This document shows positions 1 to 64,000 of a stretch of 64,000 nucleotides of DNA, one piece after another. Position 1 is the stretch's first letter. Every line of letters starts with the position of its first letter. The notes under the pieces were generated by a model that saw only the letters and a program-made list of their open reading frames with translations, did no database searches and was not told where the DNA came from. The position numbers were made by a program, and so were the translations under genes. This stretch comes from Bacteroidaceae bacterium (GTDB taxonomy: Bacteria; Bacteroidota; Bacteroidia; Bacteroidales; Bacteroidaceae), in contig DAIRSI010000010.1 of NCBI GenBank assembly GCA_036804505.1, positions 32,552 through 96,551 of the forward strand, given 5' to 3'.

Positions 1-986
1 GAATCGAACAAGGTGAGGTTGAATGTAGAAGTCTCTGCATGAATCATCATCTTGCATGCGCAATTGCAGAATTTGTTTTCTCCCTGATTCTTGCAGTCAC
101 CGTCGCAAGTAGGATTGTATTGCTTAACGATATCTGCCCATAACATGCGTGCTGCACGGAACTTGGCTATCTCCATGAAGTAGTTGGAGCTGATGCCGAA
201 ATTGAATTTGATTTTCTTTGCTGCCTTGGCTGCAGGAATTCCTGATTCAACCAATTGGTTCAGATATTCATTACCCCATGCCAATGCATAGCCTAATTCC
301 TGGCTGATGTATGAACCTGCATTGTTGAGCAGAGAAGCATTGACTGCTAAGCAGCGATACTTGGGAAGTGCACTCAGAACTTCAGCAAGTTCTTTGGCAG
401 TAGCTGCAAAATCACTCAAGTCTTTGCCCTTGGACATCATCTTGCCAATCGGGTCGTAATTGATAGAGCCTACCAGCTTGGTCAGGTCATAGCCTTGTTT
501 CTGGAAGTAAGCTACCAATATTTGAGCCAGTTCAACAGAATGTTTTTGGCAAGTGCAGAAATTCAATTCCACACATTCGGCACAAATACCTTTTAACAAA
601 GTCTCTACGAAGCTTTCGCTTACGTCTTTTCCTGAAATTCCAAAACAAATGGAATCTACACCGCGGTTCAACACGTCGAGAGCTTTGGCGTTGGCCTGAG
701 CTGCATCGGCAACTTGAATGTTCTGCCTGATGTACCACGCGTTATCATCCTTTTTTGTTCCTCTCAAATAAGGATAAACTCCTGGAAGAGCGTCGGTTGT
801 TTTCAGTCCTTCCAAGTCCTCTTTGCGATAAAAAGGCTTCACGTTGAATCCTTCGTTTGTTCTCCACACTAATCTCTTTTGGAAATCAGCGCCTTTCAGA
901 TCCACATTGATCTTGTCAAGCCACTCTTGGGTAGAGGGGGCAGTGAAGTCAGAAAAAAGTTTCTCTTTACTATTTACCATAGTCAT
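1..986 (-). CDS. mutA: methylmalonyl-CoA mutase small (beta) subunit, N-terminal ~328 codons; gene continues past the left edge
   Basis: Absent from the ORF track (no stop inside the window). My own minus-strand translation from ATG 986 (alt. ATG 980) gives MTMVNSKEKLFSDFTAPSTQEWLDKINVDLKGADFQKRLVWRTNEGFNVKPFYRKEDLEGL...YPYLRG...FRAARMLWA, open to nt 1. Recognised from memory as a Bacteroidales MutA-like N-terminus. Confidence 0.75.
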   Translation of the reverse strand, partial: MTMVNSKEKLFSDFTAPSTQEWLDKINVDLKGADFQKRLVWRTNEGFNVKPFYRKEDLEGLKTTDALPGVYPYLRGTKKDDNAWYIRQNIQVADAAQANAKALDVLNRGVDSICFGISGKDVSESFVETLLKGICAECVELNFCTCQKHSVELAQILVAYFQKQGYDLTKLVGSINYDPIGKMMSKGKDLSDFAATAKELAEVLSALPKYRCLAVNASLLNNAGSYISQELGYALAWGNEYLNQLVESGIPAAKAAKKIKFNFGISSNYFMEIAKFRAARMLWADIVKQYNPTCDGDCKNQGENKFCNCACKMMIHAETSTFNLTLFD

Positions 987-1023
987 TTTAATTAAGATTT
1001 TCTTATAGTTTCATAAAAACAAG

Positions 1024-1031
1024 CAAATTTA
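1024..1031 (-). promoter_or_regulatory. Bacteroides-type -7 promoter box (TAAATTTG on minus strand)
   Basis: CAAATTTA on + strand matches consensus TAnnTTTG on the minus strand, ~37 nt upstream of ATG 986. Confidence 0.45.
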
Positions 1032-1105
1032 CGAATAACATCCGACTGAGCAAAGAATATCTTGAAAAATAAGTAAGTTAAGTTGGTTAAATATACAAAT
1101 TTCAC

Positions 1106-1113
1106 TAATTTTG
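1106..1113 (+). promoter_or_regulatory. Bacteroides-type -7 promoter box TAATTTTG
   Basis: Matches TAnnTTTG, 23 nt upstream of ATG 1137. Confidence 0.5.
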
Positions 1114-1136
1114 CACCCGATTATAAAAGTTAGTTT

Positions 1137-2834
1137 ATGGAATGGTTAGAGACTTTGCTTAACGACCCGGATTCGGTGGCGCACATAGCTTTGCTGTATT
1201 CAGTTGTTATTGCAATAGGGATTTATTTGGGCAAGATTAAGATTTTCGGTATCAGCCTGGGAGTTACTTTTGTTTTGTTTGCAGGCATTATAGCCGGGCA
1301 TTTCGGATTTACCGGCAATTTGAAGATTCTTTCCTTTATACAGGATTTCGGATTGATTTTATTTGTCTTCTGCATCGGCTTGCAGGTAGGACCTTCGTTT
1401 TTCTCTTCCTTCAAAAAAGGGGGAATTTCGATGAATGTCATTGCCATGGGGATTATTTTCCTGAATATTGCAGTTGCCTTGATTTTGTATTACACATTAT
1501 TTGATACAAGCAATCCGCAGAATCTGCCTATGATGGTGGGAGTACTTTGCGGTGCCATCACCAATACTCCCGGCTTGGGTGCCGCATCCGAGGCCTTGGG
1601 ACAAGTATATAACAATCTGCATCCGGGTGTGGCTGTCCCCCAAATTGCTTCGGGATATGCCTGTGCCTATCCTTTGGGAGTCGTGGGTATTATTGCTGCT
1701 ACGGTTGCCATCCGCTACATTTGTAGAGTGAAGCTCGAGGATGAAGAAGCCGACTTGCGACGCCAGGAAGCCGAAAATCCTCATCTGAAACCGCATTTGA
1801 TGCATGTGGAGATGAATAACGATGCCTTGGTGGGCAAGACTTTGATGCAGGTGAAAGAATTCTTGGGACGTGAATTTGTTTGTTCCCGAATTCTTCAGAA
1901 CGGCCATGTGAGCATCCCTACCCGTGATACTATATTTCATAAAGGCGATCAACTGTATATCGTTTGCGCCGAAGATGATGCCGAACCTATCGTGGCATTC
2001 ATCGGTCCCGAAATAAAAGTGGATTGGGACAATCAGGATGTTCCGTTGGTAAGCCGGCGCATACTGATTACCCAGAGCAAAATTAATGGCAAGACTTTGG
2101 GACAGCTTCATTTCAGCAGTATGTATGGAGTGAATGTGACGCGTGTGAACCGTTCCGGTATGGATTTGTTTGCCAACAGGCACTTGGTTCTGCAGGTAGG
2201 CGACCGCGTGATGTGTGTAGGTCCTCAGGATGCTGTGGAACGTGTTGCCGGATTGCTTGGCAATTCCTTGAAACGTCTGGATCATCCCAATATTCTGATG
2301 ATATTTGTAGGCATCTTCATCGGTATTCTTTTCGGAAGTCTTCCCTTGGCTATACCGGGAATTCCTACTCCCGTGAAACTGGGTTTGGCGGGCGGTCCTT
2401 TGATCATTGCCATTCTTATAGGCCGATTCGGAAGCAAGATTCATCTGGTAACCTATACCACCATGAGTGCCAATCTCATGTTGCGTGAAATGGGACTGGT
2501 GCTGTTCCTTGCCAGTGTAGGAGTGAAGGCCGGTGCCAATTTTTTCCAGACTATCGTGAATGGTGACGGACTTTTGTATGTAGGTACAGGATTTCTGATA
2601 ACCATTCTGCCTATTCTTATCATGGGCATTGTTGCCCGCTGGCACTACAAACTCAATTATTTTACTTTGATGGGTCTGATTGCAGGAAGCACGACCGATC
2701 CTCCGGCTTTGGCTTTTGCCAATCAGACAGCCGGAAACGATGCCCCCGCTGTGGGTTATTCAACAGTCTATCCGTTGTCCATGTTCCTCCGCATTCTTAC
2801 TGCTCAGTTGTTGATATTGATTCTTTGCAGTTAA
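1137..2834 (+). CDS. YidE/YbjL-family (AAE, aspartate:alanine-exchanger-like) putative transporter with two central RCK_C/TrkA_C-like domains
   Basis: 565-aa ORF. Hydrophobic N- and C-terminal halves flank two soluble repeats (..[10 protein letters not shown].., ..[11 protein letters not shown]..), the architecture typical of this family. Confidence 0.8.
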
Positions 2835-2871
2835 AATAAGGATGAATCCTTTTCAATTGGTTATTTGTTTG

Positions 2872-2879
2872 TATATTTG
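2872..2879 (+). promoter_or_regulatory. Bacteroides-type -7 promoter box TATATTTG
   Basis: Matches TAnnTTTG, 17 nt upstream of ATG 2897. Confidence 0.5.
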
Positions 2880-2896
2880 CAAAAACAACACAATTT

Positions 2897-4036
2897 ATGA
2901 AAACTTATTTAGTTACAGGTGCAGCCGGATTTATCGGCTCAAATTATATAAAATATATCCTCAGAGAACACAGTGATATTAAAATCGTCGTGCTCGATGC
3001 TTTGACGTATGCAGGCTTTTATGGCAACATAGCCGAAGATGTGGATAACGAACGTTGCTTTTTCATAAAAGGCGATATTTGTGATGCCGACTTGGTGAAG
3101 AGACTTTTTTCGGAATACAGGTTCGATTATGTGGTGAACTTTGCAGCGGAAACACATGTGGACCGCAGTATTGAAACACCCCAGTTGTTTTTACAGACCA
3201 ATATTCTGGGAACTCAGAACCTGCTCGAAATATCCAAGCAAGCCTGGGTCACAGGCAAAGACGAAGCCGGATATCCTACTTGGCAGAAAGGTGTCCGTTT
3301 TCATCAGGTTTCTACGGATGAAGTTTATGGCTCGCTGGGTGCCGAAGGATATTTCACGGAAAATACTCCACTGCAGCCTCACAGTCCCTACAGTGCCTCG
3401 AAGACAAGTGCCGATTTGGTTGTCAATGCCTATCGGGATACATACAAGATGCCTGTTTCAATAACCCGATGCTCCAACAACTATGGTCCTTATCAGTTCC
3501 CTGAAAAGCTGATACCATTGATGATCAATAATATACTTTCGGGAAAGAAACTCCCCGTTTACGGACAGGGAACGAACGTGCGCGACTGGCTCTATGTGGA
3601 AGATCATTGCAAGGCCATCGATATGGTTATCAACCATGGAAAGGCCGGAGAAGTTTACAATGTGGGAGGACATAACGAGAAACAGAACATAGAGATTGTC
3701 AGAATCATGATTCAGACGATTCGTCAGATAATGGAGGAGGATTCCGACAAACGCTTGTTGCTGAAGAAAAAAGAAATGGATGAAGCAGGCGGTATCCGCG
3801 TTGACTGGATTAATGAAAATCTGATTAATTACGTAAAGGACCGTTTGGGGCACGACCAGCGTTATGCCATAGATCCAACCAAAATAAAGAATGACTTGGG
3901 ATGGTATCCCGAAACAAACTTCGAAACAGGCATTGTGAAAACCATTCGCTGGTATTTGGATAATCAGGAATGGATGAACCAGCTGACAAACGGTGATTAC
4001 CAGCGCTATTACGAAGAAATGTACGGAAACAGATAA
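2897..4036 (+). CDS. rfbB: dTDP-glucose 4,6-dehydratase
   Basis: 379 aa. N-terminal Rossmann motif TGAAGFIGS, catalytic SPYSASKTSADL (YxxxK), end-to-end RmlB-like pattern. Confidence 0.93.
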   Translation: MKTYLVTGAAGFIGSNYIKYILREHSDIKIVVLDALTYAGFYGNIAEDVDNERCFFIKGDICDADLVKRLFSEYRFDYVVNFAAETHVDRSIETPQLFLQTNILGTQNLLEISKQAWVTGKDEAGYPTWQKGVRFHQVSTDEVYGSLGAEGYFTENTPLQPHSPYSASKTSADLVVNAYRDTYKMPVSITRCSNNYGPYQFPEKLIPLMINNILSGKKLPVYGQGTNVRDWLYVEDHCKAIDMVINHGKAGEVYNVGGHNEKQNIEIVRIMIQTIRQIMEEDSDKRLLLKKKEMDEAGGIRVDWINENLINYVKDRLGHDQRYAIDPTKIKNDLGWYPETNFETGIVKTIRWYLDNQEWMNQLTNGDYQRYYEEMYGNR

Positions 4037-4052
4037 ACAAAAAGAGCCCGCC

Positions 4053-4544
4053 TTAACCGGCGAGCTCGACTACTTCCAAATCTTTGAAAACCCCGTTGTC
4101 GATGGTGAAGCGAACCAAGGTGCGGGTCTTGTGGAATCCATAGATTCCGGCAGCGCCCGGATTGATATGGAGCATATTCAGCGTTTTGTCATATTTTACT
4201 TTCAGGATATGTGAATGTCCGCTGATGAATAGTTTGGGCGGATGAACAAAGAGGCTGGCACGGATGCTGGAATCATAATTCCCCGGATACCCGCCTATAT
4301 GCTTGATAAGGACTTCCGTATTATCCACGGTGAAACGGTTCACTTGCGGATAGATTTTCCGGATTTCCTGTCCGTCGATATTTCCATATACAGCCCTGAA
4401 CGGTCTGAAAGCCGATAATTTTTCAGCTATTTCGAGAGAACCGATATCTCCTGCATGCCATATTTCATCGCAGGATTCAAAGTATTTCAGGTACTTTTCG
4501 TCCCAATAAGCATGCGTATCGGATAATAAACCTATTCTTTTCAT
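4053..4544 (-). CDS. metallophosphoesterase, YfcE/MJ0936 family
   Basis: Motifs GLLSDTH, HAGD, GNIDG, SGHSH. The track ORF starts at a TTG (4568); I prefer ATG 4544 (MKRIGLLSDTH). Confidence 0.85.
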   Translation of the reverse strand: MKRIGLLSDTHAYWDEKYLKYFESCDEIWHAGDIGSLEIAEKLSAFRPFRAVYGNIDGQEIRKIYPQVNRFTVDNTEVLIKHIGGYPGNYDSSIRASLFVHPPKLFISGHSHILKVKYDKTLNMLHINPGAAGIYGFHKTRTLVRFTIDNGVFKDLEVVELAG

Positions 4545-4565
4545 GATTTTTTTGCTTTTATTCCA

Positions 4566-4573
4566 CAAAATTA
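4566..4573 (-). promoter_or_regulatory. Bacteroides-type -7 box (TAATTTTG on minus strand)
   Basis: CAAAATTA on + strand, ~21 nt upstream of ATG 4544. Sits back-to-back with the + strand box at 4575. Confidence 0.45.
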
Positions 4574-4574
4574 C

Positions 4575-4582
4575 TATTTTTG
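4575..4582 (+). promoter_or_regulatory. Bacteroides-type -7 box TATTTTTG
   Basis: Matches TAnnTTTG, 21 nt upstream of ATG 4604. It overlaps the TTG start used by the ORF track (4580), which argues against that start. Confidence 0.5.
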
Positions 4583-4603
4583 TTTCATAACCCGAATCGA
4601 AAG

Positions 4604-6688
4604 ATGGAAAACAAATATAGATTTTTTAAAAGAGACATTAGCTGGCTATCCTTCAATTACAGAGTTCTACTGGAAGCTGAAGATGAAAATCTGCCCTTGT
4701 ACGAGCGGATTAATTTCATATCCATATACACTTCCAATCTGGAAGAATTCTACAAGGTAAGAGTGGCCGACCAAATAGCTCTTGCCATGGGATTGGTGCG
4801 TGATGAGGCTTCCACTGCGGAAGATGCCGCCGAAACACTGGCTGAAATCAATAAGGAGGTGAAAAGGCAGGGCTTGCAGCGCAAGAGCATCTACAAGAAT
4901 CTGATTCTGCCCGAAATGCGCAAGCAGAAGATTATTTTCTATCAAAACCGGCAGGAAGTGGAACCCGTGCATGTTCCTTTTATTTCCAATTTCTTTCGGG
5001 AAGAAATCTTTCCTTTCCTGCAACCTGTGCCGGCGCGCAGGGATAAGTTCCATACATTTATCAGGGACAACCGTCTGTACATGGCAATCCGGCTGAAACC
5101 CAAAAACAAGGAGAGGGATCCGTATGAATATTTCTATTTCAAATTACCATACAGCAAGGTGCCTCGTTTCATTGAACTGCCTAAGTCCAACGGATATTAT
5201 TATCTGATGTTCATAGAAGATATCATCAAGATGAATGTGGATTATCTGTTCCCCGGTTATGACGTGGACAGTCAGTACTGTTTCAAAATATCCCGTGATG
5301 CGGATATTTACATTGACGATGTGATTACAAGGCCCGGTGCTGAAAACGAGATGGCAGATCAGCTGAAAATGAAAGTCAGCAAGCGCAAGATAGGGGCTGT
5401 GTGCCGTTTTGTTTATGACAGTTTTATGCCTCAGGACTTTCTGGAATGCCTGTCGAAGGCCCTGGATATAGATTCGAAGGAATGGGTTCCCGGTGACCGC
5501 CACTTGAATTTGGAGGATTTGTCTTCTTTGCCTTGTCCGAGGCCGGAATTGAAATCCGTTCACAAGCCGGGTCCTCTCAAACTATCCAATCTGAAGGAAA
5601 GAGGTTCGGTGTTCCGCCGGGTGAATCGTCATGACTTGTTGCTGTTCTATCCGTATCATTCTTTCAATCATTTCATTGATTTCCTTTATGAGGCTGTGCA
5701 TGATCCTGCCTGCAAGGAAATCATGCTTACTCAATATAGGGTGGCTGAAAATTCGGCAGTCATCAACACGTTGATAGCTGCTGCCCAAAATGGGAAGAAG
5801 GTGACGGTATTCGTAGAGCTGAAGGCCCGTTTCGATGAGGAGAACAATTTGACGACTGCCAAAATGATGGAGGCTGCAGGTATCCATATCATCTTCAGTA
5901 TTCCTAAATTGAAGGTCCATGCCAAAGTGGCGTTGGTTCTTCGCAGGGATAAGGAGGGGAAGCTTTTGAGAAGTTACGGATATATCAGTACCGGTAATTT
6001 CAATGAAGACACGGCACGGGTTTATGCCGATGCAGGTCTGTTCGTCACGAATCCTACGTTGATAAATGATTTGCACAATCTGTTCTTGGTGTTGCAGAGG
6101 AAAGTGGAACAGCCTGTGTTCAAGAGTCTTTTGGTTGCCCGTTTCAATTTGATACCTTGCCTGAAAAAGATGATACAGAATGAAATTCGCCTTGCGCAAG
6201 TCGGTCTTGGAGGTAGAATCATCTTGAAAATGAATGCTTTGCAGGATCCTCTCATGATAGAGGAACTTTATAAGGCAAGTGAGGCTGGAGTGCAGATAGA
6301 TTTGATAGTACGGGGAATATGTTGCCTGATACCCGGACAGGAGTTCAGTAGGAACATACGCATCACTCGCATAGTCGATAGCTTTTTGGAGCATGCCCGC
6401 GTATGGTATTTCGGCAATAACGGAAGGCCCCGAGTCTTTTTAGGTTCACCGGATTGGATGCGCAGGAATCTTTATCGCCGTATCGAAGCCGTGACGCCGG
6501 TTCTGCAAAGGGATACGAAGCAGCAATTGATTGATATGCTGGATATTGAGCTGAAAGACAATGTGAAGGCTTGCTGGATTGATGAAAACCTCCAGAACAA
6601 CTTCAAGATTCCAGCACCCGGAGAGGAGCGCATCCGGTCTCAGTATGCCTTTTATGAATATTTGAGAAAGCGGAAAGATCAGGACTGA
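4604..6688 (+). CDS. ppk: polyphosphate kinase 1
   Basis: About 694 aa from ATG 4604. N-terminal FFKRDISWLSFNYRVLLEA, phosphohistidine region and two PLD-like C-terminal domains (..KLKVHAKVALV..). Confidence 0.93.
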   Translation: MENKYRFFKRDISWLSFNYRVLLEAEDENLPLYERINFISIYTSNLEEFYKVRVADQIALAMGLVRDEASTAEDAAETLAEINKEVKRQGLQRKSIYKNLILPEMRKQKIIFYQNRQEVEPVHVPFISNFFREEIFPFLQPVPARRDKFHTFIRDNRLYMAIRLKPKNKERDPYEYFYFKLPYSKVPRFIELPKSNGYYYLMFIEDIIKMNVDYLFPGYDVDSQYCFKISRDADIYIDDVITRPGAENEMADQLKMKVSKRKIGAVCRFVYDSFMPQDFLECLSKALDIDSKEWVPGDRHLNLEDLSSLPCPRPELKSVHKPGPLKLSNLKERGSVFRRVNRHDLLLFYPYHSFNHFIDFLYEAVHDPACKEIMLTQYRVAENSAVINTLIAAAQNGKKVTVFVELKARFDEENNLTTAKMMEAAGIHIIFSIPKLKVHAKVALVLRRDKEGKLLRSYGYISTGNFNEDTARVYADAGLFVTNPTLINDLHNLFLVLQRKVEQPVFKSLLVARFNLIPCLKKMIQNEIRLAQVGLGGRIILKMNALQDPLMIEELYKASEAGVQIDLIVRGICCLIPGQEFSRNIRITRIVDSFLEHARVWYFGNNGRPRVFLGSPDWMRRNLYRRIEAVTPVLQRDTKQQLIDMLDIELKDNVKACWIDENLQNNFKIPAPGEERIRSQYAFYEYLRKRKDQD

Positions 6689-7311
6689 ATCCCGAGTTTC
6701 TCTCTGATGAATTCCTCGCAGAAATCAGCAGTCTTCTCCAGACCCAGTACCGAAGAGTTGATGCATAGATGGTATGTCTCCGCAGAACCCCATTCCCTGT
6801 TGCTGTAGTAATTATAGAAAGAGGCTCTTTTCTTGTTGCCTTTTTCCATTAAATTCTGAATCTGGCTTTCGTTCATTTCCGGATATCTTGTTTTCAGCCT
6901 TTCCATACAGTCCTTTTCATCTGCACTGATGAATATGTTCACACAGCGTGGATTCTCGCGCAGCACATAGTCGGCGCAGCGGCCAATGAAAATGCACGAT
7001 TCTTTTTCGGCAATGTGGCGGATAGCCTCACTCTGGAAGCTGAACAAAGAGTCATTGGTGAGATAGCAGTCGTACATCCCGTTGCCTATGAGCGGCAGGC
7101 GGAACCCGAAATAATTGCTGCCCCTGTGGTTGGATGCCGTTTCATCAGCCTTTTCGAAGAATTCCTTTCCGAACCCGCTTTCCTTTGCGGCTATATCCAG
7201 CAATTCTTTGTCGTAGAACGATATATGAAACTTCTCAGAGAGAATCTTTGCTATGGATTTTCCTCCACTGCCCAATTGGCGACCGATGTTGATGACAAAA
7301 TGTTCGTTCAT
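6679..7311 (-). CDS. cytidylate kinase-like family protein (P-loop NTPase)
   Basis: 210 aa. N-terminal INIGRQLGSGG P-loop-like motif, with the size and pattern of the Bacteroidales cytidylate-kinase-like family. 10-nt convergent overlap with the ppk stop. Confidence 0.72.
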   Translation of the reverse strand: MNEHFVINIGRQLGSGGKSIAKILSEKFHISFYDKELLDIAAKESGFGKEFFEKADETASNHRGSNYFGFRLPLIGNGMYDCYLTNDSLFSFQSEAIRHIAEKESCIFIGRCADYVLRENPRCVNIFISADEKDCMERLKTRYPEMNESQIQNLMEKGNKKRASFYNYYSNREWGSAETYHLCINSSVLGLEKTADFCEEFIREKLGIQS

Positions 7312-7336
7312 ATATGTAGATGTATTGATTGGTTAT

Positions 7337-8707
7337 TCATGATAAAGGTTGTATGGATTCAGCATGATTCCGGAATATTCTGAATTGCCTGATGAGGAAG
7401 AATCCCGCTACCAAAGCAGCCATTGTATCCGATACGGGCATGCTGAGCCACACTCCGTTCAAAGCGAAGAGCGGCGGCAGAAATATCAGTCCCGGAAGCA
7501 GGAACAGCAGTTGTCTGGTCAGTGACAGGAAGATGGCTATCTTGGCCATGCCTATACTTTGGAAGAAATTCGTGGTAACCATCTGGAAGCCGATGATGGG
7601 GAATGCGGCAAAAGAAATCCTCATGGCATTTGTCGAAATCTCTATCAGGGTCTTGTCCGAGGTGAAGATGGCACACACGGGAGCCGGAATAAGTTCGCCG
7701 ATGAGGAAACCGGTCAAAGTGATGAGGGTAGCCCCTCCGATGGTCAGTTTCAACACTTTGGTGACTCGAGGATACTGTTTGGCTCCGAAATTGAATCCCG
7801 CAATAGGTTGCATGCCTTGGTTCAGTCCCATCACAATCATGACAAAGACGAAGGCAATGCGCGCCGTAATGCCGTAGGCACCGATGGCGAGGTCGCCCCC
7901 GTACTGATGCAGGCGGTTGTTCACCAGAATCACGATAAAGCAGGCGGTCAGGTTCATCAGGAAAGGAGACAAACCTATGGCAATGGTGTCACGCACTATC
8001 TTCTTGTCCAATCGATAAGTACCTTTTTCCAGATGGATAAGCTCCTTCTGGTTGGAGAAGATGACCAATTGCCAAACCATGGATACTATTTCGGCAAGGA
8101 TGGTGGCTATGGCGGCACCTTGCACTCCCCATCCGAATACATAGATGAACAGGGGGTCGAGGGCAGTGTTGAGCAGCTCCGCCACTATCGTGGCATACAT
8201 GGCTTGGCGCGGATGCCCCGAAGCCCGAAGCATCGCATTCAGTCCCATATACATGTGACTGAACACATTACCCAGAAGAATTACCACCATATAGTCTCGT
8301 GCATAAGGCAGCGTTGCACTGCTGGCACCGAAGAAATACAGAATAGGGTCAAGGAATATCAGGCATACCACACTGAAGAGAATGCCGATGATGAGATTCA
8401 GCGTGACGACATTCCCCAGAACTTTCTTTGCCGAAGCATAGTCTTTCTGTCCCAGGCGTACCGATACCAGTGTGGAAGCACCCACGCCCACCATGGCACC
8501 GAATGCCGCAGCAAGGTTCATGAATGGAAAAGTGATTGCCAGTCCTGAAATGGCCATGGCACCTACTCCTTGTCCGATGAATATACTGTCGACCATATTG
8601 TACAAGGACGAGGCTGTCATTGCTATGATGGCCGGGATTGCATATTGCATCAGTAGTTTTCCTACTTTTTGTGTCCCGAGTTCCGTTGCTGCTCCTTTTA
8701 TAGCCAT
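7337..8707 (-). CDS. MATE family efflux transporter
   Basis: 456 aa, about 12 hydrophobic segments. The N-terminus ..GKLLMQYAIPAIIAM.. is typical of MatE repeats. Confidence 0.9.
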   Translation of the reverse strand: MAIKGAATELGTQKVGKLLMQYAIPAIIAMTASSLYNMVDSIFIGQGVGAMAISGLAITFPFMNLAAAFGAMVGVGASTLVSVRLGQKDYASAKKVLGNVVTLNLIIGILFSVVCLIFLDPILYFFGASSATLPYARDYMVVILLGNVFSHMYMGLNAMLRASGHPRQAMYATIVAELLNTALDPLFIYVFGWGVQGAAIATILAEIVSMVWQLVIFSNQKELIHLEKGTYRLDKKIVRDTIAIGLSPFLMNLTACFIVILVNNRLHQYGGDLAIGAYGITARIAFVFVMIVMGLNQGMQPIAGFNFGAKQYPRVTKVLKLTIGGATLITLTGFLIGELIPAPVCAIFTSDKTLIEISTNAMRISFAAFPIIGFQMVTTNFFQSIGMAKIAIFLSLTRQLLFLLPGLIFLPPLFALNGVWLSMPVSDTMAALVAGFFLIRQFRIFRNHAESIQPLS

Positions 8708-8726
8708 ATCTTTATTTTTCTGATTG

Positions 8727-8734
8727 CAAAGGTA
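8727..8734 (-). promoter_or_regulatory. Bacteroides-type -7 box (TACCTTTG on minus strand)
   Basis: CAAAGGTA on + strand, ~19 nt upstream of ATG 8707. Confidence 0.45.
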
Positions 8735-8756
8735 CTGCTTTTTCTTTTTCTTTTGT

Positions 8757-8764
8757 TACCTTTG
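8757..8764 (+). promoter_or_regulatory. Bacteroides-type -7 box TACCTTTG
   Basis: Matches TAnnTTTG inside the TTG-extended track ORF. It lies 7 nt before ATG 8772 and 22 nt before ATG 8787. Confidence 0.45.
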
Positions 8765-8771
8765 CCAAAAG

Positions 8772-9890
8772 ATGAGTGAAAAAAATATGAACGATAAAAG
8801 GGTTTTGGTAGGAATGAGCGGTGGCATAGACAGCAGTGCCACATGTCTGATGCTGCAGGAGCAGGGCTATGAAGTAGTCGGAGTGACCATGCGCACCTAC
8901 GATTCTCCTTCAAAATTCAAGCAATACGGCAAGTCGCAGCCGGATTATGTTGTCGAAGCGAAATTACTGGCAAAGAAGCTTGGAATAGAGCATCATGTGG
9001 CCGATTTGAGAAAGACTTTCCAAAAGAAAATCATTGCTTCCTTCGTGAATGAATACCTGGAGGGACGCACTCCTAATCCTTGTGTCCTTTGCAACCCTCT
9101 GTTCAAGTTCAAAATGCTTGCAGATTGGGCCGACAAGCTGGATTGCGCCTATATATCGACGGGTCATTATTCCCGAATCGTGCGATACAGAGACCGGACT
9201 TACATAGAAATGGGGGATGACCCCAAGAAGGACCAGAGCTATTTCCTCTGGAGGCTTGGTCAGGACGTTCTCAACCGCTGTCTGTTCCCTTTGGGGGGAT
9301 GGACAAAAGCGCAGGTAAGGGATTATCTGCTCGAAAAAGGTTTTGAAGCCAAGTCCAGGGAAGGCGAAAGCATGGAAGTGTGCTTTATAGAAGGCGATTA
9401 CCGTGATTTTATCCGTGAGCAGGTTCCGGATATCGACACCCGGGTGGGCGAAGGGAATTTTGTGGATGAACAAGGACGCAAGATAGGCAGACATAAAGGA
9501 TATCCCTACTATACCATTGGACAAAGGAAAGGTTTGGAAATCGCTTTGGGGCAACCGGCTTATGTGCTCAAGTTGAATTCCGAAAAGAATACGGTCATGT
9601 TGGGTTCCGCGGAAAGTCTGAAGGCAGAATATATGCTGGTGGAGAACATGATGGCGGTGAATTCGAACGAAATATTCGGTGGGGAAAATGTCTCCGTACG
9701 CATACGCTACCATGGAGAGCCAATTCCCTGCACGGTGAGTAAACTGGATGACGGGCGCGAACTGGTTCATTTCTTGAGCGAGGCATCGGCTGTTACGCCG
9801 GGACAGAGTGCCGTGTTCTATTGCGGCAAGAGGCTTTTGGGCGGGGCTTTCATAGCTTCGCAGCGAGGCATCGGAATGTTTATCAAATAG
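8772..9890 (+). CDS. mnmA: tRNA 2-thiouridine(34) synthase MnmA
   Basis: PP-loop [10 protein letters not shown], ..TPNPCVLCN.., full-length MnmA pattern. The start is uncertain: ATG 8772 or ATG 8787. The track start 8724 is a TTG running through the promoter. Confidence 0.9.
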
Positions 9891-9894
9891 ACCT

Positions 9895-11229
9895 ATGGAA
9901 GAAGCATTGACACTATATGAACTGAATAATCTGGTGAAGCTGAAGATTTCGGAATCTTTTCCTTCGGAATACTGGATGCAGGCCGAATTGGGTGAAGTGC
10001 GCGAACATTCCAGCGGACATTGTTTTGTGGAGTTCGTGCAAAAGAACGAAAGAGGCAACGGCTTGGTGGCCAAGGCCCGTGGCACCATCTGGAGCAATGT
10101 TTACCGCATGCTGAAACCTTATTTTGAAAAGGAAACGGGACAGAGTTTTGTTGCCGGACTGAAGGTCATGGTGCAGGTGACGGTGGAATTCCATGAACTC
10201 TACGGCTATTCGCTGACAGTCATCGATATAGATCCTACTTACACGGTGGGCGATATGGCTCGCAAGAGAAAAGAGATTCTCGACCGCTTGCAGCAGGATG
10301 GGGTGTTGTCCTTGAACAAGGAACTTGATTTGCCTCGCGTGGTGCAGCGCATAGCTGTCATTTCTTCGCCTACGGCAGCCGGATATGGTGACTTTTGCCA
10401 TCAGCTCGAGCATAATTCGCAAGGATTCGTGTTCTACATCCGGTTGTTCCCTGCCTTGATGCAGGGTGAGGGCACAGAGGACAGCATTATCAGTGCCTTG
10501 AACCGAATCTACGAAGAACAGGAACTTTGGGATGTTGTGGTTCTGATTCGCGGCGGAGGAGCTACTTCGGATATGTCTTGCTTCGATTCCTACGAACTGG
10601 CATCCAACTGCGCACAATTTCCGCTGCCCATGCTCGTGGGGCTCGGGCACGAAAGAGACGAGACCGTGCTGGACTTTGTGGCTCATACCAGTGTGAAGAC
10701 ACCCACCGCAGCAGCCGTGTTCCTCATTGACAGAATACAGGATTTTGCCGATGCACTGGACGAAGTCATGGAAAGGTTGAGCTCTTTCAGCAGACAGCGC
10801 ATGAACGAAGAAAAGATGAGGCTGCAGGGTCTGAGTATGCGTTTGCCGACAAGAGTCGTGCAATATATTTCCGATGAAAAACTCCGGATGCAGAAATGCG
10901 AGAATCGGTTGAAGCAGGTATCTTCCATGAAAGTGGAAAAAGAAAAATACAGAATGATGTATTTGGGGCAAAAGCTCCCGATGGCACTCAAACAACTGTT
11001 TGACCGTGAAAAGCACCGTTTGCAGATGCTTGAACAAAAGACTGAAAGCGCATCGCCGGAAAGAATCCTGAGCAGAGGATATAGCCTTACTTTGAAGGAC
11101 GGGAAAGCGGTGACCGATGCTACAGTTCTGAAGGAAGGTGACAGCCTCGTGAGCCGGTTTGCCCGCGGGCAGTCCCTTAGTATAGTAAAAACAATAAAAA
11201 CAGATAGTCATGAAAGAACAGACGTATGA
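9895..11229 (+). CDS. xseA: exodeoxyribonuclease VII large subunit
   Basis: 444 aa. N-terminal OB-fold region, central catalytic domain (..LIRGGGA..) and coiled-coil C-terminus. Followed by xseB with a 20-nt overlap. Confidence 0.92.
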   Translation: MEEALTLYELNNLVKLKISESFPSEYWMQAELGEVREHSSGHCFVEFVQKNERGNGLVAKARGTIWSNVYRMLKPYFEKETGQSFVAGLKVMVQVTVEFHELYGYSLTVIDIDPTYTVGDMARKRKEILDRLQQDGVLSLNKELDLPRVVQRIAVISSPTAAGYGDFCHQLEHNSQGFVFYIRLFPALMQGEGTEDSIISALNRIYEEQELWDVVVLIRGGGATSDMSCFDSYELASNCAQFPLPMLVGLGHERDETVLDFVAHTSVKTPTAAAVFLIDRIQDFADALDEVMERLSSFSRQRMNEEKMRLQGLSMRLPTRVVQYISDEKLRMQKCENRLKQVSSMKVEKEKYRMMYLGQKLPMALKQLFDREKHRLQMLEQKTESASPERILSRGYSLTLKDGKAVTDATVLKEGDSLVSRFARGQSLSIVKTIKTDSHERTDV

Positions 11230-11407
11230 AGAGGCTATGGCCAGACTCGAAAAGATTACCGCTCAGATTGAAAGCGGAGAGTTGGATATCGATCATCTGT
11301 GCGACAAGTTGAAGGAGGCACAGGAACTGATAAAATTCTGTAAGGACAAATTGTATAAAACAGATGAGAATATTCAGAAAATACTTGAATCTGTTGCGGA
11401 AAAATGA
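11210..11407 (+). CDS. xseB: exodeoxyribonuclease VII small subunit
   Basis: 65 aa, YEEAMARLEKITAQIESGELDID pattern, position directly after xseA. Confidence 0.9.
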   Translation: MKEQTYEEAMARLEKITAQIESGELDIDHLCDKLKEAQELIKFCKDKLYKTDENIQKILESVAEK

Positions 11408-11446
11408 AAAAGTACGGTTTTTTTCTTAAATCAGAAATTAATTGTG

Positions 11447-11454
11447 TATTTTTG
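11447..11454 (+). promoter_or_regulatory. Bacteroides-type -7 box TATTTTTG
   Basis: Matches TAnnTTTG, 41 nt upstream of ATG 11496. Confidence 0.45.
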
Positions 11455-11495
11455 CCTTTTAAAGAGATAATGTGATAATAAAATAAAATAAAGTC

Positions 11496-12515
11496 ATGAA
11501 AGAATTGGATTGGAGCAATCTGTCGTTCGGATATATGAAGACAGATTACAATGTTAGAATTTACAACCGCAACGGTCAGTGGGGTGAAATGGAAGTAAGC
11601 AGCAGTGAATATGTGAACATGCACATGGCAGCTACTTGTCTGCACTATGGTCAGGAATGCTTCGAAGGCTTGAAGGCCTATCGCGGCAAGGACGGACAAA
11701 TCCGCATTTTCCGTGTTGCCGACAATGCACAGCGAATGATTGATACCTGCCGTGGTCTGCTTATGGCAGAGCTGCCTGTAGAACGTTTTGTGGAAGCTGT
11801 GGAGAAGGTTGTAAAACTGAACGAACGTTTCATTCCTCCTTATGAAAGCGGAGCAACCCTGTATATCCGCCCTTTGCTGGTAGGTACAGGCGCACAAGTA
11901 GGCGTTCATCCCGCAAATGAATATATGTTCCTGGTGTTCGTCACTCCGGTTGGTCCTTACTTCAAGGGTGGATTCTCCACGAATCCTTATGTCATCATTC
12001 GTGAGTTCGACCGTGCAGCACCTCTGGGTACAGGATGCTTCAAGGTAGGCGGTAACTATGCTGCCAGCCTTCGTGCCAACAAGAAAGCACACGATCTTGG
12101 CTATAGTTCCGAATTCTATTTGGATGCGAAAGAGAAAAAGTATATCGATGAATGTGGCGCTGCCAATTTCTTCGGAATCAAGAACAATACCTACATTACT
12201 CCGAAATCTTCATCCATCCTGCCTTCCATTACAAACAGAAGTTTGATGCAGTTGGCCGAAGATTTGGGTATCAAAGTGGAACGCCGTCAGATCCCGGAAG
12301 AGGAACTGAGTACTTTTGAGGAAGCCGGCGCTTGCGGAACTGCTGCCGTCATCAGTCCTATCGAGAGAATCGACGATGTGGAAAACGGGAAAACTTATGT
12401 ATTCTCCAAAGATGGTAAACCGGGTCCTGTCAGCACGAAACTTTATCATAAGTTGCGTGCCATTCAGTACGGCGACGAACCCGATGTTCACAATTGGGTA
12501 ACTATCCTTAAGTAA
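11496..12515 (+). CDS. ilvE: branched-chain amino acid aminotransferase
   Basis: 339 aa, class IV aminotransferase pattern (..GQECFEGLKAYRGKDGQIRIFR..). Confidence 0.92.
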   Translation: MKELDWSNLSFGYMKTDYNVRIYNRNGQWGEMEVSSSEYVNMHMAATCLHYGQECFEGLKAYRGKDGQIRIFRVADNAQRMIDTCRGLLMAELPVERFVEAVEKVVKLNERFIPPYESGATLYIRPLLVGTGAQVGVHPANEYMFLVFVTPVGPYFKGGFSTNPYVIIREFDRAAPLGTGCFKVGGNYAASLRANKKAHDLGYSSEFYLDAKEKKYIDECGAANFFGIKNNTYITPKSSSILPSITNRSLMQLAEDLGIKVERRQIPEEELSTFEEAGACGTAAVISPIERIDDVENGKTYVFSKDGKPGPVSTKLYHKLRAIQYGDEPDVHNWVTILK

Positions 12516-12535
12516 AACCGTTTTAGACAACCCTC

Positions 12536-13294
12536 ATGGGCAGAGGAAAACTAGAAAAATTTGCCGACATGCGGACTTATCCGCATGTCTTCGAATATCC
12601 TTATTCAGTCGTGGACAATGTGCCTTTCGAAATGAAAGGCCATTGGAACCGCGACTTTTTCAACAACAGCAATCCCATCGTACTCGAACTGGGCTGCGGC
12701 CGCGGTGAATACACTGTGGGCCTGGCACGTCTTTTCCCCGACAAGAACTTTATCGGGGTCGATATCAAGGGCAGCCGCATGTGGACAGGTGCCACCGAGT
12801 CCTTGAACGCAGGCTTGAAGAATGTGGCCTTCCTGCGCACTAACATCGAGATTATCGACCGTTTCTTTGCAGAGGGCGAGGTCAGCGAGATATGGCTCAC
12901 CTTCAGCGACCCCCAAATGAAGAAAGTCACCAAGAGGCTCACGAGTACCTACTTCATGGAACGCTACCGCAAGTTCCTGATTCCCGATGGCATCATCCAT
13001 CTGAAGACTGACAGCAACTTCATGTTTACCTATACTAATTACATGATAGAGAAGAACCACCTGCCGGTGCTGGTGGAGACCGATGACCTCTACCATTGCG
13101 GAATGGTGGACGATATCCTCGGCATCCAGACCTACTACGAACAACAGTGGCTGGCACGGGGGTTGAACATCAAATACATCAAGTTCCTGTTGCCTTCCGA
13201 AGGTGAACTCACGGAGCCGGATGTGGAAATAGAGCTGGATGAGTACCGTAGTTACGGGCGCGACAAACGCAGTGGATTGCAAATGAGTAAATAA
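12536..13294 (+). CDS. trmB: tRNA (guanine-N7)-methyltransferase
   Basis: 252 aa. SAM-binding [10 protein letters not shown] and TrmB-like ..WLTFSDPQ.. motif. Confidence 0.9.
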
Positions 13295-13318
13295 ACCTGT
13301 AAAAGATTTTTTTTGACT

Positions 13319-14425
13319 ATGACTATATATCCCAAGTTAATACTGGATGCCTTGGCAACAGTGCGCTATCCCGGAACGGGAAAGAACCTTGTAGAGGCAG
13401 GCATGGTGGAGGACAACATTCGCATCGAGGGGATGAAAGTGTCCTTTTCCCTGATTTTCGAGAAACCCACGGACCCCTTCATGAAGTCTGTCATCAAGGC
13501 AGCGGAGACGGCCGTAAAAACCTACGTGAGTTCCGAGGTGCAGATAGAAGGAAATATTTCCGTGAAGACCGTACAGCAAGCCCGTCCCGAGGTAGGGAAA
13601 CTTCTCCCTCAAGTGAAGAACATCATTGCCGTATCCTCAGGAAAAGGCGGAGTGGGGAAGTCCACCATAGCAGCCAATCTGGCTGTAGCCCTTGCCAAGG
13701 CAGGCTATAAGGTGGGATTGCTGGATGCCGATATATTCGGTCCCTCCATGCCCAAAATGTTCCATGTGGAAGATGCCCGTCCATACGCGGAATCCGTGGA
13801 TGGACGCGATCTCATTGTCCCCATCGAGAAATACGGTATCAAACTCCTTTCGATAGGCTTCTTCGTGGATCCCGAGCAAGCCACACTTTGGCGCGGAGGC
13901 ATGGCGAGCAATGCTTTGAAACAGCTCATCGGTGATGCGGAATGGGGTGATTTGGATTATTTCCTCATCGACCTTCCTCCGGGAACAAGCGATATCCACC
14001 TCACCATCGTACAGACGCTGGCCCTCACGGGAGCCGTTGTGGTGAGCACTCCGCAGGAAGTGGCACTTGCCGATGCCCGTAAAGGCATCAACATGTTCAC
14101 CAACGATAAGGTGAATGTTCCCATTTTGGGATTGGTGGAGAATATGGCATGGTTCACCCCTGCCGAACTTCCGCAGAACAAGTACTACCTCTTCGGGAAA
14201 GAAGGAGCCAAACGTCTTGCCGAGGAGATGAATGTGCCTTTGCTGGGGCAAATTCCCATTGTGCAGAGCATCTGCGAAGGCGGCGACGAGGGCGAACCCG
14301 TAGCGCTCAACGAGAACAGCATCACCGGAATGGCTTTTGCCGAACTGGCCGCCGCTTTGGTGGAGCAGACCGAAAGACGCAACAAGGAACAAGCGCCTAC
14401 GAAGATTGTAGAGGTGCATAAGTGA
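13319..14425 (+). CDS. mrp: Mrp/NBP35 (ApbC) family iron-sulfur cluster carrier ATPase
   Basis: N-terminal DUF59-like domain plus deviant Walker A SSGKGGVGKST. ATG 13319 preferred over the TTG at 13313. Confidence 0.9.
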   Translation: MTIYPKLILDALATVRYPGTGKNLVEAGMVEDNIRIEGMKVSFSLIFEKPTDPFMKSVIKAAETAVKTYVSSEVQIEGNISVKTVQQARPEVGKLLPQVKNIIAVSSGKGGVGKSTIAANLAVALAKAGYKVGLLDADIFGPSMPKMFHVEDARPYAESVDGRDLIVPIEKYGIKLLSIGFFVDPEQATLWRGGMASNALKQLIGDAEWGDLDYFLIDLPPGTSDIHLTIVQTLALTGAVVVSTPQEVALADARKGINMFTNDKVNVPILGLVENMAWFTPAELPQNKYYLFGKEGAKRLAEEMNVPLLGQIPIVQSICEGGDEGEPVALNENSITGMAFAELAAALVEQTERRNKEQAPTKIVEVHK

Positions 14426-14440
14426 TTCATCGGCACAGAT

Positions 14441-15007
14441 ATGGAATTACTCAAGAAACGAATTTTGCAGGACGGTAAATGCTATCCGGGTGGAATACTC
14501 AAGGTGGACAGCTTTATCAATCACCAGATGGATCCCAACCTGATGATGGAAGTGGCCAAAGAGTTTGCACGTCGTTTTTCCGACTGCACAATCAACAAGA
14601 TTGTCACCATCGAAGCCAGCGGCATTGCGCCCGCCATTCTGGTAGGTTATGTCATGCAACTCCCTGTGGTGTTCATCAAAAAGAAACAACCCAAGACCAT
14701 GGAACACATGCTCACCTCCGTGGTGCATTCCTTCACCAAGGACCGCGATTACACCGTGTGCATCAGCAATGACTTCCTCAATGAGAACGACCATGTGCTC
14801 TTCATCGACGATTTCCTTGCCAACGGCAATGCCTCCATGGGAGTGATTGATTTGGCGCGTCAGGCGGGAGCCACCATCGAAGGTATGGGCTTCATCATTC
14901 AGAAAGCCTTTCAGAACGGTGGTGATGTGCTGCGCGAGCAAGGTATTCGTTTTGAGAGTCTGGCTGTGGTGCGCAGCCTCGACAATTGTAAAATCGAATT
15001 AGAATAA
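14441..15007 (+). CDS. xpt: xanthine phosphoribosyltransferase
   Basis: 188 aa. N-terminus [12 protein letters not shown]...[13 protein letters not shown] and PRPP-binding [11 protein letters not shown]. Confidence 0.9.
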
Positions 15008-15016
15008 ATACAGGAA

Positions 15017-15487
15017 ATGAAAGAAAAAGAATACTATATGAGGGAAGCCATACGGCTTTCCATTGAGAATGTGAAGAATGGCGGCGGACCTTTCGGAGCC
15101 GTCATCGTGCGTGAGGGCGAAATCATTGCCACGGGTGTGAACCGAGTGACTTCCAAGCATGACCCCACGGCTCATGCCGAAGTGAGCGCCATACGCGAAG
15201 CTTGTGCCAAGATGGAGACTTTCGACCTCAGCGGATGCGAAATCTATACCTCCTGTGAGCCTTGTCCCATGTGTCTGGGGGCCATTTACTGGGCCCATCT
15301 GGACAAAATCTATTATGCCAATACCAAGAACGATGCCAAGGATATCGGTTTCGATGATGCCTTCATCTACAAGGAATTGGAATTACCGCTCGACAAGCGC
15401 AACCTGCCAGCCGAAGGCATCCTCCGCGACGAAGCTATCACGGCTTTCAAGGATTGGATGAATAAAACGGACAAGGTGGAATATTGA
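15017..15487 (+). CDS. guaD: guanine deaminase (CDA-fold, GuaD type)
   Basis: 156 aa. Zinc motifs HAEV and PCPMCLGA. End-to-end resemblance to B. subtilis GuaD as I recall it, and sits next to xpt. Confidence 0.82.
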   Translation: MKEKEYYMREAIRLSIENVKNGGGPFGAVIVREGEIIATGVNRVTSKHDPTAHAEVSAIREACAKMETFDLSGCEIYTSCEPCPMCLGAIYWAHLDKIYYANTKNDAKDIGFDDAFIYKELELPLDKRNLPAEGILRDEAITAFKDWMNKTDKVEY

Positions 15488-15491
15488 TTTT

Positions 15492-16415
15492 TCAAAATGG
15501 CAGTTCATACACCGCCGTATCATCCTCCATGAAGGCAGTCGTGTTTGTGATATTCCAATGAGCAATATCCTTTATCTTGCTTCGATAGGAAGAGAAAACG
15601 GTGTTATTTTCAATTTCCTTTTTCCTCTCCCTGCTGATATGGAGAAAATCTTCTTCTTTGTCGATACCCAAGAAGCGCCTGCCCAGCAGATTGGCTGCGA
15701 TGCCTGTAGTGCTGCTCCCAGCAAACGGATCCAGAATCCATGCATCTTCTCGTGTGGAAGCCATGATGATGCGAGCCAACAGAGATAGCGGTTTCTGTGT
15801 GGGATGCTTTCCGCACGATTTTTCCCACGGAGCAATGGCGGGAAGTGACCACACATCCCGCATCTGATGTCCGCCGTTGATGGTCTTCATCAATTCATAG
15901 TTGTAGAAATGCGGAATTTTCTTGCATTTCCTTGCCCACAGGATAAATTCGGTGGAATGAGTGAAGTAGCGGCACGAGAGATTTGGCGGCGGATTGGTTT
16001 TTGCCCACGTCACGCAGTTCAGAATTTTGTAATCCAGTTCCGTCATCATCTGAGCCACGGAAAATATGTTGTGATAGGTACCGCTCACCCAAATAGTGCC
16101 GTTGTCCTTCAGTTTGTCGCGGCATGCAGTAAGCCAATTGCGGTTGAACTCATTGTCCTTTTCGAAGCCTTGCGAGCGGTCCCACTCCCCTTTGTTCACT
16201 GACACCATTCGTCCGCTCTGCACACTGATTCCGTCGTTGGAGAGGAAGTAGGGTGGGTCGGCAAAAATCATGTCGAACTTGAAGGAAAACTGTGGAAGAA
16301 GCTCCATGCAATCACCGTGGAGGAGGGTGAAAGAATCATCTTTTGATTTCCAGAAGGGCATCATTCTTTCCTCAGAAATGCCGCATATTTGGGAATATAA
16401 GGTGACTTTCTCCAT
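15492..16415 (-). CDS. site-specific DNA methyltransferase, beta-class N6-adenine type (DpnA/M.MboIC-like; GATC specificity suspected, not proven)
   Basis: 307 aa. Motif IV MIFADPPYFLSN precedes motif I LDPFAGSSTTG. NLSCRYFTHSTEFILWARK and GKHPTQKP match my recollection of DpnIIB-type enzymes. Confidence 0.88.
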   Translation of the reverse strand: MEKVTLYSQICGISEERMMPFWKSKDDSFTLLHGDCMELLPQFSFKFDMIFADPPYFLSNDGISVQSGRMVSVNKGEWDRSQGFEKDNEFNRNWLTACRDKLKDNGTIWVSGTYHNIFSVAQMMTELDYKILNCVTWAKTNPPPNLSCRYFTHSTEFILWARKCKKIPHFYNYELMKTINGGHQMRDVWSLPAIAPWEKSCGKHPTQKPLSLLARIIMASTREDAWILDPFAGSSTTGIAANLLGRRFLGIDKEEDFLHISRERKKEIENNTVFSSYRSKIKDIAHWNITNTTAFMEDDTAVYELPF

Positions 16416-16464
16416 CTCTTTGTTTCTTTTGTGAATGCAAAGAAACAGAAGTGACGATAGAAAA

Positions 16465-16518
16465 ATCTGATTAGATCAGTGTTTAACCATAAAGATCAAT
16501 TTAGATCATTTATCTGAT
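16465..16518. promoter_or_regulatory. triple AGATCA (GATC) cluster flanked by direct ATCTGAT repeats, in the nuclease-like/methyltransferase intergenic region
   Basis: AGATCA at 16473-16478, 16493-16498 and 16503-16508 (spacing 20 and 10 bp). ATCTGAT at 16465-16471 and 16512-16518. Confidence 0.4.
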
Positions 16519-16581
16519 GTCGGCTCTGCAGATGAAAGCCAAAGGGTTAAGGAAAAATACAGCTTGAACTACCATGCAAAA

Positions 16582-17295
16582 TCATGTTAAATGCCTTACG
16601 TCTATATATTCTTTCAGCCGAGTGTATTCTTCGGAAAGTGAATTGTAATCATAAAAACGCACTCTTTTGTTAATAGGCGAAAAGATATTTCTGCCAATAA
16701 TTTCACTGAACTGATTCTTACGGCTCGCATCGGCTACTATGTAGAAATGAGCAAAGAAATCCTGCAAGTCATAAAACTTTAGCAAGGAATTCTGAATATC
16801 GGTGGAATGCTCTACTTCGAAAAAGTCAGATGGCATTTTTCTCTCATTGAACCAAATGACATCTACTGTGCGGGCTCTTCTCAGTGTTTCATCATAAGTA
16901 AAATCAGGAATCTGCGGAACTGACGTCATTTCATGGAGTGGCTTCTCCAAGAACTTTTTGTTGCGGTCCTGTGGGGGAACGTACGTGGAAAGATGTTTCA
17001 TATTGCCAATTTCCACTAGCAAGCCTTGAAAATAGGAATGCGTAAACATCTCTTCTTTTTCCTTGTTGGGCTCTTTTAGTTCGAAACGCTCCATTACCTC
17101 GTTACGGCATTTTTCCAAAGCCCATAGTCCCGGTCTGATTCTGAAGAACGGTCCTTCCTGAACAATTCTTCGAATGCTGGCAAAAGGTGTTTTAGTATTC
17201 CATTCGGAGACATCCACCAAATGGTTCAATTCGCCCAACGTGGCATAACCGCCATGTTTCAGCATTGTTTCAATGACTTGTTCCAGTTGCGTCAT
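16582..17295 (-). CDS. hypothetical protein; candidate nuclease partner of the adjacent methyltransferase (winged-helix-like N-terminus, PD-(D/E)xK-like C-terminus)
   Basis: 238 aa from ATG 17295. N-terminus GGYATLGELNHLV..IRRIVQEGPFFRIRPGLWAL; C-terminus ..YFQGLLVEIG.., ..TVDVIWF.., ..FFEVEHS... The 355-aa track version runs through its own promoter and the neighbouring signal-peptide ORF. Confidence 0.55.
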   Translation of the reverse strand: MTQLEQVIETMLKHGGYATLGELNHLVDVSEWNTKTPFASIRRIVQEGPFFRIRPGLWALEKCRNEVMERFELKEPNKEKEEMFTHSYFQGLLVEIGNMKHLSTYVPPQDRNKKFLEKPLHEMTSVPQIPDFTYDETLRRARTVDVIWFNERKMPSDFFEVEHSTDIQNSLLKFYDLQDFFAHFYIVADASRKNQFSEIIGRNIFSPINKRVRFYDYNSLSEEYTRLKEYIDVRHLT

Positions 17296-17322
17296 GGTCT
17301 CATTCTTTTCAGTATTATTACA

Positions 17323-17330
17323 CAAAGTTA
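17323..17330 (-). promoter_or_regulatory. Bacteroides-type -7 box (TAACTTTG on minus strand)
   Basis: CAAAGTTA on + strand, ~27 nt upstream of ATG 17295. Confidence 0.45.
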
Positions 17331-17484
17331 GCATGAAATGTTTATGCAGCCAAATGTTATAGGAAATAAATATCATGGCATTCTGCCGCCGTTTTTTTTG
17401 TATCTCCGCAGTTACTGAACTTGAATGTTTTTCCTTTTTCGTCAAATATTTTGCAAAAGTCGTCTGTGAGACAATAAAATTCCA

Positions 17485-17492
17485 TAATTTTG
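17485..17492 (+). promoter_or_regulatory. Bacteroides-type -7 box TAATTTTG
   Basis: Matches TAnnTTTG, 40 nt upstream of ATG 17533. Confidence 0.4.
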
Positions 17493-17532
17493 GAATCGGT
17501 AAACATATCCAAACCACTATAATAATCATTAT

Positions 17533-18014
17533 GAAAAAGTTCATTTTATTTGTTTTCGTACTATGTTCAACTTTGAACATGTTTGCACAGGTGAAAGAGG
17601 TTTCCGCCCCATTGAGTAGTAAAAACGCTTCAACAACACTAACCGACAAAATTAAAACACAAAGATTGGTGATAAATTGAATCTGATTTAAATGAGTTTT
17701 CTCAACATGTCATTATTTGGAAACCCGATGGAACAGAGTTTGGACGTAGGCCTACTCCTCCATCGGATATGACAAGAATTGACGGGTTCGAAGCTTCCAA
17801 ATGGCATACTTATGGCTTTGAATGGACACCCGACAGAATAATTTTTTATGTTGACGGTGTAGTGCGTCAGATAGCTGAATATCCATCTACACAATTCGAG
17901 CACGATAAAATAAACGTATGGCTTTCTGCCATGGCAGCAAACTGGTGCTCGGATAAGCAGAATGACAGTGAAGCTTATTACGACTATTTCCGTTTTTATA
18001 AAAGAGCAGAATAA
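17533..18014 (+). pseudogene. decayed glycoside hydrolase family 16 gene (signal peptide stub plus out-of-frame C-terminal beta-sandwich fragment; catalytic core missing)
   Basis: ATG 17533 gives MKKFILFVFVLCSTLNMFAQ.. and stops at 17678-17680. A different frame, open from 17688, encodes ..KWHTYGFEWTPDRIIFYVDG...YYDYFRFYK, a GH16 C-terminal signature. No ExDxxE catalytic motif is present. Confidence 0.65.
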
Positions 18015-18192
18015 TACAAACGATTTTTGTCAATATAGGCGGATGCTTGTGTGGACTATCCGATGATTCGATTTTGAAAAGAATCAAAATTTTATGATAC
18101 GAACATGTTAGAAAATAGATGGCTTCACATAATTACAGTATGAAATATTTTTCGTTTATTTGCGAAATAGAACTAAACCTCTCACAAAACTT

Positions 18193-18531
18193 ATGGGAAA
18201 AGAACTGATAGCCTATTGCGGACTCTACTGCGGTGCCTGCAGCAAGTACATCAAGGGCAAATGCCCCGGTTGCCGTAAAAACGACAGTGCCAAGTGGTGC
18301 AAAATACGCACCTGCTGCATGGACAACGGATTCTCCACATGTGCTGCATGCACTATGAATCCACACGATTGCACGAAATTCAACAATTTCTTCAGCAAAA
18401 TTTTCGCTTTTATCTTCAAGTCGGACAGGGAAGCCTGCATCCGTCGGATTCGGGAAACCGGCGAGGATACTTTTGCCGACGAAATGGCTGCCAGGAAGAT
18501 AATGACACTCAAAAAGACAGGAAAAGAGTAG
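18193..18531 (+). CDS. DUF3795-like cysteine-rich protein
   Basis: LIAYCGLYCGACSKYIKGKCPGCRKN...WCKIRTCC...CAAC pattern. ATG 18193 preferred over the TTG at 18160. Confidence 0.75.
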   Translation: MGKELIAYCGLYCGACSKYIKGKCPGCRKNDSAKWCKIRTCCMDNGFSTCAACTMNPHDCTKFNNFFSKIFAFIFKSDREACIRRIRETGEDTFADEMAARKIMTLKKTGKE

Positions 18532-18541
18532 TTTTTGCAAT

Positions 18542-19240
18542 ATGGAAACAAAAGAAGAAATCAGAAACATGGCTTTGGCCGAAGGGGCCGATGTATGCGG
18601 ATTTGCCGGCATAGAACGCTTCGGCGATGCGCCCCGTGGGTTTGCCCCGACCGATGTATATAAGGACTGCCGCTCGGTGTTGGTGCTGGGTGTGGCTCTG
18701 CCCAAAGGTATGTCGCAAGTGGCTCCGCAATTGATTTACAACTATTTCAACGGCAACATCGTGACGGTGGTGGATGATATGCTCCTCCGCCTTGCCAAGA
18801 GAATTGAAAAGAACTACGGAGGCTTCGCCGTGCCCCTGCCAAGCGATATGGCCGGCTCCTGGAATGAGGAGACCAAGACTGCCCACGGCATTCTCTCCAT
18901 GAAACATCTGGCTGTGAGTGCGGGTATCGGCTTCATGGGCAAAAACACCATACTATGCAACGAGAACTTCGGCAATCTCATGACCGTGGGTGCGCTGCTA
19001 CTCAACATGGACCTCCCTTCGGACGAGCTCGCTGTGAACCATTGTCCGCCCAAGTGCCGTATCTGCATCGACCATTGTCCTGCCCATGCCATCCGCGAAG
19101 ACGGTACAGTGAATCAGGCCCTCTGCCGCCCTGCTGCTTATGGTACCACTTTCCGAGGCTATGGAACCGTGGAGTGCAACCGCTGCCGCATGCTTTGTCC
19201 GTTGAGGTTCGGAGTAAAGAAAGTGGCGGTAAAAGAATAA
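18542..19240 (+). CDS. 4Fe-4S cluster-binding protein, epoxyqueuosine-reductase/reductive-dehalogenase-like
   Basis: 232 aa. Ferredoxin-type CPPKCRICIDHCP plus a second Cys cluster CNRCRMLCP. Confidence 0.7.
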   Translation: METKEEIRNMALAEGADVCGFAGIERFGDAPRGFAPTDVYKDCRSVLVLGVALPKGMSQVAPQLIYNYFNGNIVTVVDDMLLRLAKRIEKNYGGFAVPLPSDMAGSWNEETKTAHGILSMKHLAVSAGIGFMGKNTILCNENFGNLMTVGALLLNMDLPSDELAVNHCPPKCRICIDHCPAHAIREDGTVNQALCRPAAYGTTFRGYGTVECNRCRMLCPLRFGVKKVAVKE

Positions 19241-19252
19241 AAAGACATACTG

Positions 19253-19819
19253 ATGGAACCCCAAACAGTAAAATACTTTAAAACCAGAGACAGCTGGCGG
19301 GCATGGCTGACGGACAACTTCGAGACGGCTGATGGAATCTGGTTTGTTTTCCCCTGTAAGTCATCGGGCGAAAAAGGCATTTTGTATAATGATGCCGTAG
19401 AAGAAGCCCTCTGTTTCGGATGGATTGACAGCACTGTGAAAGCGATGGACAAGGACCATAAGATTCAGCGCTTCACTCCGAGGAATCCTAAAAGTTCTTT
19501 CTCGCAATCCAACAAAGAAAGGCTGAAATGGCTGCTAGAGAATAAAATGATACATCCCAAATTCGAAGATAAAGTAAAAGAAGTGCTATCGGAACCTTTC
19601 GTGTTCCCCGAAGATATCATGGACCGGTTGAAGGAAAACGAAACGGTATGGAAGAATTATCAGCAATTCTCCGATTCCTACAAACGAATCCGAATTGCCT
19701 ACATCGAACATGCAAGGATATTTTCCCCGGAATTCGAGAAGAGGTTGAAGCACTTCATCAGCAAAACGGCCGAGAATAAATTGATAGCCGGCTATGGAGG
19801 AATTGAGAAATATTATTGA
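19253..19819 (+). CDS. YdeI/OmpD-associated family protein
   Basis: 188 aa; ..WRAWL....GIWFVF......ILYNDAVEEALCFGWIDS..RFTPRNPKS.WS..N pattern of this family. Confidence 0.72.
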   Translation: MEPQTVKYFKTRDSWRAWLTDNFETADGIWFVFPCKSSGEKGILYNDAVEEALCFGWIDSTVKAMDKDHKIQRFTPRNPKSSFSQSNKERLKWLLENKMIHPKFEDKVKEVLSEPFVFPEDIMDRLKENETVWKNYQQFSDSYKRIRIAYIEHARIFSPEFEKRLKHFISKTAENKLIAGYGGIEKYY

Positions 19820-19884
19820 CCAAAGGAATGAAGAACCTCTCATGAAAGAATCAAGCAGAGAAAAATAATTAATAGACAAAATAT

Positions 19885-20274
19885 ATGAAATTAGACGGAT
19901 TTGGAATATTTGTAAAAGATATGCCCACCATGGTGCGCTTCTATCGCGATGTACTGGGTTTTGAAATCAAGGAAGACGAGAACACCACTAATGTCTTTCT
20001 GGAAAAGGACGGAACACTCTTTCTCCTGTACCGCCGGACTGATTTTGAAGAGATGACAGGCCGTCGGTTCGATTATGCACGCGGAGTGAACGGCCATTAC
20101 GAAATAGCCCTGAGCGTGGAGAATTATGCTTCCGTGGACAAAGCTTACGCCGAAGCCCTCAGCAAAGGGGCGGCATCCGTCATGGGACCTGCCACCGAGC
20201 CTTGGGGACAGCGCACTTGCTACATATCCGATCCAGAGGGAAATCTCATCGAAATAGGCTCATTTACGGTTTAA
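19885..20274 (+). CDS. VOC (glyoxalase/bleomycin-resistance fold) family protein
   Basis: 129 aa; ..FYRDVLGFE.. near the N-terminus and ..DPEGNLIEI.. near the C-terminus. Confidence 0.85.
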   Translation: MKLDGFGIFVKDMPTMVRFYRDVLGFEIKEDENTTNVFLEKDGTLFLLYRRTDFEEMTGRRFDYARGVNGHYEIALSVENYASVDKAYAEALSKGAASVMGPATEPWGQRTCYISDPEGNLIEIGSFTV

Positions 20275-20321
20275 GGGTAACCCAAAAAATGTTCGGAAAT
20301 AATTTTACGTATAAATTTTGC

Positions 20322-20329
20322 TATATTTG
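20322..20329 (+). promoter_or_regulatory. Bacteroides-type -7 box TATATTTG
   Basis: Matches TAnnTTTG, 25 nt upstream of ATG 20355. Confidence 0.5.
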
Positions 20330-20354
20330 TATCCGGTAAGATAAAAACAAGCCT

Positions 20355-20669
20355 ATGGCATCGAAAAAAGAAACGCTCGACTTTGTGCTCCGCCAGCTTG
20401 AGGGCATCGAAGAAATCTCATCCCGAAAAATGATGGGGGAGTACCTCATCTACTATAAAGCCAAGGTCGTTGGCGGCATCTACGATGACCGCTTTCTGGT
20501 GAAGAAAACGCCTGGCAGCACAGCCATCCTTCCCGATGTGGCGGAAGAAATTCCCTACGAAGGTGCCAAACCCATGCTTTCCTTGTCCGATATCATCTTC
20601 GATGAACATCCTGAAAACAGGAATCTCATGAAGAAAGTGTTCACTGCCATATTCAATGATTTGAAATAA
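20355..20669 (+). CDS. TfoX/Sxy N-terminal domain family protein
   Basis: 104 aa; ..SRKMMGEYLIYYKAKVVGGIYDDRFLVK.. matches the TfoX_N pattern. Confidence 0.78.
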   Translation: MASKKETLDFVLRQLEGIEEISSRKMMGEYLIYYKAKVVGGIYDDRFLVKKTPGSTAILPDVAEEIPYEGAKPMLSLSDIIFDEHPENRNLMKKVFTAIFNDLK

Positions 20670-20706
20670 ATATCTCTGCACAGGCATGGAATCCTAAAAT
20701 TTTGCA

Positions 20707-20714
20707 TATCTTTG
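20707..20714 (+). promoter_or_regulatory. Bacteroides-type -7 box TATCTTTG, 150 nt upstream of the next start
   Basis: Matches TAnnTTTG. It would give a long leader containing two hairpins (20754-20786 and 20799-20823). Confidence 0.35.
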
Positions 20715-20864
20715 CCCTGTATGTTGAAAACAAATTTGGATATTGTCAGGTAAATAACCTTTCGAGGCTTGTTGGCCTCGGGTTATCCCTCCGCATTTCT
20801 CAGGCATGAACAGGATGCTTGAGCAGTTATTTTTATATATCAAACAATTTAAATTTTCAACATC

Positions 20865-21644
20865 ATGAATAACGAAAATAACAGTACCATTCACGAATTC
20901 GATTTCAGTTTAATCTGCGAATATTTTTCTTCCATCGACCGTCAGGGCCCCGGCAGCAAGGAAGCTACCCTCAAGGCTTTGAGTTTCATTGAAGGTCTTG
21001 ATGCCCGGTCACGAATAGCCGATCTCGGATGCGGAACCGGAGGTCAGACGGTAACTTTGGCGCAAAACTCTCCTGCCTCTATCACGGCTCTCGATTTGTT
21101 TCCCTTGTTCATAGACAAGTTGAATGAGCGCGCTTCCCGTCTCAATCTGACGGATAGAATCAGCGGCATCACAGGCTCTATGGATGATTTGCCTTTCAGT
21201 GAAGAGGAGTTCAATGTGATATGGAGCGAAGGTGCCATCTACAACATCGGCTTCCGTAAAGGCTTGCAGTATTGGTATAAGTTCCTGAAAAAGAATGGTT
21301 ACATAGCTGTGACTGAAGCTTGTTGGCTTACGGACTCCCGCCCTCAGGAGATAGAGGACTTTTGGATGGATGCTTATCCCGAAATCGATACCATCCCTAG
21401 CAAGACGGCTCAGTTGCAGGAGGTAGGTTATGAGTCCGTAGTAACGTTCACGCTCCCCGAAAAGTGCTGGACAGAGAATTTTTATGTTCCTCAGATCGAG
21501 GCGCAAAAGAAGTTCTTGAGCCGGCATGACGGCGATGCTGTTGCGGAGGAGCTCGTGAAGTACATGCGGCACGAGGACGAATTATACTCTCGCTACAAAC
21601 AGTATTATGGCTATGTGTTCTTTATCGGGAAGAAAATTTCCTGA
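20865..21644 (+). CDS. class I SAM-dependent methyltransferase (small-molecule type)
   Basis: 259 aa. Motif [12 protein letters not shown], with a post-I acidic residue in ..ALDL... Confidence 0.85.
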
Positions 21645-21724
21645 TAGAAATTGAATTTTCACGTCCGGTTTGCAACCTTTTTGCTAGCCGGCTACGTCTA
21701 ATTATTAAATAACCATTAAATGAG

Positions 21725-22051
21725 ATGAATATGATTTTATCTACGACTCCTTCCCTTGAAGGGAAAAAGATTACAAGTTATATGGGCATTGTGACCGGTG
21801 AAACGATTATAGGTGCCAACATCGTGCGCGACCTTTTTGCCGGTATCCGCGATATTGTAGGCGGACGCGCCGAGTCTTATGAAGAGGTCCTTCGCGAGGC
21901 CAAGGATTCTGCTCTCAACGAGATGAGTGCACGGGCTGTACAAATGGGCGCCAATGCCATTGTGGGAGTGGATCTCGATTACGAGACGGTGGGTAGCGGA
22001 GGCAGTATGCTCATGGTCACTGCAAGCGGCACGGCCGTAACAGTGGAATGA
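21725..22051 (+). CDS. YbjQ family (UPF0145) protein
   Basis: 108 aa; ..[28 protein letters not shown]...[13 protein letters not shown]...[11 protein letters not shown]. Confidence 0.85.
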
Positions 22052-22084
22052 AGTCTTTGCTGAATTTCGAAGATGGATAATTAA

Positions 22085-22120
22085 AAGGACGTGTCTTTTC
22101 CGGGGCACGTCTTTTTTCTT
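22085..22120 (+). terminator. rho-independent terminator candidate
   Basis: Stem AAGGACGTG / CACGTCTTT with a 12-nt loop, followed by a T-run. Directly after the ybjQ-like stop. Confidence 0.55.
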
Positions 22121-22176
22121 TGTCCGCGGCATTGCAAATTCCCAGCCAAATGTTTGCCTTTATGAGGAGAAACTGA

Positions 22177-22184
22177 TATTTTTG
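22177..22184 (+). promoter_or_regulatory. Bacteroides-type -7 box TATTTTTG
   Basis: Matches TAnnTTTG, 24 nt upstream of ATG 22209. It overlaps the TTG track start at 22182. Confidence 0.5.
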
Positions 22185-22208
22185 TATATAAATCAGAACC
22201 TACTCATT

Positions 22209-23945
22209 ATGAAAAGAAAAAGTTTATTGAATGTAATTGCTTTGTTGACAATTCTAGTTTGCACCACGGGTTTCGCCAAGGCGCAGAAGAATGCAAAATG
22301 GCTGGGAAATGCCGTGTTCTATCAGATTTATCCCTCTTCCTACATGGACAGTGACGGAAACGGAATCGGCGATTTGCCGGGCATCACTTCCCGACTGGAC
22401 TATATCCACTCCATCGGCGTGAATGCCATCTGGCTGAACCCCGTCTTCGAGTCGGGATGGTTCGACGGCGGTTATGACGTGATAGATTTCTACAAGATAG
22501 ATCCTCGCTTCGGCACCAATTCCGATATGGTGAAGCTGATAGAGGAGGCCCACAAGCGTGGTATCAAGGTTTGTCTCGATTTGGTTGCAGGACATACCAG
22601 CAGCCAGTGTGCCTGGTTCAAGGAATCCGCACAGGCCGATCCGAACTTGAGATACAGCGATTACTATATCTGGACAAATGAGATTTCACAGGAGGAAAAG
22701 CAGGGCATCGTGAACCGTCACAAACAGGCCAATCCTCTGTCGAGCACCATAGGCCGCTATGTGGAGGCCAATGCTCCGAGGGCAAAATATTATGAGAAGA
22801 ATTTCTTCGAGTGCCAGCCCGCCTTGAACTACGGTTTTGCGCAACTCGACCCTACACGGCCTTGGGAACAGCCGGTCACGGCTCCCGGACCTCAGGCTAC
22901 ACGCCGCGAGCTGAGGAATATCATGATGTTCTGGATGGACAAAGGCGTGGATGGCTTTCGTGTGGACATGGCTGCCAGCCTTGTAAAGAATGATCCCGAC
23001 AAAAAAGAAACCATCAAACTGTGGCAGGAAATGCGTTCTTGGATTAATTCCAACTATCCCGAACGTGTGCTTATTTCGGAATGGTCACAGCCCGATCAGG
23101 CCATCCCTGCCGGCTTCGACATCGACTTCTTCATTCACTTCGGCATCAAGGGTTATCCTTCCTTGTTCTTTGCCAAAGGCACCCCGGGGGAGGACCGTAA
23201 CAGTTATCCGTATTGCTATTTCGACCGCTCGGGCAAAGGGGTGCTCAAGGAGTTTGCTGAGAACTATTCCAAAGTCTATCAGAGTACGAAGGATTTGGGT
23301 TATATAGCCCTTCCTTCCGCCAATCATGATTACCAGCGCCCCAACATAGGGAGCCGCAATACCATGGAGCAGCTGAAAGTGGCCATGACTTTTTTCCTCA
23401 CCATGCCGGGCGTGCCTTTCATTTATTATGGTGACGAAGTGGCCATGAAATTCATCATGAATCTTCCGAGCAAGGAGGGCAGCAACGAGCGCTCCGGCAC
23501 TCGCACGCCCATGCAGTGGGAAAACAATGCCACGGCAGGGTTCTCCACTTGCACTCCTGATAAACTCTATTTCCCGGTGGATACCGACAACGGACGTCTC
23601 ACTGTTGCCGCTCAGGACAAAGACCCGCATTCCATGCTCAATTATGTGCGCAGCCTCATCAAGCTACGTCATTCCTCTGCCGCCTTGAACAATGACGGCG
23701 ATTGGCAGTTGGTGAGTGATGTGAACCATCCTTACCCCATGGTGTATAAGCGCACTTCGGGTGCCGAAACCTATCTGGTGGCTTTGAATCCAAGTGCCGG
23801 GAGCGTAAAAGCTTCCATTGCCCCGCAGGGAGTAAGCAAGCCGGTGCTCGTTTCAGCTTCGGGAAAAGGCAGCTACAGCAGCGGAAAGCTGAATGACGAG
23901 ATAAAGATGAGTGCTTTCTCGGCTTTGATTTATCACATCAAATAA
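22209..23945 (+). CDS. secreted alpha-amylase family glycoside hydrolase (GH13)
   Basis: Signal peptide MKRKSLLNVIALLTILVCTTGFAKA. GH13 regions ..GVNAIWLNP.., ..GVDGFRVDMA.., ..EW.., ..SANHD... Confidence 0.9.
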   Translation: MKRKSLLNVIALLTILVCTTGFAKAQKNAKWLGNAVFYQIYPSSYMDSDGNGIGDLPGITSRLDYIHSIGVNAIWLNPVFESGWFDGGYDVIDFYKIDPRFGTNSDMVKLIEEAHKRGIKVCLDLVAGHTSSQCAWFKESAQADPNLRYSDYYIWTNEISQEEKQGIVNRHKQANPLSSTIGRYVEANAPRAKYYEKNFFECQPALNYGFAQLDPTRPWEQPVTAPGPQATRRELRNIMMFWMDKGVDGFRVDMAASLVKNDPDKKETIKLWQEMRSWINSNYPERVLISEWSQPDQAIPAGFDIDFFIHFGIKGYPSLFFAKGTPGEDRNSYPYCYFDRSGKGVLKEFAENYSKVYQSTKDLGYIALPSANHDYQRPNIGSRNTMEQLKVAMTFFLTMPGVPFIYYGDEVAMKFIMNLPSKEGSNERSGTRTPMQWENNATAGFSTCTPDKLYFPVDTDNGRLTVAAQDKDPHSMLNYVRSLIKLRHSSAALNNDGDWQLVSDVNHPYPMVYKRTSGAETYLVALNPSAGSVKASIAPQGVSKPVLVSASGKGSYSSGKLNDEIKMSAFSALIYHIK

Positions 23946-24731
23946 ATGAAGTTTATGAATAAAATATATTGCGTACTTCTCCTTGTGATGGCGAGTGCAT
24001 GCAGCACTCTTCAGATGGAACAGAAAAAACTGGTTTGGGAAGAAAATTTCAAAGGTAATTCCATTGACTGGAGCCGATGGAGCAAGATTCGCAGAGGTGG
24101 GGCCGAATGGCAACGCCACATGAGTGATTTCGATTCGTGTTATGCCGTGAGAAACGGAAAACTTATCTTGCGCGGCATCCGGAACCGTTCCTTGCCCAAT
24201 GATACTGCTCCCTATCTCACCGGAGGCATCAGTACCAGAGGTAAAGTGGATTTCAGGGAAGGACGGATTGAGGTGAAAGCACGGCTCGGAGAAGCACGGG
24301 GTGCATGGCCTGCTTTCTGGATGCTGCCCGAAAATGAGCCATGGCCGGATGGAGGCGAGATTGACATCATGGAGCACCTCAATCATGACTCTATTGCCTA
24401 TCAGACAGTACATTCTCGCTACACCTATACTTTGCATCACGGCGACAAGCCGAAACAAGGCTCTACGGGGCCCATCAACAGAGGCAAATACAATGTCTAT
24501 GCGGTGGAAATCACAAAGGACAGTCTTTCTTTCTATATCAATGACCGTCACACATTCTCTTATCCTCGCGTTCCCGAAAAGGCAGGAGAAGGCCAATATG
24601 TTTTCACGGATCATCCTTTCTATTTGCTGCTCGACATGCAGTTGGGCGGAAATTGGGTAGGGAAGGTCCATGCAGAGGATCTTCCTGTAGAAATGCATAT
24701 AAAATGGGTAAGATACTATAGAAAAAACTAG
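23946..24731 (+). CDS. glycoside hydrolase family 16 lipoprotein (beta-glucanase-like)
   Basis: Lipobox ..LLLVMASAC.. and catalytic motif GGEIDIMEH. Its start abuts the GH13 stop (TAA ATG). Confidence 0.88.
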   Translation: MKFMNKIYCVLLLVMASACSTLQMEQKKLVWEENFKGNSIDWSRWSKIRRGGAEWQRHMSDFDSCYAVRNGKLILRGIRNRSLPNDTAPYLTGGISTRGKVDFREGRIEVKARLGEARGAWPAFWMLPENEPWPDGGEIDIMEHLNHDSIAYQTVHSRYTYTLHHGDKPKQGSTGPINRGKYNVYAVEITKDSLSFYINDRHTFSYPRVPEKAGEGQYVFTDHPFYLLLDMQLGGNWVGKVHAEDLPVEMHIKWVRYYRKN

Positions 24732-24751
24732 GACTGCTCCAGATAATAAAT

Positions 24752-24798
24752 AAAATACCAGTACAGCTTACTTGATATTGCTGTACTGGTATTTTTTA
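24752..24798. terminator. bidirectional rho-independent terminator
   Basis: Perfect 15-bp stem AAAATACCAGTACAG / CTGTACTGGTATTTT with A-run and T-run flanks, between convergent genes. Confidence 0.8.
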
Positions 24799-24868
24799 TT
24801 AGCAGTACTAGTTTCTCAACAAAGTTGTACTGCTTTCATATATGAATAAGCTATGTTGCCTGATTTTG

Positions 24869-26239
24869 TCAGGAGAGCAAGTCATTCAAAGCCTCGCTCA
24901 TGCTGGGATGAGTAAAGATGAAGTCGCGCAGGAAAGTATAGTCCATTCCTGCCTTCATGGCTGCGGCTACCGTGTTGATTACTTCGCTCGACTCAGGGCA
25001 GAAGAGGGTGCATCCTAAAATCTTGTTGGTGTCTTTGTCGATGATGGCTTTCAGCATGCCTTCCGTTTCGCGGAGGGTTTTTGCGCGTGGAATGGCCATT
25101 ACGGGAAGTTTCTTCACGAGGATGTTTTTTCCCAATTTCAGTGCTTCCTCTTCATTGAGTCCGATGCGTGACAAGGGAGGGTCGATGAAGACGGAATAAC
25201 TCACGAGGTTGCGGTCGCTCAATACCCGTTTGCCATCGCCGAAGAGGTCTTCACGTACAATGCGATAGTCATCGAGCGAGATATAGGTGAACTGGAGTCC
25301 GCCTTTCACGTCGCCAAGGGCACGCACATGAGGATTCGTAGTCACCAGATGTTCGTTTACCTTGATGGCACCGCGCTCATCGGTTTCCACACCTGCCGCT
25401 TCCAGATTCAAGTCGGCGGTGTTGGGTTTGCGTCCTGTAGCCAGAAGCACGGCTTCGGATTCGAGTATGTGGCTGGTGCCCGCTTGTGAATCAGTGAAGG
25501 AAACGGCTGCGAGTCCGTCCTTTTGTTCTACGGAAGTGACCTTGGCATTCAGGATGAAGCGGACGCCTTTCTTCTCGAGAGCGGCTTTCACGCTGTCGGC
25601 AATGTCGCGGTCTTCACGGCCGATGAGGATGGGATAGCTTTCGAGTACAGTTACCTCCGAACCGAAAGATGCATACATGGATGCAAATTCGAGTCCGATA
25701 TATCCGCCTCCGATGATGGTAAGTCTTTGCGGAAGCTCCTGCATCTCCATGATGGAAGTGCTGGTGTACACGTAAGGATTGTCCTTTACGCCGGGAATGG
25801 GAGGAATCACTGTTTCGGAACCGGTATTGATGACAATCAGATCCGATTTCAAGGTGAGGGTTTCCGTCTGGGTGCGCACAAGAACCGTATCTTCGGATGC
25901 GAATGAACCGATGCCATCGAATACCGTTATGAGTTCATTATCAGCCAGATTGTGGTAGTTCTTCTGCCGGAGCATACCTGTGACTTCTTCTTTCACCGTG
26001 ATGGCTTGCTTGTAGAACGTATTCTTTTCTTCGAAGGACAACCCTGTCTTTTTGGAAGCTTCCTTTGCCTGATGCACCAGAGTCTTCGTCGGGATGCATC
26101 CAATGTTGATGCAGGTTCCTCCGTACATTTTGTTGGAGCGTTCTATCATGGCTACTTTTTTCCCGCGCTTGGCAAGGTTAGCTGCAAGCGTCTTTCCGCC
26201 TTTGCCGAAACCGATAATGATTGCATCGAATTCTTTCAT
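24869..26239 (-). CDS. rclA: FAD-dependent pyridine nucleotide-disulfide oxidoreductase, RclA-like
   Basis: 456 aa. Redox-active GGTCINIGCIPTK, two Rossmann GxGxxG motifs, C-terminal ..FTHPSMSEALNDL. Strong resemblance to E. coli RclA as I recall it. Confidence 0.82.
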   Translation of the reverse strand: MKEFDAIIIGFGKGGKTLAANLAKRGKKVAMIERSNKMYGGTCINIGCIPTKTLVHQAKEASKKTGLSFEEKNTFYKQAITVKEEVTGMLRQKNYHNLADNELITVFDGIGSFASEDTVLVRTQTETLTLKSDLIVINTGSETVIPPIPGVKDNPYVYTSTSIMEMQELPQRLTIIGGGYIGLEFASMYASFGSEVTVLESYPILIGREDRDIADSVKAALEKKGVRFILNAKVTSVEQKDGLAAVSFTDSQAGTSHILESEAVLLATGRKPNTADLNLEAAGVETDERGAIKVNEHLVTTNPHVRALGDVKGGLQFTYISLDDYRIVREDLFGDGKRVLSDRNLVSYSVFIDPPLSRIGLNEEEALKLGKNILVKKLPVMAIPRAKTLRETEGMLKAIIDKDTNKILGCTLFCPESSEVINTVAAAMKAGMDYTFLRDFIFTHPSMSEALNDLLS

Positions 26240-26346
26240 TTCCGTATGATTTTTAGTTATTGTTATTTATGATGCAAATATCAGGCATATCAGTGACTAT
26301 TACAATAGCAATAAGTATTTATATCATGGCAATAATTCCCGATTCA

Positions 26347-27459
26347 TTAATTACTCTTCTTGTAACTGAGAATTGTCCACAGATTGAACAAGAGAGCAAA
26401 GCCGCAAAGGGCAAAGAAATTGGGCAGTAAATCGAAGAATCCGCTTCCCTTGAGATAGACCTGTCGCATCACCTCGATGAAATATCGCAGAGGATTGAAC
26501 AAGGTGATGCCTTGCGCCCATCCCGGCATACTGGCAATAGGGGTGAAAAGTCCGCTCATCAGGATGAGGATCATGACGAAGAACCACATTACGAACATGG
26601 CTTGCTGCATGGTGTCGGAATAGTTGGATATTACCAGCCCGATGCCCGACACCACAAGGATGTAGATGAGAGCGAAGAGGTATATCACGAATGGATTCCC
26701 CACCGGGTAGAGCCCGTAGCCCCAGGCTGCAATGCACAGACATATGGTGAAGACCGTCAGCCCTATTACCCAATTAGGAATGAGTTTGGCAAGGATGAAC
26801 ATGCTTTTCGATACGGGAGTGACATTGATTTGCTCGATGGTTCCCTTTTCTTTTTCACCAACAATGTTGATGGCGGGCAGGAAACCCGAAATCATCGTCA
26901 GGAGCATCACCATCAGGGCCGGTATCATGTAGATTTTATAGTCGAGGTGGGGATTGAATCTGTATTCCGGCACGACCTTGAATCGGGGAATGGTTGTTTG
27001 CGCGGCAAGAGCACCGCTTTCATTCTGCAAATCGGAAGAATAATCGCCCAATATGCCCGAGAGGTACTGGGAGCCTAATCCTGCCTTCATGCCGTTCACC
27101 GCGTTGGCGGATATCATTACGGAAGGAGAATTACCCGTGAACAGGTCGCGCTCGAATCTTGCCGGGATTTCCATAATGACGTCGGCTTTTCCGGATTCGA
27201 TGCTTTTCAAGGCCTGTTCGTTGGTTGGGGAATAATCCGTGAGCTTGAAGTAGCCCGAAGAAGGCACCTTCTCTATCAGTCTTTGAGAAACGGGACTGTG
27301 GTCATGGTCAATCACACTCAGTTTGATTCCTTTGATTTCCTGATTGGCTGCCCAGGGCATCACCAGCATCATGACGACTGACATGATGACAATCATCTTC
27401 GGAATGAAAGGATTCCTGCGCAACTGCTTAAACTCTTTTTCTATCAAATATTTCAACAT
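26347..27459 (-). CDS. ABC-2 type transporter permease (YbhR/YbhS-like)
   Basis: 370 aa. N-terminal TM, large extracytoplasmic loop, 5 C-terminal TMs. Last gene of the efflux operon. Confidence 0.88.
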   Translation of the reverse strand: MLKYLIEKEFKQLRRNPFIPKMIVIMSVVMMLVMPWAANQEIKGIKLSVIDHDHSPVSQRLIEKVPSSGYFKLTDYSPTNEQALKSIESGKADVIMEIPARFERDLFTGNSPSVMISANAVNGMKAGLGSQYLSGILGDYSSDLQNESGALAAQTTIPRFKVVPEYRFNPHLDYKIYMIPALMVMLLTMISGFLPAINIVGEKEKGTIEQINVTPVSKSMFILAKLIPNWVIGLTVFTICLCIAAWGYGLYPVGNPFVIYLFALIYILVVSGIGLVISNYSDTMQQAMFVMWFFVMILILMSGLFTPIASMPGWAQGITLFNPLRYFIEVMRQVYLKGSGFFDLLPNFFALCGFALLFNLWTILSYKKSN

Positions 27460-27466
27460 AAGGCAC

Positions 27467-28570
27467 TTACATTAATCGGATTTTGAATTTCTTGAGACTC
27501 ACCGCTATCAAGACGAAAGCCATGATGGCAAGCACAGAGAATTCCTGAAGGACATATTGCACGCTCACTCCTTGAATCATCAGCCTCCGCAAGGCGGATA
27601 TATACCACCGTGCCGGGACGATGGAGGAGAGATATTGCAGAATGGCAGGCATGCTTTCGATGGGGAAGATGATGCCCGAAAGGAGTATCGTGGGGGTGAG
27701 CAGTCCCATGGCGGATGCGAGCATGGCGGCTGCCTGTGTATCGACAAGGGTAGATATGAGTAACCCCAGAGACAGGGACAGAATGATGAAAAGCACTGAC
27801 AGCATCACGAGCCAGAAAAGATTTCCCGGAGGTACACCCAGCACGAAGGTGGCCAGCAACAGGATGCTGGTGAGGTTGATGAGGGAGAGCACCATGTAGG
27901 GCACCATCTTGGCGAGGATGATGTAGATGGGTTTCACGGGTGATGCCAGAAGAATTTCCATTGTGCCCGTCTCTTTTTCACGGACAATGGCTATGGAGGT
28001 CATCATGGCGCAAATGAGTATCATGATGATGCCCATGACTCCCGGAACAAAGTTGTAGGCATCTTTCCGCTGTGGATTGTAGAGCATGTGGGTGTCAGGC
28101 TTTATGCTGAAAGGCACATGATACTGTGCCATAAGTTCCTGTTGGCAGGAGCTTAGTATCTGACTGATATACCCCACCTGCGAACTGGCCTGATTGGGCT
28201 CGGAGCCGTCGGCAATGACTTGCACGGAGGCTTCTCCGGTGTGGAGAAGATTGTCGGCAAAGTTCTCGCTGAAAACAACCGCCAGATTCACTTTCCCTTT
28301 TTTGAACACTTCGCTGATTTGCTTGTAGTCCTTTATTTCTTCGGTGATGGTGAAGTAGGAACTTGATTCTATTCGTTGCTTGATGCGGGATGTCTCGGCA
28401 TCATGAGAAGGGTCGAATACGACAATCCGGGCGTCCTTCACCTCATTGGTGATGGCAAAGCCGAAGAGGATAATCTGCACAATGGGCATGCAGAGCACGA
28501 TGAGCATGGTGCGCTTGTCACGCAGGATGTGCAGGAATTCCTTTTTGACGAAAGATATAAACTGTTTCAT
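27467..28570 (-). CDS. ABC-2 type transporter permease (YbhS/YbhR-like)
   Basis: 367 aa, same topology as its neighbour. Confidence 0.88.
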   Translation of the reverse strand: MKQFISFVKKEFLHILRDKRTMLIVLCMPIVQIILFGFAITNEVKDARIVVFDPSHDAETSRIKQRIESSSYFTITEEIKDYKQISEVFKKGKVNLAVVFSENFADNLLHTGEASVQVIADGSEPNQASSQVGYISQILSSCQQELMAQYHVPFSIKPDTHMLYNPQRKDAYNFVPGVMGIIMILICAMMTSIAIVREKETGTMEILLASPVKPIYIILAKMVPYMVLSLINLTSILLLATFVLGVPPGNLFWLVMLSVLFIILSLSLGLLISTLVDTQAAAMLASAMGLLTPTILLSGIIFPIESMPAILQYLSSIVPARWYISALRRLMIQGVSVQYVLQEFSVLAIMAFVLIAVSLKKFKIRLM

Positions 28571-28576
28571 GATTCT

Positions 28577-29323
28577 TTAACTGTCTGTTCGTGTTGCACT
28601 TCTTGCCAGTAAATGGAAAACTTCATCCATGTTCTTCACGTGGAATTGTTCTTTCAGACGGGCAGGGGAGTCGAGGGCCTTGATTTGTCCGTCCACCATG
28701 ATGGACAGACGATCGCAGTACTCGGCTTCGTCCATGTAGTGAGTGGTGACAAATACGGTGATGCCTCGGTCGGCTGCTTCGTAAATCAGTTCCCAGAACT
28801 GGCGGCGGGTTACGGGGTCCACCCCGCCAGTGGGTTCGTCTAGAAATACAATCCTCGGTTCGTGGAAGATGGAAAGGGAGAAAGCGAGCTTCTGTTTCCA
28901 TCCCAGAGGCAAGGCTTTTACGAGTGTACCGCGTTCGCCTTGAAAGCCTAGCTCTTCCAGAAGACGGTCGGTCTTTTGCTTGATTTGCTTGTCCTTCATA
29001 CCGTAGATGCCTCCAAACAGGCGGAAGTTCTCCCAAACTTTCAGGTCTTCGTAAAGGGAAAACTTCTGACTCATGTAGCCGATATTCTTCTTCACCATTT
29101 CCGATTGGCGGTCGATATCGAATCCGGCAACGGTGCCTTTGCCCGATGTGGGATGGCTAAGCCCGCACAACATGCGCATGGCAGTGGTCTTTCCGGCACC
29201 GTTGGCACCCAGAAAACCGAATATCTCGCCTTCGTGTACACGAAATGAAATTTGGTCAACAGCGGTGAAATCACCGAATCTCTTGGTGAGTCCTTCCGTG
29301 ACAATTACATCTTCATTTTTCAT
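28577..29323 (-). CDS. ABC transporter ATP-binding protein
   Basis: Walker A GANGAGKTT, degenerate signature LPLGWKQKL, Walker B IVFLDEPT. Confidence 0.92.
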   Translation of the reverse strand: MKNEDVIVTEGLTKRFGDFTAVDQISFRVHEGEIFGFLGANGAGKTTAMRMLCGLSHPTSGKGTVAGFDIDRQSEMVKKNIGYMSQKFSLYEDLKVWENFRLFGGIYGMKDKQIKQKTDRLLEELGFQGERGTLVKALPLGWKQKLAFSLSIFHEPRIVFLDEPTGGVDPVTRRQFWELIYEAADRGITVFVTTHYMDEAEYCDRLSIMVDGQIKALDSPARLKEQFHVKNMDEVFHLLARSATRTDS

Positions 29324-30234
29324 ATTGTTTCTTTTTTTGCCAGTGACATGAAACAGTCTTCAATCGTAGTGGGTATGGATTCTATGCAGATATCCTCATG
29401 TCCTTCCTTTACCAGATATTCTTTCAGGGCTTCCGTAGTGGTATCGGCCTTGACCGTCACGTGATAGGAATCTCCAAAGGAGAAGGAAGTCTTTATCAGC
29501 GGACAGCTTCTCAAGTCTTTCAGCAAGGCATGCATCTTTTTGCTTTTGACTGAACGGAGAATCTCTGTATAGCTTTCTGTGATGCCCCGAGGGGTATCTA
29601 TCTGCATGAATTCGCCGTCTTTGATGAGGGCAATGCGGTCACACAAGGAAGCCTCGTCCATATAGGGCGTGGAAACCAGTATGCTCAGCCCCTGCTCTTT
29701 GAGTTTACGGAGCATCTCCCAGAATTCTTTTCTGGAAACGGGATCCACGCCTGTGGTGGGCTCGTCAAGAAACAGCACTTCCGGTTTGTGGATAAGGGCG
29801 CAACTCAAGGCCAGCTTTTGTTTCATTCCTCCCGAAAGTTTTCCTGCCTTTCGTGTCTTGAAAGGTTCAATCTGGCGGTAGATATCTTCTATGAGACTGT
29901 AGTTTTCTTCAACGGTCGTGTTGAATACGGTGGCGAAGAACTTCAGGTTTTCTTCCACAGTGAGGTCTTGATACAGGGAGAAGCGGCCCGGCATGTATCC
30001 TATCAGGGTACGGATGGTTTTGTAGTCCTTCACCACATCAAAGCCGGCAATGCGGGCTTCTCCGCTTTCGGCAAGCAAGAGAGTGGTCAGGATGCGGAAC
30101 AGGGTGGTCTTTCCGGCTCCGTCGGGACCGATGATGCCGAATATCTCACCTTGGCCGGCTTCAAAGCTCAGGTTGTGCAAGGCGCGCACTTGGCCGTAAT
30201 GCATATTCAGGTTTTGCACCGAAACAATTGCCAT
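29320..30234 (-). CDS. ABC transporter ATP-binding protein
   Basis: Walker A GPDGAGKTT, signature LSGGMKQKL, Walker B VLFLDEPT. 4-nt overlap with the next ATPase gene. Confidence 0.92.
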   Translation of the reverse strand: MAIVSVQNLNMHYGQVRALHNLSFEAGQGEIFGIIGPDGAGKTTLFRILTTLLLAESGEARIAGFDVVKDYKTIRTLIGYMPGRFSLYQDLTVEENLKFFATVFNTTVEENYSLIEDIYRQIEPFKTRKAGKLSGGMKQKLALSCALIHKPEVLFLDEPTTGVDPVSRKEFWEMLRKLKEQGLSILVSTPYMDEASLCDRIALIKDGEFMQIDTPRGITESYTEILRSVKSKKMHALLKDLRSCPLIKTSFSFGDSYHVTVKADTTTEALKEYLVKEGHEDICIESIPTTIEDCFMSLAKKETI

Positions 30235-30240
30235 GACTGT

Positions 30241-31134
30241 TTAGAATTTGATGTCGCCGTACATTCCAATCTTGATATAGCCGTCGTTCTTCACAGCTAT
30301 CTTCACGGCATAGACCAGATTGGCTCTTTCATCGCGCGTCTGGATAGTCTTGGGGGTGAACTCTGCCTTGTCCGAAATCCATGACACGGTTCCCTGATAT
30401 TCTTTTCTTCCCGATTTTCCCTGATCGGCAAAGACTCTTACTTTTTGTCCTATCTTGATGGATGTGAGCTGGTCAGCCGTGATGTAGACCCTGAGTTTCA
30501 TATCATTCACATTGGCTATCTTGAACAAGGCTTTTCCGGGTATTGCATATTCTCCTTGTTCTGCATATTTGGTCAGTACCGTACCGGTAAGGGGGCTTTG
30601 GATGATACAGTCCTTTATTTGGTCATTGATTTGTGCTACCTGCGCGCTTACGCTCGAACTTTCGTTAGTGAGACTGCTGTTGCTGTTGTTCACTTGTTCC
30701 GTTTGGGCGGTAAGTTGCTTTTGCAGCACTTCAATCTGATAATTGATATCGTCCACCTGTTTTTGTGATGCGGCGTTGTCCTTTACCAGATTCATGAAAC
30801 GTTTCCGCTCCCTCTCCTGAATGGATATCTGCTGACGGATGGAGGCAAGTTGTTTGTTCCTGTCAACCATACGGCTGCGTGTGGAATTTTTTACAGACAT
30901 CATCTGCTCCCTTTTCAAGGATAATTGTAAGGTGTCGATGTATCCGATGGGTGTGTCGGGAGTGACGGCCTGGCCTTCTTCAATGTTTAATTGAAGTATT
31001 TCTCCGCTTCCTTTTGCCGATACAATCACTTCGGTGGATTCGAAGATTCCCGATGCATCATAGTCTCCGTCTTTGTTTGTGCAGGAAACGGCTAGTAGGG
31101 CAGTTCCCAGAAACAGTAAATTGGATGCTTTCAT
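30241..31134 (-). CDS. HlyD-family membrane fusion lipoprotein (YbhG-like)
   Basis: Lipoprotein signal ..LLAVSC.., a coiled-coil middle and a beta-barrel C-terminus. Confidence 0.88.
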   Translation of the reverse strand: MKASNLLFLGTALLAVSCTNKDGDYDASGIFESTEVIVSAKGSGEILQLNIEEGQAVTPDTPIGYIDTLQLSLKREQMMSVKNSTRSRMVDRNKQLASIRQQISIQERERKRFMNLVKDNAASQKQVDDINYQIEVLQKQLTAQTEQVNNSNSSLTNESSSVSAQVAQINDQIKDCIIQSPLTGTVLTKYAEQGEYAIPGKALFKIANVNDMKLRVYITADQLTSIKIGQKVRVFADQGKSGRKEYQGTVSWISDKAEFTPKTIQTRDERANLVYAVKIAVKNDGYIKIGMYGDIKF

Positions 31135-31146
31135 ATCTCTGATTTT

Positions 31147-32397
31147 TTAATTGTTTGTTGCAAATTTCAAATTATAAAGTTCCAGCAGCATTTTTATTTC
31201 ATGCTGGCTCTTGTCCTGCAGGGCAAGGTTTTCTGCATTGATGTCTCTCACAAGATCAATACCTGACAAGGTGCCGTTGGCTATCTTGGCTTCGGAAGAT
31301 TGCTTTACGGATTTGCGCAAGGCAATGATTTCATCATCATATTTCAGTTGTTCCCTATAGGACCCTATGATATTTTCCTTTTGGGAGATATCCATTCGCG
31401 TGTTCAGCAGGAAGGTCTCTTTTTGTGACTGCACGGCATTGATTTGTGTGTCTATCAGTCTTCTGTCGTTCTTGTGAGTATATAGTTTTGACAGATTCCA
31501 CGAGAGTCGGATACCTCCTATGTAATAAGGAGAAAAACTATTGTCGAGCATATTGAGTCCCGGCTTTCCGTATCCTCCTGTGAGGAACAGTCCCACTTTG
31601 GGCATCACATCCGCTTTCACAGCCAGACGTTGCTTGGCATAACTTTGCATCTGTGCATCATACCATTGAAGTTCAGGGCGGTTTATCGTGACGGGCTCAT
31701 CAGAGAGCACGTCGGGTTTTTCCAGAACAATGTCGCTTGCCAGTTTCTCCCCGGTAAAGGAAGAAAGCATTTCGATATAAGCATTCCGTGAGTGTTTCAG
31801 TTGCACGCGGTTTTGAACGGACTTGAGCAACTCCACTTTCACGGCATCGATATCGGCCTGATTGGCAATGCCGTTGCGAACATACGATGAAACTTTATCG
31901 AGATTCTTCTGCAAGTCATTCTGATATATATCGTTCTGCCTGATTTGCTCATCTATGAGCAAGGTCCCGAAGAATAATTGGTTGATGCGTTCCCGGATGG
32001 CATACATATTGACTTCCAGATTGAGACGGCTGGCTTCCGAATTGCTGCGGATAATTTCCTGACGCGACTTTATTGCGCCACCGTCCCACAAAGTCTGGTT
32101 CACTTCCATAGTCATCCCGTATTGATCTTTGCTCAACCCTTGAACCCCTTGGATATTAATGGGGATTTTGGTCACATCCGATTGATAACTGGCTTTGGCT
32201 GTAAACAATATTTGCGGAAGATATCCTTTTGCCGCATTAGCCAGATTGAAATCCATGGCTTTTGCAATCAAGTCATATTGCTTGATTAGCGGATAATTAT
32301 CACGGGCCTTTTGGTAGCAGTTTTCCAATGTCAGTTGAGAGAAGGCCGGAAGGCTTGCTGCTATGAATACCAATTGAATGATAAATGACTTTTTCAT
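31147..32397 (-). CDS. TolC-family outer membrane efflux protein
   Basis: 416 aa. Signal peptide ..LPAFSQ and two OEP-type repeats. Confidence 0.88.
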   Translation of the reverse strand: MKKSFIIQLVFIAASLPAFSQLTLENCYQKARDNYPLIKQYDLIAKAMDFNLANAAKGYLPQILFTAKASYQSDVTKIPINIQGVQGLSKDQYGMTMEVNQTLWDGGAIKSRQEIIRSNSEASRLNLEVNMYAIRERINQLFFGTLLIDEQIRQNDIYQNDLQKNLDKVSSYVRNGIANQADIDAVKVELLKSVQNRVQLKHSRNAYIEMLSSFTGEKLASDIVLEKPDVLSDEPVTINRPELQWYDAQMQSYAKQRLAVKADVMPKVGLFLTGGYGKPGLNMLDNSFSPYYIGGIRLSWNLSKLYTHKNDRRLIDTQINAVQSQKETFLLNTRMDISQKENIIGSYREQLKYDDEIIALRKSVKQSSEAKIANGTLSGIDLVRDINAENLALQDKSQHEIKMLLELYNLKFATNN

Positions 32398-32413
32398 GAC
32401 TGTATATTTTTTA

Positions 32414-32430
32414 ACTTATTTGACTAACAA
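32414..32430. promoter_or_regulatory. palindromic operator-like site CTAACAATGCTGTTAAT (copy 1), upstream of the TolC-like gene
   Basis: 15/17 identical to the copy at 33123-33139. Inverted half-sites TAACA/TGTTA, 16 nt upstream of ATG 32397. Confidence 0.55.
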
Positions 32431-32490
32431 TGCTGTTAATTGATTCGTAAAAATATAGGCCATCCCTTGCGCAGGTCGGCCTGTACTAGA

Positions 32491-33108
32491 TTATTTCTTT
32501 ATGGAGTTCAAGATAAATTCCACATTGCTTTCTTCCCTTTCCTTCAGCATTTGCTCGTAGAGTTCCTCGGAGCTGTTTTCTACATATTGAATCATGACCG
32601 GATAGGCTATGAATGTCATGATGTTCAAAGAGAGAATGTTGAGAATCAGCTGAAGCGGACTTATCGAACGTATGGTTCCTTTCTGTTTTTCAGTCTCTAC
32701 CAATGTATTCACTTTGCCGATAACTTCTTGAATGATGGGAAAAACAGTCCGATATAGAATGTCGCGGTTTTCCTTGTTCTTGTAGATTTCGTTGTACACG
32801 AAGTTGACTAAGCGCGGATTCTTCTTGATGAATTCGAAATGAGCACGTATAAAGTCGCTGATGGTTTCCTCGAAGCTTTTATCTTCATCCAGAATATGCT
32901 TGAAAGAATTAGCTATGAGTTTCACTTTATTGCGGAACACCAATTCGAAGAGCTTTTCTTTCGTTCGATAGTAATAGTGCAACATGGCGTGAGTGACACC
33001 TGCTTTTTGGGCAATGGAGGTTGTCTTGGCTCCGTCAAAGCCCTTTTCAAGGAATTCCTCTTCGGCTGCCTGGAGGATAAGTTGCTCGTTGTCTGTCTCT
33101 GATTTCAT
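32491..33108 (-). CDS. TetR/AcrR family transcriptional regulator
   Basis: HTH ..TTSIAQKAGVTHAMLHYYY... ATG 33108 (MKSETDNEQ) preferred over the TTG at 33129, which lies inside the operator-like palindrome. Confidence 0.88.
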   Translation of the reverse strand: MKSETDNEQLILQAAEEEFLEKGFDGAKTTSIAQKAGVTHAMLHYYYRTKEKLFELVFRNKVKLIANSFKHILDEDKSFEETISDFIRAHFEFIKKNPRLVNFVYNEIYKNKENRDILYRTVFPIIQEVIGKVNTLVETEKQKGTIRSISPLQLILNILSLNIMTFIAYPVMIQYVENSSEELYEQMLKEREESNVEFILNSIKK

Positions 33109-33122
33109 TTTATCAATTTTGT

Positions 33123-33139
33123 CTAACAATGTTGTTAAC
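33123..33139. promoter_or_regulatory. palindromic operator-like site CTAACAATGTTGTTAAC (copy 2), upstream of the TetR gene
   Basis: Perfect inverted repeat TAACAA-TG-TTGTTA, located between the -7 box (33146-33153) and ATG 33108. Confidence 0.55.
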
Positions 33140-33145
33140 TACGTG

Positions 33146-33153
33146 CAAAAGTA
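33146..33153 (-). promoter_or_regulatory. Bacteroides-type -7 box (TACTTTTG on minus strand)
   Basis: CAAAAGTA on + strand, ~37 nt upstream of ATG 33108. Confidence 0.5.
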
Positions 33154-33225
33154 TATTTTCTTTTTTTACGAAGAACGAATTCCTATGTAAAAAAAGTTAA
33201 TTGAATGGAAATAATTGACGGGAGA

Positions 33226-35064
33226 TTATACTTGTTGCATGTCGCAAAGCTTTTTGTAATAGCCGTTTAAAGCAATTAGTTCCTCATGTTTTCCGCGCTC
33301 CACGATTCTTCCTTCATGCATCACGAGGATTTCATCGGCATTGCGAATCGTACTCAAACGGTGCGCTATGGCAATGGTGGTTCTGTTCTTCATAAGCTTG
33401 TCGAGGGCATCTTGCACCATGCGTTCCGATTCAGTGTCCAAAGCTGAAGTAGCTTCATCCAATATGAGTATAGGCGGATTTTTCAGAACGGCACGTGCAA
33501 TGCTGATTCTTTGCCTTTGACCTCCTGACAGTTTTCCTCCACGGTCGCCAATCATTGTGTCATATCCTTTTTCGCTTGCCATGATGAATTCGTGGGCATT
33601 GGCAATTTTAGCGGCTTCCATTACTTGTTCCATGGTGGCGGATTTCACTCCGAAGGTAATGTTGTTGTAGAAGGTATCGTTGAATAGGATGGCTTCCTGA
33701 TTCACATTCCCCATAAGTCCGCGAAGGTCGGACAGGGTAGTGTCCTTAATGTTGATGCCGTCAATCAGAATTTTTCCTTCGATTGTATCGTAATAACGGG
33801 GGAGCAAATCTACCAAAGTGGACTTCCCCGAACCTGACTGACCTACCAAAGCGATGCTTTTGCCTTTTTTGATGGTGATGCAGATATCTTTCAGCACCCA
33901 TTTCTCATCATCGTCTCCATATCGGAAAGAAACATTCCGGTATTCTATTACCGACTCCATTTTCTTTAGTGGGATAGGGTTCGGACTTATTCTCATCTTG
34001 TTTTCGGCAAGCAGGATGCGGTCTATTCGTTCCATGGAAGCCAGGCCTTTCGGAATGTTATAGGAAGCTTTGGAAAAGTCCTTCAACGGATTGATGATGC
34101 TATAGAGAATCACCAGGTAAAAGATAAAGCCCGGGGCGTCAATGGCAGAGTGGTGATTCAGAATCAGTGTGCCGCCAAACCAAAGTACGAAAACGATGAG
34201 AACTGTACCCAGAAATTCACTCATCGGATGTGCCATCTGCTGGCGTGTGTTCACTTTATTGATGGTGTTCCGGTAGTTGTCATCGGCTTTGAAAAAACGG
34301 TTATACATCTTGTCTTCTGCAATAAAAGCCTTGATAATGCGCAGTCCCCCCAGAGTCTCTTCCACCTGAGCCATGAGTAAACCCCACTGATTCTGTGCGT
34401 CTTTGGATTTTGCTTTCAGCTTTTTGCCTACAAAGCCCATGAGCCAACCCATTGCCGGCAACACAATGATGGTGAAAAGAGTAAGTTGCCAACTGACGAC
34501 TATCAATGTGGCAAAATAAGAGATAATGAGAATAGGATTCTTGAACAGCATGTCCAGCGAGCTCATGATGGAGTTCTCCACTTCTTGGACATCGCCACTC
34601 ATACGTGCCAGCAAATCACCTTTTTTCTCTTCCGAAAAAAATCCCAGCGGCAGTTCGAGTATTTTTTTGTAGAGTTGGTTGCGAATGTCTCTTACCACGC
34701 CTGTGCGTATGGGAATAATTGTTGCCGATGACAGAAAATAAGCCGAGGTTTTCAGAAAGGTCATAAAGGCAAGAAACAGGCCCAGGATGAGCAAGGTGGT
34801 ACTGGCTCCTTGTGTATCGATCATGCGGGTAACGTAATAATAGAAGTTATTGATGGCGATGGTCTTGAATCCGCCCGGACCGTCCCAAGGCATGAAGGCG
34901 TAAACTCCTTTCTGCATCTGGAAAAGAATTTGCAGAATGGGGATGATCAGCGTAAATGAAAAAACATTAAGTATGGCTGAAAGAAGATTAAAGAATACCG
35001 TAAGGAACAAATACTTACGATAGGGAGGCAGAAACCTTCTCAATATTTGGAGGAACTCTTTCAT
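33226..35064 (-). CDS. ABC transporter permease/ATP-binding fusion protein (MsbA-like exporter)
   Basis: Six N-terminal TMs, then GQSGSGKST, LSGGQRQR and ILILDEAT. ATG 35064 (MKEFLQ) lies downstream of the -7 box, whereas the track start 35094 overlaps it. Confidence 0.88.
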   Translation of the reverse strand: MKEFLQILRRFLPPYRKYLFLTVFFNLLSAILNVFSFTLIIPILQILFQMQKGVYAFMPWDGPGGFKTIAINNFYYYVTRMIDTQGASTTLLILGLFLAFMTFLKTSAYFLSSATIIPIRTGVVRDIRNQLYKKILELPLGFFSEEKKGDLLARMSGDVQEVENSIMSSLDMLFKNPILIISYFATLIVVSWQLTLFTIIVLPAMGWLMGFVGKKLKAKSKDAQNQWGLLMAQVEETLGGLRIIKAFIAEDKMYNRFFKADDNYRNTINKVNTRQQMAHPMSEFLGTVLIVFVLWFGGTLILNHHSAIDAPGFIFYLVILYSIINPLKDFSKASYNIPKGLASMERIDRILLAENKMRISPNPIPLKKMESVIEYRNVSFRYGDDDEKWVLKDICITIKKGKSIALVGQSGSGKSTLVDLLPRYYDTIEGKILIDGINIKDTTLSDLRGLMGNVNQEAILFNDTFYNNITFGVKSATMEQVMEAAKIANAHEFIMASEKGYDTMIGDRGGKLSGGQRQRISIARAVLKNPPILILDEATSALDTESERMVQDALDKLMKNRTTIAIAHRLSTIRNADEILVMHEGRIVERGKHEELIALNGYYKKLCDMQQV

Positions 35065-35091
35065 TCTTTTTCCTTGTTTTGATTTTGATTG

Positions 35092-35099
35092 CAAAGATA
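35092..35099 (-). promoter_or_regulatory. Bacteroides-type -7 box (TATCTTTG on minus strand)
   Basis: CAAAGATA on + strand, ~27 nt upstream of ATG 35064. Confidence 0.45.
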
Positions 35100-35173
35100 A
35101 TACTTCTTATCTCCAATTTTCATCAAAGATAAAAAAAGTATTATAAATTTCTTGGTTTATACCGTTGATTATG

Positions 35174-35181
35174 TAACTTTG
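35174..35181 (+). promoter_or_regulatory. Bacteroides-type -7 box TAACTTTG
   Basis: Matches TAnnTTTG, 46 nt upstream of ATG 35228. Confidence 0.45.
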
Positions 35182-35227
35182 CGTTTGAGTTACTAAATTA
35201 ATGTTATATTTTAAATAGGAGAATATT

Positions 35228-35767
35228 ATGGATGAAAAATTAAAAGGTTCAAAAACCGAGAAAAATTTATGGACAGCATTTGCTGGAGAATCACAGGCTC
35301 GTAACAAATATACATATTATGCATCGAAAGCCAAAAAAGATGGATATGTTCAGATTTCAAATTTATTTGAGGAAACAGCCAATAACGAAAAGGAACATGC
35401 AAAGCTTTGGTTCAAGCTGATTCACGGAATTCATTCAACTGAAGAAAATTTGTTGGATGCTGCCATGGGTGAGAATTACGAATGGACAGATATGTATGCC
35501 ACTTTTGCAAAAGAAGCTCATGAAGAAGGCTTCGAAGATATTGCAGCTCAATTTGAAGGTGTTGCAGCTATAGAAAAAGAGCATGAAGAGCGTTATCGTA
35601 AATTGTTGGCAAACATCAAGGATAAAGTTGTATTTAGCCGTGATGGTGATTGCATTTGGCAGTGCTCTAATTGTGGTCATATTGTCATTGGAAAAGAAGC
35701 TCCTGAAATTTGCCCGGTTTGCAAACATCCTCAGGCTTATTTCCAAATCAAGGCTGAGAATTATTAA
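35228..35767 (+). CDS. rbr: rubrerythrin
   Basis: 179 aa. Diiron ExxH motifs ([16 protein letters not shown]) and a C-terminal rubredoxin-like CSNCGH...CPVCKH. Confidence 0.93.
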
Positions 35768-35793
35768 GAAAGAAACCTATACATTAAGAAGGA

Positions 35794-35829
35794 AGGTGTG
35801 CCGAGTAAATTGGCACACCTTTTTTCTTT
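35794..35829 (+). terminator. rho-independent terminator of rbr
   Basis: Perfect 10-bp stem AAGGTGTGCC / GGCACACCTT, 9-nt loop, then TTTTTT. Confidence 0.8.
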
Positions 35830-35886
35830 GGTACGCCAGTAATCGGCATTCTTTATTGGGTATAAGAAAGATAAGAATAGAGCACA

Positions 35887-35930
35887 AAAAAAGTTAGAAT
35901 GCTCAATCTGTCCGAGCATTCTAACTTTTT
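35887..35930. terminator. bidirectional rho-independent terminator (serves the minus-strand efflux operon)
   Basis: Perfect 12-bp stem GTTAGAATGCTC / GAGCATTCTAAC, flanked by an A-run and a T-run. Confidence 0.75.
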
Positions 35931-35987
35931 ATATATCAGATAAACAGAGTATTAAGAAAAAAAGTTGGAATGAGAATGCTATTTTAA

Positions 35988-37229
35988 TTATTGAACTTCG
36001 GCTTTTGCTTTCTGCTTTATTTCTTTTAGTCTGTCGAGTACATGACGGCGCGAAAGAAGAATCTGGTATCGATAAACCAGACAAGTAGTGATGAAATAAG
36101 CTCCTGTCTGCAACCAAAGCATCCGGAACTCCGGTTCCACATCCTTGAGCAGGGCCCCCATGCTGTTGATCCTGACAAATCCGTTTATTCCAAATGTGGA
36201 AGGGAAGATGTAGGACAATGCTTTCCATACCATCGGCTCGTTGGAACGAGGCCAGGATATTCCCGAAATGAACAGAAGCGGAAGGGACGTGAATACCACG
36301 ATGAGCATGCAGTTCTCCCTGTTCCTCATGAAAATGCTTACAGTCATGGCAAAGAATACGCAGGATAGAATGTAAGGCAATATGAACATAACCAATGTGC
36401 CAAAATTAGCTAACTGAATCAGATTGAACAACTTGGGCGTGATTATGAGTACATATGCGGCCAATAGTGAATAGATGAGGATGTAGGCAAGGCTCTTTCC
36501 GAATACGATTCGGAGTGTTCCGCTGTATTTTCTGTGTATGGGAACCAGATCCTTGAATCTGTTATTCTCACGGGAGGTGCCGGCAAGCAGACCTACACAG
36601 AGGAGAAGACTTTGCTGGATGATGAGCATCAGTACTGCCGGTATTAGAAAACTGGCCATTCCTTTTTGGGGGTTAAATATAGCAATGTCTGTATATTCTA
36701 TCGGTGCAGTGCTTATTTCGTCCTGACGATTGGTCGTATTGCCAAGTCTTGCTATTTTTATTTCTTTGTTCATTTTCAAGGAAACATCTGTACAAGTCCC
36801 ATATATAGCCTTATAGTAGAGCAAGCCGCTTAGGTCACAATAGATTGAAACATGTGCCTGGATTCCTCTTGCAATATCTTTTTCGAAAGATTCGGGTATG
36901 TGTACCACTCCGTATGCCCCTTGTTTGCGAAGTGTTTCCTTGGCATTTGACATATTTGGGGCGTGGTCGATTATATTAACGTCCGGCGAGGCATTGAGGT
37001 ATCTCAAGAATTTACGGCTTTCGAAGGAGCTACTGTCGTCAACCACCACAACTGGCACTTCACGCACTACCTCGTAATTGTAAATGAAAGAGTACAGTAA
37101 GGGATATACAAGACAAAGGAAAAAAATGAATAATTGCGCTCCTTCATCGTGTAAAATCATGTGTATTTCTTTACGCCATATATAGAACACGTCATTGGTG
37201 CCGTCTTTTATTTTATCATACAGTTCCAT
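35988..37229 (-). CDS. ABC-2 type transporter permease
   Basis: About 413 aa. N-terminal TM, large loop, 5 C-terminal TMs. Start is ATG 37229 or TTG 37238. Confidence 0.85.
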   Translation of the reverse strand: MELYDKIKDGTNDVFYIWRKEIHMILHDEGAQLFIFFLCLVYPLLYSFIYNYEVVREVPVVVVDDSSSFESRKFLRYLNASPDVNIIDHAPNMSNAKETLRKQGAYGVVHIPESFEKDIARGIQAHVSIYCDLSGLLYYKAIYGTCTDVSLKMNKEIKIARLGNTTNRQDEISTAPIEYTDIAIFNPQKGMASFLIPAVLMLIIQQSLLLCVGLLAGTSRENNRFKDLVPIHRKYSGTLRIVFGKSLAYILIYSLLAAYVLIITPKLFNLIQLANFGTLVMFILPYILSCVFFAMTVSIFMRNRENCMLIVVFTSLPLLFISGISWPRSNEPMVWKALSYIFPSTFGINGFVRINSMGALLKDVEPEFRMLWLQTGAYFITTCLVYRYQILLSRRHVLDRLKEIKQKAKAEVQ

Positions 37230-37242
37230 AAACTTCAATCAA

Positions 37243-38415
37243 TTAAGGCATATACTTATAATTCATCAATTCCATTTTCAATCTTTTGATGATAAAAAAT
37301 GGCAAGGCCAAAAAGACTAGCAACATCAGGTAGGACTGCCATGCATAAATCATGGAATAACCGTTGAGTGCCTGGTTCACATAGATAAGGAAATAATGCC
37401 TTAGCGGGAATAGATAGGCGAGTCCCTGCAGAGTGGGATGCATGGCCATGCATGGGAATGTAAACCCCGACAAGGAGAATGAAAGAACACCCCAAAGTGA
37501 TGCTACACTCATGGCAAATCTAATAGAGGGAAGAGCTCCATATAAGAATAGTCCGAAAGCCTGACTGGCAAGGACTAGAAGCAAGGAGGCAAGCATCATG
37601 GGCAGTATCCCGCCGTTACACGGATAGTTCAGAAATCCGTATAAATAGGCATCGTAGAGGCTGGTCACCATGAAAAAAATAAAGGTTTGAGGCAAGAGTT
37701 TGCCTGTCAGAGCTATGATGATATTGTTGTCGGCATAGCCAAACCATTTTTTTACGGTATCGTCTTTTTGTTCTACTCCCACACTGTATATGGTCATCTG
37801 GAAAATCAGAAGCATTAAAATGCCCGGCAGGATGGTATTGCTCAGGTAAACGGAATAATTGAGCCATGGGTTGTTGAGCGCGTGGGCATCAATGGCAATC
37901 GGCTGGAGGAATGCAACAGCTTGTTTGTCGGTATATCCTTTTGCACGCAAGGTAGCTCTTCCTACCGAACCGCTTGCCAGTTCGGACATGGTACGCATTT
38001 CTTTCCACAGAAGAGAACCGGGTATCATGAATGCGTTATTCGTATAGAAAGATACCCTTGGCTGCCGGCTTGCTAAAGCTTTTTCTGTAGTATGGCGGGG
38101 AATATAGTAGAAAGCATATATCTTGCCTTGTTGCATGGCCTTACGCGCATCATCAAAGTTGGAATACTGGGCAATGATGTCAGTCATTTGGAATGCATCC
38201 AGATTGCGTACAATGCTACGGCTGGTCGATGTATTGTCCATATCGACCACTCCTACAGGCATGTTGTTAGGTAAGCCTTCTCCCATCAGAGTCGTGAAAA
38301 AGACATAACAAAAGATAGGCGCGATTATCATACAGAAAACGTATAAAGGTCGGCTTACCATTCTTTTCCATTCACGTACTGAAATAAACCATATTCTCTT
38401 TAATGCATCAACCAT
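37243..38415 (-). CDS. ABC-2 type transporter permease
   Basis: 390 aa, same topology as its neighbour. Confidence 0.85.
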   Translation of the reverse strand: MVDALKRIWFISVREWKRMVSRPLYVFCMIIAPIFCYVFFTTLMGEGLPNNMPVGVVDMDNTSTSRSIVRNLDAFQMTDIIAQYSNFDDARKAMQQGKIYAFYYIPRHTTEKALASRQPRVSFYTNNAFMIPGSLLWKEMRTMSELASGSVGRATLRAKGYTDKQAVAFLQPIAIDAHALNNPWLNYSVYLSNTILPGILMLLIFQMTIYSVGVEQKDDTVKKWFGYADNNIIIALTGKLLPQTFIFFMVTSLYDAYLYGFLNYPCNGGILPMMLASLLLVLASQAFGLFLYGALPSIRFAMSVASLWGVLSFSLSGFTFPCMAMHPTLQGLAYLFPLRHYFLIYVNQALNGYSMIYAWQSYLMLLVFLALPFFIIKRLKMELMNYKYMP

Positions 38416-38430
38416 TGCTTGGGCTTTAGA

Positions 38431-39417
38431 TTATTTCTTTGTATTGACAGTCATTCCCGCCCGAAGGCCGTCGACTTTGTATTCTGGAACAGCTTTGACT
38501 TCGAATGTCTTTAAATCGTATTGTCCTGTTGTTTTTGTAGCTTTCCATGCTGCATACGTTCCCAAGTCTTTCATGCGAACAACCTTTAAATTGATATCTT
38601 TGTTCAGTGCGGGGACATTTCCTTTGATTTCACTTCCTACGCTAATACCTTTCAGCAAGTCTTCGCGGATATTGAATGTTACCCACATGTTGTCCATGAT
38701 GGCAATATTCATGATAGGAGCTCCAGTTCCCACCAATTCACCGAGCTTTGGAAATATCTCGGTAACTTCACCATCGGTTGGGGCGGTGAGTACAGTTTCT
38801 TTCAAATAGGAATTTACTTCTGCCACGGCACCTTTTGCTCTCATGACTTGAGCTGCAGCAGCTTCCTTGTCTTCACGCTGGGCACCGTTTACAGCCATGT
38901 CATATTGTGATTTTGCCGCTTTGGCAGTAGCAGCCATAGCATCGTAATTGGCTTTGGCTTCATCTCTTTTTTGGATACTCATAACGCCTTCTTCGCAAAG
39001 ATTGTTGACTCTGACGTATGATTTCTCGGCAATTCTCAATCCGGCTAAGGCTTTTTGCCACATATCGTATGCTCCTTGAATCATCTCAGCACGAGTTCCC
39101 TTTTCGGCCTTGTTGCTGATGGCCTGAGCTGCGTTTTCCGCCGCTTGTGCCTGATCCAATTTAGCCTTTACTTCCGGGGCTTCGAGGATAACTAAGGTAT
39201 CACCAACGTTTACTTTATCTCCCTCTTGAACCATGAAATGAAGAATACGCGCCGGAACCTTACTTGATACTCTGTACTCATCAACATCGGCTTCTCCCTG
39301 GATAATTTCCGGTTCATGACCCAAAACCAGGAAACCAATGATACAGACTCCCGCAACGACACCTAGCAAGGTGAACAATGCAAGCAACATGTTGCTCTTC
39401 TGTGATCTTTCTGACAT
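38431..39417 (-). CDS. HlyD-family membrane fusion protein
   Basis: 328 aa. N-terminal TM anchor, a lipoyl-like segment (..GDKVNVGDTLVILE..), an alanine-rich coiled coil and a beta-barrel C-terminus. Confidence 0.88.
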   Translation of the reverse strand: MSERSQKSNMLLALFTLLGVVAGVCIIGFLVLGHEPEIIQGEADVDEYRVSSKVPARILHFMVQEGDKVNVGDTLVILEAPEVKAKLDQAQAAENAAQAISNKAEKGTRAEMIQGAYDMWQKALAGLRIAEKSYVRVNNLCEEGVMSIQKRDEAKANYDAMAATAKAAKSQYDMAVNGAQREDKEAAAAQVMRAKGAVAEVNSYLKETVLTAPTDGEVTEIFPKLGELVGTGAPIMNIAIMDNMWVTFNIREDLLKGISVGSEIKGNVPALNKDINLKVVRMKDLGTYAAWKATKTTGQYDLKTFEVKAVPEYKVDGLRAGMTVNTKK

Positions 39418-39436
39418 ATCGTTTTTTATTAATTTT

Positions 39437-40906
39437 TTAATGAATAATACCCAAAGATTTCTTCAAATAAACGTCGGCCATCTGAACATCGATTTGTGCA
39501 TCAATCTTTGCTGATTGAGCTTTCAACCATGCAGTCTGAGCTTCTAGAACGTTGCTTGTAGGTATAACTCCTTCCTTGAAACCCAAATTGGCATATCGTA
39601 AATTTTCGTCGGCTTTTTCTCTGTCTTTCAATGCCATAGCAAGTCTTTTGTTGGCTTCATTGACCTTGAAAGTGCTTTGATTAACTTGCAATTCAATCTT
39701 TTCTTTGGCATCATCAAGCTGATACTGAATGCTTCGGGCATCAGCCTTGGCAGCACGTACTTTGTATGTTCCTTCACCCCAATGGTAGATGGGAACCGTG
39801 ACAGCGACGCCTACATTCCACATACCTTTGAACTTTTTCTCGAATCCATTGTACAGGGATGGGTTGGAGACAATATAATTTCCCATAAATACAACCTGTG
39901 GAAGGAAATCTGCACGCGTTACATTGATTTTTTGTTTATAGATGTTGGTTGCCCATTTTAGACTTTCAAGCTCAGGACGGTTGTTCCATGCTGTTTCAAT
40001 ATCGGCAGTGGGATGTGATTCCACTACAGGTATTTCTTCTTTCTGCTCATCAGCACAGCGTATGTCGGATGTAATATCCATTCCGCACAACTGGCAAAGC
40101 AGCATTCTGCTTAAACTCAATCCATCCTCCACTTGCGTAAGAGTCATATTGCCTTCGTTGACTTTCACTTTCACTGAAAGGCCATCAGCTTTTGTGGCAA
40201 CACCTTCTTTAATCATCTTTTCCACATCGCTATCAAGTTTCTCTACCAAAGTGAGATAACTCTCTGCAAGTTTTTTCTTGTTGGCCAGTGAAACCACTTG
40301 CCAATATGCTTGGTCGGTATTTAGGATTACGTCCTGCATGCTACCTTTTTGTTGGGATTTTGCAAGATTTTCAGCAAAGTGGGTAATTTTGTTATAGGCA
40401 ATAATTTTTCCACCCATGTAGATAGGCTGTGTCAGAGTAAGAGCACCACCATAAACATTGCGGGTATCTGTTCTGAATGCATCTACGATGGATTGTCCAA
40501 AACTATTTAATGGAGTTGCAATATCCATAGAGGCTAATGGGGCGAGAATGGTCTGCAAGTTGGGATTAACTGTGATAAGTTGCTTCAGTGCACCTTGAAG
40601 TTGGGTTTGTGTAGTGGTTCCAACTCCCGAAAGAGCTTCTTTTTGATCATTATTCAAAAGGGAAAGTTCTTTTTCATTGTGCATGTAGGTTCCTTCTGCT
40701 GTGAAATTCGGTAAGAATTTGGTGAAAGCGGCTTTCTTTTCATAATAAGCTGAATTGACTTTTTCGTGGGCAATTTTTAAATCCTTATTATTTCGCAAGG
40801 CCATGGCACGACAACTGTCCAATGTCAGTACCGCTTGAGCCTGCAATCCAAGGAAAGTTCCTCCTATGCAGAAAAATCCACATAACATTCGTTTGCTTAT
40901 TCTCAT
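39437..40906 (-). CDS. TolC-family outer membrane efflux protein
   Basis: 489 aa. Signal peptide ..GLQAQA and two OEP repeats. Confidence 0.88.
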   Translation of the reverse strand: MRISKRMLCGFFCIGGTFLGLQAQAVLTLDSCRAMALRNNKDLKIAHEKVNSAYYEKKAAFTKFLPNFTAEGTYMHNEKELSLLNNDQKEALSGVGTTTQTQLQGALKQLITVNPNLQTILAPLASMDIATPLNSFGQSIVDAFRTDTRNVYGGALTLTQPIYMGGKIIAYNKITHFAENLAKSQQKGSMQDVILNTDQAYWQVVSLANKKKLAESYLTLVEKLDSDVEKMIKEGVATKADGLSVKVKVNEGNMTLTQVEDGLSLSRMLLCQLCGMDITSDIRCADEQKEEIPVVESHPTADIETAWNNRPELESLKWATNIYKQKINVTRADFLPQVVFMGNYIVSNPSLYNGFEKKFKGMWNVGVAVTVPIYHWGEGTYKVRAAKADARSIQYQLDDAKEKIELQVNQSTFKVNEANKRLAMALKDREKADENLRYANLGFKEGVIPTSNVLEAQTAWLKAQSAKIDAQIDVQMADVYLKKSLGIIH

Positions 40907-40919
40907 ATTTGTTTAATTA

Positions 40920-41801
40920 TTATTTCAACGTAAATGAACTGGAACCTATCATATTTCCATCTGAGAAAATATTAACGCGGTAAGTTCCTGCTTGCAGGAA
41001 TTCTTCTACATCCCAAAATACAGTTACGGGAAGTTCTTCACCTGTGTATTCAACATATTTTTTAATGGAGTAACTCAACTGCTTGTTTTCATAAGGAAAT
41101 GTAGCACTGCTGTTTTTTGTCAGTACATCATTATCGGGTTTTGTAATTCTAATGTAAACGGCACGTTCACCGGTACTGGCGGTAATATTCTTTACAATAG
41201 TAAAATTAATGGCAATTTTGGTTACATCCTTGGCATTAAATTTAGTCTTTCCTCTTTTGTTCTTTGGAACGACTCCTATGTTTGTCACATCTAATTGTGC
41301 TGCTAAAGTTACCTTGGCATTCAACGACTTTTTCTCTTCGCTTAACGAACTTATTTTTTGGGTTGCTTCGTTGTATTGCTGCTTGACTTCTTTATTCTCA
41401 GCTGTCAATGCAATATTTGCACGATTCAAAGAGTCAATCTGAATAACATAACTGCGAAGAACTGCGCGAACAGTTCTCAGTTCTTTTTTTAAGCGCATGA
41501 TTTCTGCGGCATCAGTAGTTTTTACTTGACGCAACTCTTCCAGCAGTCTTTGGGTCTTGATCTTTTCACTCTCAAGTTTCTGTTGGATGGAATCATTGTT
41601 TATTCTGACTTGCAGTTCATCGTATTGTACGGCAAAATTTGAGTATTCGTTTTCCATCTCTTCTTTTTCAATCTTGAAGAGTTGAGCCATGTCTTTATTT
41701 TCTTTTTTCTGTTTCCTTAATTCTAATCCCAGAAGAATGAGACTGACAAGGACAATGACACTCAGGACGCTAATAATAATGGTGAACTTCTTTTTATTCA
41801 T
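40920..41801 (-). CDS. membrane-anchored coiled-coil protein of unknown function with a beta-rich C-terminal domain
   Basis: 293 aa. N-terminal TM (FTIIISVLSVIVLVSLILLGL), then ~150 aa of heptad-like K/E/Q-rich sequence, then ~115 aa of alternating-pattern C-terminus. 13 nt upstream of the TolC-like gene. Confidence 0.7.
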   Translation of the reverse strand: MNKKKFTIIISVLSVIVLVSLILLGLELRKQKKENKDMAQLFKIEKEEMENEYSNFAVQYDELQVRINNDSIQQKLESEKIKTQRLLEELRQVKTTDAAEIMRLKKELRTVRAVLRSYVIQIDSLNRANIALTAENKEVKQQYNEATQKISSLSEEKKSLNAKVTLAAQLDVTNIGVVPKNKRGKTKFNAKDVTKIAINFTIVKNITASTGERAVYIRITKPDNDVLTKNSSATFPYENKQLSYSIKKYVEYTGEELPVTVFWDVEEFLQAGTYRVNIFSDGNMIGSSSFTLK

Positions 41802-41852
41802 ATTATAATTTAATTGACATCTATTTGGTTAATACATGTATTAAAAACGTTG

Positions 41853-41860
41853 CAAAAGTA
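41853..41860 (-). promoter_or_regulatory. Bacteroides-type -7 box (TACTTTTG on minus strand)
   Basis: CAAAAGTA on + strand, ~51 nt upstream of ATG 41801. Confidence 0.45.
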
Positions 41861-42013
41861 ATACTTTTTATACGAAGAATCGTAAAATAATTCCTGTTTT
41901 TTTGGTCATTTTTACTTCTTATCAACTATTTTTATGTTTTTTTACGCAAGAATTACAAGAAAGTCTTTTTCAAGGTGAAAGTGCCTGTTTTCGGATATTT
42001 TGTAATAAGGCGA

Positions 42014-42047
42014 TAAGAAAAACAGATAAAAATATTTTTGGTCTGTT
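42014..42047 (-). terminator. weak AT-rich terminator candidate after the DMT-like gene
   Basis: AACAGA / TCTGTT stem enclosing the palindrome AAAAATATTTTT, with a T-run on the minus strand. Confidence 0.3.
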
Positions 42048-42073
42048 AGTAATATTTCAGATATTTATGTATC

Positions 42074-42442
42074 TTATTTTAGAAAAGCAAAATATACGGC
42101 CATAATCAGGCAAACAAAAGCAGCCAAGTGGTTCCAATGCAACGATTCTCCCTTGAAGAGAACTGTTGCAAATATTGTAAAAATTGTCAGCGTGATTACT
42201 TCTTGTATGACTTTTAATTGCATGAGACTGAAAGGACCGCCATTTTCCCGGAATCCGATTCTATTCGCCGGTACCTGAAAACAATACTCTGCAAAAGCAA
42301 TACCCCATGAAAAAAGAATAACCAGCCAAAGGGGCCAATTGGATATTATTTTCATTTCTTGTAATTTCAAGTGTCCGTACCAGGCCAGCGTCATGAATAT
42401 ATTGGAAATGACAAGCAGAGAGATTGTATATAGTTCTTTCAT
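42074..42442 (-). CDS. DMT-superfamily small membrane protein (DUF486-like)
   Basis: About 122 aa from ATG 42442 (MKELYTISLLVISNIFMTLAWYGHLK), 4 TMs. The start lies 2 nt after the upstream HAD gene stop. Confidence 0.75.
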   Translation of the reverse strand: MKELYTISLLVISNIFMTLAWYGHLKLQEMKIISNWPLWLVILFSWGIAFAEYCFQVPANRIGFRENGGPFSLMQLKVIQEVITLTIFTIFATVLFKGESLHWNHLAAFVCLIMAVYFAFLK

Positions 42443-42444
42443 AG

Positions 42445-43179
42445 TTATGATTCTTTCATTGATTGTAGAACATTCTCCCAATTGTTGCAGAAATCTTGCA
42501 TCGAGTGAAAAAGTAAGTTTGCACCTTTATCATGCAAAAGATGATCGGAAAGAGGACCCGTGTTTACAGCAATGGTGAATATTCCTGCAGCAACTCCTGC
42601 TTCTATTCCAAGAGGGGCATTTTCTATAACGATGGCTTCTTGCGGTTTGAGCTTTCCTTTTTTAAGTCCCATCAGATAAGGTTCAGGGTTAGGCTTGCCA
42701 TATTTCACATCAAAAGCCGTTACCATCATTTCTTCACGGAACATATCAGGGAAATTCCGGTTTAATCGTTCCAATAATGTAACTTGCCCCGAACCTGTAA
42801 TTACCATGGAAAAAAGTCCATCTGATTTTATTTTTTGGAGGACTTCCCATGCGCCCGGCATTCGTTGGGCTTTGGGGCATTTGTTGAACTCTTCTGTTTT
42901 CGTCTTATATATCTTTTGTTTTTCCTCTTCTGTTGCAGAACGTCCTAATTGTCTTTTACAAACAATATCGATGGTTGATGCACCTGTTCTGCCTTCATGT
43001 TCATAGGCTTCTTCATAAGGCAGATCCAGATCATATTTCTTCATCGCTTCATGCCATGAGTGAGCGTGATTTTTCATTGAATCGAATAGCACTCCATCCA
43101 TATCAAACATTACTGCTTTCAAATCCATGTGATCATATCTATTTTCCTGCAGGTATTTTTTTATTTCTTTTTCAAACAT
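42445..43179 (-). CDS. HAD-IA family hydrolase, beta-phosphoglucomutase-like
   Basis: Motif I VMFDMDGVLFDS, ..ITGSG.., ..KPNPEPY.., ..ENAPLGIEAG... Confidence 0.85.
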   Translation of the reverse strand: MFEKEIKKYLQENRYDHMDLKAVMFDMDGVLFDSMKNHAHSWHEAMKKYDLDLPYEEAYEHEGRTGASTIDIVCKRQLGRSATEEEKQKIYKTKTEEFNKCPKAQRMPGAWEVLQKIKSDGLFSMVITGSGQVTLLERLNRNFPDMFREEMMVTAFDVKYGKPNPEPYLMGLKKGKLKPQEAIVIENAPLGIEAGVAAGIFTIAVNTGPLSDHLLHDKGANLLFHSMQDFCNNWENVLQSMKES

Positions 43180-43188
43180 GTTTCTTTA

Positions 43189-45231
43189 TTAAAAATTAAA
43201 CCCTACGCCTAAGTAAAACCCTACTTTTTTTGTTTCGTTTGACCAGCTGAATGTCGCTGACATCGGGCCTAAAAAAGTATCGTAGGCATAGGTTGCTCCG
43301 ATACCGAATATAGGATCTGCCACAGATAGATTATAGAATCTTTCTCCAAAGATTCCTACATTACCGGTTAGTGTGACATATTGGTTTTCGGTGAGTCTCT
43401 GCCTTATTTTAAGACCACTTATAATAGCTTTGTTTTCAGCATAGGTTATATTATTGATACCGGCAAATGGCATTTGTTGGGAATAGTACCTTCCAAAATA
43501 TTCGCCGCCGATGAAGTTACGGATGGAAAGAGGGGCATCTACAGCAAGAACCAGACGTCCGTATATTGATGGTTCTATGGCGAGACGATCTCCCAGCATG
43601 AGTACCGACATCCAGTTGGCACTTACTACAGAGATAGCATTCAAATCTTTATATTTGATGAAATTATCCGTATAGAGTGAGTAATTGATATTCCATCTCA
43701 TTCCCTTTGTAGGAAAACTTCTTTTATCGAGATTGGAATATAAAAGATGACCGTAGTAGGAGATAAGTGATGTCCCGCTTTTCTCTATTGGAATACCTTT
43801 CAGATCTTGAGGCATAAGAAGATCGCTGTAGTGGAAGAATTCACATCGGGCTCCTATTTCAAAACGAAGTTTTCGCCAGTTGCTTAGCAGAGTTCCTTCA
43901 AACATGTGCCGGCTGTAGGAGTAGTTCACTATTTTGTTCCCTTTCTTGTTTATGTCAAGATCATTGTAGTCGAATTGATAACCAAGCTTGAAATCGCTCT
44001 TGTTATTGAACATATGAAGCATATAATCCATTCTGGTCATTACAAATTTTCCGAGACGAACGGTAAGGTCTATCTGTTTTGTCTTATTCTTGTTTATATT
44101 TACATATGTATTGAAAAGAAGAGATGCGAGGGTTTCATTGTCGAAACGAATACCCAAACTTAGTGAATTGTCGGGCTTGTCTCCCGGATAAATTTCCTTT
44201 ACAATATCTGTTTTGCCTGTTTTGGGAAATTGATAGGGCTTTCTTGTTTCTGTCTTGTCATATGATGTAAGACCTATTTTTTCTTTCAGTAGTTTCAATT
44301 CGTCCCATTTGTCATAGGCTGCGGTTTCTCCTCTTTGAAGCAAAGTATCGATAGCGGCGGGACTAAAACTTGCTGCAGAATAGCCTTTTATATTTACCTT
44401 TATATGGACATCACTGTTCTTGACATTTTCTTCGTATTTGTTGGCACATAATATGTTGACCACCTGACCGATGATTTCAGTCAGACCATTTAATTCATTG
44501 GCATTGGCAAGAGTGTCCGCTACATCTACTCCGATGACGATGTCGGCTCCCATTCCCCTGGCCACATCAACGGGATAGTTATCACTCATACCACCATCAA
44601 CCAATACCATGTTATTCCATTTGACGGGGTTGAAAACTCCGGGGATTGACATACTGGAACGCATGGCTAATGCCAATTTGCCACTGTGAAAAATATATTC
44701 CTTTCCTTTTGATATATCGTAGGATACGCATGCAAAAGGTATTGGAAGTTTGTTGAAGTCAATTGAATCATGATACTGTCCCGTTAGCTTCGATAAAAGA
44801 ATGGCAATGTTTCTTCCATGAATGACTCCGCCTCCAGCCAATAAATCTGTGGGGCTTTTGTGAAAAGGTACGGTCAAAACATACTGACCTGATTTTTCAC
44901 GTTTGTTCAGTGATTCATTTTCATTGCTTGAAGCGTCAGTAAGCAGGAATTTCCAGTCTTGGGAACGTACAAGACTGTCCATTTGTGCGGTTGTATATCC
45001 TATGGAATAAAGTGCACCGATGAGACTTCCCATACTTGTGCCTACCACATAGTCTATGGGAATGCCTGCTTCTTCAATCACTTTCAGAGCACTTATATGT
45101 GCAACTCCCTTTGCGCCGCCGCCACTAAGAACTACCGCAACTTTTTTTCGGTTTTTAGTGGGATTTTGTACGGCAAGAGCTGATTGAAAAAGAAGACATA
45201 AGAGTCCTATCAATATCACTGTTTTCCTCAT
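43189..45231 (-). CDS. patatin-like phospholipase fused to an Omp85/BamA-like C-terminal beta-barrel
   Basis: Signal peptide, GGGAKG oxyanion motif, GTSMG (GxSxG) and DGG dyad. About 350 aa of beta-strand-pattern C-terminus ends ..GVGFNF (OMP beta-signal). Confidence 0.88.
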   Translation of the reverse strand: MRKTVILIGLLCLLFQSALAVQNPTKNRKKVAVVLSGGGAKGVAHISALKVIEEAGIPIDYVVGTSMGSLIGALYSIGYTTAQMDSLVRSQDWKFLLTDASSNENESLNKREKSGQYVLTVPFHKSPTDLLAGGGVIHGRNIAILLSKLTGQYHDSIDFNKLPIPFACVSYDISKGKEYIFHSGKLALAMRSSMSIPGVFNPVKWNNMVLVDGGMSDNYPVDVARGMGADIVIGVDVADTLANANELNGLTEIIGQVVNILCANKYEENVKNSDVHIKVNIKGYSAASFSPAAIDTLLQRGETAAYDKWDELKLLKEKIGLTSYDKTETRKPYQFPKTGKTDIVKEIYPGDKPDNSLSLGIRFDNETLASLLFNTYVNINKNKTKQIDLTVRLGKFVMTRMDYMLHMFNNKSDFKLGYQFDYNDLDINKKGNKIVNYSYSRHMFEGTLLSNWRKLRFEIGARCEFFHYSDLLMPQDLKGIPIEKSGTSLISYYGHLLYSNLDKRSFPTKGMRWNINYSLYTDNFIKYKDLNAISVVSANWMSVLMLGDRLAIEPSIYGRLVLAVDAPLSIRNFIGGEYFGRYYSQQMPFAGINNITYAENKAIISGLKIRQRLTENQYVTLTGNVGIFGERFYNLSVADPIFGIGATYAYDTFLGPMSATFSWSNETKKVGFYLGVGFNF

Positions 45232-45257
45232 AAGGTCTTCTATTCACTAGAGATTCT

Positions 45258-45295
45258 ATAAAAAGCAGAGCGTTGACAGATAAGCAACGCCCTGC
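45258..45295 (-). terminator. rho-independent terminator of pgi
   Basis: Stem GCAGAGCGTTG / CAACGCCCTGC (10/11 bp), followed on the minus strand by TTTTTAT. Confidence 0.65.
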
Positions 45296-45324
45296 AATAT
45301 TTTCATGACTTCCGGATAAATGAA

Positions 45325-46671
45325 TTACAGTCTGGCTTGGATGGCCTTAGACTCTGCTTCATATCCCGGCTTGTTGAGAAGGGCAAACATGTTTTTCTTG
45401 TAAGCTTCCACTCCAGGTTGGTTGAATGGATTGACTCCAAGAACATAGCCGCTTATACCACAAGCTTTTTCGAAGAAGTAAATGATCTGTCCTAAATAAT
45501 ATTCGTTTAATTCAGGAACAGACAGACGGATGTTAGGAACTCCGCCATCTACATGTGCCAATTGGGTCCCGAGTTCGGCCATCTTGTTTACTTCATCTAC
45601 TCTTTTGCCGGCCAGGAAATTCAGTCCGTCCAGATTTTCTTCATCAGATGGTACTTTCAGGTCATGATTGGGCTTTTCAACGGAAATAACTGTTTCAAAA
45701 ATAGTGCGTTCACCTTCCTGAATCCATTGTCCCATTGAATGGAGATCCGTGGAGAAATCTACAGCTGCCGGGAATATTCCTTTCAAATCTTTTCCTTCTG
45801 ACTCTCCGTATAATTGTTTCCACCATTCCATGATGAAATGTAATTTTGGCTGGAAATTGACCAAAATTTCAATTTTCTTTCCTTTTTCGGCATAAAGAGC
45901 ATTACGAGTAGCTGCATAGATGGCACAGGGGTTTTCAGCAAACGGAATGTTCAAGGCAGTTTGAGCTTCCATATCCTTTGCTCCTTCCACTAACTTCACA
46001 ATATCAAAGCCGGCAGCTGCAATAGGCAGTAAACCAACTGGGGTGAGTACTGAAAAACGGCCGCCGACATTATCGGGGATGATGAAAGACTTGTAGCCTT
46101 CTTTATCTGCTGTGATTCTGGCAGCACCTTTCTTTGCATCGGTGATGGCAACGATTACTTTCTTTGCCATATCTTTGCCGCGCTGGTCTTCGCATTGTTT
46201 CTTCAGCAAGCGGAAGGCCAAAGCTGTTTCGGTGGTTGTTCCGGATTTTGATATATTGATGACGCCGAATTTCTTGTTTTTCAAGAAAGAAGTCAATTCT
46301 GAAAGATAGTCTTCACTAATATTGTTCCCGGCATAAATGATGACAGGGCTTTTGCCGTCATTAATCAGCCATTGGAAACTGTTGGACAAGGCTTCGATAA
46401 CCGCTCTTGCACCAAGATAACTTCCTCCGATTCCGGCTACTACAACTACTTCGCAGTTTTCGCGGAGAGTTTTTGCAGTTGATTCGATATCAGCCAAATG
46501 CTCTTTTGTAATGGATGATGGTAAATGTAACCATCCCAAGAAATCGTTACCCAGACCTTTTCCGTCTTCAAGTGTTTCCATTGCCTTTTTTACCTGAGGT
46601 TCGTAAGCGGCAATTTTTTCCTTTGAAACAAAGGAAGACACTTTGTCAATGTTCAAACTAATATTTTTCAT
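45325..46671 (-). CDS. pgi: glucose-6-phosphate isomerase
   Basis: 448 aa; ..[16 protein letters not shown].. and a full-length PGI pattern. Confidence 0.93.
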
Positions 46672-46675
46672 ACTT

Positions 46676-47674
46676 TTATCTTAATGAATCTGTTAAAAGT
46701 TTAATTTCAATAGTCGGAGAAATGCGTTCATACAGAATGTTATAAATAGCATCCATAATCGGCATATTGACATGATAGTGTTTATTCAGTTCTTTGATAC
46801 ATTTTGTTCCATAATATCCTTCGGCAATCATTTCCATTTCTATTTGGGCGCTTTTCACAGAATATCCTTTGCCTATCATCGTACCGAATACCCTGTTTCT
46901 ACTAAAATTGGAATAACCTGTGACCAAAAGGTCTCCCAGGTATACAGAATCTTCCACATTGCGGTGAATGGGGTGGACGGTATCCAGAAAACGTTTCATC
47001 TCCTGAATGGAATTCGACATCAGCACCGCTTGGAAATTGTCGCCATATTTTAATCCGCTGCAGATTCCGGCTGCGATTGCATATACATTCTTCAAGACAG
47101 ATCCGAATTCAATGCCGTCTACATCATCGCTTACGGATGTCTTAATGTATTGGTTGGCAAGTCTTTTTGCAAATGTCTTGGCATTTTCAATGTCCTTGCA
47201 TCCTATCGTCAGATAGGAAAGGCGTTCCAAAGCAACCTCTTCAGCATGGCAAGGGCCAGCCAAAACAGCTATCTGCGACTGAGGAACATCATACTGCTTA
47301 TGGAAATATTCCGAAATAATCATATTGTCGTCAGGAACTATTCCTTTGATGGCCGTGACTATGAATTTATCCTTAATTTTGGATTTGAGCTTCTTCAAGT
47401 GAATTTTAAGATAAGGTGAAGGAGTAACAAAAATAAGGGTATCCGATTCATTTACCACTTTATTGATATCGGAAGAAAAATTGATGCGTTTGACATCAAA
47501 ACGTACACTCGTCAGATAGGCCGGATTATGCCCTAACCGCTTGAAATCCTCAATACGGTCATCTCTTCTCATGTACCAGTTGATGGATTCTTCACGTGCC
47601 AGCACTATTTTTGCAATGGCAGTTGCCCAACTGCCACCACCCATAATAGCTATTTTACCTTCGGGAGTAATCAT
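46676..47674 (-). CDS. gpsA: NAD(P)H-dependent glycerol-3-phosphate dehydrogenase
   Basis: 332 aa. N-terminal [12 protein letters not shown] Rossmann motif and ..[11 protein letters not shown]... Confidence 0.92.
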
Positions 47675-47679
47675 ATTTT

Positions 47680-49407
47680 TTAGATTTTACTTATCCATTC
47701 GGCAATTGTTTCTACAGAAGGATTGGCAAGCTCTAATTTGAATTTTTTGTTTATACCGCAGATATCCATCTGTAATTTTTGAGGTTTTACATCTTTCATG
47801 TCAGAAACCAGATTGTAACCTGCTTTCTGTATCAACGGAACCCATTCTTCAGGAATTCCCAATGCTGTATATTTTGAACTGTCGTCTTTGGCAGCTTTCT
47901 TTTCGGGGCGCATCTGAGGGAAGAACAGTACTTCCTGAATGGTTGTCTGTCCTGTCATCAGCATCACCATGCGGTCTATACCGATACCGATACCTGAGGT
48001 TGGCGGCATTCCATATTGCAAGGCGCGAAGGAAGTCCTGGTCGATGATCATAGCCTCATCATCTCCCTTGTCAGCAAGACGCATTTGCTCTTTGAAACGT
48101 TCTTCCTGATCTAACGGATCGTTTAGCTCGGAATAGGCGTTTGCCAATTCTTTTCCGTTGACCATGAGTTCGAAACGTTCTGTCAATCCGGGTTTGCTGC
48201 GGTGAATTTTCGTCAAAGGAGACATTTCTACAGGATAATCTGTAATGAACGTAGGTTGAATGAATGTTCCTTCACAGAATTCTCCGAAGATTTCGTCAAT
48301 CAGTTTTCCTTTTCCCATAGTGTCATCGATTTCCTCCATTTTCAAATCTTTGCAAATCTGGCGGATTTCTTCTTCGCTCTTGTCATTCAAGTCGTAACCG
48401 GTTTTTTCTTTGATTGCATCGAGAATAGGCAAGCGGCGATAGGGAGCCTTGAAGCTGATGGTTTTGCCATCAATGACGCTTTCTGTACAGCCGTTGACTG
48501 CAATGCAGATTCGTTCAAGCAGTTTTTCTGTGAAACTCATCATCCAATTGTAGTCTTTGTACTGAACGTATAATTCCATGCATGTAAATTCAGGATTGTG
48601 ACTTTTGTCCATTCCCTCGTTGCGGAAGTTCTTTCCTATTTCATATACGCCTTCAAATCCTCCCACGATGAGACGCTTCAGATAAAGCTCGGTGGCGATA
48701 CGCAGATATAAATCAATGTCGAGGGAATTATGGTGTGTTATAAACGGCCGTGCGCTGGCTCCTCCTGCAATAGACTGGAGAATAGGTGTCTCTACTTCAG
48801 TGTAGCCGGCCTCATCCAGTGCATTTCGTAGCGTGCGAACTATTGTGGCACGTTTTAGGAATGTTCCTTTCACTTCTTCGTTTACCACCAAATCCACATA
48901 GCGCTGACGGTAGCGAAGCTCCGGGTCTTCAAATTTATCATAAGCAACCCCGTCCTTATATTTTACAATAGGCAGCGGCTTGATACTTTTTGACAACACA
49001 GTCAGCTTTTGAGCATGTATGCTTATTTCGCCCATTTGGGTTTTGAAGACAAAGCCTTCGATACCGATAAAGTCTCCCAAATCCAGAAGGCGTTTGAATA
49101 CGGTTGTATATAAATCTTTATTCTCCCCCGGGCAGATGTCATCGCGTGTGATGTAAATTTGAATTCTTCCTTTGGAGTCTTGTAACTCAATGAAAGAAGC
49201 CTTACCCATGATTCTCCGGCTCATCAGTCTTCCCGCTACTGATACCTTGCGAGGTTCTTCATCTTCTTTGAATTCAGCTTTGATATCTGTGGAGAATGCA
49301 TTGGTTACATATTCTGCAGCAGGGTATGGATTGATACCCATGGCGCGCAATTCGTTCAGATTATTGCGTCTGACGATTTCTTGTTCGCTAAGATCTAATA
49401 TATTCAT
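47680..49407 (-). CDS. lysS: lysine--tRNA ligase (class II) with a ~70-aa C-terminal extension
   Basis: 575 aa. OB anticodon-binding N-domain, class II motifs (..[15 protein letters not shown].., ..[10 protein letters not shown]..), then extra sequence after ..FFPQMRPE. Confidence 0.93.
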
Positions 49408-49438
49408 TTTCTTTCTTGATGATTATATAAATTAATTG

Positions 49439-49446
49439 CAAAAGTA
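49439..49446 (-). promoter_or_regulatory. Bacteroides-type -7 box (TACTTTTG on minus strand)
   Basis: CAAAAGTA on + strand, ~31 nt upstream of ATG 49407. Confidence 0.5.
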
Positions 49447-49510
49447 CTAATTAGTTTGGGATATTCCTTATATAAATGGAACTTTTTGCATTCCGCATTT
49501 CAACAGAGAC

Positions 49511-49551
49511 AAAAAAAATAGTCCATATTGTACCTCTGTACTATGGACTAT
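49511..49551 (-). terminator. rho-independent terminator downstream of aroC
   Basis: Perfect 10-bp stem ATAGTCCATA / TATGGACTAT, 14-nt loop, eight-T run on the minus strand. Confidence 0.8.
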
Positions 49552-49624
49552 TTCCAACACAAAAACTAAACTAGACTTAACTAAACTATTCTATTTCGGA
49601 ATTTCACAATCCCTTTTTCGCTTA

Positions 49625-49632
49625 CAAAGATA
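49625..49632 (-). promoter_or_regulatory. orphan Bacteroides-type -7 box (TATCTTTG on minus strand) between the aroC stop and the terminator
   Basis: CAAAGATA on + strand. No ORF follows it; about 105 nt separate it from the terminator at 49511-49551. Confidence 0.3.
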
Positions 49633-49683
49633 TATCACTTTTTTCTATTAACTAAGAAAAGAATGTAAAAAAAATAAAAAATT

Positions 49684-50778
49684 TTATTTTAAACAGTCTT
49701 TTCTATAATTTTTGTAGTTATTAAGAAGAATATAATCCAATATTGTCATGGAGGCCATCGCTTCAACAACCGGCACTGCACGTGGAAGGACACAAGCATC
49801 GTGTCTTCCTCTGGCTTTTATTGTTGTTTCATTGCCTTCAGTGTCAACAGTGGCTTGTTCCATCAAAATCGTGGCGACTGGCTTGAATGCAACTCGAAAA
49901 TAAATGTCTTGTCCGTTGCTGATTCCTCCTTGTATTCCTCCTGAACGGTTTGTCCGGGTTTCTATGTGCCCTTCGTCGTTGAAAAAAACATCATTTTGTT
50001 GCGAACCTCTCAGTTCCATGTGGCTGAATCCCTGTCCGTATTCAAATCCCTTTGCAGCATTGATGCTCATCATGGCTCCGGCAAGAGCTGCTTGAAGCTT
50101 TCCGAAGACTGGTTCTCCCAATCCTGCGGGACAGCCTTTTATCACACAGGTTATCACGCCGCCTATGGTATCGCCTTTGCCTTTTACTTCGGCAACGAGA
50201 TTTTCCATTTTTGCGGCAGTTTCAGGATCCGGGCATCTCACCATATTGGTCTCCGTCAGGCTTAAGTCATATTCCGTGTAATCTTTGTCCAAGACAATGG
50301 GTCCTATCTGGGAAGTATATGCCTGAATCTGGATTCCTTTGCTTTTCAGTGCCAGTTTTGCCAAGGCGCCTCCCACACAGCGTGCAATTGTTTCGCGTGC
50401 CGAAGAACGTCCACCTCCCCGATAGTCTCGTATTCCATATTTAGTGAAATAGGTGAAGTCGGCATGAGAGGGACGAAACACATTCCGCAAATTCTCATAG
50501 TCATTGCTATGCTGATTCTCGTTGCGCACGATGAAGCCGATGGGGCAACCTGTACTTTTCCCTTCGAAAATGCCCGAAAGAAACTCAACTTTGTCATCTT
50601 CCTTTCTAGGAGTAGTGAGTTTGTTTTGTCCGGGTTTGCGGCGATTCAGTTCTTCTTGAATAAAGTCCAAGTCGATATCTATACCGGAAGGAAACCCATC
50701 GATTACTCCTCCTATGGCGGGTCCGTGGGATTCTCCAAAGCTGGTCAGTCTGAATATATTTCCGAAGGTATTACTCAT
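49684..50778 (-). CDS. aroC: chorismate synthase
   Basis: 364 aa. N-terminal ..[18 protein letters not shown].. and a full-length AroC pattern. Confidence 0.93.
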
Positions 50779-50789
50779 GATTTATTATT

Positions 50790-51395
50790 TTAGTGACATT
50801 GTCCGCATCCGCAACCGTCTTCGTGGTGATGATCGCACTTATCTCCGCACTCATCTCCGCAGTCGCCTCCACAGCCGTCGCATCCGCAACCGCATCCTTC
50901 TCCGCTCAACATGTTCAGCGTATTTTGGATTTCTGTGTTGGTGGCTTCACGTGATTCTACTATTTCACCTTCGAATGTAAGGTCTTTGCCTGCCAACGGA
51001 TGATTAAGGTCGAGAATAACGGTTTCTTCTTTTACTTCAGCCACCAAACCATTGAAACGGTCGCCGTCTGCATTACTCAAAGGAACCACATTGCCTGCAT
51101 AGATGTTTTCTTCATCGAATTTACCGTCGATTTTGAAAATGTCTTTCGATACTTCCAATACTCTGGCTTCTTCTCTTTCTTCATAGGCATCTTTCACCGG
51201 TATGGTGAAGTTGAATTTATCGCCGGCATTCAGATTTTTCAATTGATTTTCGAAAGCGTCCAGAGTTGTGCCAAGTCCTGAGATAAACTGGAAAGGGCGT
51301 TCTTTAGTAGCTTTTTCTACAAGTTCTCTTTTACCTTGGTTATCGACGTAAAGTTCGTAAGCAACCGTGATATACTTGTTTGGGGTTGTTTCCAT
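50790..51395 (-). CDS. slyD: FKBP-type peptidyl-prolyl isomerase SlyD with a Cys/Gly/Asp/His-rich C-terminal tail
   Basis: 201 aa. FKBP plus IF-domain pattern (..YELYVDN.., ..LDLNHPLAGKDL.F.G.I..), with tail GCGCGCDGCGGDCGDECGDKCDHHHEDGCGCGQCH. Confidence 0.88.
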   Translation of the reverse strand: METTPNKYITVAYELYVDNQGKRELVEKATKERPFQFISGLGTTLDAFENQLKNLNAGDKFNFTIPVKDAYEEREEARVLEVSKDIFKIDGKFDEENIYAGNVVPLSNADGDRFNGLVAEVKEETVILDLNHPLAGKDLTFEGEIVESREATNTEIQNTLNMLSGEGCGCGCDGCGGDCGDECGDKCDHHHEDGCGCGQCH

Positions 51396-51428
51396 AAATT
51401 TCTATTGTTTTTAATTGATAATTTCATG

Positions 51429-51436
51429 CAAAGATA
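51429..51436 (-). promoter_or_regulatory. Bacteroides-type -7 box (TATCTTTG on minus strand)
   Basis: CAAAGATA on + strand, ~33 nt upstream of ATG 51395. Confidence 0.5.
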
Positions 51437-51518
51437 CAGCTTTATTTTCAATTATTCGGTATCCTTTTTAGTATTCTGCAAAATTAACTGATTATATAAA
51501 AAAGGTGTAACCTGTGGA

Positions 51519-51566
51519 GAAAAAAGATATAACCAGCCGTGAGGTCTCCGCCGGTTATATCTTTTT
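51519..51566. terminator. rho-independent terminator after the sensor kinase gene (bidirectional shape)
   Basis: Stem GATATAACCAGC / GCCGGTTATATC (11/12 bp), flanked by an A-run and a T-run. Confidence 0.7.
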
Positions 51567-51607
51567 CCTCTGCCGGTTATGTTTTTCTGTAATTGATAAT
51601 CAATGCT

Positions 51608-53953
51608 TTATGCATATGGTAAAATTACTGAGAATGTGCTTCCTTTACCTACTTCGGATTCGACTTCAATACGTCCATTCATTTTTTGCATGATGATTCG
51701 TGAAATGGAAAGCCCTAAACCTGTTCCTTGTACAAATTCATCTGATTTGTAGAATCTGTCGAATATCAGCTTTTGTTCTTCTTTCGTAATTCCTTTTCCG
51801 GAATCGTCTACGGATATTTTGACTTCTTTTTGACAGTCATTATAGGTGAGGCTAAGCTTTATAAATCCTTTTGCGGTGAATTTATTGGCATTGCTTAGAA
51901 AATTTGTAACGACTTGGGTCAATCTTAAACGGTCAATCAGAATATTTTCAGACTTGTGATCTTGGGGAATGACAAGAGAAAAATTCAGATTTTTGTTGAT
52001 GATGACGCGATGAGTCTGGTATATTTCATGAATGATTTCATTGGCAGGAAATATTTTCATATTGAATGATAAATTTCCGGATTCTATTCGCGACATTTCC
52101 AGAACATCGTTTACCAATTTCAATAAATTTTCATTGTTCCTTTGTATGATATCGATGAAACTGGCTTTTTCTTCTTCGGACAATTCGTTGTCGGGATCGG
52201 CCAGCAGATTGGAGAATCCAACAATGGCGTTAAGGGGAGTGCGTATTTCATGACTCATATTAGCCAGAAAAGATTGTTTCAGCTCGGCTTGTTCTGCGAG
52301 TTCTTTGGCTTTAATCAGTTCGAACTCTCTTTGTTTCGACCTTTCAATATCTTGCAATAATCCGCAAGTAACGGCTTCTCCGTTGAATTCCGAATTGCGG
52401 AATCTCCATTCTACCCAAATGTATTCTTGAGGAACTGTCGATGATATTTTCATTTGGTAGATGTGAGTCTTTTTGTCGTTTTTCTTGTATTGGAAATTAA
52501 GATTCAACAACATGGTGTTGAATTCATCCATATCTTGAGGATGTATCAGTTCCCTTAACTTATCAACAGAAAGATGTATATCATTTATTGGAATAATCTG
52601 AGCTGCTGATTCATCGAATTTGAAATATCCGTTTTGGTAACTCCATGCCGCGTTTTGTGAACCTCTGATAGACAAGTATAGTTTGTTTTGAAGAGATTCC
52701 ATTTTTTTGAGACGGTTGTTTTGAACTTTGTTCTTTTTAATTTGCTTAATCCATCCCGAAATTGAAATTGAGATGGAACCGAGTATAATGATGCATAAAA
52801 CAATCAAAAGAGTTTTATGTTTAAGATACCAAGGGTAGTTTATTATTTTTACGTCCGAAGATAATGAATCAAGGTCCAGATAATTATATTTCGAAGCTAT
52901 TGCCCAATCTATTATATATTCCTTAGCCAAATCGATACGCCTTTGGCTAGGATATTTGTTGTTGAAAAGTTCTGCGGCAAGATCGCAAACCGTCTGTGCT
53001 GTTATTTCGTCTGAAGAAAAATATCCTCCAGTTATTTCACATTCGTTGAGTCCTTCTCTGATGCAACTGAATACCGGGCTTGGAAAGAGAGATGATATGG
53101 AACAAAGAGTCATATCCATAGAATCTATTAGAAAAATCCGGCTTTCCTTTGTCTGAGTTTGATTGAAATTGGATATGATTTGATATCCGTCAAGAAATCT
53201 GATAGGTATTATTTTAAAATAAATGTTGGATTTTATGTATCTTTTCGATTGATTGATAGAGTCAAAATCCGCTATCGTCTTGTACCATGTTTTTTTTGAT
53301 TCGTTGGATACGTTGCCTTCATAATAGGATGTTATGTAATGAGTCTTTTCAACTTGGGATAAATAGGATTGGATTGCAATTTTATCCAGTGTGCTTGTAC
53401 TGTAATTTATGCATATAGCCAATGGTTGCGGTCTCTTATATATCTTTTTTATGAATTGTGCGTTCTTAATGAAATTAGGGGTGTCTGCAAGACAATAGAC
53501 AGGGTTATTGCGATTCTCTTCCAGCTCTTTCTTGTTTGGATAATGAATGCCCATTAGAATGCTAGGACATTTTTTTAGTAGAGGGTGCTTAGTCTTTAAG
53601 AATGAATATGCACCTTGGTCATTTTGAACAATGATGAGATCGACATGCAAAGATGCGATGCTGTTTAAAATGAGTTTCATTTGTTCAATTTCTTCAAAAG
53701 AACCATATTTTTCACAATTGAGATATTTCTCATAAAAGGAAACTCGAAATCCCTTTTTTTTCAGATTGTATTCGATAAGTCCTTTCATGTTTTTTTGCCC
53801 TACGTCCGCTGGAGTAAAAGAATAAATAATAGCAACTTTTTTCAATGGCATGTCTTTATTGTTTCCATCATTTTTTGCTGAAAACAACATGGTTGCTATG
53901 ATAATTAGTACAATCGTTATAGCTATGTATATTTTATACATCCTTCTAAACAT
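51608..53953 (-). CDS. sensor histidine kinase with a periplasmic-binding-protein-like N-terminal domain, TM, PAS-like region, HisKA and HATPase_c
   Basis: 781 aa. H-box MSHEIRTPLNAI, N-box ..NANKFT.., G-boxes DDSGKGI and GTGLGLS. TM segments near residues 10-25 and ~390-410. Confidence 0.88.
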   Translation of the reverse strand: MFRRMYKIYIAITIVLIIIATMLFSAKNDGNNKDMPLKKVAIIYSFTPADVGQKNMKGLIEYNLKKKGFRVSFYEKYLNCEKYGSFEEIEQMKLILNSIASLHVDLIIVQNDQGAYSFLKTKHPLLKKCPSILMGIHYPNKKELEENRNNPVYCLADTPNFIKNAQFIKKIYKRPQPLAICINYSTSTLDKIAIQSYLSQVEKTHYITSYYEGNVSNESKKTWYKTIADFDSINQSKRYIKSNIYFKIIPIRFLDGYQIISNFNQTQTKESRIFLIDSMDMTLCSISSLFPSPVFSCIREGLNECEITGGYFSSDEITAQTVCDLAAELFNNKYPSQRRIDLAKEYIIDWAIASKYNYLDLDSLSSDVKIINYPWYLKHKTLLIVLCIIILGSISISISGWIKQIKKNKVQNNRLKKMESLQNKLYLSIRGSQNAAWSYQNGYFKFDESAAQIIPINDIHLSVDKLRELIHPQDMDEFNTMLLNLNFQYKKNDKKTHIYQMKISSTVPQEYIWVEWRFRNSEFNGEAVTCGLLQDIERSKQREFELIKAKELAEQAELKQSFLANMSHEIRTPLNAIVGFSNLLADPDNELSEEEKASFIDIIQRNNENLLKLVNDVLEMSRIESGNLSFNMKIFPANEIIHEIYQTHRVIINKNLNFSLVIPQDHKSENILIDRLRLTQVVTNFLSNANKFTAKGFIKLSLTYNDCQKEVKISVDDSGKGITKEEQKLIFDRFYKSDEFVQGTGLGLSISRIIMQKMNGRIEVESEVGKGSTFSVILPYA

Positions 53954-53971
53954 AAAGACTCAATTATTCTT

Positions 53972-54712
53972 TTATTTTACGTATATATTTAATTTTTCCC
54001 ATATACGGCCGGGAATCATTTTCCATAAGGAAGTCAATATGCGGTATTTCCAGTCGATAACGCGGATACGGCATTTCTTTTCAAGTGCATCGGCAATTTC
54101 CAGAGCCACTTTATCAGGGCTCAACATCATAGGGTAATTGTGATTGTCGTTGAGTAAAGCTGTGGATACAAAGCCCGGACGAATATCCGTGATATGTATA
54201 TTCAGCTTTTCCATTCCAGCCAATTGAACCAGACTTTGCAAATAAGTGTTTTGAAATCGTTTAGTGGCAGAATAGGAGGGTGCTACACCTATACCTTTGG
54301 TTCCGGCGATGGATGTGATGGCTGCAATATGTCCTCCTTCGGGAATATCTCGAAAATAGTTGAATGCCGTGTCAATCATGCGAACGAATCCTTCGCCATT
54401 AGTCTGTAAAGTTTCGGTTTCAATATTTTGGTCTAAATGACGGTTTTGTTTGCCTATTCCCGAACTGTGGAAGTATATATCCAGCCCGCCCAATCTTTTA
54501 ATAAGGTCAAGCAGAATGGTTGGGGAATCGGTATTTCTTATGTCAATTTGAGCAATTTCAATAGTTTCTGGTGATAGCGATTTAAGATCATAAAGCTCTT
54601 GAATTCTTCTACCGCAAAGTCCTACTTTCCAACCTTTTTTGATATATATAAGAGCAACTTCTCGTCCTATGCCCGATGTGGCTCCCATGATAATGATTCT
54701 TTTTTTCTCCAT
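53972..54712 (-). CDS. SDR family oxidoreductase
   Basis: MGATSGIGREVA cofactor motif and catalytic YSATK. ATG 54712 preferred over the TTG at 54715. Confidence 0.88.
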   Translation of the reverse strand: MEKKRIIIMGATSGIGREVALIYIKKGWKVGLCGRRIQELYDLKSLSPETIEIAQIDIRNTDSPTILLDLIKRLGGLDIYFHSSGIGKQNRHLDQNIETETLQTNGEGFVRMIDTAFNYFRDIPEGGHIAAITSIAGTKGIGVAPSYSATKRFQNTYLQSLVQLAGMEKLNIHITDIRPGFVSTALLNDNHNYPMMLSPDKVALEIADALEKKCRIRVIDWKYRILTSLWKMIPGRIWEKLNIYVK

Positions 54713-54753
54713 CAAAAAATATTTACAGTATCACTCCTTTTTGCTGTCAATTG

Positions 54754-54761
54754 CAAAGATA
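54754..54761 (-). promoter_or_regulatory. Bacteroides-type -7 box (TATCTTTG on minus strand)
   Basis: CAAAGATA on + strand, ~41 nt upstream of ATG 54712. Confidence 0.45.
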
Positions 54762-54833
54762 TAAAAAAACTTTCGTACAAGCGTATTTTGTTTCTCTTTT
54801 TATCTAATTGTTCTTTAATTGGAAAAAAGGATG

Positions 54834-54841
54834 TATATTTG
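54834..54841 (+). promoter_or_regulatory. Bacteroides-type -7 box TATATTTG
   Basis: Matches TAnnTTTG, 18 nt upstream of ATG 54860. It is the only consensus box I found ahead of the 54860-62312 gene string. Confidence 0.5.
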
Positions 54842-54859
54842 CAGAGCTAAAAAAAGCGT

Positions 54860-55894
54860 ATGGAGAATACTGGAGATACAAAGCCTTTAATGGGAATGAC
54901 ACTCAGCCAGATACAGAATGTGGTGAAGTGCGTGGGGATGCCTGGCTACACAGCCAAGCAGATAGTTTCATGGCTGTATGTCAAAGGTGTGAAGTCAATT
55001 GATGAAATGACCAATTTGTCATTGAAGAATAGGGAAGTACTCAAGGAACGTTTCTCTATCGGTGCTTCTGATCCCGTGGACAGCATGCGTTCTCAAGACG
55101 GAACGGTGAAGTACCTGTATCAGACGTCGGAAGGCAACTTTGTGGAAACAGTATATATCCCGGAGGAAGACAGAGCTACTCTTTGTGTTTCCTCCCAAGT
55201 GGGATGTAAAATGAACTGTTCTTTTTGCATGACCGGGAAACAAGGTTTTTCCGCCAATCTGACAACAAATGAAATTTTGAATCAGATTTATTCCTTGCCT
55301 GAACGTGAGAATTTGACTAATATCGTGTTCATGGGTATGGGCGAACCTTTCGATAATCTGGATAATGTTCTGCCTGCTTTGGATATTCTTACGTCGGATT
55401 ATGGATATGGTTGGAGTCCGAAACGAATAACGGTAAGCAGTGTGGGCTTGAGAAAAGGATTGACTCGTTTCATAGAGGAAAGCGAATGTCATCTGGCCAT
55501 CAGTTTGCATACACCTGTATCCGTTCAGAGAAGTGCGATGATGCCTGCTGAAAAATCTTTTGCCATTTCAGAGATTGTGGAGGAACTTAAACAATATGAT
55601 TGGAGCAAGCAGCGCCGCCTTTCTTTCGAATATATTGTATTTAAAGGTCTCAATGATTCCTTGGTTTATGCAAAGGAATTGGTGAAGCTTTTGCGAGGAT
55701 TGGATTGTAGAGTGAATCTCATACGGTTTCATTCTATTCCGGGTGCTGATTTTCAGGGAGCGGATGAAGAGACGATGATGGCATTTCGTGACTATCTCAC
55801 CGATCACGGCATATTTTCTTCCATACGTGCATCCCGAGGAGAAGATATTTTCGCTGCATGCGGAATGCTTTCAACGGCGAAACAGAAAAAATAA
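54860..55894 (+). CDS. rlmN: 23S rRNA (adenine2503-C2)-methyltransferase, radical SAM
   Basis: 344 aa; ..CVSSQVGCKMNCSFCMTG.. (CxxxCxxC) and C-terminal ..GEDIFAACGML... Confidence 0.92.
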   Translation: MENTGDTKPLMGMTLSQIQNVVKCVGMPGYTAKQIVSWLYVKGVKSIDEMTNLSLKNREVLKERFSIGASDPVDSMRSQDGTVKYLYQTSEGNFVETVYIPEEDRATLCVSSQVGCKMNCSFCMTGKQGFSANLTTNEILNQIYSLPERENLTNIVFMGMGEPFDNLDNVLPALDILTSDYGYGWSPKRITVSSVGLRKGLTRFIEESECHLAISLHTPVSVQRSAMMPAEKSFAISEIVEELKQYDWSKQRRLSFEYIVFKGLNDSLVYAKELVKLLRGLDCRVNLIRFHSIPGADFQGADEETMMAFRDYLTDHGIFSSIRASRGEDIFAACGMLSTAKQKK

Positions 55895-55919
55895 TAACGA
55901 ATAAAAAGATAAAGGGCTT

Positions 55920-56969
55920 ATGAAAAGGTTGATCATTAGTATGAGCGTCATAACATTGGTAATGCTTTCGCTCGTGTCTTGTAGAAATAAGAAAAGCGGG
56001 ACCGACTTGTTGACACCGGCCTCCAGCGGGCGTCCTTATGAAGTCACGGTGATTATGGCTGACAGTCTTTGGAACAGACCTGCAGGACGTGCAGTCTTTG
56101 CGGCACTGGATACCGATGTACCCGGATTGCCCCAATCCGAGCGTTCGTTCTTTATCTACCATATGGATGTACAGAATTATGACCAGATTACCAGATTGTC
56201 CCGAAACTTGATTTTGGTTGACATAAATCCGAATCTGTATACACAGACAAAATTCAAATATCAGCGGGATGTTTATTCTTCTCCGCAGATGATCATGACG
56301 ATACAGTCACCCGATGAGAATGAACTGACAGCTTATGTGAATACTCATCGGAATGCAATTGTGGAATTCTTTACTCTCGCTGAAATGAATCGAGAAGTGG
56401 AATTCCTGAAACAACATCACAACAGAAATCTTTCGGATAAGGTTAAGGAAATGTTTAATTGCGAAATGAATATTCCCGAAGAACTCAGATCGTTCAAAGT
56501 AGGCAAGGATTTTGTCTGGGCATCGACCAATAAGGGAACTGCCGATATGAATTTCGTAATGTATTCCTATCCTTACACGAGTAACAAGACATTTACCAAA
56601 GAATATTTTATTGCCAAGCGTGATTCTTTCATGAAAGCGAATATACCGGGAGCAAAGCCGAATATGCATATGGCTACCGATTCAGAGTTTGTGGACGTGA
56701 AGAATATTATGGTAAAGAAGAATTACGCAATGGAAGCTCGCGGATTATGGGAAATGGAACACGACATGATGGGTGGACCGTTCGTTTCACACAGCAGTGT
56801 GGATACCGTGAACAACCGAGTAATTGTGGTAGAGGGATTTGTGTATGCCCCCGATACCAAGAAAAGAGATTTGATGAGAAAGATGGAAGCATCTCTCTAT
56901 ACCCTTCAGTTGCCTGCAGGACCTAAAAAAGTCCCGGGAATGAAGGCCGCCAGTAAAAAAACAAAATAA
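55920..56969 (+). CDS. lipoprotein of unknown function (DUF4837-like)
   Basis: 349 aa. Lipobox ..MLSLVSC. The family name comes from memory of Bacteroidetes proteins with ..GRPYEV.V....W....G......D.PGLPQ.E..F pattern. Confidence 0.7.
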   Translation: MKRLIISMSVITLVMLSLVSCRNKKSGTDLLTPASSGRPYEVTVIMADSLWNRPAGRAVFAALDTDVPGLPQSERSFFIYHMDVQNYDQITRLSRNLILVDINPNLYTQTKFKYQRDVYSSPQMIMTIQSPDENELTAYVNTHRNAIVEFFTLAEMNREVEFLKQHHNRNLSDKVKEMFNCEMNIPEELRSFKVGKDFVWASTNKGTADMNFVMYSYPYTSNKTFTKEYFIAKRDSFMKANIPGAKPNMHMATDSEFVDVKNIMVKKNYAMEARGLWEMEHDMMGGPFVSHSSVDTVNNRVIVVEGFVYAPDTKKRDLMRKMEASLYTLQLPAGPKKVPGMKAASKKTK

Positions 56970-56978
56970 AGATTGAAC

Positions 56979-58079
56979 ATGGAAAATAGGAAAATACGTG
57001 TAGGTATTACCCAAGGCGATATCAATGGGATTGGATATGAAGTGATTTTGAAAACTTTTGCCGAACCCATGATGCTCGACTTCTGTACACCCATATTATA
57101 TGGTTCGCCCAAAGTCGCTTCATATCACCGAAAAGCTTTGAATTTGCCTACTAATTTTACGATAGTAAACAGTGCCTCGGATGCCTCGGATAACAGATTG
57201 AACGTGATTAACTGCAACGAGGAAGAGGTAAAAGTAGATTTGGGGAAACCTACGGAAGAAGCCGGAAAAGCAGCTTTGCAAGCCTTGGAACGTGCGATTG
57301 AAGAATATAAGGATGGCTTGATTGATGTCTTGGTGACTGCACCTATAGACAAACACAGCATACAAAGTGATACGTTCCGTTTTCCCGGACATACAGAATA
57401 TCTCGAAGAAAAAGCCGGAGAAGGGAAAAAATCTCTGATGATTCTGATGAAAGACGAACTCCGTGTGGCGCTGGTAACGACTCATGTGGCAATCAGAGAT
57501 CTTGCTGCATCTATCACGCAAGAGTTGGTTGAAGAAAAAATACGTATCTTCAACACTTCCTTGAAGCAAGACTTTAATATTGATTGTCCTCGAATAGCCG
57601 TACTGGCACTTAATCCTCATGCAGGAGACAATGGCTTGATCGGTTCCGAGGAACAGACTGTTATTTCTCCTGCGATACAGACTATGGCAGCCAAAGGGGT
57701 TCAATGTTTTGGCCCTTATCCTGCTGATGGATTTATGGGGAGCGGAAACTATACAAAATTCGATGGTATTCTGGCGATGTATCATGACCAGGGACTGGCT
57801 CCGTTTAAGGTGATAGCCATGGATGAAGGCGTTAATTATACGGCTGGCCTTCCTTTGATACGTACATCTCCAGCGCATGGAACTGCATATGATATAGCCG
57901 GAAAAGGATTGGCTTCGGAAGAATCTTTCCGACAAGCTATCTATACGGCAATTGATATCTACAGAAATCGCAGACACGAAGAAGTTATACATAGAAACCC
58001 TTTGCGTAAACAATATTATGACAAACATGATGACAGCGACAAATTGAAATTGGATGCTGTGGATGATGATAAGTTTTGA
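56979..58079 (+). CDS. pdxA: 4-hydroxythreonine-4-phosphate dehydrogenase
   Basis: ..GITQGDINGIGYEV.., ..LNPHAGDNGL.., ..TSPAHGTAYDIAGKG... ATG 56979 preferred over the TTG at 56973. Confidence 0.92.
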   Translation: MENRKIRVGITQGDINGIGYEVILKTFAEPMMLDFCTPILYGSPKVASYHRKALNLPTNFTIVNSASDASDNRLNVINCNEEEVKVDLGKPTEEAGKAALQALERAIEEYKDGLIDVLVTAPIDKHSIQSDTFRFPGHTEYLEEKAGEGKKSLMILMKDELRVALVTTHVAIRDLAASITQELVEEKIRIFNTSLKQDFNIDCPRIAVLALNPHAGDNGLIGSEEQTVISPAIQTMAAKGVQCFGPYPADGFMGSGNYTKFDGILAMYHDQGLAPFKVIAMDEGVNYTAGLPLIRTSPAHGTAYDIAGKGLASEESFRQAIYTAIDIYRNRRHEEVIHRNPLRKQYYDKHDDSDKLKLDAVDDDKF

Positions 58080-58086
58080 TTAAGAG

Positions 58087-58794
58087 ATGAAATTTGCAAT
58101 AATAGCGGCTGGTGAAGGTTCACGGTTGGCACAGGAAGGTGTGAAACTTCCAAAACCTTTGGTTAAGGTAAATGGCAAAGCCATGATTGACAGACTGGTT
58201 GAACTGTTTGTCGAGAACGGAGCTAAAGAAATTGTTATCATTGTTAATAATGAAACACAGCAAGTTCAAGAGCATGTGAGAAATTTGCAAAGCAGATTCC
58301 CTATCAGGCTTGTCGTGCAATCCACTCCCAGTTCTATGCATAGTCTATATGCAATCAGTCCTTACTTAAAAGGTGATTCTTTCTGTCTGACAACAGTAGA
58401 TACGATTTTCCGTCCCGAAGAATTTTCCGAATATATCCGCAGCTTTCAGAAAGAGCAAGCTGACGGTATGATGGCGGTTACAGACTTTATCGATGATGAA
58501 AAGCCATTGTATGTTTCCACAGATGAAAATCTGTACATCAGCGGTTTTCATGATTCAATGCCGTCGAACTGCAAATATATAAGTGGTGGAATTTATTGTC
58601 TTCCTTCTAAGGCACTTGATGTTCTCGAAGATTGTATACATAAAGATATGTCGAGAATGAGAAATTTTCAGAGGCAGTTAGTTGCTGATGGCTTGATATT
58701 GAAAGCCTATCCTTTCAGCAAAATTCTGGATGTGGATCATGCAGAAGATATTCTTAAAGCTGAGGCTTTTTTGAAAGAAGGAGACGGAAAATGA
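58087..58794 (+). CDS. NTP-transferase (sugar/alcohol-phosphate nucleotidylyltransferase; LicC/IPCT-sized cytidylyltransferase-like)
   Basis: 235 aa. N-terminal MKFAIIAAGEGSRL...LPKPLVKVNGK signature of the nucleotidyltransferase fold. Confidence 0.82.
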   Translation: MKFAIIAAGEGSRLAQEGVKLPKPLVKVNGKAMIDRLVELFVENGAKEIVIIVNNETQQVQEHVRNLQSRFPIRLVVQSTPSSMHSLYAISPYLKGDSFCLTTVDTIFRPEEFSEYIRSFQKEQADGMMAVTDFIDDEKPLYVSTDENLYISGFHDSMPSNCKYISGGIYCLPSKALDVLEDCIHKDMSRMRNFQRQLVADGLILKAYPFSKILDVDHAEDILKAEAFLKEGDGK

Positions 58795-59654
58795 CGGCTG
58801 TGAAAGAAATGCATATAACAGGTGTTAGTAGAGGCAAGGAATTTTCTCCAAATTTGGAGAATAATGATGACGCCATATTTCATGCTGTCGAAGATAATTT
58901 GCGGTTGTTGGGATATAAAGTATCTGTTTGCTGTGAAAAAGATTTTGTCAAGCAGACTTGCGAAAGCCAAGTTATATTTAATATGGCAAGGGACACATCC
59001 ACACTTAAGCGTTTGAAAGAACTTGAACAAGAAGGATGTTTCGTAGTCAATTCAGCTTTTGGAATTGAAAACTGTATTCGTAAAAGAATGACGGAACTGC
59101 TGCTCGAACATCAAATACCTCATCCTGTAAGTTTGATAATCCCTACAGATTTGAAAGCGATTCCTGAAGATTGGAAATATCCGTGTTGGGTGAAACGTGG
59201 TGATTCACATGCCATGTTGAAACAGGATGTGAGTTATGCCGAAACGGAACAGGATGTCTTGAATATCCTTGGAGATTTTAAAAGTAGAAATATTCCTTCC
59301 GCAGTTCTCAATGAACATTTGGCAGGAGATTTGGTAAAATTTTATGGAGTTCAGGGAACCGGCTTTTTTTATTGGTATTATTCATCTCCGTCCGGCCATA
59401 GTAAATTTGGTCTGGAAGCCATTAATGGAGAAGCTCGTGGATTACCTTTTGAAGAAAGCAGCTTGAAGCATTATGCCGATGAAGCATCTTTGGCTTTGGG
59501 AGTTCCCGTATATGGGGGAGACTGTGTTATAACTTCACCCGGACAAATGAAAATAATAGATTTTAATGACTGGCCAAGCTTTTCATGTTGCCGTGCAGAT
59601 GCAGGCTTAAATATAGCAAAATATATTCATCAGTCAATAGAAGCAAGATATTAA
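58791..59654 (+). CDS. hypothetical protein, ATP-grasp-like fold suspected (kinase or ligase)
   Basis: 287 aa; ..YPCWVKRGDSHAM..., ..LAGDLVKFYGV.., ..GGDCVITSPGQMKIIDFNDWPSF, resembling ATP-grasp strand/Mg-site patterns. ATGA overlap with the upstream gene. Confidence 0.6.
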   Translation: MTAVKEMHITGVSRGKEFSPNLENNDDAIFHAVEDNLRLLGYKVSVCCEKDFVKQTCESQVIFNMARDTSTLKRLKELEQEGCFVVNSAFGIENCIRKRMTELLLEHQIPHPVSLIIPTDLKAIPEDWKYPCWVKRGDSHAMLKQDVSYAETEQDVLNILGDFKSRNIPSAVLNEHLAGDLVKFYGVQGTGFFYWYYSSPSGHSKFGLEAINGEARGLPFEESSLKHYADEASLALGVPVYGGDCVITSPGQMKIIDFNDWPSFSCCRADAGLNIAKYIHQSIEARY

Positions 59655-59662
59655 AATAAAAA

Positions 59663-60586
59663 ATGGAAAACGAAAAACAACATCAGAAAGGGCTTGACGC
59701 TACGTTGAAATCCAAAGATACGGAAGAGTGGCTTGATATTCATTTCACCCGCCCCTTAGGTTATGCATGGGCACTTTTTTTCAATAAATTCAACATTCAT
59801 CCGAATGTAGTTACCATCCTATCTATTATATTGGGAGTAGCAGCCGGATATTGTTTTTATTATCCTGATACATTACATACCGTCATAGGTATACTTTTAC
59901 TCATTTGGGCAAATATCTATGACAGCACGGATGGACAGCTTGCCAGAATGACTGGGAAGAAAACCCGATGGGGAAGAATGCTCGATGGATTTGCCGGAGA
60001 TTTATGGTTCTTTGCAATCTATCTGGCAATCTGTCTGCGTCTGTATGATGAATGGGGAATGACCATTTTTATTATAGCAGCACTTTCGGGTTTCGTTTTT
60101 CATTCCTCGCAATGTCAGTTGGCTGATTATTATAGAAACATACATCTGTATTTCCTGAAAGGAGCGGAAGGAAGCGAGCTGGATACTTTCCGCCAACAGC
60201 GTGAGATACTTCATTCCCTTCCATGGAAACACAATTTTTGGTGGAAGATGTTTCTATATTTTTATGGAAACTACACTCATGCGCAAGAGAGGATGACACC
60301 AAATTTCCAAGATTTGAAGGTCGTCCTGAAGACTCGTTACAATGGAAGCATACCTCAAGATTTTAGAGATAAATTCTTAAACGGGAGTCGGCCATTGATG
60401 AAGTATACAAATATACTTACATTCAATACTCGAGCTATAGCTTTGTATATTAGTTTGCTTATAGGAGAACCTCAGTATTATTTTTATTTTGAAATCATTG
60501 TACTGACTGTCATATATTTTTATATGCGTCATCGCCATGAAGCAATGTGTGGTCGTATGTGCAATGAGCTCATACATACAATGTAG
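59663..60586 (+). CDS. CDP-alcohol phosphatidyltransferase family membrane protein
   Basis: 307 aa, polytopic. Motif YDSTDGQLAR-MTGKKTRW-G-RML-D-GFAG-D, i.e. Dx2DGx2ARx8Gx3D with the last Asp shifted by one residue. Confidence 0.85.
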   Translation: MENEKQHQKGLDATLKSKDTEEWLDIHFTRPLGYAWALFFNKFNIHPNVVTILSIILGVAAGYCFYYPDTLHTVIGILLLIWANIYDSTDGQLARMTGKKTRWGRMLDGFAGDLWFFAIYLAICLRLYDEWGMTIFIIAALSGFVFHSSQCQLADYYRNIHLYFLKGAEGSELDTFRQQREILHSLPWKHNFWWKMFLYFYGNYTHAQERMTPNFQDLKVVLKTRYNGSIPQDFRDKFLNGSRPLMKYTNILTFNTRAIALYISLLIGEPQYYFYFEIIVLTVIYFYMRHRHEAMCGRMCNELIHTM

Positions 60587-60589
60587 ATT

Positions 60590-61606
60590 ATGAAAAGCAA
60601 GTATCGTAACATATTTTTGCTATTTGGCATTGTGGCGATTGTCATTATGCTTTTTTCCTTCGATATGCGGTGGGGTGAATTGTGGAGTAAACTGTATACA
60701 GCCGGATGGTGGTTCATTGCCGTTTTGTTCCTTTGGTTTTTTATATATATTGTAAATGCCTTGTCATGGTATGTTATTATTCGGGATGGGAAAAAGGGAT
60801 ATCGTGTTCCCTTTTGGACAATTTATAAACTTACTATTTCGGGATTTGCTTTGAATTATGCCACACCTGTGGGACTGATGGGAGGTGAACCGTATCGTAT
60901 TATGGAATTGACTCCTTATGTCGGAGCCAGTAAAGCAACGTCGTCTGTCATTCTTTACGTGATGATGCATATTTTTTCTCATTTCTGTTTCTGGTTCAGT
61001 TCCATATTCCTATATATAGCACTTTATAAAGTAGATTTCGCCATGGGTGTTCTTTTAACGGTCATCGGGACATTCTGTTTGGTAGTCATTTATTTCTTTA
61101 CGAGAGGCTATCGGAAGGGAATGGCTGTGAAAACGTTGAAGTTTCTGAAGAGATTACCTTTTGTCAAGAATTGGGCTTCTCATTTTTATGAACGTCAAGA
61201 GGAAACATTGCGGAAAATAGATGAGCAGATTGCGGAATTGCACAAGCAGCGAAAAGAAACATTCTATATGTCCTTGGGACTTGAGTTCTGTGCTCGTATT
61301 ATGACTTGTCTTGAAATCTTTTTTATTTTAAAAATACTAACCAACGATGTAAGTTTTCCTGCATGTATTTTGATTATGGCTTTTTCATCCTTATTCAGTA
61401 ATCTCATGTTTTTTTCACCGATGCAATTGGGAGCACGCGAAGGCGGATTGGCTTTGGCTGTCGGCAGCCTTTCCATACCAGGAGCTTTTGGCGTCTATAC
61501 AGGATTGATTACTCGTGTAAGAGAATTGATATGGATATCCATTGGAATGTTTTTAATGAAAGTAGGAAATAAAAAACCGGCAAAGGAGAATTTAACAAAT
61601 GATTGA
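60590..61606 (+). CDS. flippase-like membrane protein (lysylphosphatidylglycerol-synthase TM region / UPF0104 family)
   Basis: 338 aa, about 8 TMs; ..SGFALNYATPVGLMGGEPYRIMEL.. matches the conserved loop of this family as I recall it. Confidence 0.72.
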   Translation: MKSKYRNIFLLFGIVAIVIMLFSFDMRWGELWSKLYTAGWWFIAVLFLWFFIYIVNALSWYVIIRDGKKGYRVPFWTIYKLTISGFALNYATPVGLMGGEPYRIMELTPYVGASKATSSVILYVMMHIFSHFCFWFSSIFLYIALYKVDFAMGVLLTVIGTFCLVVIYFFTRGYRKGMAVKTLKFLKRLPFVKNWASHFYERQEETLRKIDEQIAELHKQRKETFYMSLGLEFCARIMTCLEIFFILKILTNDVSFPACILIMAFSSLFSNLMFFSPMQLGAREGGLALAVGSLSIPGAFGVYTGLITRVRELIWISIGMFLMKVGNKKPAKENLTND

Positions 61607-62312
61607 TTTGAAAGATATAAAGGGCATAATATTCGATTATGGAGGTACAATCGATACGAATGGAGACCATTGGGCGGAAGTCTTATGGGATGCTTACAAA
61701 AAGTTTGATGTGCCGGTAAATAAGGAACAGTTCCGGAATGCCTATGTCCTAGCAGAAAGAGCGATGGCGAAGTTTCCCTATGTCAGAACAGATTTTGACT
61801 TTAAAGATGTCTTAAGAGTTAAAATTGATTTGGAACTCAGCTTTTTGGAAGAAGATGGAGCTATGGTCTTTCATGAAATCAATCACAGGAAGTTGTGTCT
61901 TCAGCTTTCTTCGTGGTGTTATAGTTATGTAAGAAATGTTTTGCAGGTCACCCGGATGGTTGTGAATACTCTGGCTCAGAACAGGAAGCTTGTTCTGGTT
62001 TCTAACTTTTATGGAAATATCCAGACAATTTTGAAAGATTTTGATTTGGACAGATATTTCCAGGAAATCATTGAGTCTTCTGTTGTTGGTGTCAGAAAAC
62101 CTGATCCTGCCATTTATCAAATGGGAATTGATGCTATGGGGCTGCCAGCTGAGAATATTCTTGTGGTAGGCGATTCATACGGAAAGGATATGGAGCCGGC
62201 AATGATTTTGGGATGTCATACGGCATGGATAAAAGGTCGTGAATGGAAACATGAGGAACATGATGAATCGAAAATTGATTTTGTTATAACTGATTTAAAA
62301 CAACTGATTTGA
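61599..62312 (+). CDS. HAD-IA family hydrolase (phosphatase)
   Basis: 237 aa. Motif I IIFDYGGTID, motif II LVSNF, motif III ..VRKPDP.., motif IV VVGDSYGKD. 8-nt overlap with the upstream gene. Confidence 0.85.
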   Translation: MIDLKDIKGIIFDYGGTIDTNGDHWAEVLWDAYKKFDVPVNKEQFRNAYVLAERAMAKFPYVRTDFDFKDVLRVKIDLELSFLEEDGAMVFHEINHRKLCLQLSSWCYSYVRNVLQVTRMVVNTLAQNRKLVLVSNFYGNIQTILKDFDLDRYFQEIIESSVVGVRKPDPAIYQMGIDAMGLPAENILVVGDSYGKDMEPAMILGCHTAWIKGREWKHEEHDESKIDFVITDLKQLI

Positions 62313-62348
62313 AATAACTGATAAACTAACAAAAGATAGGAGATAAAA

Positions 62349-63587
62349 ATGAGTAGCAAGAAACAAGCTTCACTGGTTGGTGACGGATATATGTTATCCT
62401 TCTTCTTGATCACCTTCTTTTTCTTTTTATGGGGATTTGCCAGGGCAATCCTTGATGTGTTGAATCCATTCTTTCAAGAAACACTGGCTTTAACCAAAAC
62501 AGAAGCTTCTGCAATACAGTTTGTAACCTATCTTGCTTATTTCATCATGGCCGTTCCTGCGGGAATTTTCATAAGAAAACATGGAACTCGCAAAGGAGTC
62601 GTGCTTGGCTTGATAGCTTTCGGATTGGCTGCTGTTCTTTTCTATTTCAATTCCTATGCAGGGAAAGCTGCATTTTTCTATTATTTATCTTTATTATTCG
62701 TTATCGGATGCGGTCTTGCTTGTTTGGAAGTAGCTGCCAATCCTTATGTGACTCTTCTTGGTGCAAAGGAAACTGCAGCAAGCCGATTGAACCGTGCCCA
62801 GTCATTCAATGGATTGGGATGTATTTTCGGTTCTTTAATGGGTGGCTTTTATTGCTTTTCGAATGAAAACCCTGATATCTCTTATCCTTATGTTATTATA
62901 GGTATTGTCGTTTTGGTCATAGCTGTTATCTTTTCCCGCATCAAACTACCTGAATTTGTCATTAAGAGTTCGTCTTCCCAACAGTCGGTGGGAGAAGGTA
63001 AGATATATGAGCACCCTATGTTTCTTTTTGGTTTGTTTGCTTTGTTCTGCTACGAAGTTTCCGAAATTTCTATTAATTCCTTTTTTATTAATTATGCGGC
63101 GGAAAATGATTTGACGGGCTTGATTACGCATCAGTTGTCAGGAATGAATCCAAAGCTTATTGCATCTATCGTTCTGTCCATCGGTTTACTCCTTTTTATG
63201 GGAGGCCGGTTCATCGGAAGTTGGATTATGGAATATATACGTGCTGAAAAGATTCTTTTGATATGTGCAATATCGGCCGTAGTTATGACTTCCATTGTCG
63301 TGGTGGATTTGCCTGTTATTTCTTTAATTGCAGCCATGTTTATTTTCGTTTCTGAATCGATTATGTTTCCCACCATATTTGCTTTGTCAATCCGAGACCT
63401 TGGAGGATTGACTCAAAAAGCTTCTTCTATATTAATGATGACTCCGATTGGGGGTGCCGTCGGGACTGTTCTAATGGGCATGGCAGCGGATGAAAGTACA
63501 ATGACCTTGTCATTTATGGTTCCGCTTATATCTTTTGCAGTAGTATTAATTTATGCTTATACGATATTGATTCGTACGAAGAAGTAA
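62349..63587 (+). CDS. sugar MFS transporter, FucP/GluP (fucose-glucose-galactose:H+ symporter) family
   Basis: 412 aa, 12 TMs; ..FFFFLWGFARAILDVLNPFFQETL.. resembles the FucP N-terminal signature. Confidence 0.82.
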   Translation: MSSKKQASLVGDGYMLSFFLITFFFFLWGFARAILDVLNPFFQETLALTKTEASAIQFVTYLAYFIMAVPAGIFIRKHGTRKGVVLGLIAFGLAAVLFYFNSYAGKAAFFYYLSLLFVIGCGLACLEVAANPYVTLLGAKETAASRLNRAQSFNGLGCIFGSLMGGFYCFSNENPDISYPYVIIGIVVLVIAVIFSRIKLPEFVIKSSSSQQSVGEGKIYEHPMFLFGLFALFCYEVSEISINSFFINYAAENDLTGLITHQLSGMNPKLIASIVLSIGLLLFMGGRFIGSWIMEYIRAEKILLICAISAVVMTSIVVVDLPVISLIAAMFIFVSESIMFPTIFALSIRDLGGLTQKASSILMMTPIGGAVGTVLMGMAADESTMTLSFMVPLISFAVVLIYAYTILIRTKK

Positions 63588-63588
63588 A

Positions 63589-64000
63589 TCAATGTCTTTT
63601 TATAATACTTCTGATAGCCTCTTCGTCTTTATCAAACGGACCCGATGTCTCTAGCTTGATAGTTGACATGGCCGCTGCAAATTTTCCGGACTCCTCATAT
63701 CCTAATCCTTGCACCCGGCAGTAGAGATAACCAGTAGAATAGGTATCACCGCAACCGGTAGGGTCAATCAGTTCTTTCGGAGGATAAGCTTCAATTTCGT
63801 AATAATTACCATCGGCATAAATCAACGAACCATAACTTCCGGTGGTAACGACAACCTCTTTTACTCCCCAATCGGCAATTTGTTTTGCTGCGGCGTGAGC
63901 TTCATTTTTTCCGGTAAGTACTTCCATTTCATATTCATTGACTTTCAATGTGTGAATATATTTCAATGTTTCCAGCTTGTCTTTCCAATCAACTGCTATA
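63589..64000 (-). CDS. PfkB-family carbohydrate kinase, C-terminal part; gene continues past the right edge
   Basis: PfkB signature 2 ..DPTGCGDTYSTGY... The frame stays open upstream of the track start (..IAVDWKDKLETLKYIHTLKVNEYE..) to nt 64000. Confidence 0.85.
   Translation of the reverse strand, partial: IAVDWKDKLETLKYIHTLKVNEYEMEVLTGKNEAHAAAKQIADWGVKEVVVTTGSYGSLIYADGNYYEIEAYPPKELIDPTGCGDTYSTGYLYCRVQGLGYEESGKFAAAMSTIKLETSGPFDKDEEAIRSIIKRH

Follow-up and report, generated by a model that had tools for sequence, protein, structure and literature searches.

A conserved five-gene module in a Bacteroidaceae genome, with an ATP-grasp core member, is probably the alternative, P. vulgatus-type inositol-lipid cluster of the Bacteroidales

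Which product is made by a packed set of genes encoding an NTP transferase, a CDP-alcohol phosphotransferase and three partners of less obvious role? The genes lie near the end of the window (the whole stretch of Bacteroidaceae DNA analyzed, 64,000 nucleotides), and the original prediction, made from the letters alone, read them as an unassigned pathway to a phospho-head-group lipid or phosphodiester. The features are as follows.

58087-58794, + strand: NTP transferase, 235 aa (ORF list)
58791-59654, + strand: ATP-grasp-fold protein (ORF2), 287 aa (ORF list)
59663-60586, + strand: CDP-alcohol phosphotransferase (ORF3), membrane protein, 307 aa (ORF list)
60590-61606, + strand: LPG_synthase_TM/UPF0104 polytopic membrane protein, 338 aa (ORF list)
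61599-62312, + strand: HAD-superfamily hydrolase, 237 aa (ORF list)
62349-63587, + strand: MFS sugar-type permease, 412 aa (Pfam MFS_1)
63589-64000, - strand: PfkB-family kinase, 3' part, cut by the window end (full length 290 aa)

The ORF list reproduces the exact coordinates of the five packed genes, which share the + strand (58087-62312). Direct reading of the sequence shows the NTP transferase and ORF2 genes overlapping in an ATGA at 58791-58794, and the ORF coordinates imply an 8-nt overlap at 61599-61606 as well as gaps of 8 and 3 nt. The five-gene run thus stands, but its predicted extent was too short: pdxA ends 7 nt before the NTP transferase gene and 36 nt separate the HAD gene from the MFS gene behind it, so that the co-directional packed run spans 54860-63587. 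Module order and content are kept in 75-80 of 80 species-representative genomes retrieved via ORF3 (close set), where the neighbors of ORF3 occur in the same order (NTP transferase 79/80, ORF2 79/80, LPG_synthase_TM 75/80, HAD 80/80) with median intergenic gaps of -4 to +19 nt. Among 80 more remote metagenomic loci (distant set), the NTP transferase, ORF2 and the transferase are found together in 77-80, HAD in 64 and the LPG_synthase_TM gene in only 32.

The locus and its counterpart in Phocaeicola (Bacteroides) vulgatus ATCC 8482 correspond in every gene and in gene order: rlmN, DUF4837 and pdxA upstream, then the genes for the NTP transferase, a 283-aa protein, the transferase, the LPG_synthase_TM protein and HAD, followed by MFS, PfkB (- strand) and myo-inositol-phosphate synthase (MIPS; PF07994+PF01658). 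The P. vulgatus orthologues are 67% (NTP transferase), 66% (ORF3) and 57% (HAD) identical, and these three, BVU_RS13095/13105/13115, were described by Heaver et al. 2022 as a “putative alternative inositol lipid cluster” of P. vulgatus and Prevotella (PMC9246714). In the same study B. vulgatus and P. veroralis produce PI-DHC without BT_1522/23/25 genes (PMC9246714). The pathway can therefore no longer be called unassigned, and an orthologous cluster with an assigned product nearly exists; that assignment combines in silico prediction with a lipid phenotype. A 2023 review describes the alternative cluster as “predicted in silico”, and our literature search found no cluster enzyme assayed or deleted and no confirmation later than that review. 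The published scheme comprises three genes only and gives HAD the role of a PI-to-PI-DHC transferase; the LPG-synthase-like gene is touched on in passing, and the ATP-grasp gene, the permease and the PfkB kinase go unmentioned (PMC9246714).

That no MIPS gene is present, as the original prediction remarked, is an artefact of where the window was cut. Contigs from the same species (DNA 99.55% identical over 11,652 bp) extend beyond the window end and carry the PfkB kinase gene followed by MIPS, which starts 745 bp beyond base 64000. Co-occurrence with MIPS holds in part: where the flank is long enough, 21/69 and 20/46 loci contain MIPS, and in 15 of these it is the gene immediately behind HAD; given one MIPS gene per few-Mb genome, the chance expectation is well below 1%. 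MIPS is missing from the fetched flanks of more than half of the loci. The complete PfkB gene (same-species contig L081, 11241-12113) encodes a protein whose top PDB match is TM0415 (E 4e-33), a myo-inositol 1-kinase (PMC5931981). The inositol contacts of TM0415 (D11, N78, Q141, R145) and its catalytic D234 are conserved, the PPi residues R229 and R232 are replaced by Pro and Cys, and the NXXE motif is canonical; the protein is probably an ATP-dependent myo-inositol kinase. The MFS gene follows HAD in 53 of the 80 close loci, and its product, which matches the NCBIfam fucP (232 bits) and gluP models under cutoff, is possibly an accessory inositol importer. Taken with gene content, folds and conservation, we consider the module to be the Bacteroidales “alternative” (P. 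vulgatus-type) inositol-lipid cluster, operating in a Kennedy-like manner with the head group activated rather than the lipid, with a probability of roughly 0.75.

Profile searches bore out the predicted families of the NTP transferase, the CDP-alcohol transferase, the LPG_synthase_TM protein and HAD. The NTP transferase matches Pfam NTP_transferase/NTP_transf_3 (E ~3e-14), and its top solved relative is 4JD0 (E 1.2e-9, residues 4-218), the T. maritima inositol-1-phosphate cytidylyltransferase (PMC12275187); LicC ranks lower. GEGSRL, PKPL and VDTIF align with GAGKRL, PKV and GDSLF of 4JD0, and the IPCT/DIPPS NCBIfam model matches over the full length (E 1.2e-14), far under its equivalog cutoff. 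The enzyme is probably a CTP:inositol-phosphate cytidylyltransferase producing CDP-inositol. Similarity to 4JD0 leaves the substrate unfixed because Caulobacter CpgD likewise matches 4JD0 best, yet uses phosphoglycerate.

ORF3 belongs to PF01066 (CDP-OH_P_transf; 50.3 bits, cutoff 22). AF2299 is both its top PDB sequence match (E 2e-6) and the best fold match of its AF2 model (pLDDT 82), ahead of PgsA1, IPCT-DIPPS and CEPT1. The motif D87xxD90G91xxA94R95-x8-G104xxxD108xxxxD113 is at least 98% conserved in 73 orthologues, with the fourth Asp one residue late relative to the canonical spacing. NCBIfam models for archaetidylinositol-phosphate synthase (1.1e-13), PIP synthase (1.7e-9) and DIPPS (2.9e-6) all match far under their cutoffs, and the BT1523 model reaches 19.7 bits against a cutoff of 350. 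This placement, closest to AF2299, AIP/PIP synthases and DIPPS within the family, favors the inositol-lipid reading, and ORF3 is probably a CDP-inositol:lipid-alcohol inositolphosphotransferase; fold and profile searches do not discriminate between CDP-inositol and CDP-diacylglycerol as its predicted donor.

The order of these matches, and the PgsA1 and PIPS structures among the fold matches, would also suit the route of B. thetaiotaomicron (BT_1523, BT_1525, BT_1522) and mycobacteria, in which ORF3 would join CDP-diacylglycerol and inositol phosphate to phosphatidylinositol phosphate, HAD would dephosphorylate it, and the NTP transferase and ATP-grasp protein would serve otherwise. Such a route shares the expected products (PI, PI-DHC), the MIPS input and a nearby LPG_synthase_TM gene, and would give an obvious job to the hydrolase, which adjoins the transferase gene and is fused to it in one locus (L127) and in P. 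veroralis (PMC9246714). There, however, the lipid (CDP-DAG) is activated instead of the head group, and the route uses a PgpA-type phosphatase and a distinct IPC synthase. We regard this route as unlikely here: the NCBIfam scores are far under cutoff, the closest solved match is AF2299 rather than a PIP synthase, and an IPCT-like NTP transferase present in 79/80 loci is left unexplained. HAD itself also fits poorly. It matches Pfam Hydrolase, HAD_2 and Hydrolase_like (E 1e-14 to 5e-15 for HAD_2/Hydrolase), and the motif register is set by position 1 of the HAD_2 profile, which falls on residue 10. Motif I then reads D13-Y-G15-G-T17 (DYGGT), and Gly takes the place of the Asp+2 general acid; FDYGGT is kept in at least 98% of 79 orthologues, and S135, K167, D192 and D197 are present. 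Since the Asp+2 general acid is missing, the predicted removal of a terminal phosphate by a HAD-IA phosphatase is doubtful.

The ATP-grasp protein is strongly conserved (79/80 close and 80/80 distant loci); it is a universal core member. No Pfam family, Ins134_P3_kin included, matches the ORF2 family even at E≤10 (32 members searched), and RimK-type NCBIfam models match below threshold. The predicted fold is nevertheless upheld: the AlphaFold2 model (pLDDT 89.5, pTM 0.88) retrieves RimK, LysX/ArgX and Ddl with Foldseek at E ~1e-14 and TM ~0.7, with PPIP5K2 at rank 41. Searching PDB with the family profile yields PsnB (8e-6), ITPK4 (4.5e-4) and ITPK1s (~2e-3), and aligns I-D-F-N-D-W-P-S-F of ORF2 to the ITPK D-x-N-x-aromatic-P-S/G-F/Y; K135, K183, D244 and N259 are invariant. 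ORF2 thus has its fold and its C-terminal Mg/ATP motif (G-G-D ... I-D-x-N-x-aromatic-P-S-F/Y) in common with the ITPKs of plants, amoebae and humans, but the ITPK matches span a mere ~50 residues and are weak (E between 4.5e-4 and 3e-3), and the ligases PsnB, RimK, LysX and Ddl match equally well or better. In 30/80 distant loci the NTP transferase and ORF2 form one ORF, with the ATP-grasp part behind. ORF2 represents an undescribed ATP-grasp family, kinase or ligase, with predicted functional coupling to the cytidylyltransferase. As originally noted, no published version of the pathway includes such an enzyme.

The ligase-like matches, with PsnB the best by profile, would fit a lipid or surface polymer carrying another phospho-head-group, such as phosphoglycerol, phosphoglycerate or an alcohol that bears an amino acid, with ORF2 as a ligase and the MIPS link merely regional synteny. 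Same-fold cytidylyltransferases such as CpgD do take varied substrates, and most loci have no MIPS in the fetched flanks. This is quite improbable, given that the 15 loci with MIPS directly after HAD come from diverse lineages beyond the Phocaeicola synteny block, that the locus also holds an inositol-type PfkB kinase gene, and that species with the cluster make PI-DHC without BT-type genes.

The LPG_synthase_TM protein matches PF03706 over its full length (108 bits, cutoff 33.4) and the HpnL subfamily model under cutoff; its GGEPYR loop is conserved, and for this predicted 8-TM protein a crude hydropathy scan indicates a polytopic topology. Such a partner was thought foreign to inositol pathways, yet its homologue BT_1521 adjoins the B. 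thetaiotaomicron inositol-lipid cluster (PMC9246714), and PF01066+PF03706 fusion proteins exist (P0026). It is a putative lipid translocase and accessory member.

The closest solved structures for both enzymes come from hyperthermophile IPCT/DIPPS systems, with 4JD0 nearest the NTP transferase, AF2299 (4O6M) nearest ORF3 and A. fulgidus IPCT-DIPPS (4MND) among the ORF3 fold matches; A. fulgidus IPCT-DIPPS is a fusion whereas the module has separate genes, transferase identity is low (12-16%), equivalog thresholds are unmet and the product is a soluble osmolyte rather than the lipid proposed here. Synthesis of a soluble di-myo-inositol-phosphate-type diester (CDP-inositol plus inositol phosphate to DIPP, then dephosphorylation by HAD) would suit the bifunctional IPCT/DIPPS model matching both enzymes, the IPCT-DIPPS fold match and the conserved hydrolase, but is very unlikely. 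DIP is a hyperthermophile solute, the carriers here live as mesophiles in the gut, and DIPPS comes last among the relevant ORF3 matches. The membrane protein often found in the module and the lipids made by species that carry it favor a lipid product, and motif I of HAD is unusual for a phosphatase.

In the preferred inositol-lipid pathway, inositol phosphate would come from the nearby MIPS and, as a second likely source, from salvage via the MFS permease and the TM0415-like kinase. The NTP transferase would convert inositol phosphate and CTP to CDP-inositol, and ORF3 would transfer phosphoinositol to a membrane alcohol, the acceptors we infer being dihydroceramide directly and diacylglycerol, yielding PI-DHC and PI. 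The LPG_synthase_TM protein, if present, may translocate or otherwise handle the finished lipid. The NTP transferase-ATP-grasp and transferase-HAD fusions pair these proteins as consecutive steps; ATP-grasp and HAD would add two conserved steps, the former most probably phosphorylating inositol or inositol phosphate at the expense of ATP. A precedent in pathway logic is the experimentally established Rhodothermus marinus pathway (Jorge, Borges and Santos 2015, as cited in PMC4587543), in which IPCT-made CDP-inositol is passed to a lipid alcohol by the CDP-alcohol phosphotransferase BEPIS, and the IPCT and BEPIS genes are clustered with MIPS, as here. As that citing source presents it, the R. 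marinus acceptor is dialkylether glycerol and no ATP-grasp, HAD or LPG_synthase_TM protein is required.

Against this reading, a simple three-enzyme scheme gives the universally conserved ATP-grasp gene no job, HAD and the transferase depart from their canonical catalytic residues, and equivalog-level scores and MIPS linkage are as described above. The original prediction was right in its overall scheme, in which a CDP-alcohol leads to a phospho-head-group lipid. What is new beyond Heaver et al. 2022 is the ATP-grasp protein as a core member, sometimes fused to the NTP transferase, together with a HAD protein lacking the Asp+2 residue and a transferase whose fourth Asp is shifted.

The five-gene module at 58087-62312 is a further member, real and conserved, of the putative alternative inositol-lipid cluster type described from P. 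vulgatus. The original prediction had read it as five co-directional, packed ORFs, and the ORF table is identical, with all five on the plus strand. The ATGA start/stop overlap of ORF1 and ORF2 is seen directly in the sequence, and an 8-nt gap, a 3-nt gap and an 8-nt overlap are deduced from ORF coordinates. Pfam and NCBIfam profiles confirm the predicted families of four of the five proteins (all but ORF2), and by a crude hydropathy scan ORF3 and ORF4 are membrane proteins, and ORF1, ORF2 and ORF5 soluble.

Module genes (ORF table) and two downstream neighbors (family match; TM0415 match)
58087-58794, plus strand: ORF1, NTP transferase, 235 aa
58791-59654, plus strand: ORF2, ATP-grasp protein, 287 aa
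59663-60586, plus strand: ORF3, CDP-OH transferase, 307 aa
60590-61606, plus strand: ORF4, LPG_synthase_TM protein, 338 aa
61599-62312, plus strand: ORF5, HAD protein, 237 aa
62349-63587, plus strand: MFS permease, FucP/GluP-like, sugar-type
63589-64000, minus strand: PfkB kinase, truncated at the window end (full gene equivalent to window 63589-64461; 11241-12113 on the same-species contig L081)

The packed run extends beyond these five genes, starting with rlmN at 54860 and ending with the MFS permease, which lies 36 nt downstream of the HAD gene. The genes upstream of the module (54860-58079) are rlmN, DUF4837 and pdxA, which are separated from their next downstream gene by 25, 3 and 7 nt; the linkage of rlmN and pdxA to the module is retained in 68-69 of 80 related genomes, that of DUF4837 in 42/80, and the permease is found 3' of the HAD gene in 53/80. 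A scan for sigma-70 promoters and terminators, made with a tool that has no Bacteroidetes promoter models, gave counts at the level of shuffled sequence and placed no terminators between module genes. Ahead of rlmN, ~20 nt from its start (54834-54841), is TATATTTG, which we take to fit the Bacteroides -7 promoter consensus; a transcription unit of nine genes may begin here.

Genes between 24.8 and 51 kb (ABC-2/efflux systems, lysS, aroC, patatin-Omp85) have no link to the module, and no tRNAs were found in the window. The minus-strand run at 24869-45231 contains two ABC-2 permease sets with outer-membrane efflux proteins, an ABC exporter, a pyridine-nucleotide disulphide oxidoreductase and, at 43189-45231, a patatin-Omp85 fusion protein. 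G+C content drops from 0.48 to ~0.36 across 50000-51500, between the genes for chorismate synthase (49684-50778, minus strand) and a hybrid histidine kinase (51608-53953, minus strand).

The module had been regarded as an unassigned pathway, a view that does not hold, as the cluster was described and provisionally assigned in 2022. The P. vulgatus locus, beside a gene for myo-inositol-phosphate synthase (MIPS), was named a ‘putative alternative inositol lipid cluster’ consisting of an NTP transferase (BVU_RS13095), a phosphatidyltransferase (BVU_RS13105) and a HAD protein (BVU_RS13115) (Heaver et al. 2022, PMC9246714). B. vulgatus and P. veroralis produce phosphoinositol dihydroceramide (PI-DHC) without the B. 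thetaiotaomicron genes, and the published scheme runs from inositol phosphate and CTP to CDP-inositol, then with diacylglycerol to PI and on to PI-DHC (PMC9246714). We found no functional confirmation of the alternative cluster in the literature after 2022. A CDP-inositol-dependent lipid synthase clustered with genes for inositol-1-phosphate cytidylyltransferase (IPCT) as well as for MIPS has been demonstrated in Rhodothermus marinus (Jorge et al. 2015, as cited in PMC4587543); R. marinus BEPIS, BT_1521 and the T. forsythia locus were compared with the module by their published descriptions.

P. vulgatus ATCC 8482 is among 80 species-representative loci collected in a one-genome-per-species scan with an alignment of ORF3 relatives. 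Its gene order, from ORFs and Pfam matches, is rlmN, DUF4837, pdxA, NTP transferase, a 283-aa protein without a Pfam match, CDP-OH transferase, LPG_synthase_TM, HAD, MFS, PfkB (opposite strand) and MIPS (PF07994+PF01658), the order of the window from 54860 to its end. By tblastn, the NTP transferase, transferase and HAD protein share 67%, 66% and 57% identity with this locus, with order kept, and the two intervening genes 59% and 73%.

The absence of MIPS from the window, which the original prediction had noted, stands for its 64,000 nt and goes no further, since the same-species contigs L081-L086 carry MIPS past the window end. A look-up with the window's own MFS protein found it on 22 contigs. 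L081 is 99.55% identical in DNA to 52349-64000, ungapped, and runs past the window end, where it encodes a 435-aa MIPS at a position equivalent to 64745-66052; downstream of MIPS lie genes for a sigma-54 activator, lptE and secG. The lack of MIPS in the window is thus an edge effect. MIPS occurs within the fetched flanks of 21/69 and 20/46 loci (those with at least 2 kb downstream), immediately 3' of the HAD gene in 15 loci, and this linkage is far above chance for a single-copy gene.

Conservation was assessed in the 80 species-representative loci and in a second set, of 80 metagenomic loci that are 36-46% identical to the query. Gene order does not vary, and the median distances between neighboring genes run from -4 to +19 nt in the species-representative loci.

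Presence of module genes (species-representative loci; metagenomic loci)
NTP transferase: 79/80; 80/80
ATP-grasp protein (ORF2): 79/80; 80/80
CDP-OH transferase: 80/80; 77/80
LPG_synthase_TM: 75/80; 32/80
HAD: 80/80; 64/80 (many contigs end early)

These counts define a conserved core of four genes (NTP transferase, ATP-grasp, transferase and HAD), not the published three, with LPG_synthase_TM as a frequent accessory. The latter is absent in many lineages (L007, L014, L038, L041 and L043 and 48 of the metagenomic loci L087-L166), and there the HAD gene lies directly 3' of the transferase gene. ORF4 itself is a full-length member of the LPG_synthase_TM/UPF0104 family (108.2 bits, cutoff 33.4; residues 14-316 cover positions 7-298 of the 302-position profile), with a putative flippase role.

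The family assignment of ORF3 is secure, with a Pfam CDP-OH_P_transf (PF01066) score of 50.3 bits against a cutoff of 22. In its AlphaFold2 model (pLDDT 82) the best fold match is AF2299, a solved CDP-alcohol phosphotransferase (TM 0.47-0.49), followed by PIP synthases, IPCT-DIPPS and CEPT1/CHPT1; TM-scores are modest (~0.3-0.5 overall), and the top matches are all CDP-alcohol phosphotransferases. The signature D87xxD90G91xxA94R95-x8-G104xxxD108 is present (reference D1xxD2GxxAR...GxxxD3xxxD4), while the D4 position is occupied by G112, with an Asp one residue later (D113; LDGFAGD vs LDGVLD of AF2299). This shifted Asp (GRMLDGFAGD, Dx4D instead of Dx3D; residues 87-113, window 59921-60001) is invariant in 73 orthologues. 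CDP-alcohol- and CDP-DAG-using enzymes are interleaved among the fold matches, so structure does not distinguish a CDP-inositol from a CDP-DAG donor. A CDP-DAG-dependent route of the PIP-synthase type would fit the PIP synthases among these matches, and we consider it improbable for a module that also encodes an IPCT-like cytidylyltransferase.

For this cytidylyltransferase, ORF1, the closest solved relative is the T. maritima IPCT 4JD0 (E 1.2e-9), with GEGSRL, PKPL and VDTIF matching the 4JD0 motifs in the alignment. The protein has the nucleotidyltransferase fold and the GxGxRL / K / D active site of characterized IPCTs, and aligns along its whole length with the IPCT portion of the IPCT/DIPPS NCBIfam model. 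It stays below the equivalog-level IPCT score (54 bits against a cutoff of 580 for NF041135, which models the Thermococcales bifunctional enzyme). The likeness to 4JD0 can only suggest an inositol substrate, because Caulobacter CpgD also has 4JD0 as its best match and uses phosphoglycerate (PMC12275187). A head group other than inositol would follow the CpgD precedent; set beside the linkage to MIPS, it appears somewhat less probable still than a CDP-DAG donor. A soluble product of the DIP type, to which the IPCT-DIPPS likenesses of ORF1 and ORF3 might point, is very improbable beside a PI-DHC-producing P. vulgatus with the same gene order.

Fusions connect the enzymes in pairs. Some representatives of the ORF2 family are ~500-550 aa long and have an NTP transferase as N-terminal half, and the two are joined in one ORF in 30 of the 80 metagenomic loci and in none of 79 close relatives. 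Their occurrence in many independent samples indicates that these fusions are real and not sequencing errors. The transferase is fused to the HAD protein in one metagenomic locus (L127), and also in P. veroralis (PMC9246714). The fusions pair the ATP-grasp protein with the cytidylyltransferase (soluble, early steps) and the HAD protein with the transferase (late steps). Proteins combining PF01066 and PF03706 also exist (P0026).

NTP transferase-ATP-grasp fusions (L, loci; P, representative proteins)
Loci: L091, L093-L095, L097, L098, L108, L109, L129, L133, L136, L138, L143, L145-L166
Proteins: P0241, P0265, P0279, P0297, P0361, P0368, P0370, P0376, P0386

ORF2 belongs to a family of 1,242 representatives at 50% clustering. 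One 691-aa representative (P0362), a PAS/HisKA/HATPase histidine kinase joined to an ATP-grasp domain, is probably a gene-call artefact. No relevant Pfam match was found at E≤10 (32 relatives scanned), and a single-sequence PDB search returned noise only. The AlphaFold2 model from 32 homologues (pLDDT 89.5, pTM 0.88) matches RimK, ArgX/LysX and D-Ala-D-Ala ligases in Foldseek (E ~1e-14, TM ~0.7), with PPIP5K2 lower in the list, and the earlier guess of an ATP-grasp protein was correct. The three-domain fold, two ATP-binding Lys and Mg-binding acidic/Asn residues of the superfamily are all present. Since K135, K183, D244 and N259 are invariant in 121 diverse members (D257 at least 90% conserved), the family should bind ATP-Mg. 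Also borne out was the view that an ATP-grasp partner is foreign to known inositol pathways, as the published scheme consists of NTP transferase, phosphatidyltransferase and HAD (PMC9246714).

The top PDB match of a profile of the 121 sequences is the ligase PsnB (8e-6), and plant, amoebal and human ITPKs follow (4.5e-4 to 2.8e-3), sharing the segment G-G-D ... I-D-x-N-x-aromatic-P-S-F/Y. Matches to ITPK4 and ITPK1 cover just 46-53 C-terminal residues and do not make ORF2 a member of the ITPK (Ins134_P3_kin) family. Foldseek matches both ligases and inositol-phosphate kinases and does not separate them, and on sequence alone kinase and ligase appear about equally possible. Given its fusion to a cytidylyltransferase and the inositol context, we lean toward a kinase.

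The HAD protein scores above Pfam cutoffs (Hydrolase, HAD_2) and is a superfamily member. The nucleophile D13 and motifs II-IV (S135, K167, D192, D197) are intact and conserved. Motif I, with its register set by the HAD_2 alignment (residue 10 = profile position 1), reads D13-Y-G15-G-T17 (61635-61649), with Gly at Asp+2 in place of the DxDx(T/V) of HAD phosphatases, and DYGGT is conserved in at least 98% of 79 orthologues. HAD phosphomonoesterases use Asp+2 as general acid/base, and other residues stand at this position in dehalogenases, phosphonatase and P-type ATPases. Its absence here speaks against a simple phosphatase role and, judged by its motifs, this enzyme is no standard phosphatase. 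The removal of a terminal phosphate ascribed to it in the original prediction is not secure, and the same holds for the published idea of a PI-DHC synthase.

Inositol phosphate could also be supplied by salvage. The PfkB kinase matches TM0415 (E 4e-33), the Thermotoga myo-inositol 1-kinase (PMC5931981). The inositol contacts D11, N78, Q141 and R145 and the catalytic D234 of TM0415 are all conserved, Pro and Cys stand in place of its PPi-recognition residues R229 and R232, and the NXXE motif has the canonical form. The protein is thus probably an inositol kinase that uses ATP and supplies the module. The MFS permease may be an inositol importer, and the two suggest a salvage branch parallel to MIPS.

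Overall, we assign the module to an inositol-lipid route with a probability of about 0.75, and hold its individual steps with much less confidence. Inositol phosphate from MIPS and/or the permease and PfkB kinase would be converted to CDP-inositol by the NTP transferase, the transferase would put phosphoinositol onto a lipid alcohol, and the LPG_synthase_TM protein would handle the lipid. The last role is suggested by analogy to the MprF flippase domain and by a homologue beside the B. thetaiotaomicron cluster (PMC9246714). As carrier species are without an IPC synthase homologue (PMC9246714), dihydroceramide may be a direct acceptor of the transferase.

A speculative analogy with PIP-synthase logic would make the ATP-grasp and HAD proteins a kinase/hydrolase pair bracketing activation and transfer. 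It is conceivable, though we think it rather unlikely as a whole, that the published scheme is incomplete and the ATP-grasp protein is a new, distantly ITPK-like inositol(-phosphate) kinase working with the cytidylyltransferase. In that case the head group in its activated form would be either a phosphorylated CDP-inositol or an inositol phosphate that differs in regiochemistry from the MIPS product. The extra group would be taken off or passed on by the atypical HAD protein, acting with the transferase, after attachment of the head group to the lipid.

In Prevotella, the alternative cluster is the more common route, with steps that remain predictions, and the window contributes one more carrier species, an uncultured member of the Bacteroidaceae whose genome was covered here over 64 kb plus ~5 kb. 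What is of interest in the finding is the unexplained ATP-grasp partner and the atypical HAD protein; the four-gene core, the ATP-grasp-cytidylyltransferase fusion and the non-standard HAD sharpen the problem. If the incomplete-scheme reading is true, bacteria would have a fourth route to inositol lipids, not described before, and the missing inositol-activating enzymes of inositol auxotrophs like Tannerella forsythia would be identified. T. forsythia has no MIPS, depends on exogenous inositol and carries a BEPIS homologue, Tanf_07760. Inositol lipids and sphingolipids of gut Bacteroidales influence capsule expression, antimicrobial-peptide resistance and host fitness (PMC9246714), and with the permease and TM0415-like kinase some carriers may salvage dietary inositol too.
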